Shown here: positions 1 to 64,000 of the stretch, one piece after another
Layout: every line of letters starts with the position of its first letter
How positions within the stretch are numbered: position 1 is the stretch's first letter
Source: Candidatus Nealsonbacteria bacterium
GTDB lineage: Bacteria > Patescibacteriota > Minisyncoccia > Minisyncoccales > RBG-13-42-11
Reading direction: 5' to 3'
DNA: 64,000 bases
Assembly: GCA_019923655.1 (NCBI GenBank)
Contig: JAHXGL010000001.1
Coordinates: 3,653 to 67,652 of the forward strand
The notes under the pieces: generated by a model
The model's database searches: none
Told to the model about the DNA's origin: nothing
What the model saw: the letters and a program-made list of their open reading frames with translations, nothing else
Translations under genes and position numbers: made by a program

Positions 1-17
1 ATAAATTCCAAATTTAC

Positions 18-52
18 CCCGCCCAAATTTTGCGAAGCAAAATTTAGGCGGG
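18..52. repeat. Long hairpin (15 bp plus 1 mismatch) with a GCGAAGC apex; its 17-mer core TTTTGCGAAGCAAAATT recurs at 114-130
   Basis: cccgcccaaattttgc-gaa-gcaaaatttaggcggg read directly; the second copy lies just 5' of the groL ATG. Confidence 0.6.
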
Positions 53-100
53 TGAACAAATCCAAAATTCAAAACATATAGTTTGTAATTTGATATTTGA

Positions 101-1753
<1,653 letters not shown>

Positions 1754-1761
1754 TCAATTCT

Positions 1762-1980
1762 ATGGCTCAATATTTACCGATAATTCAGATTTTTGTGGCA
1801 ATTATTTTAATAGTTTTGATTCTTTTACAGCAAAGAGGAACAGCTCTTGGCAGTGGTTTTGGCGGAGAAGGGGGTTTTTACGCTACTCGGCGAGGAATTC
1901 AGCAAAAAATCTTTTTAGCAACCATAGTTTTTGGAACTCTTTTTATTCTTTTAGCGCTTTTTAATTTAGCTTTGTCTTAA
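1762..1980 (+). CDS. secG: Preprotein translocase subunit SecG
   Basis: 72 aa with two hydrophobic helices flanking LLQQRGTALGSGFGGEGG, the typical SecG Gly-rich loop. Confidence 0.8.
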   Translation: MAQYLPIIQIFVAIILIVLILLQQRGTALGSGFGGEGGFYATRRGIQQKIFLATIVFGTLFILLALFNLALS

Positions 1981-2004
1981 TTTTTTCATCTTTGTCTTGC
2001 TTTA

Positions 2005-2080
2005 CTGTCGGGGTTTGACCCCGACAGTGCTGTCGGGGTTTGACCCCGACAGCACCCCGACAGCATACCGACAGCATAAT
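2005..2080. repeat. Two tandem 23-nt palindromes CTGTCGGGGTTTGACCCCGACAG followed by decayed half-copies (CCGACAGCA x2)
   Basis: Read directly at 2005-2027 and 2030-2052; lies downstream of secG. Confidence 0.85.
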
Positions 2081-2082
2081 GC

Positions 2083-3741
2083 ATGTTTTCTAAATGGCCC
2101 AGTAAATCTCAATGGCTTCAATTTTTTAAGGTCCTGGACAAAAAAGAAAAAATCGCTTTTTTAGTTTTTGCTGTTTTGGCTTTTAGCAGTTTTTTCTTTT
2201 TGGTTTGCAGTTTCTATCTTAAAAATACCAGGATTGTACCAGCTTATGGCGGAGTCCATATTGAAGGCTTAATTGGCCAGCCAAGATTTATTAATCCGAT
2301 TTTCGCTCCTCTTAGCGATGTTGACCGGGATTTAACCGGGCTTATTTTTTCCGGCTTAATGAAATATGATATTCTTGGAAATCTTGTGCAGGATTTAGCT
2401 GATTGTCAGGTTAAAGAGCAGGGCCGAGTTTATGAATGCGTTTTAAGGCAGGATATTTTTTGGCATGACGGCCAAAGACTTACCCTTGATGATGTTATTT
2501 TTACCCTTGAAATAATCCAGGACCCGGTTTTTAAAAGTCCTTTATGGCCAAAATGGCTAGGCGTAAAAATAGAAAAAATTTCTGAGCAAACAATTCGTTT
2601 TATTCTGCCAGCCCCTTCAGCTTCTTTTTTAGAGAATTTAACTTTGAAAATCCTGCCCAGGCATATTTGGCGCAATATTTCTCATAAGGCCTTTCATTTG
2701 GCTTCTTACAACCTTAGGCCTGTTGGTTCTGGTCCTTACAAGTTTAGAGAAATTAAAAAAGACGAATTAGGCAGAATAGAAGTCCTGTCTTTAATTGCTA
2801 ATCCGCAGTATTTTCGCGGTAAGCCTTTTATTTCCGAAATTGATTTTTTATTTTTCCGCAATGAGCAAGAATTGGTAAAAGCGGCTCATCAAGGACAAAT
2901 TACCGGTTTTTCTTTGTGTCCCTTAAATCCAGCTAATGCATTTGGACGAAATTGGCAAATTCATTTTCTTGTTCTGCCAAGGTATTTCGCTGTTTTTTTC
3001 AACCCTCAAGAAGCAAAAGTTTTCCAAGACATAAATGTCCGCCAAGCATTAAATTACGCTGTTAATCAACAAGAAATTATTGCTTATCTGTTTCACAAGC
3101 AAGGTCAAAAGGTTTCTTCTCCTATTTTGCCGGAGATTTTTAATTTTTCCGCTCCGCAAAAAATTTTTGAGCCCAATTTAGAAAAAGCAAGAGAACTTTT
3201 GGAAAAAGCCGGCTTCCACAAAGAAAATCCTTTAAGATTTTCTCTTTCCACGGTTGACCATCCGCAGCTGCGAGAAACAGCTTATCTTCTAAAAAAACAA
3301 TGGCAGGCAGTTGGCGTAGAAGTTGAGATTAATATTTATGATATTGTTGAGCTTAAACGAGAAGTTATCAGGAATAGAAATTTCCAAAGTTTATTGTTTG
3401 GTCAAATTCTGAGCGCGATTCCCGACCCTTTTGTTTTTTGGCATTCGCTTCAGAGAAGAGACCCTGGATTGAATTTGGCTATTTTTGATAATAACAGGGC
3501 AGATTTTCTTTTAGAACGAGCTCGCCAAACCCTTAATCAAACAGCAAGAAGAGAGAAATTAGAAGAATTTCAGAACATTGTGATTGAACAAGCGCCAGCA
3601 GTTTTTTTATATAACCCTTATTATCTTTATTTAGTTTCCAGGACAATTAAAAAACCGGAAATGGAATTGATTATTACTCCGGCTGAAAGATTTACTAATA
3701 TAGAAGAATGGTATATTAGAACAAGAAGAATATGGCATTAG
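2083..3741 (+). CDS. ABC transporter substrate-binding protein, family 5 (peptide/nickel/oligosaccharide type), N-terminally membrane-anchored
   Basis: 552 aa with an N-terminal TM segment and overall SBP_bac_5-like sequence (GPYKF..., NP.YF.GKP). Confidence 0.75.
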   Translation: MFSKWPSKSQWLQFFKVLDKKEKIAFLVFAVLAFSSFFFLVCSFYLKNTRIVPAYGGVHIEGLIGQPRFINPIFAPLSDVDRDLTGLIFSGLMKYDILGNLVQDLADCQVKEQGRVYECVLRQDIFWHDGQRLTLDDVIFTLEIIQDPVFKSPLWPKWLGVKIEKISEQTIRFILPAPSASFLENLTLKILPRHIWRNISHKAFHLASYNLRPVGSGPYKFREIKKDELGRIEVLSLIANPQYFRGKPFISEIDFLFFRNEQELVKAAHQGQITGFSLCPLNPANAFGRNWQIHFLVLPRYFAVFFNPQEAKVFQDINVRQALNYAVNQQEIIAYLFHKQGQKVSSPILPEIFNFSAPQKIFEPNLEKARELLEKAGFHKENPLRFSLSTVDHPQLRETAYLLKKQWQAVGVEVEINIYDIVELKREVIRNRNFQSLLFGQILSAIPDPFVFWHSLQRRDPGLNLAIFDNNRADFLLERARQTLNQTARREKLEEFQNIVIEQAPAVFLYNPYYLYLVSRTIKKPEMELIITPAERFTNIEEWYIRTRRIWH

Positions 3742-3765
3742 GAGTGTTCAAGTCCACACTCCTAA
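3738..3765. terminator. Hairpin TTAGGAGTGT-N8-ACACTCCTAA overlapping the stop codon of the SBP gene
   Basis: 10-bp stem read directly. The same AGGAGTGTG...CACACTCCT arms occur at 40509-40538. No clear U-tract. Confidence 0.45.
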
Positions 3766-3792
3766 GATTGACAAGGTTTTTGTAAATGATAA

Positions 3793-3827
3793 GGTAGAAG
3801 GTAGAAGGTAGAAGGTAGAAGGTAGAG
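3793..3827. repeat. Heptamer microsatellite (GGTAGAA)x4 plus GGTAGAG
   Basis: Five exact-period 7-nt units read directly, 29 nt upstream of the GH130 gene ATG. Confidence 0.9.
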
Positions 3828-3855
3828 AGCGCCTAAGGGGTCAGACTTCACTAAT

Positions 3856-5853
3856 ATGCAGTTGGAGCGTTATAAAAACAATCCTATTTTAGAGCCGAGA
3901 AAAGAGCATGCCTGGGAAACAGGAGGTGTTTTTAATCCAAGCGTAATTTACGAACAAGGAAAAGTCTATATTGTTTATCGGGCTTTTTCTAAAGATCATA
4001 CTTCTAGTTTAGGTTTGGCAATTAGCAAGGACGGATTTAACATTGACGAGAGATTGCCAGAACCGATTTATAAGCCGCGAGAAAGTTTTGAAAAAAAAGC
4101 TAAACCAGGGGTTTGGTCGGGATGCGAAGACCCGAGAATTACTAAAATAGGCGACCGGTTTTATATGTGTTATACCGCGTTTGATGGAGTTCATCCAACC
4201 AGAGTCGCTCTAACATCAATAAAAGTAAAAGATTTTCTCGCTTTTCGCTGGAAATGGGAAAAACCGGTTTTAATTTCACCGCCAGGCATAGATGATAAAA
4301 ACGCTTGTATTCTGCCTCAAAAAATTAAAGGGAAATATTTTATTTTTCATCGATTTCATCCCTGTATTTGGATTGATTCAGTTAAAGATTTAAATTTCAA
4401 AAAAGACACTTGGATTAAAGGAAGTTGTTGGTTTATGCCGAGAACGGATAAATGGGATAGCCGAAAAATCGGCATTGGTCCGGTGCCGATAAAAACAAAA
4501 CAGGGCTGGCTTTTGATTTATCACGGCCTTTCTGAACAAGATAGAAAATACCGATTAGGCGCAATGCTATTAGATCTTAAAGACCCTTCCAGGGTTCTTT
4601 GCCGGCCAAATAATTTTATTTTGGAACCGCAGCAGGACTACGAAAAACAAGGAGTAGTTCCTAATGTTGTTTTTACTAATGGAGCAATAATAATTAAAGA
4701 CCAATTGTTTATTTATTACGGCGCCGCGGACAATGTTATCGGACTTGCCACAGTGAATCTAAATGAATTTTTGAAAGAATTAACGGAAAAAGCTGATTAT
4801 AAAATTGAACTTATAAGGCACAAACGAAACCCTATCTTAAAACCAAATATAAAAAATTGGTGGGAAGCTGATGCTGTTTTTAATCCTTGCGTTATCAAAG
4901 ATGAAAAAAACATTTTTCATATGGTTTATCGGGCTCATTCTTCTCAATTTTTTGATGAACATAAACCAGGATTTCATATTTCTTTTTTAGGATATGCCAA
5001 TAGTAAAAATGGAAGTACTTTTAAAAATCGTCGTCTATTTTTTAAGCCAGAGCATAAATGGGAATATTTTGGCTGTGAAGACCCAAGAATAACTAAATTT
5101 GGAAATCAGTACTTTATTTTTTATACCGCTGTTTCTCATTTTCCTTCTTCGCAAGAATATGTTAAAATAGCCTTAGCAACAACTAAGGACTTTAAAACAA
5201 TTACCAAGCATGGCATTGTAACGCCATTTAACGCAAAGTGCATGGTTCTTTTTCCGGAAAGAATCAACGGAAAAATGGTAGCAATTTTTGCTTTAGAGCC
5301 GGACTTGCGGCCATTAAAGACGGGTATTGCTTTTTTTAACGATATTCAAGAAATTTTATCTCAAGAATATTGGGATAAGTGGTGGATTGAAAAGGACCAA
5401 CAAGGTAAAAATATTTTATTTCCCCCAACGCCAGATTTAGAAATTGAAGTGGGCGCCCCTCCTATAAAAACAAAACAGGGCTGGTTGCTGATATTGGCTT
5501 ATATCACAGGAATTAGTCTTCCTGGTCCAGATGTTTTTGGCATCGGCGCCGCGCTTTTAGACCTAAAAGATCCAACTAAGATATTAGCTAAAAGCGATTA
5601 TCCTTTTTTAATTCCTAAAACGCAATACGAGATAAGATATATGCGGCCGAATGCTATTATCTTTCCTTCTGGCGCGGTTGTGAAGAACAAAGAATTATTA
5701 GTCTATTATGGGGCAGGCGACAAAATTTGCTGTTTAGCATTTTATAATTTAGAAAGATTAATAAAAATTTTATTAAAAAGCTCATCTCGCGCTTACTCTT
5801 CAAAATTCGCAGTCTTCCAAACCACGAAGGGGTTTGGAAACGAAGAATTTTGA
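3856..5853 (+). CDS. Tandem-domain glycoside hydrolase family 130-like protein (two GH130/DUF377 modules)
   Basis: NPILEPR..WE..GVFNPSVIYEQGKVYIVYRA and GCEDPRITKIGDRFYMCYTAFDG in the N-half; a second GCEDPRITKFGNQYFIFYTA module in the C-half. The last ~24 codons are encoded by a palindromic repeat. Confidence 0.8.
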   Translation: MQLERYKNNPILEPRKEHAWETGGVFNPSVIYEQGKVYIVYRAFSKDHTSSLGLAISKDGFNIDERLPEPIYKPRESFEKKAKPGVWSGCEDPRITKIGDRFYMCYTAFDGVHPTRVALTSIKVKDFLAFRWKWEKPVLISPPGIDDKNACILPQKIKGKYFIFHRFHPCIWIDSVKDLNFKKDTWIKGSCWFMPRTDKWDSRKIGIGPVPIKTKQGWLLIYHGLSEQDRKYRLGAMLLDLKDPSRVLCRPNNFILEPQQDYEKQGVVPNVVFTNGAIIIKDQLFIYYGAADNVIGLATVNLNEFLKELTEKADYKIELIRHKRNPILKPNIKNWWEADAVFNPCVIKDEKNIFHMVYRAHSSQFFDEHKPGFHISFLGYANSKNGSTFKNRRLFFKPEHKWEYFGCEDPRITKFGNQYFIFYTAVSHFPSSQEYVKIALATTKDFKTITKHGIVTPFNAKCMVLFPERINGKMVAIFALEPDLRPLKTGIAFFNDIQEILSQEYWDKWWIEKDQQGKNILFPPTPDLEIEVGAPPIKTKQGWLLILAYITGISLPGPDVFGIGAALLDLKDPTKILAKSDYPFLIPKTQYEIRYMRPNAIIFPSGAVVKNKELLVYYGAGDKICCLAFYNLERLIKILLKSSSRAYSSKFAVFQTTKGFGNEEF

Positions 5854-5856
5854 AAG
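5796..5856. repeat. Nested palindromic module: outer arms CTCTTCAAAATTC/GAATTTTGAAAG, inner arms TCTTCCAAACC/GGTTTGGAAAC
   Basis: Read directly; supplies the C-terminal tail and the TGA stop of the 3856..5853 ORF. Confidence 0.85.
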
Positions 5857-5864
5857 TTTAGTTT

Positions 5865-7631
5865 ATGCTTAATTTTAATATACAAATTAAAAATTATTTT
5901 CAAAATCCGATTTTATTTTCTAACCAGAAAGGAGCTCCAACAGTTATTGCAAAAGAGAAAAAGGTTTTTTTATTTTTTGAAGAAAACAATGCCATCTATT
6001 TAGCAACAAGCAAGGATGGAATAAATTTTAAAAAATATAATAAAAATCCTTTAATAGAAGAAAGCGGCGCAAGATGCGCAAATCCGAAAATAACAAAAAT
6101 AAAAAGAAATTATTTTTTAATTTATGAGGCTAAAAAAAAGAACAGCAGTAAAACTTATCTTTACTTCGCTCTTTCAAAGAATCTTTTTAAGTGGGAAAAG
6201 ATGGGCGAAATTAGCCCAAGGAAGAAATTGAGCATTATTCAAGATTATAAATATAATGGAAAAATATGCGGTTATTTTATTGGCAGAGACTCAATAAAAA
6301 TAGCTTTTTCAAAGAACTTAAAAAAATGGCAAGTTAAAGTTAAAAAAGAACCAATATTTTTTACAGAAAAGAATGAAAACATAAAAACAGGGCCAAGTCC
6401 GATTGTCGCAGAACAGGGAATTTTGTTTTTTTATAATACAGTTAATTCTGCTAAAAAAGGTACCAAATATTATTCTTGGAACTTGATTCTTTTTGATAAA
6501 GAAAATCCTGGTAAAATTTTATGGAGAACGAAAGAACCTATTTTTAGTTCAGAAAACAATAAAATTACTCTTGGCGGTTTAGTAAAATTTCAAGGAAGAT
6601 GGCTTTTGTATTATTACAGCGAGATTGATAAGGGTATTAATATTGCTTTTCTGGATTTTTGGGAAGATATCAAAGAAGAAGAATCTTCCAAATTAATAAA
6701 GTTTGAGGGCAATCCAATTTTAGATCCCAGGAAAATATATTTTTGGGAAGATAAGGCCTGTTTTAACGCTGCCGCTATTTATGAACAAAACAAAGTCTAT
6801 ATTGTTTATCGTTCCATTACTAAAGACGATGTTTCGGTTTTGGGTTTGGCAGTAAGCAATGATGGGATTAATATTTCTGAAAGATTAACCGAGCCAATTT
6901 ATGTTCCCAGAGAGCCGTTTGAAATAAATCCTTCCGGTAAAAGAACATATTATATTGGGTTTTCTGGCAGCGGACATTCAGGGTGCGAGGATCCCAGAAT
7001 AGTAAAAATAGAAGACAGATTTTATATGACTTATGTGGCGTTTGACGGCTGTAATCCTCCCCGGATTGCCTTGACCTCAATAAAAGAGAGCGATTTTTTA
7101 AATTATCAATGGAATTGGGAAAAACCAATTTTAATTTCTCCTCCGGGCATAGGCGATAAACAAGCTTGTATTTTTCCGGAAAAGATTATTGGAAATTATA
7201 TTTTTCTTCATCGGATTTTTCCTGATATTTGGATGGATTCTGTCCCGGATTTAAAGTTTAAGGATAGATGGTTAGCTGGAAATATTTTCGCAAGACCGAG
7301 AGAAAGTAAATGGGATAGTTTAAAAATTGGCGCCGCTGCCAGTCCAATAAAAACAGAAAAAGGCTGGCTTCTAATTTATAATGGAGTTAGTAAAAAAGAT
7401 TATAAATACAAAATTGGCGCTATGCTTCTTGATTTGAAAGACCCGAGCCGAGTTTTAGCCAGGAGCAATCAGCCAATTTTAGAGCCTGACAACGAGAAGG
7501 AGGGAAATATTGTCTATTCTTGCGGCTCAGTAATTATCAAAGACCGGCTTTATGTTTATTACGGTCAGAATGATTATAGTTTAGGCGTTGCAACAGCCAA
7601 TTTAGGCGAATTTCTACAAAAGTTGTCTTAA
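5865..7631 (+). CDS. GH130-like protein: divergent N-terminal beta-propeller-like half plus a canonical GH130 C-terminal half
   Basis: The C-half (NPILDPRKIYFWEDKACFNAAAIYEQNKVYIVYRS; GCEDPRIVKIEDRFYMTYVAFDG) is closely paralogous to the N-half of the preceding gene. Confidence 0.75.
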   Translation: MLNFNIQIKNYFQNPILFSNQKGAPTVIAKEKKVFLFFEENNAIYLATSKDGINFKKYNKNPLIEESGARCANPKITKIKRNYFLIYEAKKKNSSKTYLYFALSKNLFKWEKMGEISPRKKLSIIQDYKYNGKICGYFIGRDSIKIAFSKNLKKWQVKVKKEPIFFTEKNENIKTGPSPIVAEQGILFFYNTVNSAKKGTKYYSWNLILFDKENPGKILWRTKEPIFSSENNKITLGGLVKFQGRWLLYYYSEIDKGINIAFLDFWEDIKEEESSKLIKFEGNPILDPRKIYFWEDKACFNAAAIYEQNKVYIVYRSITKDDVSVLGLAVSNDGINISERLTEPIYVPREPFEINPSGKRTYYIGFSGSGHSGCEDPRIVKIEDRFYMTYVAFDGCNPPRIALTSIKESDFLNYQWNWEKPILISPPGIGDKQACIFPEKIIGNYIFLHRIFPDIWMDSVPDLKFKDRWLAGNIFARPRESKWDSLKIGAAASPIKTEKGWLLIYNGVSKKDYKYKIGAMLLDLKDPSRVLARSNQPILEPDNEKEGNIVYSCGSVIIKDRLYVYYGQNDYSLGVATANLGEFLQKLS

Positions 7632-7673
7632 CTTGAATTCTTATATGTTTGTTTCAGAAAAACAGAGAAATGA

Positions 7674-7759
7674 GCCGAGGTGGTGAAATTTGGCTAGACA
7701 CGCAGTCTTCAGAAGGCTGTGAAGGAAACTTCATGCGGGTTCGAGTCCCGCCCTCGGCA
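7674..7759 (+). tRNA. tRNA-Leu(CAG), long variable arm, no encoded CCA
   Basis: Manual cloverleaf: acceptor GCCGAGG/CCTCGGC, anticodon loop TTCAGAA, T-loop TTCGAGT. Confidence 0.9.
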
Positions 7760-7762
7760 TAT

Positions 7763-7785
7763 CTGTCGGGGTCAAACCCCGACAG
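7763..7785. repeat. Palindrome CTGTCGGGGTCAAACCCCGACAG, the reverse-complement orientation of the 2005-2052 units
   Basis: Read directly, 4 nt after tRNA-Leu. Confidence 0.85.
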
Positions 7786-7813
7786 CCTAAAATAATATAA
7801 GAATTAGGTATTT

Positions 7814-9526
7814 ATGATAAGAGAAAAATCTCTCAAAATTATTCCCCTTGGCGGCTTGGGCGAGGTTGGCCGCAATATGACGCTTCTTGAATATAATGAG
7901 GCGGTTTTAATTATTGATATGGGACTTAAAATGCCCGAAGAAGATACGCCGGGCATTGATTATATTGTGCCAAACATTAATTATTTGAGTTCTTTGAATA
8001 AACAAAGCAATGGTTGGCGAAACAGAAAACAAAAGAACATTTTAGGGATAGTTTTTACCCATGGCCATTATGACCATATTGGCGCGATTCCGTATTTAAT
8101 TGAAAAAATTTGGAGTCCTTCTCTGCAATTTTTCGCTTCCCCTTTGACGCGAGGAATAATTCTAAAAAGGCAGGAAGAGTTTCCCGAGCACCCTCAGTTG
8201 AAAATAAATGAAATTAAACACGGTTCTATAATTGAATTAGGTCCTTTTCGGATTGAGTTTTTCAGGCAAAATCACAATATTCCCGACAATTTTGGATTAT
8301 TTATTGAAACGCCAATCGGCAATATTTTACATACTTCTGATTTCAAGTTTGACTTAAATCCGGTAAATGAGCTACCGACTGATTTTCAGAAATTGAGAAC
8401 GCTTTCTGAAAAGAAAATTCTGCTTTTAATGTCAGATTCTACTGGCGCTGAAGAAAATGGCCATTCTTTGTCTGAAAAAACAATTGAAAAAAACCTAGAA
8501 GAAATTTTTCAACGTTCTTCGGGCAGGATTATTGCCGCTACTTTCGCTTCTTTGATTAATAGAATCCAGCAAATTATTTTTTTGTCTGAAAAATATGGAA
8601 GAAAAGTAATAATTGAAGGTTATTCAATAAAGAACAACATGGAAATGGCTGAAAAACTGGGGCGGATTAAATCAAAAAAGGGGACAATTATCAAGGGAAA
8701 AGAAATTGAAAATTATCCTGATTCAAAAATAACTATCTTATGCACCGGCGCCCAGGGAGAGAACCAAGCTGTTTTGATGCGGCTCGCCCAAAAAAGACAC
8801 GCAAGATTACGTCTTAAAAGCGGCGATTCTATTATTCTTTCTTCTTCTGTTATTCCCGGGAATGAAAGGACAGTCCAGGCGCTTAAAGACGCAATCTTGC
8901 GTCAAGGAGTAAAAGTTTTTCATTATAAAATGATGGATATTCATGCTGGCGGTCACGCCCAAGAACAGGAGCTAAAAGAAATGATTAAAATTACCAAGCC
9001 GAAATTTTTTATCCCTATTCATGGCCAATACTCAATGTTAGTTGCTCACGCTGAGATAGCCCGAGACACGGGAATGCCAGAGAAAAATATTGTTATTATT
9101 GAAAACGGCCAGATTATTGATTTAACCCCAAAAACAATTTTTATTAAAAGAACAAAAGTCCCCTCAAACTATGTAATGGTTGACGGTTTAGGCGTTGGTG
9201 ATGTTGGCGAGGTGGTTTTACGAGACAGGCATATGCTGGCTCGGGACGGAATGTTTGTTATTGTAGCAGTAGTAGATAAGCAAAGCGGCAAAGTAATCGG
9301 TTCTCCCGATGTAATCTCAAGGGGCTTTATTTATCTAAGAGAATCAAAGCAATTATTAAAAGAGACCAGACAGCAGGTAATAAAAATTGTTGACCAAGCA
9401 GTAACTTCAGGAGGAACGATTAATTGGATTTATGTCAAAGATGAAATGAGGAATAAAATCGGACAGTTTTTCTACTCTAAAACCAAAAGAAGGCCAATGA
9501 TTTTACCTGTTGTTATAGAAGTATGA
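7814..9526 (+). CDS. rnj: Ribonuclease J (metallo-beta-lactamase/beta-CASP)
   Basis: KIIPLGGLGEVGRNM, THGHYDHIGAIPYL, HASGHA-like HAGGHAQ. Confidence 0.9.
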   Translation: MIREKSLKIIPLGGLGEVGRNMTLLEYNEAVLIIDMGLKMPEEDTPGIDYIVPNINYLSSLNKQSNGWRNRKQKNILGIVFTHGHYDHIGAIPYLIEKIWSPSLQFFASPLTRGIILKRQEEFPEHPQLKINEIKHGSIIELGPFRIEFFRQNHNIPDNFGLFIETPIGNILHTSDFKFDLNPVNELPTDFQKLRTLSEKKILLLMSDSTGAEENGHSLSEKTIEKNLEEIFQRSSGRIIAATFASLINRIQQIIFLSEKYGRKVIIEGYSIKNNMEMAEKLGRIKSKKGTIIKGKEIENYPDSKITILCTGAQGENQAVLMRLAQKRHARLRLKSGDSIILSSSVIPGNERTVQALKDAILRQGVKVFHYKMMDIHAGGHAQEQELKEMIKITKPKFFIPIHGQYSMLVAHAEIARDTGMPEKNIVIIENGQIIDLTPKTIFIKRTKVPSNYVMVDGLGVGDVGEVVLRDRHMLARDGMFVIVAVVDKQSGKVIGSPDVISRGFIYLRESKQLLKETRQQVIKIVDQAVTSGGTINWIYVKDEMRNKIGQFFYSKTKRRPMILPVVIEV

Positions 9527-9552
9527 CAACAAGGGGTCTGACCCCAACTATT

Positions 9553-10530
9553 ATGAAAGTATTTAGCGGTATTCAGCCAACAGGCGCGCTTCATATAGGA
9601 AACTATTTAGGAGCGATAAAACAATGGGTTGAACTTCAAGAAAAAAACGAGTGTGTTTTTTGTATTGTTGATTTGCACGCCTTAACTTCTCCTTATCAAC
9701 CCGAAACTCTGCAAAATTTGATATTGGAAAAAGCGATTGTCTATTTAGCCGCTGGAGTTAATCCTGAAAAAGCGACAATTTTCGTTCAATCAGAAGTTAA
9801 AGAACACTCTGAATTAGCTTGGCTTTTAAATACGATAACGCCAATCGGCGACTTAAACAGAATGACTCAATACAAAGAAAAATCCAAAAAATTCAAACAA
9901 AATGTTAATGCCGGACTCTTAAATTATCCAATTTTAATGGCTGCTGATATTCTTTTGTATCAAACAGATATTGTCCCTGTGGGCCAAGACCAAAAACAGC
10001 ATATTGAAATAACCAGAACCATTGCCAGAAAATTTAATCAAAAATTTGGCCAAACTTTTAAGGTTCCGGAAGCAAAACTGCCTAACGCAGGGGCTAAAAT
10101 AATGAGCTTGACCCAACCAACAAAGAAAATGTCAAAAACCGATCCGCCCGAAAGTCGCATCGGTCTTTTTGACGAGCCGGAAGAAATAAAAGCCAAAATC
10201 ATGAAAGCGGTTACCGACACTGGAAAAACGATAAAATATAACGAAAAATTAAAACCCGGGGTTTCAAACCTTTTAACGATTTATTCTTTATTCTCGGGAA
10301 AAACGGTCAAGGAATTAGAAAAGAAATTTAAAGGGAAAGGATACGCGGAGCTCAAAAAATCCTTATCAGAGCTTTTGATTAACTCTCTGGAGTCTTTCCG
10401 CCGGAAAAAGAAAGAACTCCTCTGTAGAGAAGTCTATGTTAAAGAAATTTTAGAGCAAGGCAGAAAAAGAGCCCAAATTATCGCCTCTTCTACTATCGCA
10501 GATGTCAGAAAAAAGATGGGATTAACTTAA
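9553..10530 (+). CDS. trpS: Tryptophan--tRNA ligase
   Basis: MKVFSGIQPTGALHIGNYLGA (HIGH-type) and KMSKT. The ORF track start at 9523 precedes a small GGGGTCTGACCCC hairpin, so the ATG at 9553 is preferred. Confidence 0.9.
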   Translation: MKVFSGIQPTGALHIGNYLGAIKQWVELQEKNECVFCIVDLHALTSPYQPETLQNLILEKAIVYLAAGVNPEKATIFVQSEVKEHSELAWLLNTITPIGDLNRMTQYKEKSKKFKQNVNAGLLNYPILMAADILLYQTDIVPVGQDQKQHIEITRTIARKFNQKFGQTFKVPEAKLPNAGAKIMSLTQPTKKMSKTDPPESRIGLFDEPEEIKAKIMKAVTDTGKTIKYNEKLKPGVSNLLTIYSLFSGKTVKELEKKFKGKGYAELKKSLSELLINSLESFRRKKKELLCREVYVKEILEQGRKRAQIIASSTIADVRKKMGLT

Positions 10531-10545
10531 TATCCTGGATCTATT

Positions 10546-11886
10546 ATGATTTCATTATTTGGGACAAGCGGAATAAGGGGCTCGGCTAAAGAATTTTTAA
10601 CTAATCAATTCTGTTTTGATATTGGCCGGGCTTTCGGCATATTCTTAAAAAACCATAAACAAAAAGGCAAAATAGCCGTAGGAATGGATCCTAGAAGATC
10701 CAGTCCAAGAATAAAGAGATCTTTTTCTTCAGGGCTCTTAAAAGAAGGCTACAAGGTTTCCGACCAAGGAATTGTTCCCGCTCCAGCTATGAATTATATT
10801 TTAATAGCTGATCCGGCTTTTGTTGGCAGTTGTATGATTACCGGAAGCCATATTAGATTAGATTTTAACGGGTTGAAATTTTTTGCCTTCAAAGAAGAAA
10901 TTTTAAAAAAACAGGAAAGAGAAATTGAAAATATTTACAAAAAAATCAAAGAGAGAATTCCGTTCAAACGAAAAAAAATAGAGTTCAAAAAAGAAAATAT
11001 TGCCATTAAATCTTACCGAGAAATGCTCTTAAACATAGCCAAACCGCCCTACCCTAAATGGAAGATAGTTATTGACGCTAGTAATGGCTGTCAGGTAAAA
11101 GCAATACCGACAATTCTTAAAAAATTAGGATTAAAAGTAAAAATTATAAATGGCAACCTGCAATCGGAAAAATTTATTCCCAGAGACACTGAAACCGAAG
11201 AAGCGGTAAAGGAGCTTCAAGAAAAAGTAAAAAAGGAGAAGGCGAATTTTGGAATAGCTTTTGATGGAGATGGAGACAGGGTAGTTTTTGTTGATAAAAA
11301 AGGAAGGTTTATTCCCGGAGATTATACTGGAACCCTAATCGCTAAATACAGCCCCACAGCAACCGTAGTTATCCCGACTAATGTTTCTCAAGTAGTAGAA
11401 ACCATAGGGAAGAAGATTGTTCGAACAAAAGTTGGCTCTCCTTATGTGGTTGAGGCAATGAAAAAATATAAAGCTTTTTTTGGCTTTGAAGCAAACGGTG
11501 GAGGAATTTCGGCTGAAATTATGATGAGTCGAGACGCTGGTTCTGTAACAATAAAAATTTTAAACTTATTAACCCAAAGCAAAAAAACTTTAGAAGAACT
11601 AATAAATACCCTTTCTAAATTTTTTCTTTATAGGGTCAAAATCAACTGTCCTCAAGAACTAAATCCAATTATTCTTAAAAAAGCAAAGAAGAAATTTAAA
11701 GGAATTAAAACCGAGGAAATCGACGGATTAAAAATCTGGCTTGATAAGTACGCTTGGATTCTTTTTCGGCCATCGGCTAACGCTCCGGAATTTCGGGTGT
11801 TTGCCGAAGCAAAAACCAAGGAAGAAGCTGAAAAATTAGGACAAAAAGGAATTAATTTTGTTAAATCATTGGTGAAACCTTGTTAG
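10546..11886 (+). CDS. Phosphohexomutase family protein (GlmM/ManB-like)
   Basis: GIRG N-terminus, TGSH active-site loop, FDGDGDR metal site, GFEANGG sugar loop. Confidence 0.8.
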   Translation: MISLFGTSGIRGSAKEFLTNQFCFDIGRAFGIFLKNHKQKGKIAVGMDPRRSSPRIKRSFSSGLLKEGYKVSDQGIVPAPAMNYILIADPAFVGSCMITGSHIRLDFNGLKFFAFKEEILKKQEREIENIYKKIKERIPFKRKKIEFKKENIAIKSYREMLLNIAKPPYPKWKIVIDASNGCQVKAIPTILKKLGLKVKIINGNLQSEKFIPRDTETEEAVKELQEKVKKEKANFGIAFDGDGDRVVFVDKKGRFIPGDYTGTLIAKYSPTATVVIPTNVSQVVETIGKKIVRTKVGSPYVVEAMKKYKAFFGFEANGGGISAEIMMSRDAGSVTIKILNLLTQSKKTLEELINTLSKFFLYRVKINCPQELNPIILKKAKKKFKGIKTEEIDGLKIWLDKYAWILFRPSANAPEFRVFAEAKTKEEAEKLGQKGINFVKSLVKPC

Positions 11887-11929
11887 AAATAAAACCTTTG
11901 AGAAAAATTTCTAACAAGGTAAAATAATA

Positions 11930-12162
11930 GGGTAAAGTCTGAAAAACGGACCTATTTGTTCGTAATTTAGCTTAAAGCATCAGAAGCTCAGCAATCAAGT
12001 TTCAAGTCACCGGCTGTTAAAATCCCAGCGAGATTTTACAGCCTGCGTTCTCGGCTTGTTGTCCCTCACTTTGTTCGGGAACCATGCCAACAAGCCTGCG
12101 AAAGCTGCCTTGAAACCTATTGCCTCGCTTCTGAAATCGGTCCGGGAAATCGAACCTTACCC
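11930..12162. ncRNA. Candidate structured RNA of unknown class; strand unresolved
   Basis: Nested complementary segments: GGGTAA(11930)/TTACCC(12157), CGGACC(11947)/GGTCCG(12139), CAGAAGC(11981)/GCTTCTG(12127). Also a 12-bp hairpin at 12012-12043, a 9-bp stem 12053-12061/12088-12096, and a GCGAAAGC tetraloop motif near 12097. Sits in a 282-nt non-coding gap. Confidence 0.45.
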
Positions 12163-12168
12163 AATAAT

Positions 12169-13059
12169 ATGTCTTTTTCAGTGGGTATAATTGGCTTGCC
12201 AAATGTTGGCAAATCAACTCTATTTAAGGCTTTGACTAAAAATCCTGTGGGTATTGCTGACTACCCTTTTACCACTATTCATCCCAATGTCGGGCTAGTG
12301 GCGGTTCCTGATAAAAGATTAGAAAAAATTGCTCAAGTTATTAAACCGGAAAAAATAACCCCGACTGTAATTGAGTTTGTTGATATTGCAGGCCTGGTCA
12401 AAGACGCTCATAAAGGCGAGGGTTTGGGAAATCAGTTCTTGGCCCAAATCAGAAATTGCGACGCTCTGGTTGAAGTTGTCAAAGCATTTGATAATGCGAG
12501 CAATGCAAGTATTGAAAAAGATATTGAAATAATTAAAACCGAACTGGAAAAGAAAGATTTAGAATCAAAAGAAAAAGAAAATCTTTTAAGCAAAAAGCCG
12601 ATTCTCTATGTCTTTAACATTAATGAACAAAGAACAAAGAACAATGAACAAGAATTAAAACAGATGTTTTCTTTTCCCTGTTCCTTGTTTATTGATCTTA
12701 AGCTTGAAGTAGAAATATCAGAGATGTCAGAGTCCGAAATAAAAGAATTGGGCATCGCTTCCAAGCTTGACCAAATGATTTTAAGTTGCTATGATATTCT
12801 TAGTTTGATTACTTTTTACACGATAACTCGCGGGAAAGAAACCAGGGCATGGACGTTAAAAAAAGGGTTAAGAGTGCCGGTAGCTGGTGGAATTGTCCAT
12901 TCTGATTTTGAAACCAAATTTATTAGGGCCGAAGTAATCAGCGCGCAGAAATTAATCGCAGCCGGTTCCTGGAAACAAGCGCGGGAATTAGGGCAAATCT
13001 TAACAACTGGAAAAGAGTATGTTGTAGAAGACGGCGATGTTGTAGAATTTAAAATATGA
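12169..13059 (+). CDS. ychF: Ribosome-binding ATPase YchF (Obg-like GTPase family), short form
   Basis: GIIGLPNVGKSTLFKALT P-loop; C-terminal TGS-like HSDFETKFIRAEV...VEDGDVVEFK. Confidence 0.88.
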   Translation: MSFSVGIIGLPNVGKSTLFKALTKNPVGIADYPFTTIHPNVGLVAVPDKRLEKIAQVIKPEKITPTVIEFVDIAGLVKDAHKGEGLGNQFLAQIRNCDALVEVVKAFDNASNASIEKDIEIIKTELEKKDLESKEKENLLSKKPILYVFNINEQRTKNNEQELKQMFSFPCSLFIDLKLEVEISEMSESEIKELGIASKLDQMILSCYDILSLITFYTITRGKETRAWTLKKGLRVPVAGGIVHSDFETKFIRAEVISAQKLIAAGSWKQARELGQILTTGKEYVVEDGDVVEFKI

Positions 13060-13102
13060 GCAAGGTTGAGCAAAGCGAAAATTGCGTTCTCGTTACATTC
13101 AC

Positions 13103-13531
13103 ATGAAACACTACGAAATAACTTATCTTATTTCTTCAGAAATTCCTGAACAGGAAGCTAAGAAAATTCAAGAGAAAATAAACTTTTTAATCCAAAAACA
13201 GGGAGGAGTTTTGAAAAATAAAGGTCTTTTTTTAAGAAATAAGCTGTCTTGTCCTGTTAAAAAACAGATCCAGGTATTTTTGCTTGTTTTGAAATTCCAA
13301 ATAAACCCCGAGAACCTGCTTTTTTTAGAAAAAGAAATAAAAGCTGAAAAACAAGTTTTGCGTTATTTGATATTAGCCCAAGAACCGCTTAAAGAGAAAG
13401 CAAGAGAAATGTTTCCGAAACCCTTGACAGGATTAAAAAAGCCTGTTTTGCCGGTTGCCTTAGCCGAAGAGAAGAAAGTTAAATTAAAAGAAATAGAAAA
13501 AAAATTGGAAGGAATATTAGAAGAGATTTAA
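13103..13531 (+). CDS. rpsF: 30S ribosomal protein S6 with a C-terminal extension
   Basis: MKHYEITYLIS start; position in the rpsF-ssb-rpsR arrangement. Confidence 0.8.
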   Translation: MKHYEITYLISSEIPEQEAKKIQEKINFLIQKQGGVLKNKGLFLRNKLSCPVKKQIQVFLLVLKFQINPENLLFLEKEIKAEKQVLRYLILAQEPLKEKAREMFPKPLTGLKKPVLPVALAEEKKVKLKEIEKKLEGILEEI

Positions 13532-13647
13532 AGCCGATTTTAAAAAGGTCGATGACAATATATAGGAGTGTGGGATCATAGGGTAACTAACAAAATATAA
13601 TGAAGCTGTCTAAAATTGACTAATATAATGACAGACTTCTAACAGGA

Positions 13648-14082
13648 GTGAATTTTAATAAAGTTATTTTAATTGGTCGTTTGACTCGTGATCCAGAAAC
13701 AAGAAGCCTTCCATCAGGGCAATCAGTGGTTAATTTTGGAATGGCAACAACTAATTTTTTTACTGATAAATCCGGCCAAAAACAACAGCAAACAGAATTT
13801 CATAATATTGTTCTTTTTGGAAGATTAGCTGATATTGCTTCTCAATATTTAAATAAAGGTTCTTTGGTTTTGATTGAGGGCCGACTCCAAACAAGAACTT
13901 GGCAGGATTCTTCCGGAAATAAGAGATCTCGGACAGAAATTATTGCTCAAAGTTTGCAATTAGGGCCCCGAACAGCTGGAAAGGTTGTTCCTCCTGGAGA
14001 GGAGACGGAAAAACAAGCTGAACAAGAAGACATTCCAGTTATTGAAGAAGAGGAGATAGATATTAAGGACATACCTCTGTAA
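13648..14082 (+). CDS. ssb: Single-stranded DNA-binding protein
   Basis: NKVILIGRLTRDPE...TEFHNIVLFGRLA OB-fold and an acidic DIPL-type tail; GTG start. Confidence 0.92.
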   Translation: MNFNKVILIGRLTRDPETRSLPSGQSVVNFGMATTNFFTDKSGQKQQQTEFHNIVLFGRLADIASQYLNKGSLVLIEGRLQTRTWQDSSGNKRSRTEIIAQSLQLGPRTAGKVVPPGEETEKQAEQEDIPVIEEEEIDIKDIPL

Positions 14083-14086
14083 AACT

Positions 14087-14284
14087 ATGGATTGTTATTT
14101 TTGTAAAAGCAATATTAAAGAGATTGATTTTAAGGAAAGCCAAGTTCTGCGAAGGTTTATTTCAGGAGCTGGAAAGATTAAACCAAAAAAAAGAACCGGA
14201 ACTTGTTCCAGTCATCAGAGAAAATTAGCCCGAGCTATTAAAAGAGCTCGGTATTTAGGAATTCTCTCTTCAATTGCTCGTTGA
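14087..14284 (+). CDS. rpsR: 30S ribosomal protein S18
   Basis: CYFCK...IDFK...LRRFIS..GKI..RR.TG.C..HQR.LA.AIKRAR.LG. Confidence 0.92.
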
Positions 14285-15262
14285 TAAGTCTTTAATTTTT
14301 TTTGTAATTTCCGGATTCTTTCTTAAGAATTCTTTGCTGATTTCAGTTCCCTGTCCAAGTTTAATATTTTCAAATTGGAGCCAAGAGCCGGCTTTTTTTA
14401 TTACCCCTGTTTTTAAGCCGGTGCTTAAAACATCGCCAAAAAAAGAAATTCCCTCATTGTAAAAAATATCAAATTCAGCCACCTTAAACGGAGGAGCGAT
14501 TTTGTTTTTTACTATTTTCGCTTTAATCCTAGAACCAATAATTTCTTCTTTTTGTTTAATTTGAGCAATTCTTCTCAAATCAATCCTTACCGAAGCGTAA
14601 AATTTCAAAGCTAAACCGCCGGGCGTTGTTTCGGGATTACCGAAGCGAATTCCGATTTTCATTCTAGTTTGATTCAGAAATATGACTACGGTTTTTGTCT
14701 TAGCAATAATGCTTGAAAGTTTACGGAGCGCTTGCGACATAATTCTAGCCTGAAGGCCAATTTGAAATTCGCCTATTTCTCCGTCAATTTCTGCCTGAGG
14801 AACCAAAGCAGCCACTGAATCAACCACGATGACATCAATTTCCCCTGACCTGATTAATCTCTCAACAATCTGTAATGCCTGTTCTCCGGAATCTGGCTGG
14901 GAAATTAATAAATTATCAATATCAACTCCGATTCTTTTAGCGTAGTCAGGGTCCATGGCGTGTTCCGCGTCAACAAAAGCAGCCACCCCTCCTTGTTTTT
15001 GGGCTTCGGCGCAAATATGTAAAGCCAAAGTGCTCTTGCCGCTTGACTCCGGGCCAAAAATCTCAATTACTCTGCCCCGGGGAATACCGCTTACCCCCAA
15101 AGCTAAATCTAAGGAAAAAGAGCCCGTAGGAATAACATTAACATCTACTGCCTCTGTTTCTTTTAATTTCATAATCGCGCCATCGCCAAATCTTTGTTTG
15201 ATTTCAGTAATTGCTTCCTGGAGATCTTTCCCTTGAGATGGTAAGTCTTTTTTCTTTGACAT
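14270..15262 (-). CDS. recA: Recombinase RecA
   Basis: [13 protein letters not shown] Walker A, FVDAEHA, the [13 protein letters not shown]2 region. Confidence 0.97.
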
Positions 15263-15282
15263 ATTTTTATATTAACATTTGA

Positions 15283-17475
15283 TTATATTTTTTGCCAGCC
15301 ATTCTCTTCTTCATTGCCTTTAACATCATCTTCAAAATAGACCTCTCTTGGTTTAGCTCCTTGTCCGTGTCCGACTATTCCATTTTCCTCAAGTATATCC
15401 AATAATCTGGCTGCTCGGGCGTAGCCAATGCTTAATCTTCTTTGAAGCAGAGAGGCAGAAGCTTTTTTCGCTTCAATAACTATTTTCTTTGCTTCTTCGT
15501 ACAAAACATCTTTTTCGGATGAAAATTTAGTTGAATGAAAATCAAAGGATTCCAAGCTTGTTTCAAGATCTTTAGCTAAATCATTTTTAGGCAATTCCTT
15601 GTCATCGGTTTCGCCCGGATAAGGGTCAGAACTTTCAATTGTCGATTTTATCGCTTTTAATTTAATCCAATCAACCACATTTCTTATTTCCTTTTCTGAA
15701 ATATAAGCTCCTTGAATTCTTTTGGGCTTTGCAGTTTCAGCAGAAACAAAAAGCATATCGCCTAAACCTAAAAGTTTTTCTGCCCCGGCCATATCCAAGA
15801 TTGTTCTTGAGTCAATTTGAGAGGCAACCTGAAAAGTGATTCGGGAACTAATGTTCGCTTTAATTAAGCCGGTAATCACTTCTACTGACGGTCTTTGGGT
15901 AGCGACAACTAAATGAATGCCGACCGCCCTGGCCATTTGGGCCAACCTTACAATGCCAGCCTCTATTTCCTTTCCTCTGGCCGCGATTAAATCTGCCAAT
16001 TCGTCAATAATTAAAACAATATAAGGAATGGGTTTTTTTGTTTTTGGTAAAACTTTGGTATTATAGCTGAGAATATCGCGTGATCCATTTTCAGATAAAA
16101 CATCAAACCTTCTTTCCATTTCAGAGGTTAACCATTTTAAGGCGTTAACTGATTTTTGAGAATCAACAATAGCTGGGGTTAAGAGATGAGGCAGTTCTTG
16201 ATAAGTAGAAAACTCCACTCTTTTCGGGTCAATTAAGATAATTCTTAAAGTTTCCGGAGAGTTTCGATAAAGCAAACTTAAAATTAAAGAGTTTAAAAAA
16301 ATGGTTTTACCAGTACCCGTAGACCCTGCCACTAAAAGATGGGGCATTTTGGCAAGGTCGGCATAAAGGGGATTTCCGGAAACATCTCTACCCAAAACAA
16401 AGCTTAGAACAGAAGCAGAGTTTTGAAAATTAGGGCTTGAAATTAAATCTTTTAATCTAACCCGGCATCTTTCTCTATTTGGGATTTCAATCCCGACCAG
16501 GGATTTGCCTGGAATAGGCGCTTCAATTCTAATCGGATGGCTTGCCAGTGCCAAGGAAAGATTATTGGAAAGGGCGGTAATTTTTGAAAGCTTAATCCCT
16601 TCAGCCGGTTTCAGAGCATATTGAGTAACTGTTGGGCCAATATTTATTTCTGACATCTCTATTGTTAATCCAAAATTCTCCAAAGTTTTTTTGATGATAG
16701 CTGAATTGGTAATAGTATCTCCGGCCATTGGTTTTCCTTTTTCCGCTTCCAGCAAATCTAAAGGCGGCAGAAGATATTCGCTTTTTATGGTTGGTTTTAT
16801 TGGAGAAGCGGTCATCTCTTTGCTTTTTATTTTCAATGATTTGGTCGGAGAAAAGAGAGCAATTTGTTTAATTTTGAAATCCTGCGTTTTGTTGATTACT
16901 CTTTTTATCAATCGGCTGATTAAGGGTTTTTCTTGCTCGGTTTTTATTTTTAGTTCTTGTTTATCCTTTGTTTTGCCCTGATAGGGGATTAAGAACTGCC
17001 AGAGAATCAGGGTTCCGATTAAAATTAGCCCGCCAAATACAATTTGAGAAACCAGATCTCCAAAAAATCGGATAAAAGGCCAACTAAAAACAAAACCAAT
17101 CAATCCCCCTTGTTTGTCTTCTATGTTTGTTATTATCAAACTTTCCAAAAAGCCGCTTATCCCAACTATCAAAATAATGATTGCTAAAATTATCGGACCT
17201 AAGAATTTGGTATATTGAGTTTTTAGAGAAATTAAAGCTATGAAGATAAGAATTAAAGGAATGAGATAGGCTGTGCGTCCGATTAGAAAAACAAGAATAG
17301 CTGTTATTTTTTGTCCGGCTAATCCTGCCAAATTGAAGAAGCTTAAAATGATAATAATGGCGGCAATAAAAATTGCCATTCTAATAATCGTTTTTCTTGT
17401 TTCTCCCGGCAAAGTAAAAAAGCTTGGTTTTTTTATCCCTTTGGTTTTTTTATTTTTGAGTTTTTTTCTTGCCAT
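15283..17475 (-). CDS. ftsK: DNA translocase FtsK/SpoIIIE
   Basis: N-terminal TM helices, VAGSTGTGKT Walker A, a C-terminal gamma-like winged helix (ASLLQRRLSIGYARAARLLD). Confidence 0.93.
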   Translation of the reverse strand: MARKKLKNKKTKGIKKPSFFTLPGETRKTIIRMAIFIAAIIIILSFFNLAGLAGQKITAILVFLIGRTAYLIPLILIFIALISLKTQYTKFLGPIILAIIILIVGISGFLESLIITNIEDKQGGLIGFVFSWPFIRFFGDLVSQIVFGGLILIGTLILWQFLIPYQGKTKDKQELKIKTEQEKPLISRLIKRVINKTQDFKIKQIALFSPTKSLKIKSKEMTASPIKPTIKSEYLLPPLDLLEAEKGKPMAGDTITNSAIIKKTLENFGLTIEMSEINIGPTVTQYALKPAEGIKLSKITALSNNLSLALASHPIRIEAPIPGKSLVGIEIPNRERCRVRLKDLISSPNFQNSASVLSFVLGRDVSGNPLYADLAKMPHLLVAGSTGTGKTIFLNSLILSLLYRNSPETLRIILIDPKRVEFSTYQELPHLLTPAIVDSQKSVNALKWLTSEMERRFDVLSENGSRDILSYNTKVLPKTKKPIPYIVLIIDELADLIAARGKEIEAGIVRLAQMARAVGIHLVVATQRPSVEVITGLIKANISSRITFQVASQIDSRTILDMAGAEKLLGLGDMLFVSAETAKPKRIQGAYISEKEIRNVVDWIKLKAIKSTIESSDPYPGETDDKELPKNDLAKDLETSLESFDFHSTKFSSEKDVLYEEAKKIVIEAKKASASLLQRRLSIGYARAARLLDILEENGIVGHGQGAKPREVYFEDDVKGNEEENGWQKI

Positions 17476-17478
17476 TTC

Positions 17479-20400
17479 TTAGGAGTTAAGCGGGGTAAAG
17501 CCGGTCCCTGCGGGAATAAGCTTTCCAATAATCACATTTTCTTTAAGCCCGTGGAGTTTATCTTCTTTTCCTCTCAATGAAGCGTTGATTAAAACCCGAG
17601 AAGTTTCCTGAAAAGAAGCAGCGGAAAGAAAGCTCTCAGTGGTTAAAGCGACCTTAGAGACGCCAAGCAAAAGAACAATACCCTTGGCTGGCTTTTTTTT
17701 CTCTTTTTTGAGCTGAATGTTCTCTCTTAAAAATTCCGCTTTTTCTACAATTTCCCCAAGTTTAAAAATAGAATCTTCGGAAACAACAATCTTTAAACGA
17801 GAGAACATTTGGCGGCAGATTGTTTCTATGTGTTTGTCATGAAGTGAAACCCCTTGGGAAACATAAATTTTTTGGACTTCTTTGACAATATATTTTTGAG
17901 TTTGTTCAAGCCCAACCAACTTAAATAATTCTTTTAAGTCTAAATTACCCTCGCAGAGTTGCTGGCCTATTTCTATTTCTTGGTTAGGTTCTACTAAAAT
18001 TGCTATATTTTCCGGAATTTTATATTCTAAGATTGAAGACAAACTTTTAGTAGTCCTCCAATTCTTTTTTGTTTCTGACAGCAATTTTTTGCGTTTTTGT
18101 TTTATCTTTATTACCCTTTCAGGAGTTATTTCTATTATTTTTCCTCGGACTTGGGAAATCTTAGCTTTTCCTTTCGGTATTCTAGCTTCAAAAATCTCTT
18201 GAACTCGAGGCAGGCCAAGGGTAATATCACTTTCTCCGGCAACGCCCCCGGAATGGAAAGTTCTCATTGTTAGTTGGGTTCCTGGTTCGCCAATTGACTG
18301 AGCAGCCACAATTCCGGCTGCCTGTCCTATTTCTATTATTTTGTTTTTTCCCATATCCCAACCATAACATTTTTGACAAAGGCCTTTTACTACTTCACAA
18401 GTAAGCGGACTGGCGATTTTTATCTCTTTGATATTAAGACTGACTATTTTATCAGCTTTTTCCCAATCAATAATTTCTCCTTTTTTGCAAACCCCTTTTA
18501 TGTTTTCAAGGCTTATTCTTCCTGAAATTTTATGAATAAAATTCTGGCCAATTTCATCGGCATCTTTTCTTTGGACGATAATTCCTTGTTTGTTTCCGCA
18601 ATCTTTGGTAGTAATGATTATTTCATGGGCAACATCTATCAGTCTTCGGGTGAGATATCCAGCCGCTGCAGTTCGAAGCGCCGTGTCAGCCAGTCCTTTT
18701 CTTGTTCCATGAGTGGAAATAAAATATTCTAAAACATCAAAACCCTGCTTAAAAGAGTTTTTTATGGGCATTTCAATGATTTGACCGGTCGGATTAATAA
18801 CCAAACCTTTCATACCTGCCATTTGAACCGACGGACCCCAGGATCCTTTTGCTCCTGATTCAATGATTTGATAAATTGGCCCATTTTTTGGCAAGGTTTT
18901 CGGGATCAATTCTTCAATTTTGGACTTTGCTTTATTCCAAATTTTAATTACTTTAATAGTTTTTTCTTCTCTTGAGAGAAATCCTTTTTTTAAGTGTCCT
19001 TCAATTTCTTCTACTTCCTTTTCTGCTTCTTTTATAATTTTGGTTTTTTCTAAGGGAATAATTAAATCATCCATTCCCCAGGATATTCCGGACAGGCTGG
19101 CGTATTCAAATCCTAATAGTTTTATTTTATTTAAGAGATCTTGCGTTTTTTCTAAAGGGTATTTTTCAATAGTTTCCCTGCTTATTCTTTCTAAGTCTTT
19201 TATTTTTATTTCTGAATTCTGGAATGGGTAGTTTGAAGGCAGGGCTTGGTTGAAAATAATCCGACCAACCGAAGTTTCAATTAAATCCGTGCGTTTTAGC
19301 GGTTTAACATTTTGTCGGGACAGCCGCGTTTTAATTTTGGTTTTTAAGTCAATTTCGCCAAACTCATAAGCTAACATCGCTTCTTCGGGACTGGTAAAAA
19401 ATTTCTCTGGTTTTAGTGCTTCATCTTCAATTTTAGTTAAATAATAACAACCAAGAGCAATGTCTTGATGGAAAGTAATAACCGGAATACCTGTTGCCGG
19501 TTTTAGAAAATTAGCCGTGGAAAGCATAATTTCTCTAGCTTCTTTTTGGGCAATGGTTGAAAGGGGCAGGTGAACCGCCATTTGATCTCCGTCAAAATCA
19601 GCATTAAAAGCCTTACAGACCATGGGATGAATTTTAATGGCTTCTCCTTCAATTAAAACCGGATAGAAAGCTTGAATACCCAGCCGATGGAGGGTTGGCG
19701 CCCGATTTAATAAAACAACTTTATCTTTTGTTATTTCTTCTAAAATTGCCCAGACCTCATCTATGCCTTCTTCAATTAATTTTGAGGCGCTTCGAACATT
19801 ATAAGCTAGTTCTTTTTCCAAAATCTTTTTAATTATAAATGGCTTAAAAAGTTCCAGAGCCATTTTTTTAGGGAGACCGACTTGGTTAAGTTTTAATTCC
19901 GGACCAACGACAATTACCGACCGACCGGAATAATCAACTCGTTTGCCTAAAAGGTTCTGCCTGAATCGCCCCTGTTTCCCTTTAAGGATGTCAGCTAAAG
20001 ATTTTAGCATTCGCTTTCCGCCGGTCGTGGCAGTGGTCATTGTTCCTTTTCGGGCTTCGTTGTCAATGAGAGCGTCTACTGCTTCCTGGAGCATTCTTTT
20101 TTCATTCCTTAGAATAACTTCAGGCGCTTCTATTTCTAAAAGATATTTTAATCGATTGTTTCGATTAATTACTCGGCGATAAAGGTCGTTTAAATCCGAA
20201 GAAGCATACCGGCCGCCGTCCAGTTGCACCATTGGTCTTAAATCCGGAGGCGATACTGGTAAAAGTGTTAAAAATACCCATTCTGGTCTAATCTCAGCTT
20301 TTAACATTCCCTGGAAAAGTTTTATCCTTTCTAATATTTTTCTTTTAGCCAGGACTTGCCCCGTTAGATAATTTTTATCTAACGGGGCTTGCTCTGTTAG

Positions 20401-21228
20401 ATAATTTTTATCTAACAGGGATTGCCCCGTATAATCTTCGCGGGAGCTACGCGGGGATTGGGTTTTTTCTTTGTCATTTTTTAGTTTAGCTATTTCTTTT
20501 TCCAGGTCAATTTTGGTGCAAAGTTTTCTTAATGTTTCAGCTCCGGTTCCCACTTCAAAAACAGCCCCGTATTTCAGGGAAAGATCATGATATTCATTTT
20601 CAGAAAGAATTTTTAAAGGTTTTAGACTTAAAACTTCTTCTCGGGCTCTATTTTTAGCCTTTTTTAGCTTCTCTGACTCGGTTTTTGCTTTTGCTTTTTT
20701 ATTTTTGAGATTCTTTTGTTTTGACTCGTCTTGGTCTAAGGAACGCAGCGCCTTGTTTTTTCTTTTGTATTCTTTTTCAATCTCTTCCAGGATTTTTTTC
20801 TTAATGTCTAAGTTGACATCAGTAATAACATAGGCGGAGAAATAAATTATTTTTTCAAGCTGAGACACAGGAATATCCAGGATTGCGCCTATTGTTGAGG
20901 GAACGCCTCTTAAAAACCAAATATGGGAGCAGGCCATAGCTAGTTTAATGTGGCCCATTCTTTCGCGCCGCGAAAGAGCTTTTGTTACTTCTACGCCGCA
21001 CCGGTCACAAATTACTCCTTTGTAACGAATTCTTTTATATTTGCCGCAGTAGCACTCGTAATCTTTTGTTGGTCCGAAAATTTTCTCGCAAAACAGCCCA
21101 TCTTTTTCCGGCCTTTGTGTTCTATAATTAATAGTTTCAGGTTTTAAGACCTCTCCGTGAGACCATCTTGATATATCTTCCGGCGAAGCCAGTTTTATTC
21201 TTATTGATTTAATATCAGCAACTCGCAT
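17479..21228 (-). CDS. rpoC: DNA-directed RNA polymerase subunit beta-prime, with a K/E-rich lineage-specific insertion
   Basis: CxCGKY...CDRCGVEV zinc motif, NADFDGDQM catalytic loop, 1249 aa. Confidence 0.98.
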   Translation of the reverse strand: MRVADIKSIRIKLASPEDISRWSHGEVLKPETINYRTQRPEKDGLFCEKIFGPTKDYECYCGKYKRIRYKGVICDRCGVEVTKALSRRERMGHIKLAMACSHIWFLRGVPSTIGAILDIPVSQLEKIIYFSAYVITDVNLDIKKKILEEIEKEYKRKNKALRSLDQDESKQKNLKNKKAKAKTESEKLKKAKNRAREEVLSLKPLKILSENEYHDLSLKYGAVFEVGTGAETLRKLCTKIDLEKEIAKLKNDKEKTQSPRSSREDYTGQSLLDKNYLTEQAPLDKNYLTGQVLAKRKILERIKLFQGMLKAEIRPEWVFLTLLPVSPPDLRPMVQLDGGRYASSDLNDLYRRVINRNNRLKYLLEIEAPEVILRNEKRMLQEAVDALIDNEARKGTMTTATTGGKRMLKSLADILKGKQGRFRQNLLGKRVDYSGRSVIVVGPELKLNQVGLPKKMALELFKPFIIKKILEKELAYNVRSASKLIEEGIDEVWAILEEITKDKVVLLNRAPTLHRLGIQAFYPVLIEGEAIKIHPMVCKAFNADFDGDQMAVHLPLSTIAQKEAREIMLSTANFLKPATGIPVITFHQDIALGCYYLTKIEDEALKPEKFFTSPEEAMLAYEFGEIDLKTKIKTRLSRQNVKPLKRTDLIETSVGRIIFNQALPSNYPFQNSEIKIKDLERISRETIEKYPLEKTQDLLNKIKLLGFEYASLSGISWGMDDLIIPLEKTKIIKEAEKEVEEIEGHLKKGFLSREEKTIKVIKIWNKAKSKIEELIPKTLPKNGPIYQIIESGAKGSWGPSVQMAGMKGLVINPTGQIIEMPIKNSFKQGFDVLEYFISTHGTRKGLADTALRTAAAGYLTRRLIDVAHEIIITTKDCGNKQGIIVQRKDADEIGQNFIHKISGRISLENIKGVCKKGEIIDWEKADKIVSLNIKEIKIASPLTCEVVKGLCQKCYGWDMGKNKIIEIGQAAGIVAAQSIGEPGTQLTMRTFHSGGVAGESDITLGLPRVQEIFEARIPKGKAKISQVRGKIIEITPERVIKIKQKRKKLLSETKKNWRTTKSLSSILEYKIPENIAILVEPNQEIEIGQQLCEGNLDLKELFKLVGLEQTQKYIVKEVQKIYVSQGVSLHDKHIETICRQMFSRLKIVVSEDSIFKLGEIVEKAEFLRENIQLKKEKKKPAKGIVLLLGVSKVALTTESFLSAASFQETSRVLINASLRGKEDKLHGLKENVIIGKLIPAGTGFTPLNS
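20355..20420. repeat. Two tandem 33-nt palindromic units inside rpoC (stem CCCCGTTAGATAA/TTATCTAACGGGG)
   Basis: Read directly; translated in frame as LDKNYLTEQAP/LDKNYLTGQVL. Confidence 0.9.
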
Positions 21229-21249
21229 AATTGTAGGATGTAAAATAAT

Positions 21250-21335
21250 ATAGAAAGTAGAGGGTAGAAAGTAGAAGGTAGAGGGTAAAAAACTTTTATC
21301 TACATTCTACATTCTACATTCTACATTCTATATTC
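21250..21335. repeat. Inverted heptamer arrays: (GTAGARR)x5, an A-rich spacer, then (CTACATT)x4. The core at 21275-21330 is 54/56 identical to 50949-51004.
   Basis: Read directly in the rpoB-rpoC intergenic region. Confidence 0.9.
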
Positions 21336-21340
21336 CATAT

Positions 21341-24300
21341 TTAAGATTTCTGTTGTTTTGGTTTTTCCTTCACTTCTACGCTTAATCCAAGCGATTTCAA
21401 TTCTGCTACCAATAAGTTAAAGGAAGCAGGCAGGTTCGGACTTTTAATCTCTTCTCCTTTTAATATTGATTCATAAGTTGTTACTCTTCCAGAGATATCA
21501 TCTGATTTTATGGTTAACATCTCCTGAAGAATGTGAGCGGCTCCATACCCTTCTAGCGCCCAAACCTCCATTTCTCCAAATCTTTGCCCCCCAAGTTGCG
21601 ATTTTCCTCTTAATGGCTGTTGGGTGATTAAGGAGTAGGGGCCGATTGAGCGCATATGAATTTTATCTTCAACCATATGAGCTAATTTCATCATATAGAT
21701 ATAGCCAACCGTGATTTTTTTCTGAAAAGCTAATCCGGTTTGGCCGTCATATAAAGTAATTTTTCCATCTTCCGGGAGCCCGGCCTCTTTTAGTTCTTTT
21801 TTAATATCTTGTTCGGTTGCTCCGGATAAAGACGGAGTTATTGCCTGATACTTTAATTTTTTTGCGGCCCAGCCCAGGTGAGCTTCTAAAATTTGACCAA
21901 GGTTCATTCTGGAGACTACGCTTATCGGGTTTAAAATTATATCAACTGCCGTACCATCTTTCATAAATGGCATTTCTTCAACAGGCAAAATCTTTGAAAT
22001 TACCCCTTTGTTTCCGTAGCGGCCGGCTAACTTATCTCCAACCATAATTTTTCTGGCTTGAGCCACCTCAACTTCGATTCTTTTTATTATGCCCGGTTCT
22101 AATTTATGTCCCAATTCCCGGGAAAAAATTTTCACACCAACTACTCTTCCTCTTTTTCCGTGTTCCATAACAAGCGAGGTATCTTTAATTTCGCGGGCTT
22201 TTTCTCCAAAAATCGCTTTTAACAGCCTTTCTTCAGCTGTTAAATCCTGTTCTCCTTTTGGTGAAATTTTACCAACTAAAATATCGTTTTGTTCAACTTC
22301 AGCTCCTACCCTGATAATTCCTTCTCCGTCCAGATCTTTTAGTTTTTCTTCTGAAACATTGGGAATATCGCAAGTGGTAAGCTCCGGTCCTAATTTTGTT
22401 TCTCGGACATCGCATTCAAACTTTTCAATATAAATTGAAGTATAGGATTCATCTTTAACCAATCTTTCTGAAATAATAATCGCGTCTTCAAAGTTCCCTC
22501 CTCGCCAAGGCATGAAAGCGACTAAAATATTTTGGCCCAAAGCAAGACTTTTTTGAGAAATTGCTCCCCCGTCTGTTAAAACATCGCCTTTTTTAATTCT
22601 TTGACCTTTTTTTACAATTGGAATCTGGTGGAGACAGGTGCATTGATTGGTGCGGATAAAAGTTTTCAAATTATAAATCATTGATTCCGTTGGAAACGAA
22701 GCCTTCCAAGGGTTAATAATAATATGTTCTGCGTCAACTTTAATAACATAGCCGTCAATATCCGAGATAATTTCTTGGCCTGAATCTCTGGCTACTTTTT
22801 CCTCTGTTCCAGTAGAAACAATTGGGGGTTCAGGCCTTATTAAAGGAACTGCCTGACGCTGCATATTTGAGGCCATTAAAGTTCGAGCAGAATCATTATG
22901 CTGCAAAAAAGGAATACAAGAAGTCGCAACGGAAATAAATTGTTGGGGAGAAACATCAATAAAATCAATTTTATCTTTTTCAATGAATCCTGGCTCGCCC
23001 TTTATTCTGGCCTCAACTTTAGTGGGAATAATCTTGCCTTTTTTATTAAGAGGAATAGCCCCGGAGGCAATATTGAATTGTTCTTCCTGATAAGCGTTAA
23101 GGTATTGGACATCAGCCAACACTTTTCCGTTTTTAACTTTAAAATAAGGAGTTTCCAGAAAACCGAAATCATTAATTTTGGCGAATAAAGCCAGATGGCT
23201 GACCAGTCCGACATTAGGTCCTTCCGGGGTCTGAATCGGGCAAATTTTGCCGTAATAAGAAGGTTGGACATCTCTTACTTCAAATCCAGCTCTGTCTCTG
23301 TTTAGCCCTCCCGGACCAGTAACCGACAATCTTCTTTTATGTTCAAGTTCAGCCAATGGATTTTCATTGTCCATAAATTGGGATATTTGAGAAGAGGTAA
23401 AGAATTCTTTAACCACGGATATAAAGGGTCCGGGATTAATTAATTGTCCCGGAGCTAAATCCTCAATAGGTAAAACCGACATCCGGTCTCTAATGATTCT
23501 GCTCATTCTTACAAGTCCAATTTTTAATCTATTTTGCAATAATTCATTTAAAGTTCTGACTCTTCGGTTTCCCAGATGGTCAATTTTATCAGGCTTGGCG
23601 CCCGGCGTATTATTAAGCCGGATAATTTCTTTTATTACCGCTATTACATCTTCTAATTTCAATACTCTGTCTTCTGTTGTAATTTCTGTTTCATTGTTGT
23701 TTGCTGACAATGTCGTGAAACGTTGTTGCATCCTCCACCTTCCTACTTTAGATAAATCATATCGTTCAAAGTTAAAAAACATATTATTAATCAGTTCTTT
23801 GGCAGTGTCTGGGCTTACCAAGTCTCCAGGCCTTAATCTTTGATAGATTTCTACCAAAGCTTGGTCCTGGTTGTTGGTTAAATCTTTCTTTAGGGTTTCT
23901 TCAATATATTTAATTTCACCCAAATCAACATCTTTAAATAATTCTTTTATTGCTTTATTTTCAGAAGCGCCAAAAGCCCTTAACAGGGTAGTCGCCATTA
24001 TTTTTCTTTTCCGGTCAATTTTTACCCCAATTATGCCCGAGGAATCTGTTTCAATCTCAAGCCATGCTCCCCAGTTGGGAATAATTTTTGCCCCAAAATA
24101 ATTTTTATTGCCAAATCTTTGGGCGGTAAAAAAAACTCCCGGTGAACGGATTAATTGAGAAATAGCGACTCTTTCCACTCCGTTAATAATAAAAGTTCCC
24201 CTTTCAGTCATCAAGGGGAAATCAGTTAAAAAAATCTCTTGCTCTTTGGTTTTTTTAGTTTTTAGATTATTCAACCTTACTCTTGCTCTTAAAGTTGCTT

Positions 24301-24547
24301 CATAGGAATCGTTGTTTATCCGCGCTTCCATATCGTTTTTATATCTTGGTTTTTCAAGCCTATAATCTAAAAACCAAAGCTCCATTTCTTTGTTTGTATA
24401 ATCGCGAATAGGAGAAATTTCTTGGAAAAGATTTTTTAGATCTTTTTTCCAAAAGATTTCCCATCTTTCTTTTTGAGAAGCCAACAAATAAGGCAAGGAA
24501 AGAGAAACGCTCTCCCTGGCAAAAAGCTTTGTTTTTGTTGTGTTCAT
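21341..24547 (-). CDS. rpoB: DNA-directed RNA polymerase subunit beta
   Basis: 1068-1072 aa with conserved blocks (GPGGL.RDRAGFEVRDV, NMQRQAVPL, RFGEMEVWALE). The ATG at 24547 is preferred over the GTG at 24559. Confidence 0.98.
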   Translation of the reverse strand: MNTTKTKLFARESVSLSLPYLLASQKERWEIFWKKDLKNLFQEISPIRDYTNKEMELWFLDYRLEKPRYKNDMEARINNDSYEATLRARVRLNNLKTKKTKEQEIFLTDFPLMTERGTFIINGVERVAISQLIRSPGVFFTAQRFGNKNYFGAKIIPNWGAWLEIETDSSGIIGVKIDRKRKIMATTLLRAFGASENKAIKELFKDVDLGEIKYIEETLKKDLTNNQDQALVEIYQRLRPGDLVSPDTAKELINNMFFNFERYDLSKVGRWRMQQRFTTLSANNNETEITTEDRVLKLEDVIAVIKEIIRLNNTPGAKPDKIDHLGNRRVRTLNELLQNRLKIGLVRMSRIIRDRMSVLPIEDLAPGQLINPGPFISVVKEFFTSSQISQFMDNENPLAELEHKRRLSVTGPGGLNRDRAGFEVRDVQPSYYGKICPIQTPEGPNVGLVSHLALFAKINDFGFLETPYFKVKNGKVLADVQYLNAYQEEQFNIASGAIPLNKKGKIIPTKVEARIKGEPGFIEKDKIDFIDVSPQQFISVATSCIPFLQHNDSARTLMASNMQRQAVPLIRPEPPIVSTGTEEKVARDSGQEIISDIDGYVIKVDAEHIIINPWKASFPTESMIYNLKTFIRTNQCTCLHQIPIVKKGQRIKKGDVLTDGGAISQKSLALGQNILVAFMPWRGGNFEDAIIISERLVKDESYTSIYIEKFECDVRETKLGPELTTCDIPNVSEEKLKDLDGEGIIRVGAEVEQNDILVGKISPKGEQDLTAEERLLKAIFGEKAREIKDTSLVMEHGKRGRVVGVKIFSRELGHKLEPGIIKRIEVEVAQARKIMVGDKLAGRYGNKGVISKILPVEEMPFMKDGTAVDIILNPISVVSRMNLGQILEAHLGWAAKKLKYQAITPSLSGATEQDIKKELKEAGLPEDGKITLYDGQTGLAFQKKITVGYIYMMKLAHMVEDKIHMRSIGPYSLITQQPLRGKSQLGGQRFGEMEVWALEGYGAAHILQEMLTIKSDDISGRVTTYESILKGEEIKSPNLPASFNLLVAELKSLGLSVEVKEKPKQQKS

Positions 24548-24931
24548 ACGCGTGACCACTTCTAAAACTCGGGGCGCAAAGAATAATGCCCTGTCTTTAT
24601 AAATAAGACATAAAAAGCCTTTAAGTAAAAAGACTTTTAGGATTTATCTTTGGTAGTTAACTACTCTATTCATAAGGAATAAAGATTTTTGGTTTTATGA
24701 TGACCTGCGGCATCTCCTCGTAGCAAGAATTCGGATAGTTCCTGTCCCAATGAGTCTTATTTTAATATCTTATTGGCTTTGCGTCAGATACAAGGCTAAC
24801 TAAGTTAATTGCTTCTCTTTGTCTGCCCGGAAAGACACAATATACGATAACATATTTAGACAGAAAAGCAAAGTCGCAGAATTTTATCCACACCTCTAAA
24901 AGGGAATGAGTTTTCTCGTCTGCTTTCTATA

Positions 24932-24960
24932 ATTATAACTCTTATCTAAAACTTTGTCAA
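24932..24960 (-). promoter_or_regulatory. Consensus sigma70-type promoter (TTGACA, 17 nt, TATAAT) reading toward rpoB
   Basis: Minus strand reads ttgacaaagttttagataagagttataat; -35 at 24955-24960, -10 at 24932-24937. Confidence 0.65.
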
Positions 24961-24971
24961 ATTTTTTACGC

Positions 24972-25637
24972 TTAATCCTTCTTCTTTTCCCAGAATTTTC
25001 TAATTTTCTTAAAGTGATCAATTCGTTCTGTAATTTTGCCAATCTCTTTTGGGTAAAATTCCAAAAGCGTATCGCACAAGTCCAACATCCACTTTTTACG
25101 ACTATTTTTAGGGACCAGATTTACTACATTTGCGTTGGCAATTTGAATTTGTCCCCAACCGAGCGCGCCTATTGTTAAACAATTCCAGTTAAAAAATTCT
25201 ATAGGTGCAAAAACAATATGTTTAATAACGACTTTTGTGCCTTCAATTTGATAATCAATTTTCAAAAGTGAAAAATAATTTACATCTTCCTCATAGAACC
25301 TTGATAGTCGCTCAACGGAAGTCAAATTTGGCATGTTAAACTTCGTATCTAATCTATGTGTTTTTACATCAACAACATAGTAAAAGCCGTCTTTGTCAGT
25401 AAAGGCGAGGTCGGCCATTGCGCGACGCGCAAATGACGATGAATACTCGCTTACTAAATCGCCAAGTATTTCCTTAAAGTTTTCTACGATAATATTTTCA
25501 ATAGCGTCGCCAACCGCGCGAGGACTATTTTGTGTTCTCGCGGAAAGAAAATCTTTTTGGTTATTCAAAAAAGTTTTAATTTTTTCTGCGATTTCTTTAT
25601 ATTTGTTTGTATAAAAAATTAAACTTTTCTTTTTCAT
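24972..25637 (-). CDS. Putative type II restriction endonuclease (R1)
   Basis: 221 aa; overlaps the upstream methyltransferase gene by 4 nt; PD-(D/E)XK-like ADLAF...YYVVDVKTH. No family recognised. Confidence 0.6.
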   Translation of the reverse strand: MKKKSLIFYTNKYKEIAEKIKTFLNNQKDFLSARTQNSPRAVGDAIENIIVENFKEILGDLVSEYSSSFARRAMADLAFTDKDGFYYVVDVKTHRLDTKFNMPNLTSVERLSRFYEEDVNYFSLLKIDYQIEGTKVVIKHIVFAPIEFFNWNCLTIGALGWGQIQIANANVVNLVPKNSRKKWMLDLCDTLLEFYPKEIGKITERIDHFKKIRKFWEKKKD

Positions 25638-26647
25638 AATAGTTTATTATTAAATAAATCTGCTGTTGGCTCGACTTTATTTTTCTTTCCGTTTCCGTTC
25701 ATTTGCTCGTTAAGTGTATTGCGTTCCCAAAATATACCGTCCGAGTATCCTTGTATGTTTTTTTCTTTTTCTGTTATATCTAATCGCTTTTCAGCAAAAC
25801 AACAATAATACTCATCAACTTCTATGCCAACATACCGACGACCAAGTTTTTTTGCGACAACCGAAGTCGTGCCCGAACCAAGAAACGGGTCAAAAACAAT
25901 ATCATTTGGTTTTGAACTGGCCAAAATAACTTTAGCAACCAATTTTTCTGGTTTTTGTGTTGGGTGGTCAGTATTTTCCGGCATTGACCAAAACGGAATT
26001 GTAATATCTGTCCAAACATTTGATGGGTGAGTAATTCTATATTTCCCAGCGTCGCTATCTTCCCAATCTTTCGGCTTTCCGTTTTCGTCTTTGTATGGCG
26101 CTATAACTTTACGCTTCATTTTTACAGCGTCAACATTGAAATGATATTTATCGGAAAGTGTGCAAAACCAAATATCCTCGGAGCAATTTTTCCAATTACT
26201 TTTTGCGCCGCGTCCTTTTTCTCGTTCAAAGGTTATGCGATTTTGTATCTTAAAGTATTTTTTCGCTACATTAAAAATTGCCCCTGATGATTTCCAATCA
26301 CCACAAATATAAACAGAGGCGTGCGGTTTCAGTATCCGAATAAGTTTAGCAACCCAAGAATCAAGCCATTGCTCATATTTTTCTGACTCCATTTCTTTAA
26401 ACGAGGTAAGGTTGAAAGTTTTATTAAGGTTATAGGGTGGGTCAACAAAAACTAAATCAACAAAACTATCCGGTAAATAATTTAATGCCTCAAAAATATC
26501 CTGATGTATAGTTTTATTTTCGACTTCTTCAAGAGAAATAGGTTTATTTATTTTTATCAGCCGTTTTTTAAAATTGGAAATATCACTATCGCTCAATGTG
26601 ATAGTTCTATTTCTTGGTGCTCGTTGTTTTAGTGTTTTATCTTTCAT
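25634..26647 (-). CDS. Beta-class N6-adenine/N4-cytosine DNA methyltransferase (M1)
   Basis: DPPYN (motif IV) precedes FDPFLGSGTT (motif I). The ATG at 26647 lies 4 nt after the HTH gene stop; the track start at 26671 is a TTG. Confidence 0.88.
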   Translation of the reverse strand: MKDKTLKQRAPRNRTITLSDSDISNFKKRLIKINKPISLEEVENKTIHQDIFEALNYLPDSFVDLVFVDPPYNLNKTFNLTSFKEMESEKYEQWLDSWVAKLIRILKPHASVYICGDWKSSGAIFNVAKKYFKIQNRITFEREKGRGAKSNWKNCSEDIWFCTLSDKYHFNVDAVKMKRKVIAPYKDENGKPKDWEDSDAGKYRITHPSNVWTDITIPFWSMPENTDHPTQKPEKLVAKVILASSKPNDIVFDPFLGSGTTSVVAKKLGRRYVGIEVDEYYCCFAEKRLDITEKEKNIQGYSDGIFWERNTLNEQMNGNGKKNKVEPTADLFNNKLL

Positions 26648-26651
26648 TGGT

Positions 26652-26786
26652 TTATTTGATTGAATCTTCAATTGGAATATTTAACGCTTTCGCAATTTTT
26701 TTCAGCGTTTCTACCGTCGGATTTTGTTGTTTGCCCGCTTCTATGTTGATTATCGTATTATTGGACACATCGGCAAGCCGAGCCAG
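26652..26786 (-). CDS. XRE/C-protein-like HTH remnant (HTH-1) with no canonical start; its 5' end lies in the 49-bp repeat core
   Basis: Manual minus-strand translation gives LARLADVSNNTIINIEAGKQQNPTVETLKKIAKALNIPIEDSIK*. No in-frame ATG/GTG/TTG between that point and the upstream stop. Confidence 0.45.
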   Translation of the reverse strand: MARLADVSNNTIINIEAGKQQNPTVETLKKIAKALNIPIEDSIK

Positions 26787-26862
26787 TTTTCCCGTACAAA
26801 GCGGCGCGAAGCGCCGCCGAAACGCTGGACAAAAAAGAGGAAAGTTTGATACTGGAGCGGGT
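26775..26862. repeat. Direct repeat copy 1 (88 bp): a 49-bp core identical to 29909-29957, a 29-nt diverged spacer, and a 10-nt tRNA-Gly 3'-end fragment (TGGAGCGGGT)
   Basis: Aligned by eye with 29909-29996. The core contains the hairpin GCGGCGC-GAA-GCGCCGC. Confidence 0.9.
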
Positions 26863-26993
26863 TATTGGAAAAAGTTAGAACTTTTTACCAGCAAAATCCG
26901 GACGCGGAAATTTGATTTGATTTGCCCTCGCTCTTGCCCCGTAGTGAACGCGAAGCGTTCTACTACTGGGGTTTCCGCCGCCGCAATTTTTCA

Positions 26994-27010
26994 TGCCAGC
27001 GAAGCTGGCA
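26994..27010 (-). terminator. Hairpin TGCCAGC-GAA-GCTGGCA just downstream of the 172-aa ORF; on the minus strand it is followed by UGAAAAAUU
   Basis: 7-bp GC-rich stem read directly; a second, imperfect hairpin lies at 26937-26971. Confidence 0.5.
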
Positions 27011-27026
27011 CACTGCCTAAAAATTT

Positions 27027-27545
27027 TTATTCATTTTCTAATGGAAATATTTTACAATTTTTATCCGGACACACTAAAATAATTTTTTCGAAAAAATATT
27101 GTTTTAACTCTGCTCCCAAAATAAAATTTCTAAATTCATCTTTAAAATATTCCTCGCCGATAAACGATGGACTAGGGACACAAAACAACAAACAAATTAT
27201 TCCTTTCGCCGCTTTACCGAAGTTGTGATTTTCCAATGGTTCTTTAATTATGGATGTCCAGTATTCTTCGGTATTTCTCCAAAACTTTTTTTTACCATTT
27301 TCTCTTCTCCCCAAACAAACAAGCTCAAAAACACCACCTCTTTTATCAATAGTTCTACGCGGACCTTCTAATTTTCCATCAGCAAAAGCCACTTGAAATT
27401 TTTTATCTTTCCAAAAAACATCGCTGGGGTCATTTTCAACCGGATTCGGTTCAATGTCCTGCTCTTTGAAATCTAAACCTTCATTTTGTAAATATCTTTT
27501 TACAACATTTATTTCTTCTGTTTGTTTTTGTGAAAAAGAGTTCAT
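27027..27545 (-). CDS. Hypothetical protein (172 aa) in the R-M island
   Basis: Uninterrupted ORF, co-oriented with and 59 nt downstream of M2. No motif recognised. Confidence 0.55.
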   Translation of the reverse strand: MNSFSQKQTEEINVVKRYLQNEGLDFKEQDIEPNPVENDPSDVFWKDKKFQVAFADGKLEGPRRTIDKRGGVFELVCLGRRENGKKKFWRNTEEYWTSIIKEPLENHNFGKAAKGIICLLFCVPSPSFIGEEYFKDEFRNFILGAELKQYFFEKIILVCPDKNCKIFPLENE

Positions 27546-27604
27546 TTTATTTCTTCTTTTGGATTTAATTTTTTATTATCTTGTTTCATATTACTTAGTA
27601 ATAA

Positions 27605-28786
27605 TTAAAAAGCTAACTTTTGTTGATTTGCTGGTGCTAAATTACGAATATCAATTTTTTCAAATTTAATTTCAGACATAGATTCAGATTTTCCATTTTT
27701 GTCTATTAAAAATAAGTATTCCTTATTTTTTCCGTTAGTATTGTTAATCCATTCGTTGGTTGTCCGAGTTATTGTCGCCATTACATTTTTTCTGTAATCC
27801 ATTTCAAAAATAGAGATTTTTTTCTTCAAATTTTTTAGTATGTCTTTTATTGCTTGAAAGGTAGCCCTGCCATTATTGTTATAAGATAAAACCACATATT
27901 TTGCCGGAGTATTCTTTATCAATTTTTCTATCGCTTCAATAACAATATATTGTCCCTCATCATTTTTTCTAAACTCCTCAAAAATAGAACCGGAAATTGT
28001 ATCGCCAACATCCTCTCGCCTATTCGCTACGCCAACTAATTTTGGTTTATCGTTCAAGCAAATAGTTTTCCAAATATGATAATAAGAGGCGTATCTCACG
28101 CGAGAGGGCGGCATTAACTCATTTGAAGAACCATAAGGAGGGTCGTAATACGCTAAATCCACTTCAATATCATTTACTAAATCAAAAATATCTTTTTGAT
28201 AAACTTGATGTTGTTTGTCATCAATAATTAAACGAGGCACTTCCATTTTCATCGTGTTGTAGGCGCGGGGAGCCCATTTTTTCAAATACGAAACTTGATG
28301 ACCAACAGAACTATCGACCTTATCCATTGCTATAATTAAACTGGTAAGTAAGACCGACTTTTCAATTTTATCTTTTGTGATTTTATCAATCTCTTCTCTT
28401 ATTGCGTCCAGTTTTTTGGTATTATGTAATTGCCAAATCCTTTTTCTGCCGTCTTTTTGAATGGCAGAGCCGCCGTTCGGTTCGCCGCCGTAATTTTCCG
28501 AGAACCAGCCATATTTTCCGGGTAAATTATTTAGGTGATTTATAAGTGGTAAATAATAACTCGCGGATCTTTTATTCAATAAATAACACTCTCCAAATAT
28601 TTTTGACCAATCAGAAATATCATTAGCGTAGACGGCATAGCCAGCTTGTTTTAATGCTTGAGAAACCCTTGTCGTGCCAGAAAAACCATCTAAAACCGTT
28701 TTTATATTTAACGGCTTTATCAACTCCAACAAAACAGGGAGTATTTCTCTTTTAGAACCAGTATATTTTATGCCCTGTGTTTCCAT
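27605..28786 (-). CDS. Alpha-class (D12/Dam-like) N6-adenine DNA methyltransferase (M2) with a C-terminal extension
   Basis: KYTGSK, DGFSGTT (motif I), then YYDPPYGSS (motif IV). Confidence 0.88.
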   Translation of the reverse strand: METQGIKYTGSKREILPVLLELIKPLNIKTVLDGFSGTTRVSQALKQAGYAVYANDISDWSKIFGECYLLNKRSASYYLPLINHLNNLPGKYGWFSENYGGEPNGGSAIQKDGRKRIWQLHNTKKLDAIREEIDKITKDKIEKSVLLTSLIIAMDKVDSSVGHQVSYLKKWAPRAYNTMKMEVPRLIIDDKQHQVYQKDIFDLVNDIEVDLAYYDPPYGSSNELMPPSRVRYASYYHIWKTICLNDKPKLVGVANRREDVGDTISGSIFEEFRKNDEGQYIVIEAIEKLIKNTPAKYVVLSYNNNGRATFQAIKDILKNLKKKISIFEMDYRKNVMATITRTTNEWINNTNGKNKEYLFLIDKNGKSESMSEIKFEKIDIRNLAPANQQKLAF

Positions 28787-28858
28787 AAGCTAAAATTAAT
28801 AGATTATTCTCTAATATCATTTTAGCATTTTTTATTGTTTTGGTCTATTTAACGAGGG

Positions 28859-29665
28859 CTAAAAAAAATACTTTAATATTTTTTCGTGTGTATCTTTACG
28901 AGAAACAAGAATTTTAGCGATTAAAGCAATGAGCGGCTCATTGATTTTATAACCGCCAGTGAGTAGCTCTTTGAAAAATGGCTCAGCATTTTCCGTGTGC
29001 GTCCACATTCCGCGTTGTAAAGCATTGGCTTTTGCGTCGCCGTATCTAACCTCAAAAATATAATTATTTTTGTTATCAAAAAATTTATAAATCGGAAATG
29101 TCTTTTTTCTACCCATTTTTCGCGGTGGTAAAAATTTTATTTTCTTAACGGAAGAATATGCTCTTTGTAAGTCAAAAACTATCACTTTAAATCTCATTTC
29201 CCTTTCATTATAAATCAATGGTAAAACATTAACGGCGGTAAAATCTTTAAAGCATTTATTATTTAAAATCTGTTTTATTTTTGTGAGATCGTTTGTCGCT
29301 CGTTTTCCAACTTCTGTTTGTAAAAGAGAAAACATTGACCCGTCTTTATTTGTTGAAAGTTGAAGCGGGCCAAATCCGTAAGTTTTTATACTAATAGGAA
29401 TTTCTTTTTTGGTGCTGGTTTCAGTAATTCTTATATCTTCTTCAAATTCTTTCGCCCGAAATTTTTCTTTGCCTGTATGTTTTGCTGAATAACCGCCAAC
29501 ATATTGATTTATGTATTCCGTAAGAGCAATTTCCGCAAGATCGCCATGCGTTTTATTCCCGATAATTCTCATCGAAAAAACATTACCCAAGACATTAAAA
29601 ATCATCGGGTCTTTACCGCTGAAACTTTTAACAAATTTTGTTAGGAATTTATCAAATGATGACAT
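28859..29665 (-). CDS. Putative type II restriction endonuclease (R2)
   Basis: 268 aa between HTH-2 and M2; candidate acidic/Lys motif GDLAEI...EEDIRI...ISIKT. No family recognised. Confidence 0.55.
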   Translation of the reverse strand: MSSFDKFLTKFVKSFSGKDPMIFNVLGNVFSMRIIGNKTHGDLAEIALTEYINQYVGGYSAKHTGKEKFRAKEFEEDIRITETSTKKEIPISIKTYGFGPLQLSTNKDGSMFSLLQTEVGKRATNDLTKIKQILNNKCFKDFTAVNVLPLIYNEREMRFKVIVFDLQRAYSSVKKIKFLPPRKMGRKKTFPIYKFFDNKNNYIFEVRYGDAKANALQRGMWTHTENAEPFFKELLTGGYKINEPLIALIAKILVSRKDTHEKILKYFF

Positions 29666-29754
29666 AATTAAAAATCGCTAAAAAATCAGGCAATTTTAAA
29701 TTAAGCGCTTTTGCCACTTTTTCTATATTTTCTAAAGTTATATTTTTTTCTGCT

Positions 29755-29967
29755 TTAAACAAAATTACCAATATCTTTTTTATAAATTTTTGCTAACTCT
29801 TTTAATTCGGTAATATCAACCCTTCTCTCGCCTCTTTCTATTTTTGAAATGTAAGATTGGGGCTTTTTTAATCTTTGAGCCACATCTTCTTGTTTTAGGC
29901 GAACAGCTAAGCCGAGCCAGTTTTCCCGTACAAAGCGGCGCGAAGCGCCGCCGAAACAGCAAGCCAA
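29755..29967 (-). CDS. XRE/C-protein-like HTH (HTH-2); start uncertain (TTG at 29967 or GTG at 29883)
   Basis: LKQEDVAQRLKKPQSYISKIERGERRVDITELKELAKIY. The track ORF extends spuriously into tRNA-Gly. Confidence 0.6.
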   Translation of the reverse strand: MACCFGGASRRFVRENWLGLAVRLKQEDVAQRLKKPQSYISKIERGERRVDITELKELAKIYKKDIGNFV

Positions 29968-29996
29968 AAATCCGAAAGTCAAATCTTGGAGCGGGT
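29909..29996. repeat. Direct repeat copy 2 (88 bp), including the genuine 3' end of tRNA-Gly
   Basis: See copy 1. The core is at 29909-29957, with the hairpin at 29935-29951. Confidence 0.9.
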
Positions 29997-30061
29997 GAGC
30001 GGAGTCGAACCGCCTTCTCAATCTTGGCAAGATTGCATAATAACCGTTATACTACACCCGC
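29987..30061 (-). tRNA. tRNA-Gly(GCC), CCA encoded
   Basis: GCGGGTG acceptor, anticodon loop TTGCCAA, T-loop TTCGACT, ...CACCCGCTCCA. Confidence 0.85.
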
Positions 30062-30069
30062 ATTACTTA

Positions 30070-30141
30070 TGCCGCGGGCCGGTAACGCTCCGGCCACCCC
30101 TTCTTTTTCAGAGAAGTGCTCTACTTCTGAGCTACCGCGGC
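30070..30141 (-). tRNA. tRNA-Phe(GAA) with a non-canonical D-loop (AGAAGTA) and T-loop (AGCGTTA)
   Basis: All four stems are perfect: GCCGCGG/CCGCGGC, GCTC/GAGC, CTTCT/AGAAG, GCCGG/CCGGC. Anticodon loop CTGAAAA. Confidence 0.7.
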
Positions 30142-30145
30142 AGTG

Positions 30146-30219
30146 TGGGCGCGTCCTGACTCGAACAGGAGGCCTTCTCGGTGTAAACGAGACGCTCTAA
30201 CCAACTGAGCTACGCGCCC
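30146..30219 (-). tRNA. tRNA-Val(UAC)
   Basis: GGGCGCG acceptor, D-loop AGTTGGTTA, anticodon loop TTTACAC, T-loop TTCGAGT. Confidence 0.9.
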
Positions 30220-30222
30220 ATT

Positions 30223-30308
30223 TGGTGCGCGGGAGAGGACTTGAACCTCCACGTCCATAAGGACACTAGCACCTCAAGCTAGCCTGGCTACCATTACAGC
30301 ACCCGCGC
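30223..30308 (-). tRNA. tRNA-Leu(GAG), long variable arm, CCA encoded
   Basis: GCGCGGG acceptor, anticodon loop TTGAGGT, T-loop TTCAAGT, ...CCCGCGCACCA. Confidence 0.9.
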
Positions 30309-30716
30309 TCATTCTGTTATTTTAACAAACTCTTTTTTCTTTAATCTTGCTTTCTTCCCTTTAGCTGTTCTTAAATAATAAAGTTTTGCCCTTCTCACTT
30401 TTCCTCGTTTTATTATTTCTATTTTTTCTATAGTCGGTAAATGAATAGGAAAAATTCTTTCTACCCCAATTCCGGAAAGGACTTTCCTTGTTGTGATAGT
30501 TGCTCCTATTTCTTTTCCGTGTTTTATAGCGATTACCAATCCTTCAAAAATCTGAATTCTTTCCTTGATTTCTTTTTCTTTAGAGGACTTGGATTTGCTT
30601 TTCTTCGGCGTTTCTTTAATTTTTTGATAAATTCGAACAGTATCTCCTGGTCGGATATCAGGCAACTTCGTTCTTAATTGTGATTTTATGAAGTTTTCTA
30701 ATTTAGTGTTCATCAA
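30309..30716 (-). CDS. rplS: 50S ribosomal protein L19
   Basis: [13 protein letters not shown]...[14 protein letters not shown]...[17 protein letters not shown]; the TGA stop abuts the tRNA-Leu 5' end. Confidence 0.93.
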
Positions 30717-31330
30717 CTTAAGTTATTTAATATTTCTTCTAATTCTTCAGGCAGGATTGAATTAAACTCCTTTAATTCTTTGTCGGGCAGTTTTATCTTT
30801 AGGTAGCTGGCGTGCAAGAATTGTCTTTTTAGGCCTTGAGGAATTGGCTGATTTTTTAAGCCATACATTTTGTCTCCGGCAATTGGATGCGACAAATAAC
30901 TAAAATGAGCTCTGATTTGATGTTTTCTGCCTGTTTTCGGTTCAACCTCAATTAAAGTATATTTTTTGAATTTTTGCAAGACCCTGTATTTGGTTATTGC
31001 TTTTCTTTTTCCTTCAGCTTTGGGACCATGGTCCAGATAGACTTTTTGTTTTCTTCTGTCTTGGGGCGAGCGGCCAAGCAAAGTTTCAACTATCCCTTCT
31101 TTGTTTTTAAGGTGTCCCACAATTAAAGCTATATATTTTTTGACTACTTTTCTGTTTTTGAATTGTTCTTGTAAAAATTCTAAAGTTTTGTCATTCTTGG
31201 CGATTAAAAGTATTCCCGAAGTGTCTTTGTCTAATCTATGAGCTCTTTTTTCAAAATTATCGGAATTTATGCCTGCTGGCTTGGCAATCGCCAAAACATT
31301 TTCATCTTCATAGATTTTTTTCATTTTCAT
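30713..31330 (-). CDS. RluA-family pseudouridine synthase (catalytic domain only)
   Basis: [16 protein letters not shown] catalytic motif and [11 protein letters not shown]. The start is taken at MKMKKIY because the upstream part of the track ORF is tRNA sequence. Confidence 0.85.
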
Positions 31331-31331
31331 A

Positions 31332-31405
31332 TGGGCAATGCAGGGTTTGAACCTGCGACCTCTACCGTGTCGAGGTAGCGCTCTGACCAACTGAGCTAAT
31401 TGCCC
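31332..31405 (-). tRNA. tRNA-Val(GAC)
   Basis: GGGCAAT acceptor, anticodon loop TCGACAC, T-loop TTCAAAC. Confidence 0.9.
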
Positions 31406-31441
31406 CTGGTATGGGCGTGCCAGACAAAAGTATGGTTCTAG

Positions 31442-31516
31442 TGGGCATGCCAGGACTCGAACCTGGAAACCGCCAAGATATAAGCTTGGTGCTCTAACCA
31501 ATTGAGCTACATGCCC
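31442..31516 (-). tRNA. tRNA-Ile(UAU) (AUA-decoding), with a variable region one nt longer than standard
   Basis: GGGCATG acceptor, D-loop AATTGGTTA, anticodon loop CTTATAT, T-loop TTCGAGT. Confidence 0.75.
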
Positions 31517-31524
31517 TTTCTAAA

Positions 31525-31563
31525 CCCGTTATTAGATTTGCTTCGCAATTATCTAACAACGGG
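31525..31563 (-). terminator. Imperfect long hairpin with a GCGAAGC apex (minus strand) overlapping the ftsH stop
   Basis: cccgttattagatttgc-ttc-gcaattatctaacaacggg read directly. Confidence 0.45.
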
Positions 31564-33487
31564 TAACCCGTTTGATTTTTACTTTTATTGATTCTTTTTT
31601 TTGCGATTTTTGAAGTATAGGTTTTTCTAATGTTTCAGTTTTCTTTTTCTTTATTAGTCCTTCAAACTCTTCTTTTTCAATTATTTCTTTTGTGATCAAA
31701 GTCCTGGCAATTCTCTCAAGCAATTTTTTCTTTTTGATTAAAATTTGGTTGGCCTGAATTTCCGCATTTTTAATAAATTTGGTCACCTCTTTGTCAATCT
31801 GGGCAGACACTTTTTCAGAATAATTTTTTTGTTCAGAAATTTCTCTTCCCAAGAAAACCAGTTCTTCTTTTTCTCCAAAAGAAATAGGGCCCAAGCAAGA
31901 CATTCCGTATTCTTTGACTAATTTTCTTGCCAGATAAGACGCCCTTTCCAGGTCATTGGTCGCGCCGGTTGTAATTTCGTTAAACTTTAATTTTTCAGCG
32001 CAAAAGCCGCCCAATAAAGTAGCTATTTCAGACAAGAAAGCAGTCTTTGTTTTGATTTTTCTTTCTTCGGACGGCATTTTTAAGGTGTAGCCGGCAGCCG
32101 CGCCCCTGGCAATAATTGAAATTTTCCTGATCGGCTCTGTCTGGGGTAAATTAGCGGAAACTAAGGCATGGCCTGCTTCATGAAAAGCGGCAATTTCTTT
32201 TTCTGTTTTTGATAAAATATGGCTTTTTCTTTCCGGTCCCAGCAAGACCTTTTCAATTGATTCTAAAAGTTCTTCCTGAAAAACCTGTTGCTTGTTTTTT
32301 CTGGCAGCTAAAATAGCCGCCTCGTTAACCACATTTGCCAGATCAGCTCCGGAAAAACCAGGAGTTCTTTCAGCCACTTCTCTTAACTTAACATCTAAAG
32401 ACAAGGGCTTGCCTTGAGAGTGAATTTTCAAAATTTCTTCCCGGTCATTAATGTCGGGAATGTCTAAAATTACTTTTCTGTCAAACCTGCCTGGCCGTAA
32501 AAGAGCTGGATCAAGGACATCCCCTCTATTAGTGGCGCTGATAATGATAACATTGGTGTCTCTTTCAAAACCATCCATTTCTACTAAAATTTGATTTAAG
32601 GTTTGTTCTCTTTCATCATGACCTCCGCCGATTCCTGTTCCTCTTATGCGGCCAATTGCGTCTAATTCATCAATAAAAATAATAGCTGGGGCCGCTTTTT
32701 TGGCAGTTGAAAAGAGATCCCTTACTCGGCTTGAGCCTATACCGACGAAAAGTTCAATAAATTCTGAACCGGAAATTGAAAAGAATGGCGCATTAGCTTG
32801 TCCAGCCACGGCTCTTGCTAATAAAGTTTTTCCTGTACCAGGAGGACCTAAAAGTAAAACTCCCCTGGGTATTTTAGCTCCCATTTGCAGATATTTTTTC
32901 GGATTTTTCAAAAAATCAACCACTTCCATTAATTCTTGTTTTGCTTCTTTCAAACCAGCCACGTCTTTGAAAGTGATTTTTTCTTTGGGATGGCCTTCGG
33001 CGCCGAATAATTTAATTCTGGCTTTGGAAAAATTAAACGCCTGCATTGCCCCGGCTTTTGCCTGCCGGAAAATAAAAAAGAAAAATAAGCCGAAAAGCAA
33101 AAGCGGAAATAAAAGCAATAAAACCGGTCCAAGCCAGATTCCAATGCCTTTCTCTTCTTTTGCTATAATATCTAATTCTTTTAATTTGGTCGGAGAAACA
33201 CCAAGATTGATTAAAGTTTCCAAAAGAGAAATTTCTATTTCTTTTCTGGAGATTGCTTTTAGGTATTCTTCCGCTTCTTGATAAGTTATTTGGAGCTCGC
33301 TGCCGATAATGATAATTTCTTTCACTTGCCCGGCATTAATTTTTGTTGCTAGTTCGGTTAAAGAAATTTCCTTTGCGTGTTCGGCTGGTCTGAAAACCAC
33401 GGTATAAATGCCGGCAATAATCAGGAAAATCAGAAAGATAAATATCAAGTTTTTGAAAAAATATTTCATAGCTTTTATGAAATCCAA
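31553..33487 (-). CDS. ftsH: ATP-dependent zinc metalloprotease FtsH
   Basis: GPPGTGKT Walker A, DEID Walker B, SRH region, HEAGHA zinc site, N-terminal TM helices. Confidence 0.97.
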
Positions 33488-33489
33488 AA

Positions 33490-34545
33490 TTAAGGCTCCA
33501 ATTTTTTTAAGTTTATTCGATACTCTTTTGGATTAATTAATAAAATTTGGAAATTGTATTTTTTGTCTATTTCTAAAGCTGTTTCCATTTTTGACTTTGT
33601 GCCGAATTCAGAAATATGACAAAGCCCCTGGATTTTTGAAGCAAGCTGGACAAAAGCGCCGTAAGGATTAAATTTAATTACTTTTCCTTTAATGATGTCT
33701 CCCGGCTTATATTTTTTTTCAATTTCTTCCCAGGGATTTTTTTTCAGGGCTTTCAAGGACAGAAAAATTTTTGCTTCAGAGATAGAAATAATTTTCGCTT
33801 TTATTTTTTCTCCAAGTTTAACTATTTCTTCCGGAGATTCAACTATCTGCCATGCCAATTCCGAGATATGAATCAGTCCTTCAAGGTTTTCTTTGGTAAG
33901 TTTTATAAAAACACCAAAGTTAGTAATGCCGCTTACCTCTCCCTTAACAATATCTCCATTCTTATAGTTTTTTAAGAGCTGTTTTATCGCTTCATTTTCT
34001 TTTGATTTTTCCGAAAAAATGATTTTCTTTTCTTTGGGATTAAGGTTAAAAATTTCTACCTCCATTTCTTTTCCGATAAATTTCTGAAGTTCTTCCAAAA
34101 CCTTAAAAGCGCCGCCCTTTTCTACTCTCGGGTAATGTTTTGTTGATAATTGGGAAACAGGCAGGAAACCGGGAAGGCCGGAAAATTTTGTAAGCAGCCC
34201 GCCTTTATTGGCTCCTAAAATCTTAATTAATATCAACTCTTTTTTTTCTTTTTTTTCTCGGAGTTTTTCCCATGTTAATTCAATAGAGGCCTGATTTAGG
34301 GAAAGCTCGATATAGCCGTCTTCGTTTTCCAAGTCAATAATTTTAACAAAGAGCGTCTCGCCAATTTTTAAATTTTTAATCCGTTCTTTAATTTCCTGAA
34401 ATTCTTTTCCGTAGATTATTCCTGTTCCCAAAGCTTGTAAGTCCAGAAAAAGGGCCGAGGGCGTCTTGTTAATAATTTTTCCTTCAACAATTTTGCCTGG
34501 CTGGGCCGGTTTCAATAATGGGTTTTGTTCTAATGTATTTTTCAT
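33490..34545 (-). CDS. S1 RNA-binding domain protein (ribosomal protein S1-like, four S1 repeats)
   Basis: Repeated G.IV.G.V..I..FG.F(I/V).L motifs. Confidence 0.8.
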   Translation of the reverse strand: MKNTLEQNPLLKPAQPGKIVEGKIINKTPSALFLDLQALGTGIIYGKEFQEIKERIKNLKIGETLFVKIIDLENEDGYIELSLNQASIELTWEKLREKKEKKELILIKILGANKGGLLTKFSGLPGFLPVSQLSTKHYPRVEKGGAFKVLEELQKFIGKEMEVEIFNLNPKEKKIIFSEKSKENEAIKQLLKNYKNGDIVKGEVSGITNFGVFIKLTKENLEGLIHISELAWQIVESPEEIVKLGEKIKAKIISISEAKIFLSLKALKKNPWEEIEKKYKPGDIIKGKVIKFNPYGAFVQLASKIQGLCHISEFGTKSKMETALEIDKKYNFQILLINPKEYRINLKKLEP

Positions 34546-34568
34546 TAGTTTTTATTTTACTTCTTTTT

Positions 34569-34597
34569 TTGATTTTTGGCAAGAGATGTGCTATAAT
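34569..34597 (+). promoter_or_regulatory. Putative promoter: TTGATT, 17 nt, TGcTATAAT (extended -10)
   Basis: Read directly, 22 nt upstream of the ATG at 34619. Confidence 0.5.
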
Positions 34598-34618
34598 TTC
34601 TTGTAAGAAGCAAAAATT

Positions 34619-35383
34619 ATGAATATTATTTGGCACGGACAATCTTGTTTTCAAATTACTATCCAGAAAGGGAAAAACAATTTGGTCAATATTGTTATTG
34701 ATCCTTTTGATGAAACAATTGGCTTGCGAGTTCCCAAGCTGGAGGCCGATATTTTATTAGTTTCTCATAGCCACGCAGACCACAACAATAGAAAAGCAGT
34801 GGTCTCCCCGGCAGGATCAGGGCAAGTTCCTTTTTTAGTTGACGGCCCGGGTGAATATGAAGTAAAAGGAGTTTTCATTCAAGGGATTGATTCATATCAT
34901 GATTCTTTACTTGGCAGAGAAAGGGGATTAAACACCATTTATATTATTGAAGCTGAAGAAATGAAGATTTGCCACCTTGGAGATTTAGGACAAAAAGAAT
35001 TGACCGATGAACAAATTGAGAAGATTAACGAGGTTGATATTTTAATGATTCCGATTGGCGGTCTCTTTACAATTTCAGCCAAAGAGGCAATGAAAATAAT
35101 CTCTCAAATTGAGCCCAGGATCGTTGTCCCGATGCATTATTGCCTTCCAAAGCTAAAAATAGAGGGATTAGAAGATTTAGATAAATTTTTTAAAGCAATC
35201 GGAATAAAAAAAATAGAACCTTTGTCAAAGCTTTCTATTAAGAAAAAAGATATTTCGTCGGAAGAAGCGAGGATAATAGTCTTCCAAATCCGAAAGGATT
35301 TGGAAACGAAGTCTTCCAAACTTCAAAGAAATTTGGAAACGAAGTCTTCCAAATCCGAAAAAATTTGGAAACGAAGTTTTTAG
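34619..35383 (+). CDS. MBL-fold metal-dependent hydrolase (UPF0173-like) with a repeat-encoded C-terminal tail
   Basis: VSHSHADHNN metal motif. The last ~31 codons (IRKDLETKSSKLQRNLETKSSKSEKIWKRSF) come from palindromic units. Confidence 0.75.
   Translation: MNIIWHGQSCFQITIQKGKNNLVNIVIDPFDETIGLRVPKLEADILLVSHSHADHNNRKAVVSPAGSGQVPFLVDGPGEYEVKGVFIQGIDSYHDSLLGRERGLNTIYIIEAEEMKICHLGDLGQKELTDEQIEKINEVDILMIPIGGLFTISAKEAMKIISQIEPRIVVPMHYCLPKLKIEGLEDLDKFFKAIGIKKIEPLSKLSIKKKDISSEEARIIVFQIRKDLETKSSKLQRNLETKSSKSEKIWKRSF
35280..35376. repeat. Three tandem 32-33-nt palindromic units (TCTTCCAAAyC-loop-rATTTGGAAACGAAG)
   Basis: Units at 35280-35311, 35312-35344 and 35345-35376, read directly. Confidence 0.9.
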
Positions 35384-35396
35384 GTCCCAATAAAAA

Positions 35397-35780
35397 ATGC
35401 TGCGGAAATTACAAAAACAACCTGAACAAGTGAAAAAAATTATACTTTGGTTTGTGGTAATTATTATTGGAATTGTTTTGCTGAATTTTTGGGCAAGGAG
35501 CGTAGGGGAAAGAATGAGAGAATTTCAAGCAGAAGAACTTGATAAAAAATGGAGATTGCCAGAAATTGAAATGCCGGTTTTGGAAATTCCGGAAATTCCG
35601 GAGATTCCGTCGGATATTACCCCGGAGGAATTTTTAAAGAAATTAAAGGAGTTAATGCCAGAACTTCCGGAACAAGAATGGAAACGAATAGAAGAAAGAT
35701 TAAAAGAGATACCGGAACAAGAATGGAAACAGATAGAAGAAAGATTAAAAAAAACAGACGAGACATTAAAAAATGGCTAA
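35397..35780 (+). CDS. Small membrane-anchored protein with a tandem PEQEWK.IEERLK repeat
   Basis: N-terminal TM helix; 45-nt direct nucleotide repeat; overlaps the gyrA start by 8 nt. Confidence 0.5.
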
Positions 35781-38700
35781 AGATTTAGAAAAACAAAGTT
35801 TATCGGTTGGGCAGATTAAGCCGTGGGAGATTGTTGAAGAAATGAAAGAATCATACATTGATTACGCAATGTCGGTTATTGTTTCGCGCGCCCTGCCTGA
35901 TGTCCGCGACGGATTAAAACCGGTCCACCGCAGGATTTTGTATGCAATGCATGAGATGGGATTAAATCATACTGCAAAATTCAGAAAATCAGCAACAGTC
36001 GTGGGTGAATGTTTTATAAAAGATACTTTAATTTTGACCAAAAAAGGACTGATACCAATTCAGGAAATTAGAATTGGAGACGAAGTTTACACTCAAAATG
36101 GATTGCAAAAAGTAATTCGGCTTTACGAAATGCCAGAAAAGCCATTACTGAAAGTTATATTGGAAAATGGAATTTCAAACATTGTTACTCTCTCCCAAAA
36201 GTTTAAAGTTTTGACTCCTGATTGGAAATTTGAGTGGAAAGAAGCCAAGGATTTAACTAAAAATGATTATCTTTTAATAAAAGCTGACTACCCAGAGATT
36301 AAAAATTTAGTAGAACTGAATAAAATTGAAGAAAATCAACCTCAATATTTAGATGAAAATATTGCCTATTTGTTAGGAATTCTAATTTCTGATGGTTCAG
36401 TTTCTAATGATTATGGAAGAAAAAAACTTCCTAGACTTAGTTTTGGGTTAGGCGAAGCAAAAGAAAAAGCAGCAGAAAAAATAGTTTCAATTTTTGGGAA
36501 AGAATTCAATTATACTCCTACCCTTGAAGAGGATGATTATCAATACAAAACTAAAAGCGGAAAGATTTTTAATAATAAGAGGTATCAGATTAGAATTAAT
36601 AGGAAAGCTATTAATGAATTTTTCGTCTCTAATTTTGAACTAAAAGGATTTAAAGCTCCTACTAAAAAAATTCCTTCAAAAATTTTCCAATCACCTCCTA
36701 ATGTTATTTTCTCTTTTATCTCTGGATTGATTGATGGAGACGGATGTGTAAAACCTGGGAAGTGTTGTATTCAATATGCTTCAAGTTCAGAAAAATTAAT
36801 TGACGGTTTACTAATTATCCTTTTACATCAAGGAATATTTAGTTCTAAATATATTCTAAAACTTAAAGAAGGTGGCTACATTAATGGAAGAATAGTTAAA
36901 GGAAGATATCAACCCTATAGTTTAGAAGTAGGGGCAGAAAATGCTCTAAGATTAGCTAAATATTTAAATTTAGCTTCAAAGAAAAAGAGACTTAGAATTC
37001 AGGAAATTATTGAAAATGAAAAAGTTAGAAGAAATTGTGGATTTCAATACGATATTATTCCTTATGCTGGGAAAATGTTATTTGGAGAATTAAGAGAAAA
37101 TCACTTAGGAGCTGGTTGGTATCAAGATATAAATGGAAATAAATTTAGAATGGGAATAAAGTATCCTAATGGAGGATGTAAAATACGATATTCATCTGAT
37201 CTCCGGGAGAAACCTTTAAGAAAAACCCAAGTTATTGATTGGGGAATAAAAGAAAAATTAGATAAAATTGGATCTCCTCTTTTTGAATTTTTAAATCACA
37301 TTATTGAAAATAAAATTTACTTTTTGAAAGTAGCTTCAATAAAAAAAGTTGTTTCTCAAAAAACTTACGATTTTGAAGTAGGAAATGATCACGAATTTAT
37401 AGCTAACGGAATGATTTCTCATAATTGTATGGGAAAATTTCATCCGCATGGCGATGCCGCAATTTACGATTCTTTAGTCCGTATGGCTCAAGATTTTTCA
37501 TTGAGATATCCTTTAATTCAGGGTCAAGGAAATTTTGGAAGTTTAGATTCGGATCCGCCGGCCGCTCAAAGGTATACCGAAACCCGTCTTTCCAAAATCG
37601 GCGAGGAAATGCTGAAAGACATTGAAAAAAACACGATTGATTTTGCTGATAATTACGATGCCACCAGAAAAGAGCCAATGGTTTTACCCTCGCCTTTGCC
37701 CCAGCTTTTATTAAACGGTTCTTTGGGAATTGCGGTTGGTATGGCAACTAATATCCCTCCCCATAATTTATCCGAGGTTTGCGAAGCGCTGATTTATCTG
37801 ATTGACAAACCCAAGGCGAATGTGGAAGATCTTTTTAAGTTTATTCAGGGTCCGGATTTTCCTACTGGCGGGATAATTTATAACCAGAAGGAAATTCTCT
37901 CTGCTTATTCACAGGGCAAGGGGCCGATTGTTATCCGGGGAAAAGTAGAAATTGTTGAGGATGAAAAAAAGAGCCGTTCGCGAATTTTAATTTCCGAAAT
38001 TCCATTTCAAGTTCAAAAATCCTCTCTGGTTCAGCAATTTGCCAATTTGGTTCAGACCAAAAAGATTGACGGCATTAAAGACATTCGCGATGAATCAGAC
38101 CGGGAGGGGATGAGGATAGTTATTGAGCTTTCTCGCGACGCTTTTCCTCAGAAAATTTTAAACCGGCTTTATAAATTTACCGACCTCCAAAAAACTTTCC
38201 ATATGAATATGCTTGCTCTTGTTGAAAGAATTCAGCCCAGGGTGCTGAATATAGCGGAAATGCTCGGTAATTTTATTCTCCATCGCAAAGAAGTGATTTT
38301 CCGCAGAACAAAATATGATCTGGAAAAAGCCAAAGAAAGAGTTCATATATTAGAAGGGCTTTATAAATGTCTGGCTAACATTGACGCGGTTATCAAAATT
38401 ATTAAAAATTCCGCTCACAGGGAAGAAGCCCAGAAGAATCTGATTAAAAAATTCCGCTTAACTCAAATTCAAGTCAACGCTATTTTGGAAACGCGGCTGG
38501 CAAGTTTGGCAACGCTGGAGAGAAAGAAAATTGAAGATGAATTAAAAGAAATCCAGGCAAAAATTAAAAACTTATTAGTCCTTTTGAATAGTCCCCAGAA
38601 AATAAAAGACCAAATTAAGCAAGAGATAAAAGAGGTTAAAGAAAAATTTGGAGACCAAAGAAGAACAAAGGTTCATCTCCAAAAATTAGGGGAGATTAAC

Positions 38701-39678
38701 GAACAGGATTTAATTCCCAAAGAAGAGACGATTATTACTTTAACCCTTGGCGGCTACATTAAAAGAATAAACCCAAAAACATACAAAATTCAAAAACGAG
38801 GCGGTAAGGGCATTTTAGGAATGAAAACAGTGGGCGAAGATATTGTGAAACACTTTTTGCTCGTTAATACTCATGACGATCTTTTGTTCTTTACTGATTC
38901 TGGAAAAGTTTTCAGGACTCCGGTTTATGAAATTCCGGAAGGCGTTCGGGTCGCTAAGGGTCGGGGCTTGTTAAACTTTTTGGAAATTTCATCCGAGGAT
39001 AAAATCTTGTCTGTTTTAGGCCTTGGCAAAAACGATGAATCATTAGGAATCAAATATTTGGTAATGGTGACTAAGGGTGGTATAATTAAAAAAACCAGCT
39101 TGTCAGAATTTGACAATATCCGTCGGTCCGGTTTAATTGCCATTAATTTGAAAAAAGGAGACGCCTTAACAAGGGTTAAAAAGAGCGCTGGCCAGGATGA
39201 AATAATTTTAGCCACTAAAAAGGGACAGGCAATCAGATTTAAGGAAAAAGAAATCAGAGAAATGGGAAGAACAGCCCGCGGCAATAAAGGGATACGGCTG
39301 AAAAAGGGAGACGAGGTAATAGAAATGGATATAATAGAAGCGAAAAATGCAAACAACAATGAAAAGATAAAAAATAAAAAAGAATATCTTTTAGTAATTA
39401 CTGAAAATGGCTATGGCAAGCGGACCGAGCTTGTTCAGTATAAATCGCAAACCCGGGGCGGTTCAGGAGTTAAAACCAGCCAACTAAGTTCAAAAACCGG
39501 AAACTTGGTTACAGCTAAAGTTTTATCCGACGAAGAAGATTTAATCGCTATTTCTCAAAAGGGACAGGTGATTAGGGCGAAAATTTCCCAGATTCCCTTG
39601 CTTTCTCGCTCTACTCAAGGAGTTCGGCTAATGCGGCTGGACCAAGGAGATAAAATAACATCAACAGCCTGGGTCTAG
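35773..39678 (+). CDS. gyrA: DNA gyrase subunit A, interrupted by a 472-aa intein
   Basis: The exteins read ...RKSATVVGE|[20 protein letters not shown]...; the rest of GyrA is conserved, including the C-terminal beta-pinwheel repeats. Confidence 0.96.
36010..37425 (+). mobile_element. Intein with a LAGLIDADG homing-endonuclease domain
   Basis: Starts with Cys ([10 protein letters not shown]) and ends ...GMISHN, followed by a +1 Cys. LAGLIDADG motifs [12 protein letters not shown] and [12 protein letters not shown]. Confidence 0.9.
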
Positions 39679-39763
39679 AAAAACGCGCTTGACATATAAT
39701 ATATTTACTATAAGCTAAATGATAAATAGAAAGGTCGAAAAAAAACATAAAAAATATAATAAA

Positions 39764-39867
39764 GTTTCCAAATCCTTTGGCAGTCTTCCAAACCACGAAG
39801 AGGTTTGGAAACGCAGTCTTCCAAACCACGAAGGATTTGGAAACGAATTTGGAAACGAATTTGAAAG
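39764..39867. repeat. Array of TCTTCCAAACC...GGTTTGGAAACG palindromic units (2 full units plus partial ones)
   Basis: Full units at 39784-39816 and 39817-39847, read directly; the array ends 5 nt before the ATG at 39872. Confidence 0.9.
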
Positions 39868-39871
39868 ACTA

Positions 39872-40438
39872 ATGAAAAATATTTTGTCAAAAAGCATCTT
39901 GTCCTTGCTCTTAATCAGTTTTTTAGTTGTTCCAATAGTTGGGTTGGCAACAAGTGGGGCTACTCCCCCTGTTCCGAGAGTGGAGTGTCCAAAACTTTTA
40001 ACAAAGGCTCTCTGTGAGCAGACAGAAACTCCTGATATTAGATGTTTCTGGCATAGGGATGCAGCAGGCACAACAGCAGATCCTAGATGCAGGCATTTTC
40101 TAGCGCCACCACCAGAAGTAGATTTTTTAGCTGCGTTAGCCTGGATAGTTAATTTTGTTTTTTTCATTTTTATAACTGTAGCAGTAATTTTTATTATTGT
40201 GGCCGCTTTTCAGTTTCTTACGGCCGCTGGAGATGCTGAAGCAATTAAAAAGGCGCGAACAAGCATTCTTTACGCGGTAATTGCTATTGTAGTGGCAGTA
40301 ATGGCTCAAGGAACTGTAGACTTTATAAGAGATCGACTAGTAGCAGCACCACCAGTACCACCACCAGCACCAACAACACCACCAGCAACACTAGCACCAC
40401 CAGTAGAACCAGTAGAACCAGTAGAACCAGTAGTATAG
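39872..40438 (+). CDS. Secreted/membrane protein resembling CPR TrbC/VirB2-type (T4SS pilin-like) proteins
   Basis: Signal peptide MKNILSKSILSLLLISFLVVPIVG; a 4-Cys segment; two hydrophobic helices flanking FQFLTAAGDAEAIKKARTSILYA; a Pro-rich tail with (PVE)x3. Confidence 0.55.
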   Translation: MKNILSKSILSLLLISFLVVPIVGLATSGATPPVPRVECPKLLTKALCEQTETPDIRCFWHRDAAGTTADPRCRHFLAPPPEVDFLAALAWIVNFVFFIFITVAVIFIIVAAFQFLTAAGDAEAIKKARTSILYAVIAIVVAVMAQGTVDFIRDRLVAAPPVPPPAPTTPPATLAPPVEPVEPVEPVV

Positions 40439-40549
40439 CTGTTTAATAACCAAAAAACAGCTCTACGGAAAACGCTGAAGTTTTGCGATTTGGCTGGGAG
40501 CGCGGGTTAGGAGTGTGAGATTTAAATCTCACACTCCTTGTTGGTTTAA

Positions 40550-40632
40550 GTCCAGGTGGCGGAACTGGTAGACGCGGTAGGTTTAGGACCTACTAGGATT
40601 ATCCTGTGGGAGTTCGAATCTCCCCCTGGGCA
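40550..40632 (+). tRNA. tRNA-Leu(UAG), long variable arm
   Basis: Acceptor GTCCAGG/CCTGGGC (one G-U pair), anticodon loop TTTAGGA, T-loop TTCGAAT. Confidence 0.88.
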
Positions 40633-40641
40633 CAAATAAAA

Positions 40642-40665
40642 AGACAGGGCGCGAAGCCCTGGTCT
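40642..40665 (-). terminator. Rho-independent terminator for hsp20; on the minus strand a UUUUUAUUU run follows the hairpin
   Basis: agacagggc-gcgaa-gccctggtct read directly; GCGAAGC-type apex. Confidence 0.65.
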
Positions 40666-40675
40666 CTATAGGAGT

Positions 40676-41260
40676 CTATATGGCGCTAGAAATTTTTATT
40701 TCCCTTTTTCTTTCCCGGGAAGCCTTAGGGATTTTAATAGTTAAAATTCCTTGTTTCATTGTTGAAATAATCCGTGAAAGATCAACTTGTTCGGGCAGGA
40801 TTATTTTTCGGGAAAATAGCCCCCAATAACATTCTTGAATAAGATAATTTTGGCTTGTTTCTTTGTCTGGTTCTAATTTTGGTCGAATACCTCTGATAAT
40901 TATCATCTCGTCTTCAACTGTAATTTCTAATTCTTCTGGCTTGACGCCGGCAATAGCTGATTGGATAATAAACTCTTGTTCGGTTTGAAAAAAGTCAATT
41001 GCTAATTGACCTTCTGCTTCAAACCACTCTTTGTTTTTACTAGCTGCGCTTACAAGGGAAGGGCTCTCTTTGGTGCTTAAGCAGGCAAAAGATTCATTGC
41101 CTTTGGTAGCCAATTCAATCAAAGTTGTTTTGATTTCTAATTTCTTTGGTTCTTGGCTCTTTTGCTTGTTTGAGTTCTCGGAAATAGGGCTCTTAACAGG
41201 ACCTGTTTTGGTTGCTTCTGTTTTGGTCGTTATTTTTTTTAATTTCTTAAAAAAAGACAT
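40676..41260 (-). CDS. Hsp20/alpha-crystallin family small heat-shock protein with a long N-terminal low-complexity region
   Basis: C-terminal ACD: DFFQTEQEFIIQSAIAGVKPEELEITVEDEMIIIRG...GILTIKIPK. Confidence 0.85.
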   Translation of the reverse strand: MSFFKKLKKITTKTEATKTGPVKSPISENSNKQKSQEPKKLEIKTTLIELATKGNESFACLSTKESPSLVSAASKNKEWFEAEGQLAIDFFQTEQEFIIQSAIAGVKPEELEITVEDEMIIIRGIRPKLEPDKETSQNYLIQECYWGLFSRKIILPEQVDLSRIISTMKQGILTIKIPKASRERKREIKISSAI

Positions 41261-41262
41261 AA

Positions 41263-42009
41263 TTATATTTTACAAACGCTTTTTAATTTTTTTATTTTTT
41301 TGAAAGCGACTAACGCAAACGCAGCCAAACCAATTAAGACAATTATTGGAATTGAAATTAAGGCAATTACTAAAACAGGCTCGTAAACAATATCTTTCTC
41401 AATTATTATTATAGGAAAATTATAAACTCCGTGCAAGAGGGAGGCTATTCCTATTCCAAAGAGGAGAAGTTTTTTGCGTTGTTTTGTTTCAAAAAAAGAT
41501 AGAGCCATATAATAACCGATAAGCCCGGAACACAAGGCGTGTAAAAAAGTGGCGCTGATAAAGCGGAGAAAAGCCAGAAAGAAAAGTTCAGGAAAGGTAA
41601 ACAGGGGATGAGCGCCGAATAAAATCAAAATATTTTCAAGAGCGGCAAAGCCCAAACCAGCAATAATCATATAGAGCATAATATCAATTGGTTCGTCAAA
41701 TTCAGAACTGCGCAAGACCTTATATCTAACCACTAGATATTTTAGAACTTCTTCAGCTGTTGCCCAGAATAAAACATAGAGAGCTAAACCAATAATTGAA
41801 ATGCCAATCATATTTTTAATATCTTCTAAAGATTCAAGCAATATCAAAGAGATAACGACAAAGATAATTGGTAAAGTACTTGCCATGCCCCAGATAAAAA
41901 TTTTTAGAATCATTCGTTTTGACTCGGGATGAACATCTTTTCTAAGAAAAAAACAGAGCCAGATAAAACTGGGCAAAAGACCAAGGATAATGTAGAGAAA
42001 ATAGCTCAT
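41263..42009 (-). CDS. PrsW-family intramembrane protease
   Basis: Multi-TM protein with EEVLKY and HxxxN-type (LLHGVYNF) motifs. Confidence 0.65.
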   Translation of the reverse strand: MSYFLYIILGLLPSFIWLCFFLRKDVHPESKRMILKIFIWGMASTLPIIFVVISLILLESLEDIKNMIGISIIGLALYVLFWATAEEVLKYLVVRYKVLRSSEFDEPIDIMLYMIIAGLGFAALENILILFGAHPLFTFPELFFLAFLRFISATFLHALCSGLIGYYMALSFFETKQRKKLLLFGIGIASLLHGVYNFPIIIIEKDIVYEPVLVIALISIPIIVLIGLAAFALVAFKKIKKLKSVCKI

Positions 42010-43109
42010 ATTCTAAGATTCGCTTTTGCCTTAATGTTTTTCCATATCTTGATTTCTTTTTTAAGCCAAAGAAAATATCCTGTAATTCCAATCATAACCG
42101 CATTGTCAGCGCGCATATTAGGGGCTGGAATACATAGTTTAGAATTTGGAATTTCTTTTTTGATTTTTTTCTTAAATTGTTTTTGCAATTCTTTATTGGC
42201 AATTACACCGCCGCCTAAGATTATAGTTTGGACATTATAATCTTTAGCGGCTCGCAAAGTTTTATAAAGCAAAACATCAATTATTGCCTGTTGGATTTCT
42301 TGGCACATCGCTTGTATAAACTTTTCGCTTAGTGCTTTTCGTTTAGTGCTTTGCGCTTTATATAACACTGCGGTTTTCAGTCCGGAAAAACTAAAATCAT
42401 AATTCTTCTGATAAATCATCGGTCTCGGCAGTTTAATTGAAAATTGAAAATTGTGAATTGAAAATTTAGCGGCAGTAGCCGCAATAGCCGGTCCTCCGGG
42501 ATAACCAAGACCTAAAATTCGGGCTGTTTTATCAAAACATTCTCCAGCCGCGTCATCCCGCGTCTCGCCTAAAATTTTATACTTGCCAAAATCTCTCATT
42601 AAAATTAACTGAGTATGCCCGCCCGAGACAACCAAACAAATCGCCGGAAATAAGTTTTTGTAATTTGTCTGCCTCGCCTCGACAGCGAGTCGAGGCTGGG
42701 CAATTTGTGATTTGTAATTTACGCTAACAAGGTTGGCCGCGATGTGCGCTTCAATATGATTTATTGGAATTATTGGCAAATTCCAATTATGAGCCAGGCC
42801 TTTGGCAAAATTCACCCCTGTCCATAAACAGGGCTCTAATCCCGGTCCAACAGTAACAGCAATTGCGTCTATCCTTGATAAACCTTGTTTATCTCCTTGT
42901 TTTAGCGCCTTTCTTAAAACCAGGGGCAAATTGCGTTGATGTTCTCTTTTGGCAAGTAAAGGATATATGCCGCCCCATTTCTGATGAATTTCATTTTGAG
43001 AAGAAACAACATTGCTTAAGATATTCAATTTAACCTGTTTTTTTCCAACAGCTTCAATCAAGGCAACGCAAGTATCGTCGCAAGATGTCTCAATAGCAAG
43101 AATTTTCAT
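42006..43109 (-). CDS. tsaD: tRNA N6-adenosine threonylcarbamoyltransferase TsaD (Kae1/Gcp)
   Basis: ILAIETSCDDT, NHIEAHI, LVVSGGHTQL, GYPGGP. Carries an 18-codon insertion. Confidence 0.93.
   Translation of the reverse strand: MKILAIETSCDDTCVALIEAVGKKQVKLNILSNVVSSQNEIHQKWGGIYPLLAKREHQRNLPLVLRKALKQGDKQGLSRIDAIAVTVGPGLEPCLWTGVNFAKGLAHNWNLPIIPINHIEAHIAANLVSVNYKSQIAQPRLAVEARQTNYKNLFPAICLVVSGGHTQLILMRDFGKYKILGETRDDAAGECFDKTARILGLGYPGGPAIAATAAKFSIHNFQFSIKLPRPMIYQKNYDFSFSGLKTAVLYKAQSTKRKALSEKFIQAMCQEIQQAIIDVLLYKTLRAAKDYNVQTIILGGGVIANKELQKQFKKKIKKEIPNSKLCIPAPNMRADNAVMIGITGYFLWLKKEIKIWKNIKAKANLRI
42657..42720. repeat. GC-rich hairpin insertion (GCCTCGAC-AGCGA-GTCGAGGC) flanked by the 10-bp direct repeat TTTGTAATTT, copies 54 nt apart
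   Basis: Read directly inside tsaD. Confidence 0.8.
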
Positions 43110-43572
43110 TTAGACGAATAATCTCTTCATTTGTTTTTTTAATAACCTCTTTAATGACTTGCTCTTCTTTTTTGTTAAATTTCTGAAGAACAAATTTTTC
43201 AATATTTTTTGGTTTTCCTTTTTCGGGCCGGATTCCTATTCTAAATCTATTGAAGTTTTTTGTTCCTATTTCTTTAATAATTGATTTTACTCCTTTGTGG
43301 CCGGCAGGCCCGCGGTTTTTAGAGATTCTTGTTTTTCCCAAAGGCAAATCAATGTCGTCGTGGACTACCCATAGACAGGTAAATGGTATTTTGTATTTGA
43401 CAATTAAGGATTTAATTGCTTTGCCGGAAAGATTCATAAAAGTTTTGGGCTTTGCCAAAATAGCTCTTGGTAGATTTAAAGATTTAAGATTGTCAATTAC
43501 TTGAAAACCAATATTGTGCCGAGTTTTAGTGTATTTTTTTCCGGGATTGCCCAGACCAACAACTAAAAGCAT
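43090..43572 (-). CDS. pth: Peptidyl-tRNA hydrolase
   Basis: LLVVGLGNPGKKYTKTRHNIGF, GHKGVKSI. Confidence 0.93.
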   Translation of the reverse strand: MLLVVGLGNPGKKYTKTRHNIGFQVIDNLKSLNLPRAILAKPKTFMNLSGKAIKSLIVKYKIPFTCLWVVHDDIDLPLGKTRISKNRGPAGHKGVKSIIKEIGTKNFNRFRIGIRPEKGKPKNIEKFVLQKFNKKEEQVIKEVIKKTNEEIIRLNENSCY

Positions 43573-43593
43573 ATTTTTTATTATAGCAATTTC

Positions 43594-43621
43594 TTGCAAA
43601 ATTAAAAAGCTTTGCTATAAT
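43594..43621 (+). promoter_or_regulatory. Putative promoter: TTGCAA, 16 nt, TGcTATAAT. The -10 ends 9 nt before the lepB ATG.
   Basis: Read directly. Confidence 0.5.
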
Positions 43622-43630
43622 TAAAAAACT

Positions 43631-44170
43631 ATGAAAAAGGCAATGCGTTTTATTTTAGAAATCGCGAAATTGATTATCATTGCTTTGTTGGTGGTAATTC
43701 CTGTCCGTTATTTTTTATTTCAGCCGTTTTTAGTTAGAGGAATTTCTATGGAACCAACTTTTCAAAATAACGATTATTTAATTGTTGAGCGAATTTCTTA
43801 TCGGTTTAGAACTCCGCAGAGAGGAGAGGTTGTGGTTTTCAAAAGGCCTATGAGCAATGAATTTCATATTAAAAGAATTGCCGGCCTGCCAGGAGAAACA
43901 ATAGAAATAAAAATTAAGGATCAGGGCATAATAATTTTTAGCAATAAAAAAGATTATCTATTGCCTCCTCTCCGATTTCCCGGAAATTTTAGAATTTTTT
44001 TAGAACAAGACGAATACTTTCTTTTGGGAGACAACAGGCTTCTTTCAATTGATTCAAGGAATTGGGGAGGACTGCCCAGGGAAAATATTGTTGGCAGGGT
44101 TTTTATCCGCGCTTTGCCTTTTACAATTATAGATACATGGATTGAGGATATAGAGAAAATTCAATTATGA
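43631..44170 (+). CDS. lepB: Signal peptidase I
   Basis: GISMEPTF (catalytic Ser), RGEVVVFK, IKRIAGLPGE, GDNRLLSIDSR. Confidence 0.93.
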   Translation: MKKAMRFILEIAKLIIIALLVVIPVRYFLFQPFLVRGISMEPTFQNNDYLIVERISYRFRTPQRGEVVVFKRPMSNEFHIKRIAGLPGETIEIKIKDQGIIIFSNKKDYLLPPLRFPGNFRIFLEQDEYFLLGDNRLLSIDSRNWGGLPRENIVGRVFIRALPFTIIDTWIEDIEKIQL

Positions 44171-45471
44171 AAATAAAATTTCAAACGCCAACAGGCATGC
44201 ATGATATCCTGCCGGACGAGCAAGGATATTTTAGGAAGATTTATAATGTCTGTGAAAACGCGGCTAATTTTTATCAGTTTAAAAAAATAGATACCCCGAT
44301 TTTAGAGGAAACAGAACTTTTTTCAAAAGGGACGGGAATGGGCAGTGATATTGTTCAGAAACAAATGTATAGCTTGAAAACCAAGGGAGGAGATTTTTTA
44401 ACTTTAAGACCGGAATTTACCCCGGGAATAGTTCGGGCATATATTAAGTATGGAATGCGCAATTTGCCTCAGCCGGTAAAACTCTATTCAATCGGGCCGG
44501 TGTTTAGATATGAGCGGCCCCAAGAAGACCGCTATCGTCAGTTTCATCAATTTAATTTAGAAATTTTAGGAGAAGCGAATCCTGTGATTGACGCTCAAAT
44601 TATTCAGATTTTTTATAACATTTTAGAAGAGCTCAAATTTAAGAAATTAATTGTGGAAATAAATAGCATTGGCGATGGCATTTGTCGGCCTCGTTACCGG
44701 AAAATTTTAATAAATTATTTAAAAAAAAGAGAAACAGATCTATGCGCTGATTGTCGGCAGAGGCTTGGGAAAAATCCGTTAAGGGTTTTAGACTGCAAGG
44801 AAGAGAAGTGCTGGAAAATAATAAAACAAGCTCCGCAGGCGATTAACTATCTTTGCAATGAATGCCGTGAGCATTTTAAGGAAGTTTTGGAGTTTCTTGA
44901 CGAAATTGAGCTTCCTTATAATTTAAATCCTTATTTAGTAAGGGGCTTAGACTATTATACCAAGACAGTTTTTGAAATTTTTGAAGAGCATGGAATTGCC
45001 CAAGAGGAGAAAAAGAGAAACGCTTTGTTGGCAGGAGGAAGATATGATAATTTAGTTAAGAAATTGGGCGGTCTGCCAACACCTGCCTGCGGCGGAGCCA
45101 TTGGAATAGAAAGAATAGTAAATTTAATAAAGACTAAAGAAGTAAAAGTTTCTTCATTGGCTTCAACAGCGCAGACTAAAATTTTTTTGGCTCAATTAGG
45201 GGATTTGGCTAAAAGAAAAAGCTTAAATCTTTTAGAAAGTTTTCGCAAAAAGAAAATTAATATTGCTGAATCTTTTAGCAGAGATTCTTTGAAAAGCCAA
45301 TTAGCTCAAGCTGATAAAATTGGGGTAAAATATACTTTAATCTTGGGGCAAAAAGAAGTTTTAGAGAATACGATTATTATTAGAGATATGAAAACCGGCC
45401 AGCAGGAAACAAAGAAAATGAAGGAGATTGTTGGCATAATGAAGAAAAAGGTTGAAAAAATAAAAACATGA
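44167..45471 (+). CDS. hisS: Histidine--tRNA ligase
   Basis: Class II motifs: LRPEFT, FRYERPQ..RYRQFHQ, GGGRYD-like AGGRYDNL, GIERI. Confidence 0.93.
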   Translation: MKIKFQTPTGMHDILPDEQGYFRKIYNVCENAANFYQFKKIDTPILEETELFSKGTGMGSDIVQKQMYSLKTKGGDFLTLRPEFTPGIVRAYIKYGMRNLPQPVKLYSIGPVFRYERPQEDRYRQFHQFNLEILGEANPVIDAQIIQIFYNILEELKFKKLIVEINSIGDGICRPRYRKILINYLKKRETDLCADCRQRLGKNPLRVLDCKEEKCWKIIKQAPQAINYLCNECREHFKEVLEFLDEIELPYNLNPYLVRGLDYYTKTVFEIFEEHGIAQEEKKRNALLAGGRYDNLVKKLGGLPTPACGGAIGIERIVNLIKTKEVKVSSLASTAQTKIFLAQLGDLAKRKSLNLLESFRKKKINIAESFSRDSLKSQLAQADKIGVKYTLILGQKEVLENTIIIRDMKTGQQETKKMKEIVGIMKKKVEKIKT

Positions 45472-45806
45472 CAAATTGTATTTTTTGTAAAATTATAAAT
45501 AAAGAAATGCCAGCTGATATTATTTATCAGGATGATAAAGTTATGGCATTCAAAGATATTAAGCCGGTCGCGCCGGTCCATCTTTTAATTATTCCAAAAA
45601 AACATATTTCTTTGGCTTGCGATTTAGAATTAAAAGACAGAGAAATAATCGGCAAGATGTTTTTAGTTGCCCAAAAAATAGCCCGAGAACAGGGCGTTTC
45701 AGAAACCGGATATCGCTTAGTGATAAATGTCGGCAAAGACGCTGGCCAGACAGTGGCTCATTTACATTTACATTTATTGGGCGGAGAAAAATTACCATGG
45801 GCTTAG
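45468..45806 (+). CDS. HIT-family (histidine triad) protein
   Basis: CIFCKII...; HLHLHLLGG triad. Confidence 0.92.
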   Translation: MTNCIFCKIINKEMPADIIYQDDKVMAFKDIKPVAPVHLLIIPKKHISLACDLELKDREIIGKMFLVAQKIAREQGVSETGYRLVINVGKDAGQTVAHLHLHLLGGEKLPWA

Positions 45807-46015
45807 AAGCAAAAAAACGAGAAGGAGAAAACAGCCAGACATTAGTTCGCCGCTTTGCTCAGAGAGTAAGGAAAAGCGGAATTTTGCGTTTGGCAAGAAA
45901 AATTAGATTTAGAGAAAGGCCTAAAAGCCGTCAAATGAAGAAAAAAGCGGCTTTAAGAAGGGAAGAAATGAAAAAAGAATACGAAAAAATGAAAAAGCTG
46001 GGTAAAGCCAAATAA
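45797..46015 (+). CDS. rpsU: 30S ribosomal protein S21
   Basis: ATG at 45797 within track ORF 45617..46015: ...LVRRFAQRVRKSGILRLARKIRFRERPKSRQMKKKAA. Confidence 0.85.
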   Translation: MGLEAKKREGENSQTLVRRFAQRVRKSGILRLARKIRFRERPKSRQMKKKAALRREEMKKEYEKMKKLGKAK

Positions 46016-46064
46016 TATTTTAACCGGGCAGATAATGACTGGGGTCTGTGCCCAATCATTCATT

Positions 46065-46856
46065 ATGAATAAAGAGAATAAAGAGAATAAAGAGAATAAA
46101 GAGAATAAAGAGTTTGATATAACTGTACCGGGAAACAAGATTGCGTTGGGACATTTGCACCCCTTAACTCAGACCAAAAAAAGAGTTGAAGAAATTTTTC
46201 AAACAATGGGTTTCTCGATAGTAGAGGGTCCGGATATGGAGACAGAGTGGTATAATTTCGATGCTTTAAACATACCCAAAAACCATCCGGCAAGAGACCT
46301 TTGGGATACTTTCTATCTTAAAAACGGATTATTGTTGCGAACTCATACCAGTCCCGTTCAAATTCGTTATCTGGAAAAAAATAATCTTCCTCTGCGCATA
46401 ATTGTTCCCGGAAACGTTTTCAGGCGTGAAGCAACCAATGCTTCTCACGAATTTCAGCTCTTTCAAATCGAAGGATTAATGGTTGATAAAAAAATCTCGG
46501 TGGCTAATTTAAAAGCCATTGTTGGCGAGTTTTTCCGTAGATTTTTTGAGAAAGACGTTAAATTTAGATTAAAACCCGATTATTTCCCATTTACCGAACC
46601 CTCTTTTGATATTGGCATAAGTTGCTTGGTTTGCAGGGAAAGGGGCTGTCCGGCCTGTAAAGGAAGCGGCTGGATGGAGGTGGCTGGCGCTGGCATGGTT
46701 CACCCCAATGTTTTTAAAAATTCAGGCTTAATTCCCAAAGACTGGCAGGGTTGGGCTTTTGGTTTCGGTCTAGAAAGGTTGACTATGCTTAAATACAAGA
46801 TAAATGACATCAGATTATTTCGTTCCGGAGATTTAAAGTTTCTTCAGCAATTCTAA
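46065..46856 (+). CDS. pheS: Phenylalanine--tRNA ligase alpha subunit (short form lacking the N-terminal coiled coil)
   Basis: HPLTQ, NHPARD, LLRTHTSPVQIR, FRRE..., FQIEGL, GFGLERL. The N-terminus carries (NKE)x5. Confidence 0.93.
   Translation: MNKENKENKENKENKEFDITVPGNKIALGHLHPLTQTKKRVEEIFQTMGFSIVEGPDMETEWYNFDALNIPKNHPARDLWDTFYLKNGLLLRTHTSPVQIRYLEKNNLPLRIIVPGNVFRREATNASHEFQLFQIEGLMVDKKISVANLKAIVGEFFRRFFEKDVKFRLKPDYFPFTEPSFDIGISCLVCRERGCPACKGSGWMEVAGAGMVHPNVFKNSGLIPKDWQGWAFGFGLERLTMLKYKINDIRLFRSGDLKFLQQF
46068..46112. repeat. 9-nt microsatellite (AATAAAGAG)x5 at codons 2-16 of pheS
   Basis: Read directly. Confidence 0.9.
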
Positions 46857-46863
46857 AACTAAT

Positions 46864-48966
46864 ATGGTTTTCTCCTACGGTTGGCTTCAATCTTTTTTTC
46901 AAAAAAAACTACCCAAACCAGAAAAACTGGCAGAAGTTTTGACGATGAGTTTTGCCGAAATAGAAAAGGTAAAAAAAGAAAGAGAAGATTTTGTTTTGGA
47001 TATAGATGTCAAACCCAGCCGGGCGTCGGATTGTCTTTCCCACCTGGGCATTGTTCGCGAAATCGCTGCTATTACAAAATTACAATACAAAGAGCCTCTT
47101 TCTAAATTTAAGGCAGTTAAAGAGCTGAAATCAAAAAATTTTGTGTCTGTTGACATCCGATGTCAACAAGCTTGTCCAAGATATACAATTAAAATAATTG
47201 TTGATGTAAAAGTTTGCCCATCTCCAAAATGGCTGAAACACAGATTAAAGGTTTGCGGATTAAAACCGATAAATAACATTGTTGATATCGCAAACTATGC
47301 CATGCTTGAAACAGGTCAACCGCTTCACGCTTTTGATTTTGACAAAATTAAAGGTAGAAAAATAATTGTTAGAAAAGCGAAAAAAGGAGAAGAAATTACT
47401 ACTTTTGATGAAAAGAGTTATTGCTTGGACCAAGATATTTTAATAATTGCCGATGCCAAAAAACCAATAGCTATTGCCGGAATAAAAGGAGGGAAAGAAA
47501 CAGGCATTGATAAAAATACAAAGACCGTTGTTTTGGAGTCAGCCAATTTTAATCAAGGGATTATTCGAAAAGGTTCCAGAAAATTAAACTTAAAAACCGA
47601 TGCTGCGACAAGATTTGAACAGGGAATTGACCCTAATTTAACGGAATTTGCAATCAATAGAGCTTGCTATTTAATCCAGAAAATTTCCAAAGGCAAAATA
47701 GCTCATGGATTGGCAGATATTTATCCCAAAAAAGCCCTGCCAAAAAGAATTAGATTGGACTTGGATTATGTTGAAAGATTATTAGGAATAAAAATACCTG
47801 AAAGAGAAATCAAAAGTATTTTAGAAAAACTAAGATTCAAGCTTAAAACTCAAAACTTAAAACTATTAGATGTAGAGATTCCTACGTTCAGATTAGATAT
47901 TTCTTTACAGGAAGATTTGATTGAAGAGATCGCCAGAATATATGGTTATGAGAAAATTAAGCCGGTTTTCCCGATAGTTTCGCTTATCCCGTTCAAAAGG
48001 AATCTGGAAATTTTTTGGGAAGGCAGGGCAAAAGATATTTTAGAACAAGCAAGATTTTCTGAAGTTTATAATTATTCTTTCATTAGTAAAGGGGATGCCA
48101 AAAATTTTGGCGGTAAGATAAATAAATTAATTGAAATAGAAAATCCATCAAGCATTGAACATAGATATTTGAGACCGAGCTTAATTCCGAATTTGTTAAA
48201 AAATATTCAAAAAAATCAGAAACTCTATTTTGAAACTTTCAAAACTCATAGAGTTTTGAAGAGTGAAACTTTCAAAACTCTACGAATTTTGAAGAGTAAA
48301 GAAATTAAAATTTTTGAATTAGGAAAAATTTTTCAAGCGCCTAAATTAGAAAAAAGAACTCTTTCGGGGGTAATGACAGGAGATGCGTTTTATCAAGTAA
48401 AGGGAGTAATAGATTTGCTTTTAAGTAAATTAGGCATTAGTAATATTCAGTATTGCGAGCATAGAACCGTAGAAAGGGGGTTAAAAAGCTGTTGGTGGCA
48501 GCCACCAAAATGCGCGGAGATTAAAATTAATGGAGAGCAAATAGGGTTTTTGGGCGAGGTTTCTTTCCGAGTTTTAAGCGACCTGAAAATAGAGCTGAAA
48601 ACAATAGTTTTTGATATTGATTTTGAAAAATTAGTTAGGTTTTGCTCTGAAGAAAAGACCTATCAGCCAATTTCTCGTTATCCGTCAGCAATAAGGGACA
48701 TAGCGGTTTTGGTTCCTAAAAGAATTAAAGTGAATGAGGTTTTGAATAAGATTAATGCGGTCAAAGGACAGAGAGGCCTGATTAAGGATGTGGATTTGTT
48801 TGATGTTTATGAAGGCAGGAACATTCCCAATAACAAGAAAAATTTTGCTTTCCATATTATTTATCAAGCGGAAAATAAAACTTTATCATCAAAAGAAATA
48901 GACGACGCACATCAAAAAATTGTTAAAGCATTGGAGGAACGCAAGGGATGGGAAGTCCGAAAGTAA
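46864..48966 (+). CDS. pheT: Phenylalanine--tRNA ligase beta subunit
   Basis: 700 aa with B3/4, B5 and anticodon-binding-like regions; follows pheS. Confidence 0.92.
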   Translation: MVFSYGWLQSFFQKKLPKPEKLAEVLTMSFAEIEKVKKEREDFVLDIDVKPSRASDCLSHLGIVREIAAITKLQYKEPLSKFKAVKELKSKNFVSVDIRCQQACPRYTIKIIVDVKVCPSPKWLKHRLKVCGLKPINNIVDIANYAMLETGQPLHAFDFDKIKGRKIIVRKAKKGEEITTFDEKSYCLDQDILIIADAKKPIAIAGIKGGKETGIDKNTKTVVLESANFNQGIIRKGSRKLNLKTDAATRFEQGIDPNLTEFAINRACYLIQKISKGKIAHGLADIYPKKALPKRIRLDLDYVERLLGIKIPEREIKSILEKLRFKLKTQNLKLLDVEIPTFRLDISLQEDLIEEIARIYGYEKIKPVFPIVSLIPFKRNLEIFWEGRAKDILEQARFSEVYNYSFISKGDAKNFGGKINKLIEIENPSSIEHRYLRPSLIPNLLKNIQKNQKLYFETFKTHRVLKSETFKTLRILKSKEIKIFELGKIFQAPKLEKRTLSGVMTGDAFYQVKGVIDLLLSKLGISNIQYCEHRTVERGLKSCWWQPPKCAEIKINGEQIGFLGEVSFRVLSDLKIELKTIVFDIDFEKLVRFCSEEKTYQPISRYPSAIRDIAVLVPKRIKVNEVLNKINAVKGQRGLIKDVDLFDVYEGRNIPNNKKNFAFHIIYQAENKTLSSKEIDDAHQKIVKALEERKGWEVRK
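48232..48297. repeat. Two tandem 33-nt palindromic units inside pheT (GAAACTTTCAAAACTC-N3-GAGTTTTGAAGAGT)
   Basis: Units at 48232-48264 and 48265-48297, read directly; translated as ETFKTHRVLKS/ETFKTLRILKS. Confidence 0.9.
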
Positions 48967-48968
48967 AA

Positions 48969-50909
48969 ATGAAAAAACAAACTAAAAATAAAAAAGAGGC
49001 AACCTATACAGCAAAAGATATTTATGTCTTGGAGGGCTTGGACCCGGTCAGAAAGAGGCCGGGAATGTATATTGGGACAACCGGGACCGACGGTCTGCAT
49101 CATTTAATTTATGAAACAACTGATAATGCGTTGGATGAATTTATGATGGGATATGGAGACCAGATGGAAATTACGCTTTTGCCAAATGGCCGGGTGAAAG
49201 TGACTGATAATGGCAGAGGCATTCCGGTTGATAGGCACGCCCAAACCAAGAAATCAGCTTTAGAAACAGTGATGACTACTTTGCATGCCGGGGCAAAATT
49301 CGGCGGCAAATCTTATCAGATTTCCGGCGGGCTGCACGGGGTAGGGGTTTCAGTAGTTTGCGCTTTGTCGCGCTGGATGAGGGTTGAAGTTTGCCGACAG
49401 GGCATAAAATACGCCCAGGAGTATGCTAAGGGCAAAGCAAAAACAAAAGTTAAAAAAATTGACGTTTGCAAACAATCAGGAACCACTGTTATTTTTGAAC
49501 CAGATCCGGAAATCTTTAAGGGGTTTGGGGAATCGCTTAAATTTGATTTCAGAAAGATCTTAAACCATCTTCGTCAGCAGTCCTATCTGATAAAAGGAAT
49601 AAAAACAATAATTAGAGACGAGCGGCTTAGGGAAAAGAAAAGCTATAGTTTTTATTTTAGCGGCGGACTGGCTTCTTACATAAAATATTTAACGCGTGGA
49701 GCTGTTTCTAGACAGAGAAATATTTTTTACGGCCAAGGCGAGAAGAATGGAATTTTAGTTGAAGCGGTTTTTCAGTACACTCAGGAATACGAGTGTTACG
49801 AAGAGAGTTTCGCCAATAATATTAATACCGGAGAAGGCGGTACTCACTTAACAGGATTCAGAACCGCCCTGACAAGAACATTCAATGATTACGCGAGAAA
49901 GAATGGTTTTCTTAAAGAGAACGGAGAGAATTTAACAGGTGAAGACATAAGAGAAGGTTTAACCAGCGTAGTTTCGGTTAAAATAAAAGAGCCCCAATTT
50001 GAAGGACAGACAAAAGCGAAATTAGGAAATCCTGAAGCAAGGCCGGCGGTAGAGCAGGTAGTGGCAGAAACTTTAATTGATTGGCTTGAAAGAAATCCCC
50101 AGGATGCCAGGGCAATTATTGAAAATTGCTTAATAGTGGCTAAAGCAAGAAAGGCGGCTAAAGCGGCAAAAGAAATTGTGCTAAGAAAAGGGGCGTTAGA
50201 TGGATTGGCTCTGCCTGGAAAATTAGCTGATTGCGCCTCAAAAAAGCCAGAGGAATCAGAACTTTATATTGTTGAAGGCGCCAGCGCCAGCGGCAGTTGT
50301 AAAATGGGAAGAGATCGGAGATTTCAAGCCATACTGCCTTTGCGGGGAAAAATTTTAAATGTTGAGAGGGCTCGTTTAGATAAAATTCTTAGTTCAAAAG
50401 AGATTAAGTCGCTGATTATTGCTCTCGGCACTGCTATTGCTGAAGATTTTAACATAAACAACGCAAGATATCACAGAATTATTTTAACCTTGGACGCAGA
50501 TATTGACGGCTCTCACATTAGAACCCTGCTGCTTACATTTTTTTACCGGTATTTTAAGCCGTTGATTGAAAAAGGCTATCTCTACATTGCCCAGCCGCCG
50601 CTTTATAAAATACAAGTTGGGAAACAAAGAGAATATGTCTATACCGAAGAACAAAAAATTAAACTTTTGAAAGGAATAAAAAAAGAAAAAGGAATTACTA
50701 TTCAAAGATATAAAGGTTTAGGAGAAATGAATCCGGAAGAATTATGGTCAACGACAATGAATCCGAAAAACAGGACTTTACTTCAGGTAACCATTGAAAA
50801 CGTTAAAGAGGCTGACCGAATTTTTGATATTTTAATGGGCGAAGAAGTTTTACCAAGGAAAAAATTTATTCAAACACACGCTAAACAGGTCAAAAATCTT
50901 GATATTTGA
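48969..50909 (+). CDS. gyrB: DNA gyrase subunit B
   Basis: LEGLDPVRKRPGMYIG, GGLHGVG, the EGASA(S)GS Toprim region, PLRGKILNVE. Confidence 0.96.
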   Translation: MKKQTKNKKEATYTAKDIYVLEGLDPVRKRPGMYIGTTGTDGLHHLIYETTDNALDEFMMGYGDQMEITLLPNGRVKVTDNGRGIPVDRHAQTKKSALETVMTTLHAGAKFGGKSYQISGGLHGVGVSVVCALSRWMRVEVCRQGIKYAQEYAKGKAKTKVKKIDVCKQSGTTVIFEPDPEIFKGFGESLKFDFRKILNHLRQQSYLIKGIKTIIRDERLREKKSYSFYFSGGLASYIKYLTRGAVSRQRNIFYGQGEKNGILVEAVFQYTQEYECYEESFANNINTGEGGTHLTGFRTALTRTFNDYARKNGFLKENGENLTGEDIREGLTSVVSVKIKEPQFEGQTKAKLGNPEARPAVEQVVAETLIDWLERNPQDARAIIENCLIVAKARKAAKAAKEIVLRKGALDGLALPGKLADCASKKPEESELYIVEGASASGSCKMGRDRRFQAILPLRGKILNVERARLDKILSSKEIKSLIIALGTAIAEDFNINNARYHRIILTLDADIDGSHIRTLLLTFFYRYFKPLIEKGYLYIAQPPLYKIQVGKQREYVYTEEQKIKLLKGIKKEKGITIQRYKGLGEMNPEELWSTTMNPKNRTLLQVTIENVKEADRIFDILMGEEVLPRKKFIQTHAKQVKNLDI

Positions 50910-50920
50910 TTATTAATGAT

Positions 50921-51005
50921 ATAGAGTGTAGAATAATATAGAAAAAGGAAGGTAGAGGGCAAAAAACTTTTAACTACATTCTACATTCTACATTCTACAT
51001 TCTAA
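50921..51005. repeat. Second copy of the inverted heptamer-array element (core at 50949-51004)
   Basis: aaggtagagggcaaaaaacttttaactacattctacattctacattctacattcta read directly; ends 5 nt before the secE ATG. Confidence 0.9.
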
Positions 51006-51009
51006 ACTT

Positions 51010-51210
51010 ATGAACTTAACAAACATTCCAAATAAAGCCATTACTTTCTTAAAAGAAGTTCGTTTGGAGATGAGAAAATCTAACTGGCCGACCAGAGAAG
51101 AAACCATTAAATATACTTTGATTGTAATTGGGGCTTCAATAGTGGTAGCTATTTATTTAGGCGGACTTGATGTTTTGTTTACTTTCTTAATTGGGGAGTT
51201 TATACTATAA
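51010..51210 (+). CDS. secE: Preprotein translocase subunit SecE
   Basis: 66 aa, FLKEVRLEMRKSNWPTREE plus a single TM helix; precedes nusG. Confidence 0.88.
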   Translation: MNLTNIPNKAITFLKEVRLEMRKSNWPTREETIKYTLIVIGASIVVAIYLGGLDVLFTFLIGEFIL

Positions 51211-51219
51211 TGTCTGAAT

Positions 51220-51765
51220 ATGCCTGAACAGCAAATTTTACAAGAAAAAAAATGGTATGTTTTGCATACTTATTCTGGATACGAAGACGCGGTTGCCAAG
51301 AATCTGAAACAAAGAATTGAGACTTTGGGCATGGAAGATAAGATTTTTAATGTCTTGGTGCCCAGAGAAAAAAAGATTAAAATAAAAGACGGTAAAAGGA
51401 AAGTGATTGAAGAGAAAATTTATCCCGGCTATGTTTTGGTGGAAATGATTATTACTAATGATTCCTGGTATGTCGCGAGAAACACGCCTAATGTAACCGG
51501 TTTTATCGGAGCCGGAATTATCCCTATTCCGATTTCAATTAAGGAAATTGAAAGTTTGAAAAAGAGAATGGGCGCAGAAAAGCCCCAATATAAAATAGAT
51601 GTTAAAGATGGCGATTCAGTGAAAATTATTGACGGCCCATTTAAGGATTTTAACGGAAAGGTTTCAGGGATTGACCAGGAGAAAGGAAAAATAAAGATTT
51701 TGGTTAATATGTTTGGTCGAGATACGCCGGTGGAATTGGATTCTTTACAAATTAAAAAGATATAA
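51220..51765 (+). CDS. nusG: Transcription termination/antitermination factor NusG
   Basis: KWYVLHTYSGYE NGN domain; C-terminal KOW (GDSVKIIDGPFKDFNGKV). Confidence 0.95.
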   Translation: MPEQQILQEKKWYVLHTYSGYEDAVAKNLKQRIETLGMEDKIFNVLVPREKKIKIKDGKRKVIEEKIYPGYVLVEMIITNDSWYVARNTPNVTGFIGAGIIPIPISIKEIESLKKRMGAEKPQYKIDVKDGDSVKIIDGPFKDFNGKVSGIDQEKGKIKILVNMFGRDTPVELDSLQIKKI

Positions 51766-51790
51766 TTTAAGCGCGTTTTGAGCTTTATTC

Positions 51791-52213
51791 ATGCCAAAAA
51801 AAATTAAAGCCATTATAAAATTACAGATTTCAGCTGGTCAAGCCACGCCAGCTCCGCCGGTTGGGCCTGCTTTGGCTCAACATGGTTTGAATATCGCTGA
51901 ATTTTGCCAGAAATTTAACGATGCCACAAAAGACAATCAGGGTTTTAAGATTCCGGTTGAGATTACGGTTTATGAAGACCGGACTTATAATTTTGTATTG
52001 AAACAGCCGCCAGCTTCGGAATTGCTACTAAAAGCGGCTGGCATTGAAAAGGGGTCGGGCAAGCCGAATAAAACCAAAGTTGCTAAAATTACTAAAAATC
52101 AGTTGCAAGAAATTGCCGAGAAAAAAATGCCGGATTTAAATACTGATGACATTGAACAGGCAATAAAAATAATTGAAGGCACAGCTAAATCAATGGGCAT
52201 AGAAATAAAGTAA
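51791..52213 (+). CDS. rplK: 50S ribosomal protein L11
   Basis: [27 protein letters not shown]. Confidence 0.96.
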
Positions 52214-52222
52214 ATAGAATAT

Positions 52223-52576
52223 ATGTTGATAAAAATTATAAGAGATTCAATTACTAAAGGAGAACTTGTCAATATTGCTAAGGAGCAATTTGGTGATTTG
52301 GTGAAAGTTGTTGTAGATGTTAATCAAGAAATTATGGCAGTTGGAAGCGAACTTCATGCTGATGGAGAGGTGGCGTTGACCGAACAAGGAGGATCTAGGC
52401 GTGAAGATACTTGGGGCATAAACATCTATCCTGAAAAGGATAGCGAGGATTGGATTGAATTTGACTCCGTAATTAATTTGAAGCCTTCTTTTGGTAATCG
52501 ATCCAGGGGCGTTGACAACCCTGTAATTCAAAGAAAAATTAGAAATATTGTAGAGAAATTAGTTTTAAATCGATGA
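52223..52576 (+). CDS. Small conserved hypothetical protein. It resembles what I recall as DUF5674, but this is unverified.
   Basis: 117-aa ORF; overlaps the next ORF by 4 nt (ATGA). Confidence 0.55.
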   Translation: MLIKIIRDSITKGELVNIAKEQFGDLVKVVVDVNQEIMAVGSELHADGEVALTEQGGSRREDTWGINIYPEKDSEDWIEFDSVINLKPSFGNRSRGVDNPVIQRKIRNIVEKLVLNR

Positions 52577-52902
52577 AATTTTTCCACAAAAAGTTGGCTT
52601 CAGGGAGATGGTTTCAACTTTCTTTGGCGGAACAACTGGCAAATATTGGCAGTGAAGTAAGTAGGGCGCATGGGTGGCGGGAAAGAGACAGGAAGGTTTT
52701 TTGGGGAGCAGTTGACAGGGCATTAGAACTTTTCGATTTAACGCTTGAAGATACTCGCTGGCAGGGCCGTCGTAGAGAAATCGCAAGAGCGAGGGAAATA
52801 TTTTGCGATGCAGTGCTGGGAGGAAAAGAATACGGAAGTTCTCTTAAAGATTTAGCGCCTTACTTTGATCAATTTGCGATTGCTACCCGTCTTTATAAAT
52901 AA
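52573..52902 (+). CDS. Hypothetical all-helical-looking protein (109 aa)
   Basis: ORF with visibly higher GC than its neighbours; translationally coupled to the preceding ORF. Confidence 0.5.
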   Translation: MKFFHKKLASGRWFQLSLAEQLANIGSEVSRAHGWRERDRKVFWGAVDRALELFDLTLEDTRWQGRRREIARAREIFCDAVLGGKEYGSSLKDLAPYFDQFAIATRLYK

Positions 52903-52913
52903 AAACTTGCTAT

Positions 52914-53486
52914 ATGATTCTATCCGACCGAGATATCAAAAAATACCTAAAAGAAGGAAAAATTAAAATTATTCCCGAGCCAAATTTTGAAGAACAATTA
53001 GGTCCTTGTTCTTTGGACTTGCATTTAGGAAATGTTTTCAAATCCTTCAAACCAACTCAATATCCATACTTAGACCTGAAAACAAAAAAGAGTTTTGAAG
53101 AAGTTATGGATGAAACAACAATAGAGGATAACGCGCCTTTTATTTTACAGCCAAAAGGGTTTGTTATTGCCGTAACCAAAGAAGAAATTATTTTACCTGA
53201 TTATATTATGGCTCGATTGGACGGAAGGAGTTCTTTGGGGAGATTGGGGCTGGTAGTTCATTCAACTGCGGCCAGGTTTGACCCTGGTTGGAAAGGGAAA
53301 GCGGTAATGGAGTTGGGCAATCTTGGGATTATGCCGATTATTTTATATGCCGGAATGAGAATTTGCGCTATAACTTTTGAGACGCTTACTAGTCCGGCTG
53401 AAATTCCTTACTTAAAACAGAAAGACCACAAGTATGCCGGACAAAATAATTCTACTGCCAGTAAACTTAACGAAGAGCCCAGATGA
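52914..53486 (+). CDS. dcd: dCTP deaminase
   Basis: MILSDRDIKKYL..., ARLDGRSSLGRLGLVVH, DPGWKG...ELGN. Confidence 0.9.
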   Translation: MILSDRDIKKYLKEGKIKIIPEPNFEEQLGPCSLDLHLGNVFKSFKPTQYPYLDLKTKKSFEEVMDETTIEDNAPFILQPKGFVIAVTKEEIILPDYIMARLDGRSSLGRLGLVVHSTAARFDPGWKGKAVMELGNLGIMPIILYAGMRICAITFETLTSPAEIPYLKQKDHKYAGQNNSTASKLNEEPR

Positions 53487-55093
53487 AACCTTTTTTAACC
53501 CGCAATCTAAAAGTCCAGTTTTTAGGGATAACTCCTGTTTTAAGAGATAAGACAGGAGTTTTAAACCCTCAACAAATTGTTGCCCTCTCAGCTCTTTTGA
53601 CTTTTAAGGGGAAGACAATAAAAAATCTCTTTAAAGAAATTAAAAACAATGGAGAGAATTTAGACGAGAAGATAAAATTAATTCTGCAAAAATCATCTTT
53701 ACGGGGACATGCCTCCATATCAACCACTCCCTCTCTTTGTTTAACCTATGAAGGAAGCAAATTTTTAGATTCTGCCTTAACTGGTATTTATTTTTCTTCT
53801 TCTCTGGTTTCTTCTGGCAGAAGAACAGGAACCATTGAAAAAGATATTGTTTTTCCGAATAAGATTTATTCCAATAAAAAAGCTAAGGGAATATATCAAG
53901 AAACTTCAGAAAAGATTATCAGATTTTTTAATTTTCTTTTATCTCAAGAGGTTAAAAAAGATGAAGCCAGCAAGATTTTACAATACGGCATTTATGGCAC
54001 CGGTATTATTCAGCTACCAATAGAAACAATTATTGGCTTAAAAAGAGAGTACCAGAGAGAGGAAAAATGGATGCCGGAAGAAGTAGGAATTTTACTCAGA
54101 AAAATAGAAAAAGAAGCTAAAAAATTAGGAATTGATTGGCTTTACGCTACCAGAGAAGCAGCGCCCAGAAATGTTTTCCCTTTTCCCAATATATTTAAAG
54201 ACCCCAAAGAAGGAAATTTGGTTAGAGGAATAAAGAAGAAAATAAAACTGGAGCAAGGAGCAAGAGTGGTTTCAACGGATATTTTGATTCCCTCCGAGCT
54301 AAAAAAGAGATTGATTAATTTAGAAAAAAAGACAAAAGAAACTTTTTCTTCTTTAAGAAAAATTAAAAAAGATTGGCAACAGCTCCTTTCTCTGAGACAG
54401 GAAATTTTGAGGGACTATAATTTAGCTTTAAGATTTAAGGTCTTGTCTTCAGCGCCCTGGCGGGTTTGGGGAGAAAAAAAGAGGCATCGGACTTGCCTTC
54501 AAGTTATTGAGTCAATTTATTATTGCGTTGATAGAGCGGCTAAAGTTTTCAGAAAATTTGAGCGGCAAATTAGAAAAGGGAAAATTAACAAGAGAATAAC
54601 AAGAGAGGTTGGGGAAGTTTTTTCTATCCCGCCATCAATAAAACAAAAACAAGAGCTTTTATCTGAATATTTATTAGTTGCGCTAAGGGCTTTTGGGGAT
54701 TATAAAAAGTTAATTAACTTAGGAATCAAACCCAAAGAAGCAATTTTTTTAATTCCCCGAGCAACCAAAATTGATATTTTACAGGAATATGATTTATATA
54801 ATCTTTTGACCGGCTACTATCCCTTGCGGCTTTGTAAGACAGCTGAAGAGGAAATGAGAAGAAATACATTGAAGGAAGTTGCTCAAATTAAAAATGTCTT
54901 GGCTAAAAAAGGCTATGGCTGGTTGAATGGGCTTATTGGTCCCAAGTGTGAGATTATTGGCTTTTGTCCGGAAGAAAAGAGCTGCGCTATGATTAAAACA
55001 TCGGTTAGAAAATATAATGATAAATTTCATCAAGAAATGAAAGAGGAATTGAAAAGATTATTTCAAGAAAATTTAAAAAACTTAGGTGAATAA
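53483..55093 (+). CDS. thyX: Long (536 aa) ThyX-family FAD-dependent thymidylate synthase-like protein: degenerate N-half, canonical-looking C-half
   Basis: N-half: LRGHASIS...EGSKFLDSALT. C-half: KKRHRTCLQVIESIYY (RHR...ES..Y) and IPRATKIDIL...YYPLRLCKTAEEEMR (the ThyX C-terminal motif). Confidence 0.7.
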   Translation: MKPFLTRNLKVQFLGITPVLRDKTGVLNPQQIVALSALLTFKGKTIKNLFKEIKNNGENLDEKIKLILQKSSLRGHASISTTPSLCLTYEGSKFLDSALTGIYFSSSLVSSGRRTGTIEKDIVFPNKIYSNKKAKGIYQETSEKIIRFFNFLLSQEVKKDEASKILQYGIYGTGIIQLPIETIIGLKREYQREEKWMPEEVGILLRKIEKEAKKLGIDWLYATREAAPRNVFPFPNIFKDPKEGNLVRGIKKKIKLEQGARVVSTDILIPSELKKRLINLEKKTKETFSSLRKIKKDWQQLLSLRQEILRDYNLALRFKVLSSAPWRVWGEKKRHRTCLQVIESIYYCVDRAAKVFRKFERQIRKGKINKRITREVGEVFSIPPSIKQKQELLSEYLLVALRAFGDYKKLINLGIKPKEAIFLIPRATKIDILQEYDLYNLLTGYYPLRLCKTAEEEMRRNTLKEVAQIKNVLAKKGYGWLNGLIGPKCEIIGFCPEEKSCAMIKTSVRKYNDKFHQEMKEELKRLFQENLKNLGE

Positions 55094-55106
55094 TGAGTAA
55101 AAAATT

Positions 55107-55712
55107 ATGATTTTAGGGGTAAAAAAACTTTTAGAGCTGGTTAAAAAAAAGCCCAGCACCAGAGCGAAGCTCGGTGCTGGACCAGTCCCGCACCGAAACA
55201 AAGTTTCTGGTGCGGGGAAATTGGTTGAAAATTTGTCTGAAAGAGAACTGAAGAGTCCTGAAGGGGCGGGCTTTGATTTAAGAATAGGCCAGTTATACCA
55301 AATCAAAGGGAAAGGATTTTTAGGGACCGAAGAAAGAGAGACGCCGAAAATGGAATTAATGGCAAAATATGAAGAAGGAAAAATTACAAAGGTATGTTTA
55401 GAACCCGGGACATATTACTCAATGAAAACAGTTGAGGAAGTTAATATGCCGAACAATCTTTTAGCCATAATGACTCCGCGCTCTACTTTATTTCGCTCCG
55501 GAGTTTACATTTTTGGCGGTCAAACTCCGCCCGGATATAAAGGCGGCTTGACAATGGGTATTTATAATTTTAGAAACGAGAAATTTGAGTTGGAAATGGG
55601 TTCGCGAGTTGTCCATATTATGTTTTTTGAAGTAAAGGGAAACACAAATTTATACCGCGGCCAATGGCAAGGCGGTCGAGTTGCCACAAAAAAGAAAGAA
55701 AAACAAATCTAA
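55107..55712 (+). CDS. dCTP deaminase/dUTPase-superfamily protein (second copy) with a 22-codon GC-rich insertion near the N-terminus
   Basis: MILGVKKLLELV N-terminus parallels dcd; GFDLRIG, TPRSTLFRSG, PPGYKGGLTMG. Confidence 0.8.
   Translation: MILGVKKLLELVKKKPSTRAKLGAGPVPHRNKVSGAGKLVENLSERELKSPEGAGFDLRIGQLYQIKGKGFLGTEERETPKMELMAKYEEGKITKVCLEPGTYYSMKTVEEVNMPNNLLAIMTPRSTLFRSGVYIFGGQTPPGYKGGLTMGIYNFRNEKFELEMGSRVVHIMFFEVKGNTNLYRGQWQGGRVATKKKEKQI
55151..55217. repeat. Two adjacent GC-rich hairpins (CCAGCACC.GAGC-GAA-GCTCGGTGCTGG and CCCGCACC-N13-GGTGCGGG), 66-67 nt in total, in frame
   Basis: Read directly; encodes PSTRAKLGAGPVPHRNKVSGAG. Confidence 0.85.
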
Positions 55713-55718
55713 AAATCT

Positions 55719-55748
55719 TTGACATATTAGACACCGAGTGTCTAACAT
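55719..55748 (+). promoter_or_regulatory. TTGACA -35 box followed by the palindrome ATaTTAGACAC-CGA-GTGTCTAACAT (contains a TAACAT -10-like hexamer 18 nt after the -35)
   Basis: Read directly, upstream of the orphan ORF. Confidence 0.5.
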
Positions 55749-55788
55749 ACATTTATCTATTAATCTATTAAAGGAAAGGAAAAAAACT

Positions 55789-56568
55789 ATGTTAGAAAAA
55801 TTTAAAGGCGAGGTTCCATTACAGGGAAAAGAGATTTCACCACAAGAAAAAATTGAAGGGGTTGAGCAGCCGAAAATTTCTGAACACCTCTCATTTTTGG
55901 AAAAATCTGTTCATCGATATAGGGGACTGGATCAATCTAAGACAGAACAGCTATTTCGTAATGCTTTTGAAAAATTGCCTAAAAGTAAGCAAAAAACAAT
56001 TTCATTGGAACTCCAAGCTCTTGGTATTGAAATTGACACACTTGAAAAACAAGATATTGAAATTTCGCCTGTCTGGCGATCAGAAATAAGCAATCGTATT
56101 TTAGGCGCCATAGAGAAGAGTGGAGTGGTGGCGAGCGCCAAAGAGGGCGGAGTTGATAGAACAAGAAAACAAGTGGGTGAAGTAGCAGAGAAAGCAGCGG
56201 CTTATTTGATTGAATATGAAACGTTTGCGCAAAGCGTCAAGGATAAATCAGGCAACACGAAAAAAAGCGTAGAATATCTGTTGGCTATATCTTCCGGTAT
56301 TAAACAAGAGCTTGGGCGATTGCAATTAACCGATGTGTCTTCCGCTCAATCGCAAAATGAATTAAAAGATGAGCGCGAGGCGCGATATCCTGTTATTACA
56401 AACGTTTCTTATTTTTACCGCGATATTGATAACGCAATTTATATGGAAGGTCTTATCGGATTTTCTACCCTCAATAAACTCTTAAAAGAATTTTGTTCCG
56501 CCAAGGAATATTTAGAAAAGACTGTTTTACAAACCAAGGCAAAAAAGGCAAAAAGGGCAAAAAAGTGA
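55789..56568 (+). CDS. Hypothetical soluble protein (259 aa) with a Lys-rich C-terminus
   Basis: The ATG at 55789 is preceded by AAGGAAAGGA; the track start at 55738 lies inside the palindrome. Confidence 0.55.
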   Translation: MLEKFKGEVPLQGKEISPQEKIEGVEQPKISEHLSFLEKSVHRYRGLDQSKTEQLFRNAFEKLPKSKQKTISLELQALGIEIDTLEKQDIEISPVWRSEISNRILGAIEKSGVVASAKEGGVDRTRKQVGEVAEKAAAYLIEYETFAQSVKDKSGNTKKSVEYLLAISSGIKQELGRLQLTDVSSAQSQNELKDEREARYPVITNVSYFYRDIDNAIYMEGLIGFSTLNKLLKEFCSAKEYLEKTVLQTKAKKAKRAKK

Positions 56569-56595
56569 CATGTTAGACACCGAGTGTCTAACATG
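56565..56595 (+). promoter_or_regulatory. GTGACA followed by the perfect 27-nt palindrome CATGTTAGACAC-CGA-GTGTCTAACATG, upstream of tmk
   Basis: Read directly; a TATAAT hexamer also occurs at 56618-56623, 6 nt before the tmk ATG. Confidence 0.5.
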
Positions 56596-56629
56596 CATTG
56601 TTTTAATAAAAATTTAGTATAATTTAACC

Positions 56630-57205
56630 ATGCAAAAGAATCCTTACTCTGGGAAATTTATTGCTTTTGAGGGTTTAGATGGTTCTGGTCAAAGCACCCA
56701 GGCCAATGTTTTGAAAGATTTTTTGACTGAAACAGGCAATCAGGCCTTTTTAACCAAAGAGCCAACTAATAATATTATTGGCGGGCTTATTCGGGGTCAG
56801 TTGACCAATAACTGGAAGACCGACCCTAAGTGCTTGCAATTGCTTTTTTCTGCGGACAGAGCTTTTTATTTAGAAAAAGAGGTAATCCCCTTATTAGAAA
56901 AAGGGATTACAGTGATTACCGACCGTTATTTTTTATCAACCATTGCTTACGGCGCTGTAGAAATAGAGGATGTAGATTGGTTGATTGAGATTAATAAGCT
57001 TTTTATTCTGCCAGATATTACTTTTCTAATAAAGGTTTCTCCAAAAATTTGTCTTGAAAGAATAAGGGAAACTCGTTTCCACATTGAACTTTTTGAAAAA
57101 GAACAAGCTCTTTTGCAGGTTTGGCAAAATTATGAAAGCATTGCTAAAAGATTTGAAAATATTTATATTATAGATGGAGAAAAAACAATTAAAGAAGTTT
57201 TTTGA
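56630..57205 (+). CDS. tmk: Thymidylate (dTMP) kinase
   Basis: GKFIAFEGLDGSGQSTQ P-loop; DRYFLSTIAYG. Confidence 0.92.
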   Translation: MQKNPYSGKFIAFEGLDGSGQSTQANVLKDFLTETGNQAFLTKEPTNNIIGGLIRGQLTNNWKTDPKCLQLLFSADRAFYLEKEVIPLLEKGITVITDRYFLSTIAYGAVEIEDVDWLIEINKLFILPDITFLIKVSPKICLERIRETRFHIELFEKEQALLQVWQNYESIAKRFENIYIIDGEKTIKEVF

Positions 57206-57245
57206 AGAAATTAAAAGCATTCTTGAGGAGTGCCGATAATATTTG

Positions 57246-59228
57246 ATGATTTCTAAAACCGATCCAAAAATTTACAATTTAATCAAAAAAGAAATTATTC
57301 GCCAAAAAAACGGCTTGTCTTTAATTGCTTCTGAAAATTTTGCCAGCCAAGCTGTTTTAGAAGCAATGGGGACTGGCTTAAGCAATAAATATTCTGAAGG
57401 GTATCCGGGAAAGAGGTATTATGGCGGCAATGAATTTATTGACCAAATTGAAACAATAGCCATTGAACGGGCTAAAAAATTGTTCAAGGCGGAACATGCC
57501 AATGTTCAGCCCCATTCCGGCTCTCAAGCAAATGCCGCGGTTTATCTGGCGCTCCTAAATTACCGAGACAAAATTTTAGGCATTGATTTGTCAGCTGGCG
57601 GGCATTTGACCCATGGCTCTCTGGTTAATTTTTCCGGCCAGCTCTATAATTTTTCTTATTATGGCGTAGATTCTAAAACAGAAAAAGTTGACATAAGAGA
57701 AGTGGAGAAAATAGCTTTAAGGTTTTTACCAAAATTAATTATTGTAAGCACGACTGCTTATTCCCGGATACTTGAATTCAGAAAATTCAGAAAGATTGCC
57801 GATAAAGTAAAGTCCTATTTAATGGCTGATATTGCTCATATTGCCGGCTTGGTAACAGCCGGCCTTCATCCGCATCCTTTTCCTTATTGCGATGTGGTAA
57901 CGACCACTACTCATAAAACATTAAGAGGTCCTCGCGGCGGATTGATTTTATCTAAAATCAAAGACAGAATAGACCCAAGAGGGAAAATGAATTTAGCTCA
58001 GAAAATTGATAAAGCGGTTTTTCCGGGAATACAGGGAGGGCCATTAGACCATGTTATTGCCGCCAAAGCAGTTTGTTTTTTGGAAGCAATGAAGCCATCT
58101 TTCAAAAAATATCAAAAACAGATTATTTTGAACGCCAAAGCAATGGCTGATGAGTTTCAAAAACAAGGGATTAGAGTGGTTAGCGACGGGACAGACAATC
58201 ATTTAATGGTTATAGATATTTCTCCTTTTAATGTTGGTTCTAAACTAATTCAGGATGAATTGGATAAAGTCGGCATTTATGTTAATCGCAACGCTATTCC
58301 TTTTGACAAAAGACCGCCTTACAATCCTTCAGGAATCAGATTGGGTTCGCCAACCATAACAACCATGGGCTTAAGAGAAAAAGAATGTCGGCAGGTAGTG
58401 AAATTAATTGTTGCTCTAATAAAAAATATAGAAACACAGAAAATAAAAACAGAGATCAAGAAAGAGGTAAAGAAATTGGTTAAAAATTATAGAAATTGTC
58501 AAAAACGCAGTTTTAGATTAAAGAGTATCAAAATGAAAAACATTGCTAAGATTATTGACCAAACTTTTCTAAAAAAAGGAGCACTAGATGAAGAAATAAA
58601 GAAAATTGCCGAGGAAGCAAAAGAGTATAATTTTCGGGCATTTTGCGTTCTTCCGGAGCATACTGAATTAGCCAAAGAAATACTTAAACATACTGATGTC
58701 AAGGTAACTACCCTGATTGACGAACCAACAGGGGCAAGTCCTACTGAACAAAGAAAAAAAATGGTTAACAAAGCTAAAATAGATGGCAGTGATGAAATAG
58801 AATTGGTAATGAAAATAGATGATTTCAAAAATAAGAAATATAAAGAGGTTTTAGAGGACTTAGAAGAACTCTGTCCAATTCTGCCAACGAAAGTAATTAT
58901 TGGCTCGGGTTATTTGACTGATCAAGAGATAAAAAAGGCGTCAGAAATGACCAAACAAGCCAAAGCAATTTGTGTTAAAACCGCTACTGTGGATGACCCT
59001 TTGGACAGTTCAGAATTAAAAGAAAAAGCTAAACACATCAGAATAATGAAGGAAACAGCTCCTGGTTTACTAATAAAAGCGTCTGGAGCAGTCCGAACTT
59101 TAGCTGACTTAGAAATAATGCTCGCGGCCGGCGCTGATATTATTGGCACAAGCTCGGGCAAGGAAATAGTAGATGAGGCCCATGGAAAAGAGGTAAAAGA
59201 AACAAAAGACAATAGAATAGTGGAATAA
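57246..59228 (+). CDS. glyA: Serine hydroxymethyltransferase fused in frame to a DeoC-type (deoxyribose-phosphate aldolase family) domain
   Basis: SHMT: LIASENF, YSEGYPGKRYYGG, TTTTHKTLRGPRGG (PLP Lys). There is no stop codon before the DeoC-like domain, which begins at the internal ATG 58533: IDQTFLK..., VKT(A), IKASGAVRT...GADIIGTSSG. Confidence 0.85.
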   Translation: MISKTDPKIYNLIKKEIIRQKNGLSLIASENFASQAVLEAMGTGLSNKYSEGYPGKRYYGGNEFIDQIETIAIERAKKLFKAEHANVQPHSGSQANAAVYLALLNYRDKILGIDLSAGGHLTHGSLVNFSGQLYNFSYYGVDSKTEKVDIREVEKIALRFLPKLIIVSTTAYSRILEFRKFRKIADKVKSYLMADIAHIAGLVTAGLHPHPFPYCDVVTTTTHKTLRGPRGGLILSKIKDRIDPRGKMNLAQKIDKAVFPGIQGGPLDHVIAAKAVCFLEAMKPSFKKYQKQIILNAKAMADEFQKQGIRVVSDGTDNHLMVIDISPFNVGSKLIQDELDKVGIYVNRNAIPFDKRPPYNPSGIRLGSPTITTMGLREKECRQVVKLIVALIKNIETQKIKTEIKKEVKKLVKNYRNCQKRSFRLKSIKMKNIAKIIDQTFLKKGALDEEIKKIAEEAKEYNFRAFCVLPEHTELAKEILKHTDVKVTTLIDEPTGASPTEQRKKMVNKAKIDGSDEIELVMKIDDFKNKKYKEVLEDLEELCPILPTKVIIGSGYLTDQEIKKASEMTKQAKAICVKTATVDDPLDSSELKEKAKHIRIMKETAPGLLIKASGAVRTLADLEIMLAAGADIIGTSSGKEIVDEAHGKEVKETKDNRIVE

Positions 59229-59232
59229 ATCT

Positions 59233-60756
59233 ATGTATAAACCAACTCTAGGCATTGAGGCACACGTACAACTCAAGACAAAATCAAAAATGTTTTGTAG
59301 TTGTAGAAATAATCCTAATGAGCGTCATCCTAACGTCCTAATCTGTCCAACTTGCCTTGGACATCCGGGAACTCTTCCGGTTATCAATCAAGAGGCGGTC
59401 AGAAAAACGATAAAAACCGGTTTGGCTTTGAATTGCCAAATTCCCGAATATTCAAAATTTGACAGGAAAAATTATTTTTATCCTGATTTGCCAAAGGGCT
59501 ATCAGATTTCTCAATTGTATGAGCCATTTTGCAAGAATGGATTTTTGGAAATTAATGGAAAAAAAATAAGAATTCGGGAAGCGCACCTTGAAGAAGATAC
59601 CGGTAAATTGATTCACCCTAAAGGCGCTGATTATTCTTTGGTGGATTTTAATCGGGCCGGAATTCCTTTGATGGAGTTAGTTACTGAACCGGATATTACT
59701 TCAGCCAAAGAAGCAAGAAAGTTTGCTGAAGAGCTTCAGCTTATTTTAAGATACCTTGATGTTTCAAATGCTGATATGGAAAAAGGAGAGCTAAGAATTG
59801 AGGTAAATATATCTTTAACAAAAACAAGCAAATTAGGGACAAAAGTAGAAATAAAAAACATTAACTCTTTTCGCGCAGTAGAAAAGGGGATTGATTACGA
59901 AATTAAAAGACAGGCGAAAATTCTGAACAGCGGAACTAAAGTCATTCAGGAGACCAGGGGTTGGCATGATGCCAAAAAACGCACTTTTAGCCAAAGAAAA
60001 AAAGAGGAAACACATGATTACCGATATTTTCCAGAACCGGATTTGCCGTTGCTGCGAATCGCTAAAGAATTTATTCATCAAATTAAAGCTGAAATTCCGG
60101 AGCTGCCGCAGCAGAGAAGAGAGCGATTCAAAAAAGAATATGAAATAGAGGATAAAGACATAGAAATTTTTGTCTACAATAAAAAACTCGGAGAATATTT
60201 TGAAAAAGCGGCATCAGAACTTATAAATTGGGTCAAAGAAACGGAAAGAAAAAATAGCGTAGAAAAAGATGAATTTACTAAATTAGTTAAACTCTGCTCA
60301 AATTATATAATTAGTGATTTACAAGGATTAATAAAGAAAACCCCCTACCACTTTTTTGAGAAAAAAGAAGGGGGGTTGATTACTCCGGAAAATTTCGCTG
60401 AATTTGCGTGTTTGATTTATAAAGACAAAATTTCAAGTAAAATCGCAAAAATGGTTCTCTCTGAAATGTTCTTGACCGGGGCTGATCCTTCTCAAATTAT
60501 TGAAGAAAAGGAATTAACCCAAATTGCGAATGTTAAAGAACTCGCAAAAATTATAAAAGAAGTGCTTTCTAAAAACCCAAAGCCGGTTCAAGATTATAAA
60601 AAAGGAAAACAAAACGCCTTCCAATTTTTAATCGGCCAAATAATGGCACAGAGCAAAGGAAAAGCAAATCCTCAAATAGTCCGTAAACTGCTTCTCCGCA
60701 GAATGAGTGAGGCAACGGTCACGGGAATGATAACCAAAGAATCAACAGGGCTTTAA
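59233..60756 (+). CDS. gatB: Asp/Glu-tRNA(Asn/Gln) amidotransferase subunit B
   Basis: GIEAHVQL.T.SKMFC.C, CPTCLGHPGTLPV, NRAG.PL.E.V..PD. Confidence 0.93.
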   Translation: MYKPTLGIEAHVQLKTKSKMFCSCRNNPNERHPNVLICPTCLGHPGTLPVINQEAVRKTIKTGLALNCQIPEYSKFDRKNYFYPDLPKGYQISQLYEPFCKNGFLEINGKKIRIREAHLEEDTGKLIHPKGADYSLVDFNRAGIPLMELVTEPDITSAKEARKFAEELQLILRYLDVSNADMEKGELRIEVNISLTKTSKLGTKVEIKNINSFRAVEKGIDYEIKRQAKILNSGTKVIQETRGWHDAKKRTFSQRKKEETHDYRYFPEPDLPLLRIAKEFIHQIKAEIPELPQQRRERFKKEYEIEDKDIEIFVYNKKLGEYFEKAASELINWVKETERKNSVEKDEFTKLVKLCSNYIISDLQGLIKKTPYHFFEKKEGGLITPENFAEFACLIYKDKISSKIAKMVLSEMFLTGADPSQIIEEKELTQIANVKELAKIIKEVLSKNPKPVQDYKKGKQNAFQFLIGQIMAQSKGKANPQIVRKLLLRRMSEATVTGMITKESTGL

Positions 60757-61689
60757 GAAGTTTCTAACTAATTTGGCGGCTTCTGGCTGTTTTTTTATCC
60801 ATTTAATTCGTTTATCGTGTTTAAACCAAGCCATTTGACGTTTGACAAGTTGTCTTGTATGAAGAGCGATTAAATCTTTAACTTTGTCTTTATCAATCTT
60901 GCCGCTAAACCCGGTTAAATGTTTACTATTTAGCGGGGTGAAATACTCTTTCCATTCTTGATAACCGATTGTTTGGAAGGCCGGAACCCAGCCGTGCGTA
61001 GCAACTAAATTTGCTACTTCTTTTTCCAATCCTAAATTAACCATTTTTTTTACCCTTTTCTCAATTCTTTTTTCGGTTTCTTGTTCTGATAATTTTATTC
61101 CCAATATCAGAAAAGGATAAGGAAAAGGTTTTTTAGAAACCAAAGGTATTGGCTTTTTTGTTTTTATAATAATTTCCAATGCCCTGACTAATCGCCTTTT
61201 ATTTTGGTTTTCAATTGTTTTTGCTCTGTTTGGGTCAAGTTTTTTTAATTTATTAAACAATTCTTCTGCTGGTTTTGGTTCTAATTTGGCTCTTAATTTC
61301 CAGTCCGGTTCAACTTTGGGAATTGTTAAGCCGTCAATAATCGCTTTAATATAAAACCCTGTTCCGCCGCAAAGAATAGGAATTTTGCGTTTTTTGAAAA
61401 TTTTGCGTATTGCCGCGAGCGCCAATTTGGTATATTGAATTACGGTAAATATCTTAACTGGCGAAACCACATCAATACAATAATGAGGAACTTCTTGGTG
61501 GGTAAACGCATGCGTCAAAGAATTTGGTGTATCAGGGGCAATCTTTCCCGTTCCAATATCCATTCCTTTATATATCTGTCTGGAGTCGGCTGAAACAATC
61601 TCACCATTGAATTTCTTAGCGAGTTTTATTGCCAGTTCTGATTTTCCAACAGCGGTTGGCCCTAAGATGACAATAAGTTTCTTAAGCAT
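60742..61689 (-). CDS. miaA: tRNA dimethylallyltransferase
   Basis: ILGPTAVGKSELAIKLA, SADSRQIYKGMDIGTGK. Confidence 0.93.
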   Translation of the reverse strand: MLKKLIVILGPTAVGKSELAIKLAKKFNGEIVSADSRQIYKGMDIGTGKIAPDTPNSLTHAFTHQEVPHYCIDVVSPVKIFTVIQYTKLALAAIRKIFKKRKIPILCGGTGFYIKAIIDGLTIPKVEPDWKLRAKLEPKPAEELFNKLKKLDPNRAKTIENQNKRRLVRALEIIIKTKKPIPLVSKKPFPYPFLILGIKLSEQETEKRIEKRVKKMVNLGLEKEVANLVATHGWVPAFQTIGYQEWKEYFTPLNSKHLTGFSGKIDKDKVKDLIALHTRQLVKRQMAWFKHDKRIKWIKKQPEAAKLVRNFLKPC

Positions 61690-62630
61690 TTGGTTCTTCT
61701 TTTTTTTTCTTCTAAGGGGACATTGTCTTTCATTTTGAAGGCGGCTGTTCCCGGACGGGGAGAGTATTTGGAAATATAAGCCGCGTTGAATTTAATTTCT
61801 TTAAATAATTTGACGGTGCGTTCAAACTGTTTTTTAGTTTCTCCTGGGAAGCCGACAATAATGTCAGTTGATAATCTGATGTCAGGAATTTTTTTGCGAA
61901 TTCTGGCAACTAAATTTTTGTATTGCTGGACTGTGTAAGGCCTGTTCATTCTTTTTAAGATATCATCATCTCCTGATTGAACCGGCAAATTGAGATGCTT
62001 AATGATTTTAGTAGATTTAGCCATAACATCAATTAACTGAGCGGAAAAGTCCTTGGGATGACTGGTTAAAAAAGTTATTTTGAAATTTCCAGGAAGATTA
62101 TTTATTTTAGTAAGCAGCGTTGAAAAATTAGGATAGCTATTTACATTTTGACCAAGCAGGGTTATTTTTGGACATCCTTTTTTAATCAGCGTAGTTGCTT
62201 CATTAATAATTTCTGCTTCTTTTCTATATTGCTCTCTGCCTCTGGTATATGGAACAACGCAATAAGCGCAAAAATTATTACAGCCCTCCATAATTGGAAC
62301 AAAGCATTCAGGATAAATAATTTTTGGCTCTATCTTAAATAAATCTTTAAAATCTATAATTTCGCACTTGTTTTTTTTTAATTTGGTTCTGTCTTGTTTT
62401 AAGATACAGCCGGTAATAATAATTTGCTTGTCTTTTAGGTTTTTAATTTTATTATAAACGCGGTCAACAGCTGATTGTCTGACCGAACACATATTAACCA
62501 CAACAAAAGAGGCTTGCTTTATATTTCTTGCGGGTAGATATCCTTTGCGTTCTAAAACCGTTGCAATCCTTTCAGAATCAGCTTTATTCATTTGACAGCC
62601 ATAGGTGATAATGTGATATTTCATATTCAT
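61662..62630 (-). CDS. miaB: MiaB/RimO-family radical-SAM methylthiotransferase lacking the C-terminal TRAM domain
   Basis: YGCQMN UPF0004 domain and the CNNFCAYCVVPYTRG radical-SAM cluster. 322 aa, ending inside the miaA start region (28-nt overlap). Confidence 0.8.
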   Translation of the reverse strand: MNMKYHIITYGCQMNKADSERIATVLERKGYLPARNIKQASFVVVNMCSVRQSAVDRVYNKIKNLKDKQIIITGCILKQDRTKLKKNKCEIIDFKDLFKIEPKIIYPECFVPIMEGCNNFCAYCVVPYTRGREQYRKEAEIINEATTLIKKGCPKITLLGQNVNSYPNFSTLLTKINNLPGNFKITFLTSHPKDFSAQLIDVMAKSTKIIKHLNLPVQSGDDDILKRMNRPYTVQQYKNLVARIRKKIPDIRLSTDIIVGFPGETKKQFERTVKLFKEIKFNAAYISKYSPRPGTAAFKMKDNVPLEEKKRRTKCLRNLLSS

Positions 62631-62647
62631 TGTTCATTGTTGATGCT

Positions 62648-64000
62648 TTAGTGTATTTCTTCCCTTTTCTCTTTTAGGAAATATCGCCATTGTTCCAAAA
62701 ATTCCACAAAAAGCTGAAAAGGCATATCAATTAAAGAGACAAATAAGAGCGCCAAAGCATTGTTTTTCGTCCACCAACAGGATAATCTTTTTCCTATTTG
62801 AACTATAGGTATAGAAAATAAGTCGCCCATAAAATGAAAAAATCCCTCTTTAGTTTCAATAATTTGCAATTCTTTAGATTTTTCTCTGAGTTTTATCCCG
62901 GCAAAAGCAATCAAAGAAATAAATACTAAAGAAGTTGCTTGGGTAATTATTGGCACTTGAAATTGCTGAAGAGCCCAGAGTATTAATCCGTAAGACAAGC
63001 AAAAACACAAAAAGTAAAAAAAAGTAATTATTGTTTTTAAGATAATACCCCTTTTGGGAGGAACCTTAATTTCGTAAACATCTTCTCTTTTGTTTTGGTA
63101 AACAATTTTCATTGTTTCCATGATTACCATTTGAAGATTTTCTTTTTTGGGAAGTTTGATAGTAAATATTAAAAAGAACATTAATAGAGTGGGACCAAGA
63201 ACGCTTATAAGGCGAGAAATCCATCCAAACGGCTGTCCCATGACAAATAAAGTGAAAGGAATTTCAAGAGCGTAAAGAACGAGCATATTGGTAAGAAAGA
63301 TAGATATTGTAGCATAGACAGCTGCTCTGCTAATTCTTGATTTAAGGGTTTTGGCTCTTTTGTTGTAGGATTCTTTGATTAGATTTTCCAATGTTTCGGG
63401 TTGAGAAATTTTTTGTTGAGCTTTTAATGGATCTTCAGTAAGAATATCGCCAAAGAGCAGATAGGGAGTGTCGTATCTTTCGCAAACCTTGTAGAATTTG
63501 TGTGATAGGGGATGGTTTAGTTCTTTGGTAATATTTGTCCATATCGCGTAAATGCGTTGAGCTATTTCTTGTTCTTGAAGATCAGGCAAAGAAAGAATTG
63601 ACCAATCAGAAAATTTCTTTTTCAATAGATGATAGCTAATTATTGGGGGATCTAATCTGAAAAGAGCTCTCTGAACCGCAATATAGATTTGAGTCCGTTT
63701 AGTCGTTTCTTTCAGTCCGCCAATAACAAAAAGACCCTCTTGCACTTTAATTCTTGCCTGCATTGCGTCTGTCATATAATCTATCAGGGCATTTTCTTTA
63801 ATAGGTGAAGAGAGAATTTCTTCTATTTCGCAAGCAGCGATTCCTAAAATCCAGCTATGAAGTTGGGACTTTTGTTTGGTGCGCGGCGGAATAGGGCTAT
63901 TTTCAAGTATAAAAATGTATTTATCTATCGTTCTTTGAATGTCTTGGATTTGGTTTTCAGGAACCGTATCATTTGGGAAATGTCCTCCCCTGATTAGCTC
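62648..64000 (-). CDS. Multi-pass membrane protein of unknown function (5'-partial; continues past the window edge)
   Basis: The track ORF is 62648..63775. Manual translation shows the frame stays open upstream to 64000 (ELIRGGHFPNDTVPENQ...ENALIDYMTDAMQ). Confidence 0.6.
   Translation of the reverse strand, partial: ELIRGGHFPNDTVPENQIQDIQRTIDKYIFILENSPIPPRTKQKSQLHSWILGIAACEIEEILSSPIKENALIDYMTDAMQARIKVQEGLFVIGGLKETTKRTQIYIAVQRALFRLDPPIISYHLLKKKFSDWSILSLPDLQEQEIAQRIYAIWTNITKELNHPLSHKFYKVCERYDTPYLLFGDILTEDPLKAQQKISQPETLENLIKESYNKRAKTLKSRISRAAVYATISIFLTNMLVLYALEIPFTLFVMGQPFGWISRLISVLGPTLLMFFLIFTIKLPKKENLQMVIMETMKIVYQNKREDVYEIKVPPKRGIILKTIITFFYFLCFCLSYGLILWALQQFQVPIITQATSLVFISLIAFAGIKLREKSKELQIIETKEGFFHFMGDLFSIPIVQIGKRLSCWWTKNNALALLFVSLIDMPFQLFVEFLEQWRYFLKEKREEIH

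What the first reader, a model, noticed from the sequence alone, without database searches (positions are those of the whole stretch)
42657..42720. MITE-like insertion with a 10-bp direct repeat inside tsaD
The GC-rich hairpin GCCTCGAC-AGCGA-GTCGAGGC is bracketed by TTTGTAATTT...TTTGTAATTT, 54 nt (18 codons) apart. This resembles a target-site duplication. It encodes NYKSQIAQPRLAVEARQTNYKN between the conserved HIEAH and LVVSGGHT motifs, where E. coli TsaD has about 10 residues as I recall its sequence.
Basis: partly seen in the sequence, partly recalled or inferred. Interest (0 to 1): 0.55.

Follow-up and report, generated by a model that had tools for sequence, protein, structure and literature searches.

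The report
Hairpin insertion in tsaD surface loop
A 33-base GC-rich hairpin-forming sequence sits in frame in a floppy surface loop of the essential tRNA-modification gene tsaD of a Patescibacteria-type (CPR) bacterium; the "direct repeat" around it is an older 7-base microsatellite rather than a transposon footprint, and related bacteria carry other hairpins in the same loop.

Summary
TTTGTAATTT lies at 42657-66 and 42711-20. The hairpin GCCTCGAC-AGCGA-GTCGAGGC lies at 42676-96. Both are inside tsaD (42006..43109, minus strand) and encode NYKSQIAQPRLAVEARQTNYKN.

Alignment with insert-free relatives shows the inserted DNA is exactly 33 nt (42669-42701), not 54. It is a 4+8-bp quasi-palindrome of about 73% GC in a 36% GC genome. 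It sits inside a heptanucleotide tract, (AAATTAC)n. Relatives without the insert already carry AAATTACAAA twice, so the repeat is not a target-site duplication.

No second copy of the hairpin was found in the 64-kb window. An exact-core scan of metagenome contigs found only the tsaD of a 99% identical relative. It therefore fails the MITE, REP and RPE membership tests.

The loop is 30 aa in ordinary bacteria, 28-70 aa among the close CPR homologs and up to 89 aa in a more distant one, and is predicted to be disordered. In other CPR tsaD genes it holds different perfect palindromes, enriched about 10-18-fold over other coding DNA. One belongs to a dispersed family that also sits in frame in gyrA and recO. 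Others are reverse-complement copies of adjacent conserved codons.

Best reading: a tolerated, translated hairpin insertion, one case of a clade-wide and apparently undescribed habit.

The parts
42006..43109 (-). tsaD (tRNA t6A37 threonylcarbamoyltransferase), 367 aa, intact
   Evidence: Pfam PF00814 E=1.2e-76. PDB TsaD hits at 1e-66. The family-invariant residues H118, H122, S162-T166 and D335-N336 are present.
42669..42701 (-). 33-nt in-frame insertion (coding strand GCCCAGCCTCGACTCGCTGTCGAGGCGAGGCAG, encoding AQPRLAVEARQ), about 73% GC
   Evidence: This is exactly the gap in insert-free relatives L082 and L083, with conserved flanks. It is present, with 3 extra nt and clustered changes, in the 99% relative L001.
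42670..42702 (.). Quasi-palindrome TGCC-tc-GCCTCGAC-AGCGA-GTCGAGGC-tg-GGCA (4 + 8 bp stem, 5-nt loop)
   Evidence: Sequence read directly. RNA MFE -23.7 kcal/mol, z = -6.0. DNA fold -13.1 kcal/mol, z = -4.3.
42676..42696 (.).
   Evidence: Unique in the window at up to 3 mismatches. One of 8 distinct GC-rich perfect hairpins in the window.
42702..42720 (-). Upstream part (in coding sense) of the heptanucleotide tract: AAATTAC AAATCAC AAATT.
   Evidence: Homologous tract in L082 and L083. Lag-7 periodicity of CPR tsaD loops.
42654..42668 (-). Downstream part of the heptanucleotide tract: AC AAATTAC AAAAAC.
42435..42466 (-). Second heptanucleotide tract in the same gene: (AATTGAA)4.6 on the + strand, which is (AATTTTC)n in the coding sense. 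It encodes KFSIHNFQFSIK and gives a 4-aa longer loop than T. maritima TsaD.
   Evidence: TRF. PDB alignment gap.

Best explanation
The feature is a 33-nt GC-rich quasi-palindrome that was inserted, without target duplication, into a pre-existing heptanucleotide microsatellite, (AAATTAC)n. That microsatellite codes for part of the hypervariable loop between the HxxxH metal motif and the SGGHT strand of TsaD.

The insert is in frame and has no stop codon, so it is simply translated as 11 extra residues (AQPRLAVEARQ). The loop is predicted to be disordered and surface-exposed, so the insert is tolerated rather than used. The flanking 10-bp 'direct repeat' is a by-product: anything that lands inside a tandem 7-mer tract is automatically bracketed by repeats.

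The insert is one instance of a clade-wide process in these CPR/Patescibacteria genomes. Short hairpin-forming DNA of 21-41 nt (33-nt units in this genome) accumulates in tolerant loops of essential genes.

Two sources of such hairpins are shown in relatives. One is dispersed REP-like palindrome families that also occur between genes. The other is template-switch inverted duplication of adjacent codons. For this insert, the high GC content and the fact that both arms are new favour import of a pre-formed palindrome over local template switching.

Shown: the boundaries of the insert, the absence of a TSD, the disordered loop, and the recurrence of palindromes at this site. Inferred: the source of the insert, its neutrality, and that it is translated.
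For: Boundaries and no TSD: alignment A3 and the codon-level loops.

Hypervariable loop: 28-70 aa among the 120 closest homologs, 30 aa in almost all non-CPR bacteria, and up to 89 aa in a Moraniibacteriota tsaD.

Disorder: the AlphaFold2 model has mean pLDDT 82.9, but residues 129-149 fall below 50.

Real and inherited: the same insert is in an independent 99% identical assembly. Of the differences in the shared 264 aligned columns, most (one stem substitution plus a 3-nt indel with clustered changes just 3' of the stem) lie in or next to the insert and only 4 lie elsewhere. The C>T change in the stem keeps a G-U pair on the sense RNA.

Recurrence at the same site: other palindromes occur in L006, L009, L012, L014, L027 and L084-L088. 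Perfect stems of at least 9 bp number 3 in 2,151 nt of unselected CPR loops against 0.34 expected (P = 0.005). The count is 11 against 0.59 over all 29 loops, and 0 in 3,126 nt of non-CPR loops.

Dispersed-family source: GAAGAG[GA]AC-N3/4-GT[CT]CTCTTC has 8 copies in 21 kb of L084. Four are intergenic and four are in coding sequence, including the tsaD loop, a 22-aa N-terminal insertion in GyrA, and RecO. The same block is 33-35/36 nt identical in the tsaD loops of L092 and L093, although those genes are only about 70% identical. It includes a compensatory G>A/C>T pair.

Template-switch source: in L009, L083, L087 and L027 one arm is the conserved codons and the other arm is their reverse complement. 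Across 28 homologs AN[W/L/F]L.[P/Q/K] covaries without exception: W-P 18, L-Q 7, F-K 3. These match TGG/CCA, TTG/CAA and TTT/AAA.

Same habit in this window: in-frame tandem 33-nt palindromic units lie in rpoC (20350-20430) and pheT (48231-48297), both in regions missing from homologs.
Against: No second copy of this palindrome, and no donor of either arm, was found in the window or in the exact-core metagenome scan. The 'imported element' step is therefore inferred by analogy.

Resemblance to the window's own intergenic hairpin family (CCCCGACAG..CTGTCGGGG) is not significant: p = 0.09 against palindrome-preserving shuffles.

Neutrality is assumed. The enrichment of hairpins in this loop and the compensatory changes could also reflect selection on a nucleic-acid structure.

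Seven of the 29 loops were chosen because they were long, which inflates the 18-fold figure. The unbiased figure is about 9-fold.

Translation of the insert has not been observed.
Confidence: 0.62

Rival explanations
1. True MITE-like transposon. A 44-nt element inserted at AAATTACAAA and duplicated it. The ancestral loop was ...VNYKNL..., 31 aa, close to the canonical 30.
For: Removing the 54 nt would restore a near-canonical loop length and keep the frame. Direct repeats of 8-12 nt also flank the palindromic inserts of L084, L087, L092 and L093.
Against: Insert-free relatives keep the supposed left end of the element (TCA/TTA CAA ATT) and both repeat copies. They lack only the 33-nt palindrome. 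The repeats follow from the heptamer tract, which is present in many CPR loops with no insert: L003, L020, L082, L083. There are no terminal inverted repeats at the 44-nt boundaries. No other copies were found. A 7-bp TSD plus 33 nt would break the reading frame.
Confidence: 0.06
2. De novo product of replication errors in place. The GC-rich palindrome arose locally by template switching or snap-back synthesis, possibly in two steps, with no mobile or imported sequence.
For: Template-switch signatures are clear at the neighbouring position in relatives: L009, L027, L083 and L087, plus the W-P/L-Q/F-K covariation. The 99% relative differs by a cluster of changes and a 3-nt indel beside the stem, as expected at a quasi-palindrome hotspot. 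The mechanism is documented elsewhere (PMC8794818, PMC5453318).
Against: Neither arm is a reverse complement of any sequence in the 64-kb window; no k-mer of 10 nt or more is shared. A 73% GC insert is hard to derive from 36% GC AT-rich flanks.
Confidence: 0.2
3. Functional nucleic-acid hairpin. A stable stem-loop at the boundary between the two halves of TsaD is selected, for example as a translational pause, an RNA-processing or stability element, or a DNA-level signal. The peptide is incidental.
For: Hairpins recur at this loop in many lineages with unrelated sequences. Compensatory changes keep pairing. The only stem substitution between the two near-identical genomes gives G-U on the sense RNA. 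The fold is strong, z = -6.0.
Against: Many close homologs have short loops with no strong hairpin, including L082, L004, L005 and L008. There is no Rfam match and no terminator-like tail. Compensatory change is also what template-switch correction or family-level constraint on a mobile palindrome produces. Similar palindromes sit in unrelated genes and between genes.
Confidence: 0.1
4. Programmed translational bypass, like T4 gene 60 or the mitochondrial 'byp' elements. Ribosomes take off at the first N-Y-K and land at the second, skipping the hairpin.
For: Identical codons (AAT TAC AAA) lie 54 nt apart and bracket a strong hairpin.
Against: The insert is in frame and has no stop codon, so bypass is not needed. 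The inserts in all 120 homologs examined are also open, although that set was selected for intact ORFs. The matching codons are explained by the heptamer tract.
Confidence: 0.02

Closest known systems
Rickettsia palindromic elements (RPEs)
   Same: Palindromic DNA inserted in frame into unrelated essential genes, translated, and placed where the protein fold tolerates it (review PMC10969869). The L084 family behaves this way: the same peptide NTRAxTKGEEEDLSSSPT appears in GyrA and RecO, with a related copy in TsaD.
   Different: RPEs are about 100-150 bp, fall into defined multi-copy families and occur in Rickettsia. This insert is 33 nt, is single-copy in all data available, and comes from a CPR bacterium.
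REP / REPIN elements (repetitive extragenic palindromes, mobilised by RAYT transposases; from my own knowledge)
   Same: Imperfect GC-rich palindromes of 20-40 nt. The window and L084 do contain dispersed intergenic hairpin families of this size.
   Different: REPs are by definition extragenic and multi-copy. This one is intragenic and unique. No RAYT gene was searched for.
GC clusters of yeast mitochondrial DNA (e.g. GC42) and other mitochondrial hairpin elements
   Same: Short GC-rich hairpin-forming units in a very AT-rich genome, where compensatory variation preserves the hairpin (PMC4478555).
   Different: GC42 is highly multi-copy, mostly intergenic, and has an AG target dinucleotide. 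None of these holds here.
Template-switch / quasi-palindrome mutations
   Same: They create or perfect hairpins in a single event and yield apparent compensatory changes (PMC8794818, PMC5453318, PMC7202029). This fits L009, L027, L083 and L087 and the W-P/L-Q/F-K pattern.
   Different: For the window's insert neither arm has a local template.
MITEs
   Same: A small non-autonomous insertion with internal inverted symmetry.
   Different: There is no TSD, no other copies, and the size is below the usual 50-500 bp.

Membership tests
MITE | Target-site duplication: empty sites carry a single copy of the flanking repeat | tested here: not met
   Insert-free L082 and L083 already carry AAATTACAAA twice within an (AAATTAC)n tract. 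The gap is exactly the 33-nt palindrome.
MITE | Terminal inverted repeats at the element ends | tested here: not met
With the 33-nt boundaries the whole unit is one hairpin, not a body with TIRs.
MITE | Multiple dispersed copies in the genome | tested here: not met
   One copy in the 64-kb window at up to 3 mismatches. The exact-core scan of metagenome contigs found only the 99% relative's tsaD plus two chance hits. The rest of the source genome could not be searched.
REP/REPIN | Short (20-40 nt) imperfect GC-rich palindrome | tested here: met
   33 nt, 4+8-bp stem, about 73% GC.
REP/REPIN | Extragenic, multi-copy | tested here: not met
   It lies inside tsaD and is unique. Similarity to the window's intergenic CCCCGACAG hairpin family gives p = 0.09.
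REP/REPIN | Cognate RAYT (Y1 transposase) in the genome | not tested
   The window ORFs were not screened for PF01797, and the rest of the genome is unavailable.
Rickettsia palindromic elements | In-frame insertion in a conserved gene at a structurally tolerant site | tested here: met
   33 nt = 11 codons with no stop. The loop has pLDDT below 50.
Rickettsia palindromic elements | Element of about 100-150 bp that belongs to a recognisable multi-copy family encoding a conserved peptide | tested here: not met
   33 nt and no further copies. None of the 120 homologs except the 99% relative has the peptide.
Template-switch mutation product | The new arm is the reverse complement of adjacent pre-existing sequence | tested here: not met
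   Both arms are absent from insert-free relatives, and there is no donor in the window. The feature is met for the neighbouring palindromes in L009, L027, L083 and L087.
Programmed translational bypass (gene 60 / byp) | The coding gap is untranslatable (stop codon or frameshift), with matched take-off and landing codons | tested here: not met
   The gap is in frame and open. The matched codons come from the heptamer tract.
TsaD/Kae1/Qri7 (host gene) | PF00814 domain with HxxxH and SGGHT motifs | tested here: met

The most novel reading that the evidence does not exclude
These CPR/Patescibacteria genomes harbour a so-far undescribed class of very short hairpin units (about 21-41 nt; 33-nt units in this genome). 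The units spread into tolerant loops of essential protein genes (tsaD, rpoC, pheT, gyrA, recO) as well as intergenic DNA, and compensatory change keeps them palindromic. That would imply either a new mobility mechanism for elements far smaller than MITEs or a selected nucleic-acid-level role. The tsaD insert would be one member.
Probability: 0.2. Interest if true: 0.75.

Novelty: new variant of a known kind. Interest (0 to 1): 0.5.

Why it matters
The single insert is a tolerated 11-residue loop extension and changes little about TsaD.

What matters is the pattern it points to. In a group of ultra-small, AT-rich CPR genomes, the variable loops of essential, universally conserved genes appear to be filled mainly by two kinds of DNA. 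One is heptanucleotide microsatellites. The other is short hairpin-forming units, some of which belong to dispersed families.

If this is general, it has four consequences:
- It would explain much of the odd length variation and low-complexity peptides (NFQFSI, SKFQI and similar) in CPR proteins.
- It would give a bacterial parallel to Rickettsia RPEs and mitochondrial GC clusters.
- It would provide natural data on how template switching and palindromic repeats create new protein sequence.
- It warns that flanking 'direct repeats' inside microsatellite tracts should not be read as transposon footprints.

Text searches of the held paper library found no description of this in CPR.

Tried and rejected
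1. Other copies of the hairpin. None in the window at up to 3 mismatches. The metagenome exact-core scan (GCCTCRACAGCGAGTCGAGGC) returned only the 99% relative's tsaD and two hits in one high-GC organism's coding sequence, which I judge to be chance.
2. Donor of either arm. No shared k-mer of 10 nt or more, and no 14-mer within 2 mismatches, elsewhere in the window.
3. Kinship with the window's intergenic hairpin family CTGTCGGGG-TTTGA-CCCCGACAG. A 9/10 match (CCTCGACAGC against CCCCGACAGC) looked promising. It is not significant against palindrome-preserving shuffles: 468 of 5000, p = 0.09.
4. Known RNA families. Rfam reports only tRNAs in the window.
5. Intrinsic terminator or promoter at the hairpin. 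Not called.
6. TIGR arrays, considered because of the tandem 33-nt palindromic units. The described units are typically 36 nt with box C/D motifs next to a Tas gene. By eye I saw no such motifs, and this was not tested formally.
7. A 7-bp TSD model (ACAAATT abuts both sides of the insert). Rejected because 33 + 7 nt would break the frame, and the heptamer tract explains the abutting repeats.
Most loop DNA therefore had to be fetched protein by protein.

Full report
**What is there.**
The window is about 36% GC. Its gene content and nearest homologs place it in the Patescibacteria/CPR. The ORF 42006..43109 on the minus strand is TsaD: Pfam PF00814 E=1.2e-76, and 1e-66 to solved TsaD structures. 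TTTGTAATTT is at 42657-66 and 42711-20. The hairpin GCCTCGAC-AGCGA-GTCGAGGC is at 42676-96. The minus-strand translation is NYKSQIAQPRLAVEARQTNYKN, between HIEAH and VSGGHT.

The hairpin is not a chance feature. A scan for perfect GC-rich hairpins gives 17 hits in the window (overlapping variants of 8 distinct hairpins) against 0.27 in shuffles. The sense RNA folds at -23.7 kcal/mol with z = -6.0. An independent assembly, BBPD01002913.1 with a 99% identical TsaD, carries the same insert, so it is not an assembly artefact.

**True boundaries of the insertion.**
Among the 120 closest homologs, the HIEAH..SGGHT segment ranges from 28 to 70 residues. The commonest form reads ...GNSKFQI-TNYKNLFPAICL. 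I fetched DNA for two homologs of that form, L082 (P0048) and L083 (P0010). They align base for base with the window on both sides and lack exactly 33 nt. On the coding strand these are GCCCAGCCTCGACTCGCTGTCGAGGCGAGGCAG, plus-strand 42669-42701, between CAAATT and ACAAATTAC.

The 33 nt form a quasi-palindrome: TGCC..GCCTCGAC-loop-GTCGAGGC..GGCA, that is 4 + 8 bp. It is about 73% GC and spans 11 codons.

The flanks are a tandem heptanucleotide tract. With the insert removed, the window reads AAATTAC AAATCAC AAATTAC AAATTAC AAAAAC. L083 reads AAATTAC three times. The repeat is not a target-site duplication. Any insertion into a 7-mer tract is automatically bracketed by repeats. A 7-bp TSD model is also excluded because 40 nt would break the frame.

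**Is it a repeated or mobile element?**
No other copy was found in the window at up to 3 mismatches. No k-mer of 10 nt or more from either arm occurs elsewhere in the window. An exact-core scan of the metagenome contig collection found only the near-identical relative's tsaD, plus two hits inside a coding region of a high-GC organism that I regard as chance.

The window does contain intergenic GC-rich hairpin families, for example CTGTCGGGG-TTTGA-CCCCGACAG at 2004-2055 and 7763-7785. The insert's resemblance to that family is not significant, p = 0.09. The insert therefore fails the defining tests for MITE, REP and RPE membership.

**The loop is a sink for hairpins across the clade.**
The same segment is 30 aa in almost all non-CPR bacteria sampled. 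AlphaFold2 gives a confident TsaD model with mean pLDDT 82.9, but pLDDT is below 50 for residues 129-149, which cover the insert.

Other CPR tsaD genes hold different palindromes in the DNA of this loop:
- L009: CCGCTAATTGGC-TTCC-GCCAATTAGCGG.
- L027: a perfect 15-bp stem in a loop of canonical length.
- L006, L012 and L014: further palindromes.
- L084: two adjacent GC-rich hairpins.
- L085: CCCGCCCGCAACGCT-TCGCGT-AGCGATGCGGGCGGG.
- L086: perfect 18-bp arms, plus another long palindrome.
- L087: three hairpins.
- L088: two hairpins.

Perfect stems of at least 9 bp occur 3 times in 2,151 nt of loops from the unselected GTDB set, against 0.34 expected from the rate inside other ORFs of the same loci (P = 0.005). 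Over all 29 loops the count is 11 against 0.59. This second figure is inflated because some loci were picked for long loops. Non-CPR loops have 0 in 3,126 nt.

**Two sources of such hairpins are visible.**

*(a) Dispersed families.* In L084 the palindrome GAAGAG[GA]AC-N3/4-GT[CT]CTCTTC occurs 8 times in 21 kb. Four copies are intergenic and four are in coding sequence. The coding copies include the tsaD loop, a 22-aa N-terminal insertion in GyrA that is absent from two orthologs, and RecO. GyrA and RecO share the peptide NTRAxTKGEEEDLSSSPT.

The same block sits in the tsaD loops of L092 and L093 at 33-35/36 nt identity. Those genes are only about 70% identical, and the three proteins are no closer to each other than to the insert-free P0048. 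L093 differs by a compensatory G>A/C>T pair.

*(b) Inverted duplication of adjacent codons.* In L009, L083 and L087 the conserved codons A-A-N-W/L-L form one arm, and the inserted P-P/Q-I-S-G codons are their reverse complement. L027 is similar. Across 28 homologs the residue after AN and the residue two positions after the following L covary without exception: W-P 18, L-Q 7, F-K 3. These correspond to TGG/CCA, TTG/CAA and TTT/AAA. This is the signature described for template-switch (quasi-palindrome) mutation (PMC8794818, PMC5453318, PMC7202029). Selection on a hairpin would look the same.

**The same habit in this window.**
TRF finds four arrays with a 32-33-nt period whose units are palindromes:
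- rpoC, 20350-20430, encoding LLDKNYLTEQAP-LDKNYLTGQ in a stretch that does not align to solved beta-prime structures.
- pheT, 48231-48297, ETFKTHRVLKS x2, which splits the CLM domain match.
- The C-terminal extension of a metallo-beta-lactamase-fold ORF, 35278-35377.
- 39780-39845, upstream of or at the start of a pilin gene.

TRF also finds six period-7 arrays, one of them a second tract inside tsaD at 42435-42466. CPR tsaD loops in general show lag-7 periodicity: 0.385 pooled against 0.303 in control coding DNA, and up to 0.68 in single loci.

**Mechanism: what I commit to.**
The insert is a translated, tolerated 11-residue extension of a disordered loop. It was created by a 33-nt hairpin-forming sequence landing in a heptamer microsatellite. 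The high GC content and the novelty of both arms make import of a pre-formed palindrome more likely than local template switching. That step is inferred by analogy with L084, L092 and L093, not shown.

The cluster of differences next to the stem between two 99% identical genomes shows the site is still mutationally active. These are a 3-nt indel with several substitutions, and a stem C>T that keeps G-U on the sense RNA.

The rivals are a de novo replication error, a selected RNA or DNA hairpin, a true MITE, and translational bypass. They are weighed in the structured fields.

**Comparison with known systems, and novelty.**
Functionally the closest analogues are the Rickettsia palindromic elements, which are in-frame, translated and sit at tolerant sites (PMC10969869). 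The next closest are the GC-rich hairpin clusters of AT-rich yeast mitochondrial DNA (PMC4478555). In size the insert resembles REP sequences. It is a member of none of these. It is 33 nt, intragenic, single-copy in the available data, and has no TSD.

Searches of the held literature for CPR or Patescibacteria together with palindromic, MITE or in-frame insertion terms returned nothing relevant.

I rate the single insert as ordinary in its consequences. I rate the clade-wide pattern as a new variant of a known kind that is worth a systematic survey.

Noticed in passing
window 20350-20430 (- strand, inside the rpoC-like ORF 17479..21228): Two and a half tandem 33-nt units, each a palindrome (CCCCGTTAGATAA-AAA-TTATCTAACGGGG + CAAG). 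They are in frame and encode LLDKNYLTEQAP/LDKNYLTGQ, in a stretch of beta-prime (query residues 253-294) that does not align to solved structures.
   Followed up: partly
window 48231-48297 and 47148-47168 (+ strand, pheT ORF 46864..48966): Two tandem 33-nt palindromic units encode ETFKTHRVLKS/ETFKTLRILKS and split the Pfam CLM-domain match. A separate palindrome, TGTTGACATCCGATGTCAACA, recurs almost identically in L086, in its tsaD (10213) and in leuS (13127).
   Followed up: partly
window 5806-5846, 35278-35377, 39780-39863: A dispersed family of palindromic units of about 33 nt (GTCTTCCAAAYC..GGTTTGGAAACGAA), single or in tandem arrays. The copies lie at gene ends: a C-terminal extension of about 35 aa on a metallo-beta-lactamase-fold ORF, the end of a GH130 ORF, and upstream of a pilin gene. 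No box C/D motifs were seen by eye, so it is probably not a TIGR array.
   Followed up: partly
window 2004-2076 and 7763-7785: A REP- or terminator-like GC-rich hairpin family, CTGTCGGGG-TTTGA-CCCCGACAG. It is tandem at 2004-2055, followed by (ACCCCGACAGC)x3, and one copy lies directly after a tRNA gene.
   Followed up: partly
window 3791-3826, 12625-12651, 21251-21335, 42435-42466, 50974-51004: Unusually many perfect or near-perfect heptanucleotide tandem arrays: AAGGTAG x5, GAACAAA x4, TAGAAGG x5, TCTACAT x5, AATTGAA x4.6 and CTACATT x4.4. Several lie in intergenic regions just upstream of genes, and one lies between rpoB and rpoC. A 7-nt period inside coding DNA would frameshift on single-unit slippage.
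   Followed up: no
120 TsaD homologs; DNA in L009 10347-10374, L083 9289-9411, L087 4326-4349: A hairpin made of the conserved A-N-W/L/F-L codons and a following x-P/Q/K-I/V-S/G insertion. It shows perfect residue covariation (W-P 18, L-Q 7, F-K 3) that mirrors reverse-complement codons. The window's own version is the short form GCCAAC-CTT-GTTAGC.
   Followed up: partly
L084 (JGI 3300032053 contig), positions 158, 2156, 4637, 8279, 10436, 15452, 19703, 21067: Eight copies in 21 kb of the palindrome GAAGAG[GA]AC-N3/4-GT[CT]CTCTTC. In-frame copies in GyrA and RecO give the shared peptide NTRAxTKGEEEDLSSSPT. This behaviour is RPE-like, in a CPR genome.
   Followed up: partly
L086 (GCA_030601865.1) 10001-11188: This tsaD (395 aa) carries at least four long perfect palindromes with 17-19-bp stems, in three different variable regions of the one gene. 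Its neighbouring genes carry further palindromes with 16-17-bp stems.
   Followed up: no
window 42763-42787 (tsaD, conserved NWNLPIIPIN region) and 40509-40538: A 9-bp-stem palindrome, ATTGGAATT-ATTGGCA-AATTCCAAT, lies inside a conserved part of tsaD and is also present in L001. A perfect palindrome with 13-bp arms, AGGAGTGTGAGAT-TTAA-ATCTCACACTCCT, lies just upstream of a tRNA gene.
   Followed up: no

Follow-up and report, generated by a model that had tools for sequence, protein, structure and literature searches.

Two units of a dispersed 32–34-nt hairpin repeat as the probable origin of a 22-residue insertion in PheT of a Candidatus Nealsonbacteria bacterium

In the gene for the beta subunit of phenylalanyl-tRNA synthetase (pheT) of a Candidatus Nealsonbacteria bacterium, two short hairpin-forming repeats are read through in frame, which raises the question of whether this segment is an old part of an essential enzyme or a copy of a repeat that is dispersed through the genome. 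We addressed this question within the 64,000-nt stretch of DNA that contains the gene (hereafter, the window) and on contigs of sibling assemblies. Homologues of the gene encompass the Pfam domains B3_4, B5, tRNA_synthFbeta and FDX-ACB. The two repeats are arranged head-to-tail with a period of exactly 33 nt, share 29 of 33 positions (the remaining 4 differ), were placed at 48231-48297 by Tandem Repeats Finder and, in the predicted translation, add 22 amino acids to the protein (residues 457-478). The initial annotation of this DNA had proposed two in-frame 33-nt hairpin units at 48232-48297, and this is borne out by the sequence, the period, the ORF and the pairing of the stems (Table 1).

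Unit 1 contains a perfect 10-bp stem, TTCAAAACTC/GAGTTTTGAA, closed by the loop ATA and extended by three outer pairs beyond a 1-nt bulge. In unit 2, one position is mismatched (C.A) on the sense strand but pairs as U.G on the antisense strand, so that, in the orientation of the family described below, 13 of 13 pairs form in unit 1, and unit 2 has 12 Watson-Crick pairs and one U.G pair. Folded as RNA, the 66-nt segment reaches -22.5 kcal/mol in the sense orientation (z = -5.6; none of 200 shuffles equals it) and -30.0 kcal/mol in the antisense orientation (z = -8.7); folded alone, unit 1 has z = -3.3 and unit 2 is weak (z = -0.9).

Table 1 Features of the pheT locus and related hairpin repeats in the window.
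Feature	Position	Strand	Basis or remark
pheT, phenylalanyl-tRNA synthetase beta subunit, 700 aa, host gene	46864..48966	+	ORF, homologue domains, PDB matches
pheT-type hairpin unit 1, GAAACTTTCAAAACTCATAGAGTTTTGAAGAGT	48232..48264	-	encodes ETFKTHRVLKS on + strand; perfect 10-bp stem, covariance-model match; family orientation antisense to pheT
pheT-type hairpin unit 2, GAAACTTTCAAAACTCTACGAATTTTGAAGAGT	48265..48297	-	encodes ETFKTLRILKS; - strand gives exact match on L145, covariance-model match; family orientation antisense to pheT
Altered left junction, CAGAAACTCTATTTT; empty allele TTCAGGCAATTT	48217..48231	+	window/L001 alignment
Altered right junction, AAAGAA; empty allele CAAAAA	48298..48303	+	window/L001 alignment
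Composite element: pheT-type arms ACTCTTCAAAATTCG (5795-5809) and GAATTTTGAAAGTTT (5845-5859) around a TTCCAAA unit (5811-5843)	5795..5859	+	
Three TTCCAAA-type units (32, 33 and 32 nt)	35278..35374	+	3' end of ORF 34619..35383
TTCCAAA-type array: partial inverted arm, two full units, additional 12-nt right arms	39764..39869	+	

The units belong to a dispersed family of hairpin repeats of which we found about 30 distinct members in 155 kb. The units of this family are 32-34 nt long, typically ~33 nt in total, and consist of 2-3 outer pairs, a 1-nt bulge, a stem of 8-11 bp that starts from TTC(C/A)AAA and a loop of 3-7 nt. They are located in intergenic spacers, at gene ends and in in-frame loops or linkers of essential proteins, in mixed orientation relative to the neighbouring genes. 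Hairpin arrays vary between strains, as illustrated by one 24-nt unit at window position 2005 compared with contig L139. The census is small, with the family found only in the assemblies BBPD-BBPG, which come from one study, and in the present genome. When searched for in genome contigs, the degenerate pattern TTTCMAAAN{7,14}TTTKGAAGAST yielded at least 119 matches that were single, non-palindromic and due to chance, in unrelated taxa. A viral origin of the family was considered and rejected, the patterns of both subfamilies having matched, on viral contigs, only one conserved phage coding sequence and AT-rich coincidences.

Primary-sequence similarity alone had to be rejected as proof of kinship between the pheT units and the TTCCAAA units: an HMM of sequence alone (nhmmer), trained on the six TTCCAAA units of the window, matched the pheT units at E = 1.4, which is not significant, so that structure-aware and exact-match evidence is required for the link. 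Both kinds of evidence are available. A covariance model trained on 24 units from outside pheT, with the pheT units left out, retrieves both of them in the window, unit 1 at 29.8 bits (E=3.7e-6) and unit 2 at 26.3 bits (E=4.2e-5; these E-values are rough), each over the full length of the model (1-34/34) and on the minus strand, antisense to pheT, compared with 14.6 bits for the best unrelated match. In addition, the minus strand of unit 2 (CTCTTCAAAATTCGTAGAGTTTTGAAAGTTT) has a 31-nt exact match to L145:2780-2842 if the 32-nt TTCCAAA unit that occupies the loop of the latter is subtracted, and the pheT type has a 17-nt exact match to window positions 5793-5809, likewise around a nested TTCCAAA unit. 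We estimate from base composition that a given 17-mer is expected by chance in 64 kb ~1e-3 times or less. A partial arm of the pheT type is also present on L142, around position 6320.

Across 26 distinct units, 90.8% of the cells are paired, and both-sided changes occur in 5 of the 13 pairs (20 cells). None of 500 shuffles showed covariation as high, and slid controls reached at most 0.068 vs 0.187. The paired changes include the replacement of C-G by A-T, which recurs independently at L145:4000-4035 in a copy with canonical family flanks, along with a second flip, from G-C to C-G, at the outer stem. The compensatory kinship to the TTCCAAA family that the initial annotation had suggested is thus upheld, and comparison of the copies makes it evident that the stems are kept by paired changes. 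As for the members of that family which the annotation had located at 5796, 35280 and 39764, TTCCAAA units do occur in all three arrays, at 5811-5843, 35278-35374 and 39764-39869, but position 5796 itself falls in a left arm of the pheT type that encloses the TTCCAAA unit. The pheT type ('TTCAAAA') is a distinct subfamily that differs by more than one pair and hosts nested TTCCAAA units. The composite element at 5795..5859 folds into a nested hairpin (-25.5 kcal/mol, z=-5.6), and units lie within the loops of other units elsewhere, for example, at L143:3018-3118, L138:11804-11861 and L146:8383-8452; the family is self-nesting.

We consider it probable that the pheT segment consists of two units of a selfish palindrome of 32-34 nt that is dispersed at the level of DNA, and that these units were retained because they are in frame and free of stop codons. 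An alternative that we regard as unlikely is that the hairpins are functional RNAs (an mRNA stabiliser, a processing site, an attenuator or an antisense RNA), with stems maintained by selection on RNA structure and with the pheT copy modulating the expression of pheST-gyrB. The strong covariation and the stable folds fit this possibility, and a role at the RNA level would give the same paired changes, with the mismatched intermediates forming U.G pairs on one strand; selection on RNA structure is not, however, proved by the paired changes of a DNA palindrome alone. Similarly, three arrays of the window (5795, 35278 and 39764) all have the same orientation and lie between co-directional plus-strand genes, as would suit a function in transcripts, but the orientation to the flanking genes is reversed on L138, L141, L146 and L149 and in pheT, and copies occur within the coding regions of unrelated genes. 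DNA-level dynamics typically give rise to nesting, partial arms and (L)n(R)m patterns such as those seen here, and the stems are not followed by a U-tract: a scan for intrinsic terminators over 46000-51000 reports neither pheT unit, the units being followed by ACGAAGTC or ACTTTA with no T run. In the window, Rfam matched only eight tRNAs and no family for the hairpin units. The arrays also differ from CRISPR arrays in that there are no spacers and the units abut directly or nest.

On sibling contigs, units of the family are in frame in ftsZ, in the C-terminal linker of FtsZ (L138 10624..12144), in prfA, where they add residues to RF1 that are additional to those of 4v4r_AY (L142 8117..9220), and in an ORF for a 472-aa membrane protein (L138 1450..2868). 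By frame analysis, the TTCCAAA consensus is devoid of stops in all six frames, and both pheT units are open in a single sense frame only. The idea that pheT uses the same unit reading frame as ftsZ and prfA was dropped after codon-by-codon comparison, in which the frame used in pheT proved to be the one that reads 'RFQTP' in the TTCCAAA unit. An in-frame copy of a second, different hairpin family is present in rpoC.

Comparison of sequences identifies the 66-nt segment of pheT as an insertion, evidently a recent one. In an alignment of the 120 closest PheT orthologues, 115 have no residues at this position, and alignment to PheRS beta chains of solved structure leaves a gap of 22 aa, which in 2rhq_B matches the insert exactly. 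Contig L001, which is 99.6-99.8% identical to the window on either side (L001 1253-3009), lacks the insert, and the site spans 18 nt in this empty allele vs 87 nt in the window. The segment is therefore lineage-specific and not ancestral, and it lies where, as had been noted at the outset, other PheT proteins have only a short linker. That a strain with 99.8% identity carries the empty allele shows that the insertion process is current. In its 5' part, L001 shares no more than 73-89% identity with the window; because an N run at ~1135-1260 marks L001 as a scaffold, no recombination is inferred from this divergence, and an interpretation of the contig as a recombinant mosaic was withdrawn.

In the AlphaFold2 model of PheT (mean pLDDT 80.8), residues 459-478 have pLDDT <50 and fall between helix 441-462 and strand 482-491. 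An adaptive role of the 22 residues as a protein module, with an 11-aa amphipathic repeat selected for a function of PheRS such as the binding of tRNA or a partner and with the palindromy being incidental, seems to us still less likely than a functional RNA. The insert is in frame, rich in K/R and partly helical in the predicted model, and other Nealsonbacteria PheT also carry inserts in the same loop, all of which would agree with such a role. However, the inserts of the other lineages are unrelated in sequence, the nucleotide unit is also found outside coding sequence and in different frames, the 99.8%-identical strain does without the insert, and the confidence of the model is low precisely there.

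Compared with the empty allele, the pheT locus differs not only by the two units but also by ~15 nt on the left, 6 nt on the right and 2 SNPs within the 25 nt upstream. The window/L001 comparison revealed no target-site duplication or direct repeat at the pheT junctions, which are rewritten, and the left junction may represent a truncated unit, judging by its resemblance to one (AAACTCTA....TTTTGAA). The event accordingly does not look like a clean cut-and-paste and could have been a conversion patch from another allele instead of a de novo insertion. The site contains a native quasi-palindrome, TTCAAAAA...TTTTTGAA, which in the empty allele forms an 8-bp stem with the same core. This native stem and the insignificant HMM score would be compatible with local slippage or duplication of pheT itself at this quasi-palindrome, the resemblance to the family being due to chance; we consider this scenario very improbable and already largely refuted, given the 31-nt and 17-nt exact matches at non-homologous loci and the gap in the covariance-model scores. 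Furthermore, divergence is 12% (4/33) between the two units and ~0.2% in the flanks, which makes a fresh local duplication within pheT unlikely. Equally improbable is an assembly artefact in which repeat reads were mis-joined into pheT: although the genome contains further copies of the repeat and L001, which lacks the insert, is a scaffold interrupted by an N run, contiguous pheT sequence adjoins the in-frame insert of exactly 2 x 33 nt on both sides, the junction changes keep the frame open, and a mis-join would not put the downstream part of the gene back in frame.

Returning to the palindrome that spreads as DNA, we envisage that two already diverged units of the TTCAAAA subfamily entered pheT recently, in the antisense orientation. 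The landing site would have been a helix-to-strand loop in the class-II-like core of the beta subunit that harboured the native quasi-palindrome, and PheT would merely gain a surface excursion of 22 residues. The insert would persist because it amounts to 2 x 11 codons and the sole sense-strand frame that is free of stops in both units is the one in use. Insertion targeted to hairpin loops is a candidate route of spread, at which the nesting behaviour hints, and template switching or gene conversion at arm-like sequences is an alternative one. Palindromy would then be kept either because spread needs the hairpin or through the copying of one arm from the other, and not for an RNA function in pheT.

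More tentatively, as a possibility to which we give less credence than to its opposite, Nealsonbacteria, members of the CPR, might host hitherto undescribed, ultra-short, self-nesting palindromes that home to hairpin loops and arm-like sequences, are free of stops and supply inserts to CPR proteins. The homing targets would include quasi-palindromes inside essential genes, and the absence of stops, in six frames in the main subfamily, would have evolved such that intragenic copies survive. The palindromes would thereby be a general and ongoing source of the lineage-specific insertions in CPR proteins, exemplified by pheT, ftsZ and prfA and, via another hairpin family, by rpoC, and some enzyme or a replication or repair mechanism would mobilise them. 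A tblastn search of ~175 kb with IS200 and IS608 TnpA (Y1) queries, a weak test for a mobilising enzyme, gave nothing below E=0.6.

Palindromic repeats within the genes of a bacterium with a small genome were reportedly described by Ogata et al. in 2000 as Rickettsia palindromic elements (RPEs). RPEs are ~100-150 bp long and form Rickettsia-specific families (PMC10969869). They resemble the repeats described here in being dispersed palindromes of a small, reduced genome that occur in non-coding DNA and, repeatedly and in frame, in housekeeping genes unrelated to each other, whose products gain a peptide at structurally tolerant positions; the units reported here are three to five times smaller (32-34 nt), are arranged in tandem or nested arrays and have inserted into the loops of one another. 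The host in our case is a CPR bacterium, and the likeness is one of architecture and placement, with no sequence kinship to be expected. To our knowledge, no transposase is known for either RPEs or the pheT-type repeats, nor is a parent element known for the latter.

The REP/BIME/REPIN elements of Proteobacteria are similar in that they are imperfect palindromes of 20-40 nt in multicopy arrays of strain-variable copy number, with stems kept by paired changes; enterobacterial palindromic units are themselves insertion targets (IS1397/ISKpn1). However, REPs are extragenic by definition, form inverted doublets and are tied to a RAYT gene and a conserved GTAG head, whereas the copies reported here are also intragenic and in frame, the arrays are head-to-tail or nested, and no RAYT gene was found in a weak test over ~175 kb. 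MITEs that make in-frame fusions (ERIC, BOX, Correia/NEMIS and RUP) are likewise small, non-autonomous inverted-repeat elements that are sometimes located within ORFs, but in a MITE the terminal inverted repeats enclose a core that is not palindromic, the target site is duplicated and there is usually a parent IS, whereas here the whole unit is one hairpin and no such duplication is seen at pheT.

Lineage-specific insertions are known in CPR proteins and rRNAs, those in rRNA having reportedly been described by Brown et al. in 2015, and we know of no case in which they have been attributed to a family of hairpin repeats. The pheT insert resembles them as an additional segment in an otherwise conserved essential gene and differs in that its source is identified at the nucleotide level. 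One of the unexplained CPR insertions, located in an essential aminoacyl-tRNA synthetase, is here accounted for by a dispersed hairpin repeat. The in-frame copies in pheT, ftsZ and prfA and, from the second family, in rpoC suggest that these tiny genomes routinely gain new peptide segments from short, selfish palindromes of DNA, which, if true, would be an independent parallel to the RPEs. When searched at the protein level, the concatenated unit translations matched only P0121, the product of the window's own ORF 39719..40438. On the practical side, gene callers run ORFs through hairpin arrays; the start of P0121, called as a 'pilin', lies inside the array at 39764-39869.

Within pheT, two 33-nt units in tandem, which differ at 4 of 33 positions and lie in a window that is AT-rich (G+C content of 36%), encode ETFKTHRVLKS ETFKTLRILKS, amino acids 457-478 of the protein. 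Unit 1 forms a perfect 10-bp stem followed, beyond a one-base bulge, by three outer pairs, and unit 2 contains a single C.A mismatch on the sense strand, that is, U.G on the antisense strand. The 66-nt segment folds far better than shuffled sequences on either strand (z = -5.6 sense, -8.7 antisense), and the array is also called by Tandem Repeats Finder, such that the pair of in-frame hairpin units proposed in the initial annotation is confirmed by sequence, reading frame, repeat detection and folding.

Features of the pheT locus and TTCCAAA-family units in the window
Feature	Position	Strand	Description
pheS	46035..46856	+	ORF
pheT	46864..48966	+	ORF, 700 aa
gyrB	48948..50909	+	ORF
pheT unit 1	48232-48264		GAAACTTTCAAAACTCATAGAGTTTTGAAGAGT; 33 nt, head-to-tail with unit 2
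pheT unit 2	48265-48297		GAAACTTTCAAAACTCTACGAATTTTGAAGAGT; 33 nt, head-to-tail with unit 1
TTCCAAA unit	5811-5843		x1
TTCCAAA units	35278-35374		x3
TTCCAAA units	39764-39869		x2 + partial arms

The TTCCAAA family, to which the pheT units had been tied through compensatory changes, is real, and the pheT units belong to it. The original interpretation of the segment is essentially correct. A covariance model of 24 distinct units, with the pheT units left out, detects both of them at full length on the minus strand, with 29.8 bits (E=3.7e-6) and 26.3 bits (E=4.2e-5; the E-values are rough), against 14.6 bits for the best unrelated match. Given that a sequence-only HMM of the six window TTCCAAA units reaches just E=1.4 with the pheT units, raw similarity does not carry the link, which depends on the exact matches and on scoring that takes structure into account. 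At window 5795-5859, a hairpin of the pheT type (ACTCTTCAAAATTCG ... GAATTTTGAAAGTTT) holds a TTCCAAA unit inside its loop, and its arm matches the minus strand of pheT unit 2 exactly over 17 nt. The same composite occurs at a non-homologous locus, L145:2780-2842, where, once the inner unit of 32 nt (2795-2826) is taken out, 31 nt (CTCTTCAAAATTCGTAGAGTTTTGAAAGTTT) agree exactly with pheT unit 2. A partial pheT-type arm lies beside an array at L142 ~6320, and L145:4000-4035 (AGTCTTCAAAATCCC..GGGATTTTGAAACTTTAA) is a hybrid copy that combines canonical family flanks with the stem TTCAAAA/TTTTGAA. A metagenome scan with the family pattern AGTCTTCCAAAN{8,13}TTTGGAAACG yielded 12 loci, nine of them from assemblies BBPD, BBPE and BBPF, which belong to the same study as contig L001; L139 corresponds by homology to window 1-11929, the remaining loci represent new sequence with a similar G+C content, and about 30 further family units are found on the scan loci.

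When 26 distinct units were compared with the structure (((.((((((((((.......)))))))))))))..., 90.8% of the cells paired, with changes on both sides in 5 of 13 pairs (20 cells). The covariation score of 0.187 was matched by 0 of 500 shuffles, and slid controls gave at most 0.068. At pair 8-28, 22 units have C-G and three have A-U, namely, both pheT units and L145:4000, so the paired change noted earlier in the pheT stem has a second independent occurrence; at pair 2-33, 22 units have G-C, both pheT units have C-G and an 'ATTG' subfamily has U-A. Further stem variants, CCGAAT/ATTCGG and CCAAGTC/GACTTGG, are seen in nested copies that the alignment does not include. In a DNA palindrome, paired changes can come from selection for the hairpin, at the DNA or RNA level, or from arm-to-arm copying, and alone do not identify the functional level of the family units. 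Best supported is the explanation that the family is a selfish palindromic repeat acting at the DNA level, analogous to RPEs (Rickettsia palindromic elements) and REPs. A functional RNA hairpin is less well supported; the hairpin units showed no Rfam match and no terminator features.

The 120 top-ranking PheT homologues come from Candidatus Nealsonbacteria and adjacent CPR groups; 115 of them have zero residues between ...NxxxF and xEIKIFELG in a MAFFT alignment, which bears out the claim that the 22-aa segment is extra relative to other PheT proteins; alignment with 2rhq_B, the beta chain of a solved PheRS, leaves a gap of exactly 22 residues. In an AlphaFold2 model built on 60 orthologues (mean pLDDT 80.8), residues 459-478 have pLDDT <50 and are flanked in the tRNA_synthFbeta core by helix 441-462 and strand 482-491, which would fit a surface excursion of the protein. 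An adaptive peptide module is less well supported than a selfish repeat. The only sense frame jointly open in both units is the one in use, and the TTCCAAA consensus is stop-free in 6/6 frames. Several Nealsonbacteria PheT proteins (P0040/P0068, P0061, P0119 and P0024) carry inserts of unrelated sequence in the same loop, and others (P0048, P0050, P0057, P0058, P0060, P0078 and P0115) carry unrelated inserts in the next loop; these loops look like insertion hotspots. The insert DNA of P0040 and P0061 is hairpin-forming and G+C-rich, and that of P0050 is an A-rich microsatellite, ATCAAA(A).

In L001 (BBPG01001398.1), whose identity to the window is 99.8% over 1079 nt on the upstream side of the insert and 99.6% over 666 nt on the downstream side, the site reads AAT TTC AGG CAA TTT CAA AAA ATT, against AAT CAG AAA CTC TAT TTT [66 nt] AAA GAA ATT in the window. 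This scaffold contains an N run at ~1135-1260, and only its right part represents the near-identical strain; in the left part, with pheS and the 5' end of pheT, identity to the window is just 73-89% compared with 99.8% for the right, and L001 is probably chimeric, with two strains joined. The 66 nt are a recent insertion. It is not clean: 87 nt stand in place of 18 nt, two more SNPs lie within 25 nt upstream, and no target-site duplication (TSD) is visible. A quasi-palindrome of 8 bp, TTCAAAAA-ATTAAAA-TTTTTGAA, is native to the empty site, and its core is that of the repeat arms. Purely local slippage is less well supported: the two units differ by 12% and the strains by only ~0.2% in the flanks, so the pair was already diverged when acquired, and a fresh local duplication is unlikely. 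An assembly artefact is likewise less well supported than a selfish repeat.

Family arrays run head to tail with a period of 32-34 nt, in mixed orientation relative to the flanking genes, and units nest in the loops or arms of one another, and surplus left or right arms pile up (for example, L143:3018-3118 and L146:8383-8452); at L138:11804-11861, an outer CCGAAT/ATTCGG unit encloses another unit. A selfish repeat could have entered pheT by hairpin-targeted insertion, or by template switching or gene conversion at microhomology; both routes agree with the preference of units for other hairpins' loops, with the quasi-palindrome that resembles a repeat arm and with the rewritten, TSD-less junctions. 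Copies within essential genes would survive only if in frame, stop-free and structurally tolerated.

In-frame family units are present on sibling contigs in the FtsZ C-terminal linker (L138 10624..12144; ~380 nt of units, upstream of the conserved C-terminal peptide), in a 472-aa membrane ORF (L138 1450..2868) and in RF1 (L142 8117..9220), after the N-terminal PCRF helices and before the IEIRAGTGG motif, with ~17-20 residues extra relative to 4v4r_AY. In the window, ORFs 3856..5853 (GH130) and 34619..35383 (metallo-beta-lactamase fold) pass through arrays and end in repeat-encoded tails, and the ORF of P0121 ('pilin' in NCBI; 39719..40438) runs from its called start at 39719 through an array; all three are likely to reflect either errors of annotation or genuine tails encoded by repeats. 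Inside the P0121 ORF, at ~39872, there is a start that resembles a signal peptide, MKNILSKSILSLLL. At L142 2315-2781, family units, one with an 18-bp extended stem (AGTCTTCCAAACCGAGCACTCA..TGAGTGCTCGGTTTGGAAACTTT), bracket the 3' end of a 16S rRNA gene (…AAGTCGTAACAAGG…GGATCATCAC) and the downstream spacer; a second left arm lies ~420 nt away.

Many unit loops contain GTAG (TTCGTAGAG on the minus strand of pheT unit 2; CCGTAGGA and CCGTAGAA in L143/L144), the four bases at the head of the REP sequences that REP-associated Y1 transposases (RAYTs) cleave; this could be a coincidence. No Y1 transposase was detected in ~175 kb, a weak test with approximate query sequences. REPs share size and stem covariation with the family but are extragenic and linked to a RAYT gene, whereas the copies here also lie inside genes; MITEs have a TSD, which is not seen at pheT, and usually a parent IS. 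RPEs show the same defining behaviour, being palindromes scattered through the genome and joined in frame to housekeeping genes, but are ~100-150 bp long and Rickettsia-specific (PMC10969869), compared with 32-34 nt here. The pheT insert is a real and fairly interesting feature; full-text literature searches turned up no account of elements of this kind in CPR/Patescibacteria.

The window contains other repeats. In rpoC (RNA polymerase beta', 17479..21228, minus strand), an unrelated 33-nt hairpin tandem, CCCCGTTAGATAATTTTTATCTAACGGGG... (20350-20430), has units that differ by a paired change from CG to TA, reads in frame as ...LLDKNYLTEQAPLDKNYLTGQ... and falls within a ~40-aa segment that fails to align with solved beta' chains (7l7b_D); with it, the same 64 kb has hairpin repeats inserted in frame in two essential genes. 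A third palindrome, CTGTCGGGGTTTGACCCCGACAG, forms a tandem array with a 25-nt period at 2005-2076, where L139 (99% identical) has exactly one 24-nt unit fewer, so that the copy number of hairpin arrays varies between strains. The pheS ORF has five identical 9-nt units, GAATAAAGA, close to its 5' end (46067-46112), where they encode NKENKENKENKENKE within an N-terminal extension, and the pilin-like gene contains 9-nt and 12-nt tandem repeats at 40344-40433 (CAGCACCAC; ACCAGTAGA x3.9). A cluster of seven tRNA genes occupies 29990-31516 on the minus strand, and single tRNAs are found at 7674-7759 and 40550-40632.

Follow-up and report, generated by a model that had tools for sequence, protein, structure and literature searches.

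The question raised by this locus is how a gene of the dCTP deaminase/dUTPase family came to have two strong GC-rich hairpins close to its 5' end, and whether the hairpins are translated or precede the true start of the gene. The window, that is the whole stretch of 64,000 nucleotides that was analysed, comes from a Candidatus Nealsonbacteria bacterium. In the original prediction, which was made from the sequence alone, two readings were left side by side: either the gene tolerates the hairpins as an in-frame insert, or translation starts downstream of them and they form a 5' regulatory structure. The parts of the locus are as follows.

55107-55712, plus strand: host gene, encoding a DCD/dUTPase-family protein of 201 aa, identified by Pfam, PDB relatives and NCBI protein identity.
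55107-55151, plus strand: 15 N-terminal codons MILGVKKLLELVKKK, 5' of the insert, a conserved protein segment in the alignments and in the comparison with L204 (the closest insert-free relative).
55143-55151, plus strand: A-run target AAAAAAAAG, directly 5' of the insert, with the final codon AAG being the host Lys, seen in the comparison of empty and filled sites and in the flanks of the family.
55152-55217, plus strand: double-hairpin element, 66 nt, 22 codons, PSTRAKLGAGPVPHRNKVSGAG, scoring 98.2 bits (E 3.4e-19) with the covariance model R1.
55153-55180, plus strand: hairpin 1 by folding, CCAGCACC-A-GAGC[GAA]GCTC-GGTGCTGG, 12 pairs, with a bulged A at 55161 and a GAA loop at 55166-55168.
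55181-55186, plus strand: linker ACCAGT, which together with the adjoining bases makes the near-palindrome GGACCAGTCC.
55187-55216, plus strand: hairpin 2 by folding, CCCGCACC-GAAAC[AAA]GTTTC-T-GGTGCGGG, 13 pairs, with an AAA loop at 55200-55202 and a bulged T at 55208.

The product of the host gene matches both the DCD (5.2e-21) and the dUTPase (3.7e-9) models of Pfam, its solved relatives in the PDB are dCTP deaminases and dUTPases, and the gene is the second dcd-like gene of a cluster that runs dcd, thyX-like, dut-like, tmk and glyA. The N-terminus aligns with that of the adjacent dcd gene, a parallel already drawn in the original prediction, and with that of all orthologues, with G4, L11 and V12 being at least 90% conserved in the orthologue alignments. 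Amongst the best 120 homologues nearly all are 179 aa long, which is 201 minus 22, and more than 100 orthologues of 179 aa were found. The alignment of orthologues, proposed at the outset as a check, has a clean gap of 22 residues from K15 to K38, with the conserved segment M[IV]LG[VI]KKLLxLVKEK on its left and KLVENLSERE on its right, and the N-terminal segment is fused directly to the KLVENL core in 80 of 80 species-representative Patescibacteria loci. The claim of 22 codons inserted in frame after codon 15 is therefore upheld, the insert supplying residues 16-37 between K15 and K38.

The relative L204 (protein P0003) allows the empty and filled states to be compared directly. Within the 45 nt upstream of the site it differs from the window by four substitutions, all four of which are synonymous, leaving an N-terminus that is identical in protein. 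In L204 the empty site reads GTTAAAAAAAAG followed directly by AAACTGGTT, in the window the filled site reads GTTAAAAAAAAG, then 66 nt, then AAATTGGTT, and the two thus differ by an exact 66-nt insertion with neither duplication nor loss. The insert had been placed at 55151-55217 with a length of 66-67 nt, the location of which is right, whilst its start was set one base too early, as 55151 still belongs to the host, being the final G of its Lys codon AAG, and the exact length is 66 nt.

As the 15 N-terminal codons are conserved, translation would start upstream of the hairpins, which supports the reading of a true in-frame insertion rather than of a structure in the 5' UTR. The annotated start of MBZ1348205.1, an NCBI protein from a Candidatus Nealsonbacteria MAG that is identical to the 201-aa product, is also ATG 55107. 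It might be argued that the start is at TTG 55221 or TTG 55233, with the hairpins, which would then lie between thyX and the start of the dut-like gene, acting in the 5' UTR or as an attenuator, since GGGGA lies just 5' of TTG 55221 and a public gene call (P0002, 159 aa), the lone shorter call among the homologues, begins at TTG 55233. However, that call directly follows a run of 248 N and is hence uninformative on the true start, whilst the upstream codons are intact, in frame and changed only synonymously against L204. Hairpin 2 is followed by AAATTGG with no T-run on the sense strand, no terminator is called there, and copies of the same element elsewhere lie deep inside long ORFs, near residue 300 in PNPase and near residue 280 in UvrB. 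A downstream start is therefore very improbable.

The run of N raises the separate matter of whether the insert is an artefact of assembly or gap closing, drawn from reads of a repeat copy in another organism. The gap of 248 N in the scaffold BBPG01000170.1, which is otherwise 99.97% identical, falls exactly at window positions 55056-55223, and the contig BBPE01000900.1 (L001) is mosaic-like, being about 76% identical elsewhere across dcd-thyX-dut and 100% identical over 55052-55222. Against this, the stretch encodes a native-looking N-terminus that is identical in protein to that of P0003, the insert meets the host gene exactly in frame on either side at the canonical A-run target of the family, and an independent MAG assembly with its NCBI annotation holds the insert. 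At this codon boundary related lineages have GC palindromes of other kinds, with a different GC-rich insert of 39 nt in L002 and one of 15 nt in L029 that has the perfect 14-nt palindrome CCGCCAGCTGGCGG, which marks the dut-like site as a hotspot. An artefact in the window is thus highly unlikely. The identical patch in L001 was first read as a transfer by co-conversion or homing, a reading that was dropped since the patch coincides with the N gap of the sister assembly, the N-terminus that it encodes is of the window type, what had seemed a further record (L172) turned out to be contig L001 again so that no independent record confirms the patch, and other orthologous pairs show no raised identity in their flanks. 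Most likely the repeat gave rise to a mosaic here during assembly or gap closing. The element clearly breaks short-read assemblies, as one public scaffold has its gap at exactly this place, and such hairpins can lead to mosaic contigs, to shortened gene calls and to proteins of the Candidate Phyla Radiation (CPR) seeming more novel than they are.

The structure itself is as strong as first described. The minimum free energy of the RNA over 55140-55230 (91 nt) is -46.8 kcal/mol, compared with -22.6 +/- 3.4 in 200 dinucleotide shuffles, none of which folded as well (z -7.2); the minus strand folds equally strongly, and with DNA parameters z is -8.0. The GC content of the insert is 0.57-0.60 against 0.36 over the whole window, in agreement with the description of two strong GC-rich hairpins in an AT-rich gene. 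Hairpin 2 is approximately the reverse complement of hairpin 1, making the element an inverted doublet, the reverse strand of which still scores 59 bits with R1. There is no stop codon in any of its six frames. A search of the 64-kb window with Rfam 15 gave nothing at the gathering threshold besides tRNAs, the best sub-threshold match to the region reaching 17 bits where the gathering score is 49.5. In the AlphaFold (AF2) model of the host protein residues 5-13 form a helix, residues 16-35 have a pLDDT below 50 and the beta core is confident, so that the insert probably adds a floppy loop of 22 residues to an enzyme resembling dCTP deaminase and dUTPase; on this model such a loop is the most likely outcome.

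A search for the hairpin sequences elsewhere, also suggested at the outset, showed the insert to be a copy of a dispersed palindromic repeat, which lies in frame within numerous housekeeping genes of Patescibacteria (CPR). The census scanned metagenome contigs with a degenerate two-stem pattern, in which about 20 of the 66 positions were fixed and which also gave chance matches in GC-rich DNA. Dozens of low-GC contigs (33-46%) were listed with essentially the same 66-mer at unrelated loci with unrelated flanks. After removal of duplicates at least 26 unique copies were left, and 24 of the 26 listed are exactly 66 nt long, start with CCC and end with GGGG, the other two having an extra hairpin nested in hairpin 2 that brings them to 72 and 81 nt. 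The consensus of the family is CCCAGCACCAGAGCrnAGCTCGGTGCTGGACyAGTCCCGCACCGAAACrAAGTTTCTGGTGCGGGG, from which the window insert departs at loop and linker positions alone. Linker column 32 is C in 12 and T in 12 of the copies listed, half of which have GGACTAGTCC. Among these listed copies the 5' flank is nearly always AAA or AAG, and the 3' flanking codons vary.

The covariance model R1 was built from the two-hairpin structure and the copies of the family. On the carrier contigs it found further copies, up to three per contig of 1.7-7 kb, and it also picks up single-hairpin variants and variants of 63, 69 and 72 nt. The family occurs in a subset of Patescibacteria: R1 found no copies in 482 kb from 80 other Patescibacteria species and one copy in the 64-kb window, and the genome from which the window comes is therefore not heavily colonised by the element. 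Viral contigs gave 16 pattern matches, none of which is the element, and no R1 matches. A doubled query of 46 aa made from the 22-mer gave three short candidates in a collection of 5.8 billion proteins, a search in which the word index limits short queries.

The GCGAAGC apex of hairpin 1 had been taken as a link to terminator-like hairpins elsewhere in the window. The motif occurs 12 times in the window against 6.0 expected, a count reached by one of 100 shuffles, and several of these occurrences do cap hairpins. The hairpins are not of the same family, with R1 giving E values of at least 0.12, and the shared apex is thus a weak resemblance and not kinship.

A weaker R1 match in the window is a double hairpin of different sequence inside rpoC.

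The host genes of the copies were identified by ORF analysis and confirmed by Pfam; most copies of the family lie within real genes, and a few look intergenic. Of 20 independent intragenic sites among the matches listed, 17 have the element on the sense strand in phase 0, as it is in the window, and these copies encode PSTRA[KE]LGAG[PL]VPHRN[KE]VSGAG. The hosts are as follows.

Sense strand, phase 0: ribosomal protein L21; RsmI; CDC48-like AAA ATPase; PNPase; UvrB; SAM methyltransferase.
Sense strand, phase 0: IF2; YbeY; MiaB-like radical SAM enzyme; glutamine synthetase (GlnA); FemAB.
Sense strand, phase 0: Wzy_C protein; TatD; DegV; the Dcd-like gene of the window.
Sense strand, phase 0: two ORFs without a family match, one of them thiolase-like by eye, a likeness that Pfam did not confirm.
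Other phase or strand, three sites: ComF-like protein; ELP3-like protein; a second DegV.

Insertion next to A-runs may explain part of this arrangement. A-runs are commoner on coding strands, so that targeting of A-runs would account for a bias towards the sense strand. On its own such targeting predicts about 64-73% of sites on the sense strand and 24-26% on the sense strand in phase 0, whereas 85% of the sites listed are in the latter state. The probability of 17 in 20 is 3e-8 under A-run targeting (about 25% expected), and it is still 3e-4 under the most favourable target motif, GAAAAA, for which 45% would be expected. A-run targeting was thus rejected as the sole cause of the bias, and selection on the translated product is therefore needed as well.

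The lengths of the copies in long ORFs, taken from the pattern and R1 matches together, are all multiples of three (63, 66, 72 or 81 nt). Together with the phase bias these lengths argue for the element being read through by the ribosome. Programmed translational bypassing is known from T4 gene 60 and from the mitochondrial 'byps', and a stable GC-rich hairpin within an AT-rich gene, flanked in the window by Lys codons on both sides (AAG 5', AAA 3'), might bring to mind an element that is skipped in this way, or removed as a tiny RNA intron, to leave a protein without the 22 residues. However, lengths in multiples of three and a strong phase bias would be needless in an element that is skipped, the element has no in-frame stop codon, and with 3' flanking codons that vary there is no general matched landing codon. 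Of all the explanations weighed here, skipping is the one with the least to commend it and is scarcely credible, the class of programmed bypass being set aside on the same grounds.

There is also the matter of how the insert came to be there, and for this the RsmI gene is the most informative. A filled allele (L093) and an empty allele (L221) of this gene have flanks that are 96.4% and 96.3% identical and differ by exactly 66 nt, reading GGTAAG[66]AATTTGG when filled and GGTAAAAATTTGG when empty. Neither this comparison nor that of the window with L204 has a target-site duplication. As near-identical genomes hold filled and empty alleles, gain or loss of the element is both recent and scarless. 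Among 18 aligned RsmI orthologues eight have an insert at the same codon and ten are empty, with the eight including one diverged copy (P0132) and one different insert of 14 residues (P0164). Two of the filled orthologues, which were found through protein homology and are therefore free of pattern bias, have elements that are identical to that of L093 at 62 and 63 of 66 positions within flanks that are 67-72% identical (Fisher p 1e-5 and 1e-7 for element against flank). The pattern is repeated in the PNPase, methyltransferase and MiaB genes, where the same codon is filled in diverged orthologues. Orthologous copies differ in their loop states by 1, 1 and 5 positions, compared with a mean of 4.4 for all pairs, and their likeness does not significantly exceed that of random pairs. 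Shared sites may be either old insertions that have been kept, with occasional precise loss, or the result of repeated site-selective insertion.

Variation within the family clusters in both loops, in the upper part of the hairpin 1 stem and at two positions of the linker, and there it alters amino acids, whilst the basal stems are invariant or nearly so, even at third codon positions that were not fixed by the search pattern. The constraint is therefore on the nucleotide sequence rather than on the peptide. Copies so well conserved at the same codon, within flanks of about 70% identity, are unusual for purely selfish, decaying DNA, and would also be compatible with the element having a function or being re-inserted site-specifically.

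Such a function could be that of a cis-element, kept in genes by selection at the nucleotide level and not selfish at all, for example a site in the mRNA or DNA at which a protein binds or processing occurs, or, given its constant place behind an A-run, an intrinsic terminator for antisense transcripts made up of hairpin 1 and U8. The essentially invariant basal stems, synonymous positions included, in hosts whose flanks diverge by about 30% would fit such a role, as would the fact that RsmI, PNPase, the methyltransferase and MiaB each have the same codon filled in several of their diverged orthologues. Read on the minus strand, hairpin 1 of the window runs into GCTTTTTTTT, as an antisense terminator would require, yet a simple terminator scan gives no call at this site. 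Other evidence is at odds with any selected cis-element: near-identical genomes differ in having the element or not, the majority of orthologues are without it in every host gene, the host genes have no function in common, and there are decayed copies, such as that in P0132 (PHTRTKFGVGLAPYRNEVSGGG), and other short inserts at the same RsmI site. It is for these reasons that a selected cis-element is considered improbable, if rather less so than the alternatives discussed above.

The explanation that is favoured, and which is held to be probable, is that the element is a non-autonomous palindromic mobile element, inserted without a scar after an A-run and translated as a flexible loop at a permissive site. 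In the window a copy would have inserted without target-site duplication directly after the A-run Lys codon of the dcd/dut-like gene, and translation from ATG 55107 would run straight across it. The 22 added residues would form a flexible, hydrophilic, basic loop, rich in Gly, Pro and Ser, between the N-terminal helix and the beta core, which the enzyme presumably tolerates. The element has C(RNA)G triloops and single bulged bases, features typically seen in stable DNA hairpins and in the substrates of HUH enzymes. It may spread as DNA, probably by way of a single-strand hairpin intermediate, on which an enzyme supplied in trans would act by recognising the invariant basal stems, with selection then purging insertions that are in other phases or at non-permissive sites.

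It is a more tentative suggestion, and on balance a doubtful one, that the doublet is an active, scarless, coding-compatible cassette specialised for genes, or else a co-opted cis-element. A length of 66 nt, six open frames, insertion behind A-runs and precise gain or loss would all suit such a cassette, the invariant stems of which could be kept through recognition by a dedicated single-strand DNA enzyme; if it is a cis-element, it could bind a protein or terminate antisense transcripts. Either option, if true, would explain why copies at the same codon are 94-98% identical when the host genes are about 70% identical.

The closest parallel to a mobile palindrome that is translated is in Rickettsia. 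The Rickettsia palindromic elements (RPE) of Ogata et al. 2000, as outlined in PMC2229807 and PMC10969869, are in-frame, peptide-encoding palindromes in many housekeeping genes, at sites that are compatible with the fold and function of the protein, of which there is experimental proof with guanylate kinase (PMC2229807, PMC10969869). They are 105-146 bp long with a single long stem-loop and are restricted to Rickettsia (PMC2229807). The likeness is in dispersed palindromes of a reduced AT-rich genome, in frame in unrelated conserved genes with a conserved peptide per family; the same palindrome at unrelated loci and an in-frame conserved peptide place the present element in an RPE-like functional class. 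It is not an RPE proper, since RPE have one long stem-loop with terminal inverted repeats whereas this element has two tandem hairpins in 66 nt, and the phylum of the host is different, so that kinship in sequence would not be expected. This element also shows scarless presence and absence at 96% identity and high conservation of its stems across lineages.

The REP, BIME and REPIN sequences described by Di Nocera et al. 2013 are GC-rich imperfect palindromes of 20-40 bp, often in inverted pairs, with GTAG/CGTC tags (PMC3733652). Intragenic REP dimers encode 20-30 aa and are found in uvrA, uvrB, recB and others (PMC3733652). The units of 28 and 30 nt of the present element likewise form an inverted dimer, and UvrB is again a host. 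However, its consensus lacks the GTAG and CGTC tags on both strands, and the family lies mostly inside genes with a preference for a single phase, unlike the mainly extragenic REPs. A motif screen of 516 ORFs on the carrier contigs, which are genome fragments, gave no match to a RAYT tyrosine transposase.

The miniature elements of the IS200/IS605 type carry subterminal hairpins whose stems contain an unpaired base, make no target duplication and are excised seamlessly. Their insertion is strand-specific and immediately 3' of a short specific sequence, and in the IS608 type both hairpins point the same way on the active strand. The absence of duplication, the AAA or AAG at the 5' flank and the hairpins with an unpaired base are all reminiscent of this general picture, but here the hairpins are mutually inverted and the A-run target is poorly defined. 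The same 516 ORFs from fragments of carrier genomes gave no match to IS200/TnpA in a crude motif screen. The ends of the element, CCCnGCACC and GGTGCnGGG, are inverted as in a classical MITE, but there is no target-site duplication as a classical MITE would have. An intrinsic terminator or 5' UTR structure does not describe it either, as it lies inside a conserved ORF in which no terminator is called.

Looser analogues are known from organelles. The GC42 clusters of yeast mitochondria are, in the account that PMC4478555 gives of them, short GC-rich mobile hairpins in an AT-rich genome, with presence/absence polymorphism and an AG target duplication, and the double-hairpin elements of Allomyces (Paquin et al. 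2000) are cited in the same account. These are organellar and mostly intergenic, and phase-specific occupation of genes is not described in those parts of PMC4478555 that deal with them. Literature searches on CPR, Patescibacteria, Parcubacteria and Nealsonbacteria yielded no description of elements such as this one. With two hairpins in 66 nt, no GTAG/CGTC tag, no target duplication and a different phylum of host, the element is thus outside the RPE and REP families as well as the MITEs, yet it is the same kind of phenomenon as the former two.

The family is in this way a second, phylogenetically independent case of selfish DNA of the Rickettsia type within protein genes, and one from the second large group of ultra-small bacteria that depend on a host. 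Its short invariant peptide, together with the covariance model, makes it a tractable system for the study of scarless movement and of whether such loops ever acquire a function. The occurrence of the same phenomenon in both groups suggests that compact genomes, which have little intergenic space, push small palindromes into coding sequence.

The codon boundary at which the 66-nt double-hairpin element (55152-55217) lies in frame in the dut-like gene (55107-55712) is an insertion hotspot. Orthologues of the gene on two other contigs carry GC-rich palindromic inserts which differ from the element in the window yet share its codon boundary, one being a 39-nt insert, TTTRPPPSRQSGP, with the hairpin CCCGCCAAAGCGGG (L002, 632-670), and the other a 15-nt insert that contains a perfect 14-nt palindrome, CCGCCAGCTGGCGG (L029, around 2530-2560).

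In two further sequences the element coincides with a peculiarity of the assembly, and both correspond to the same part of the window:

55052-55223: region corresponding to the gap in L203 and the matching stretch in L001

Scaffold BBPG01000170.1 (L203), which is 99.97% identical to the window, has 248 N at 3744-3991 exactly covering the element, and contig BBPE01000900.1 (L001) has a 171-nt stretch that is 100% identical to the window, with the remainder of the contig at ~76%. Both are probably due to the repeat, which would have left a gap in the one assembly and produced a mosaic in the other.

A second in-frame hairpin family, distinct from the 66-nt element, is found in the same genome within rpoC:

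20309-20463, minus strand: three tandem in-frame hairpins in rpoC, inside the ORF 17479-21228
20416-20463, minus strand: the third of these hairpins, GC-rich

Two of the three, both AT-richer, are copies of CCCCGTTAGATAA[aaa]TTATCTAACGGGG and form a double hairpin, matched at 20359-20420 (E 1.6e-4) when the window was searched with R1, the covariance model built from copies of the 66-nt element. The peptide encoded by all three hairpins (...TQSPRSSREDYTGQSLLDKNYLTEQAPLDKNYLTGQ...) stands immediately ahead of the conserved RPEW...PPDLRP motif, and the Pfam Rpb1 domain 1 spans 422 residues of the ORF as against a profile of 312 positions.

Other hairpins and repeats are present in the window, both between genes and within the ends of ORFs:

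2027-2055 and 7763-7785: GC-rich intergenic hairpins, CTGTCGGGG-N3-CCCCGACAG
26781-26823 and 29915-29957: 43-nt direct repeat AGCCAGTTTTCCCGTACAAAGCGGCGCGAAGCGCCGCCGAAAC, its hairpin with a GCGAAGC apex
5815-5839, 35282-35305, 35331-35354 and 39786-39810: hairpins TTCCAAACC-ACGAAG-GGTTTGGAA, within ORF ends

The first of these, which occur in tandem at 1999-2076 and in one case directly after a tRNA-Leu, are another repeat family that looks like terminators. Two more hairpins with the GCGAAGC cap, at about 26950 and 26999, share the intergenic region of the 43-nt repeat, and those within ORF ends may be a further coding-compatible family or embedded terminators. The stem-pattern scan for the 66-nt element also caught, by chance, an unrelated conserved repeat, CCCCGCACCCTTTTTAGAAAAAGGGTGCGGGGATCCCCGCACCCTCGAAGGGTGCGGGGATCGGCAAC, in contigs of ~45-57% GC from several samples (L088, L106, L111, L115, L122, L131, L135, L149, L162, L163, L187 and L195).

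Downstream of the dut-like gene a palindrome is combined with promoter-like sequence, and two ORFs nearby extend well beyond their Pfam domains; a tRNA gene is listed with them:

55719-55748 and 56569-56595: promoter-like TTGACA-18-TAACAT overlapping palindrome TTAGACACCGAGTGTCTAA
53483-55093: thyX-like ORF, 536 aa, with the Thy1 domain confined to residues 324-471
57243-59228: SHMT ORF, 661 aa, with SHMT at 4-389 followed by a ~270-residue C-terminal extension
31441-31516, minus strand: tRNA-Ile, anticodon UAU (ARAGORN)

The palindrome flanks the gene 55789-56568 on both sides and is kept in L001 (1484-1524 and 4836-4874) at 90-97% identity, in a contig otherwise at ~76%, and with TTGACA-18-TAACAT it may form an operator/promoter module. 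By eye the SHMT extension resembles deoxyribose-phosphate aldolase, which Pfam at 1e-5 did not confirm there. A tRNA-Ile with a UAU anticodon is unusual in bacteria.

Copies of the 66-nt element itself include 'flip' variants, with the interior of hairpin 1 reverse-complemented in one contig (GAGCTTCGCTCT in place of AGAGCGAAGCTC; L166, 10965-11030) and the loop of hairpin 2 reading TTT in place of AAA in another (L100, 9128-9193). The two variants suggest that it is as DNA that the hairpins, or a cruciform, are processed.
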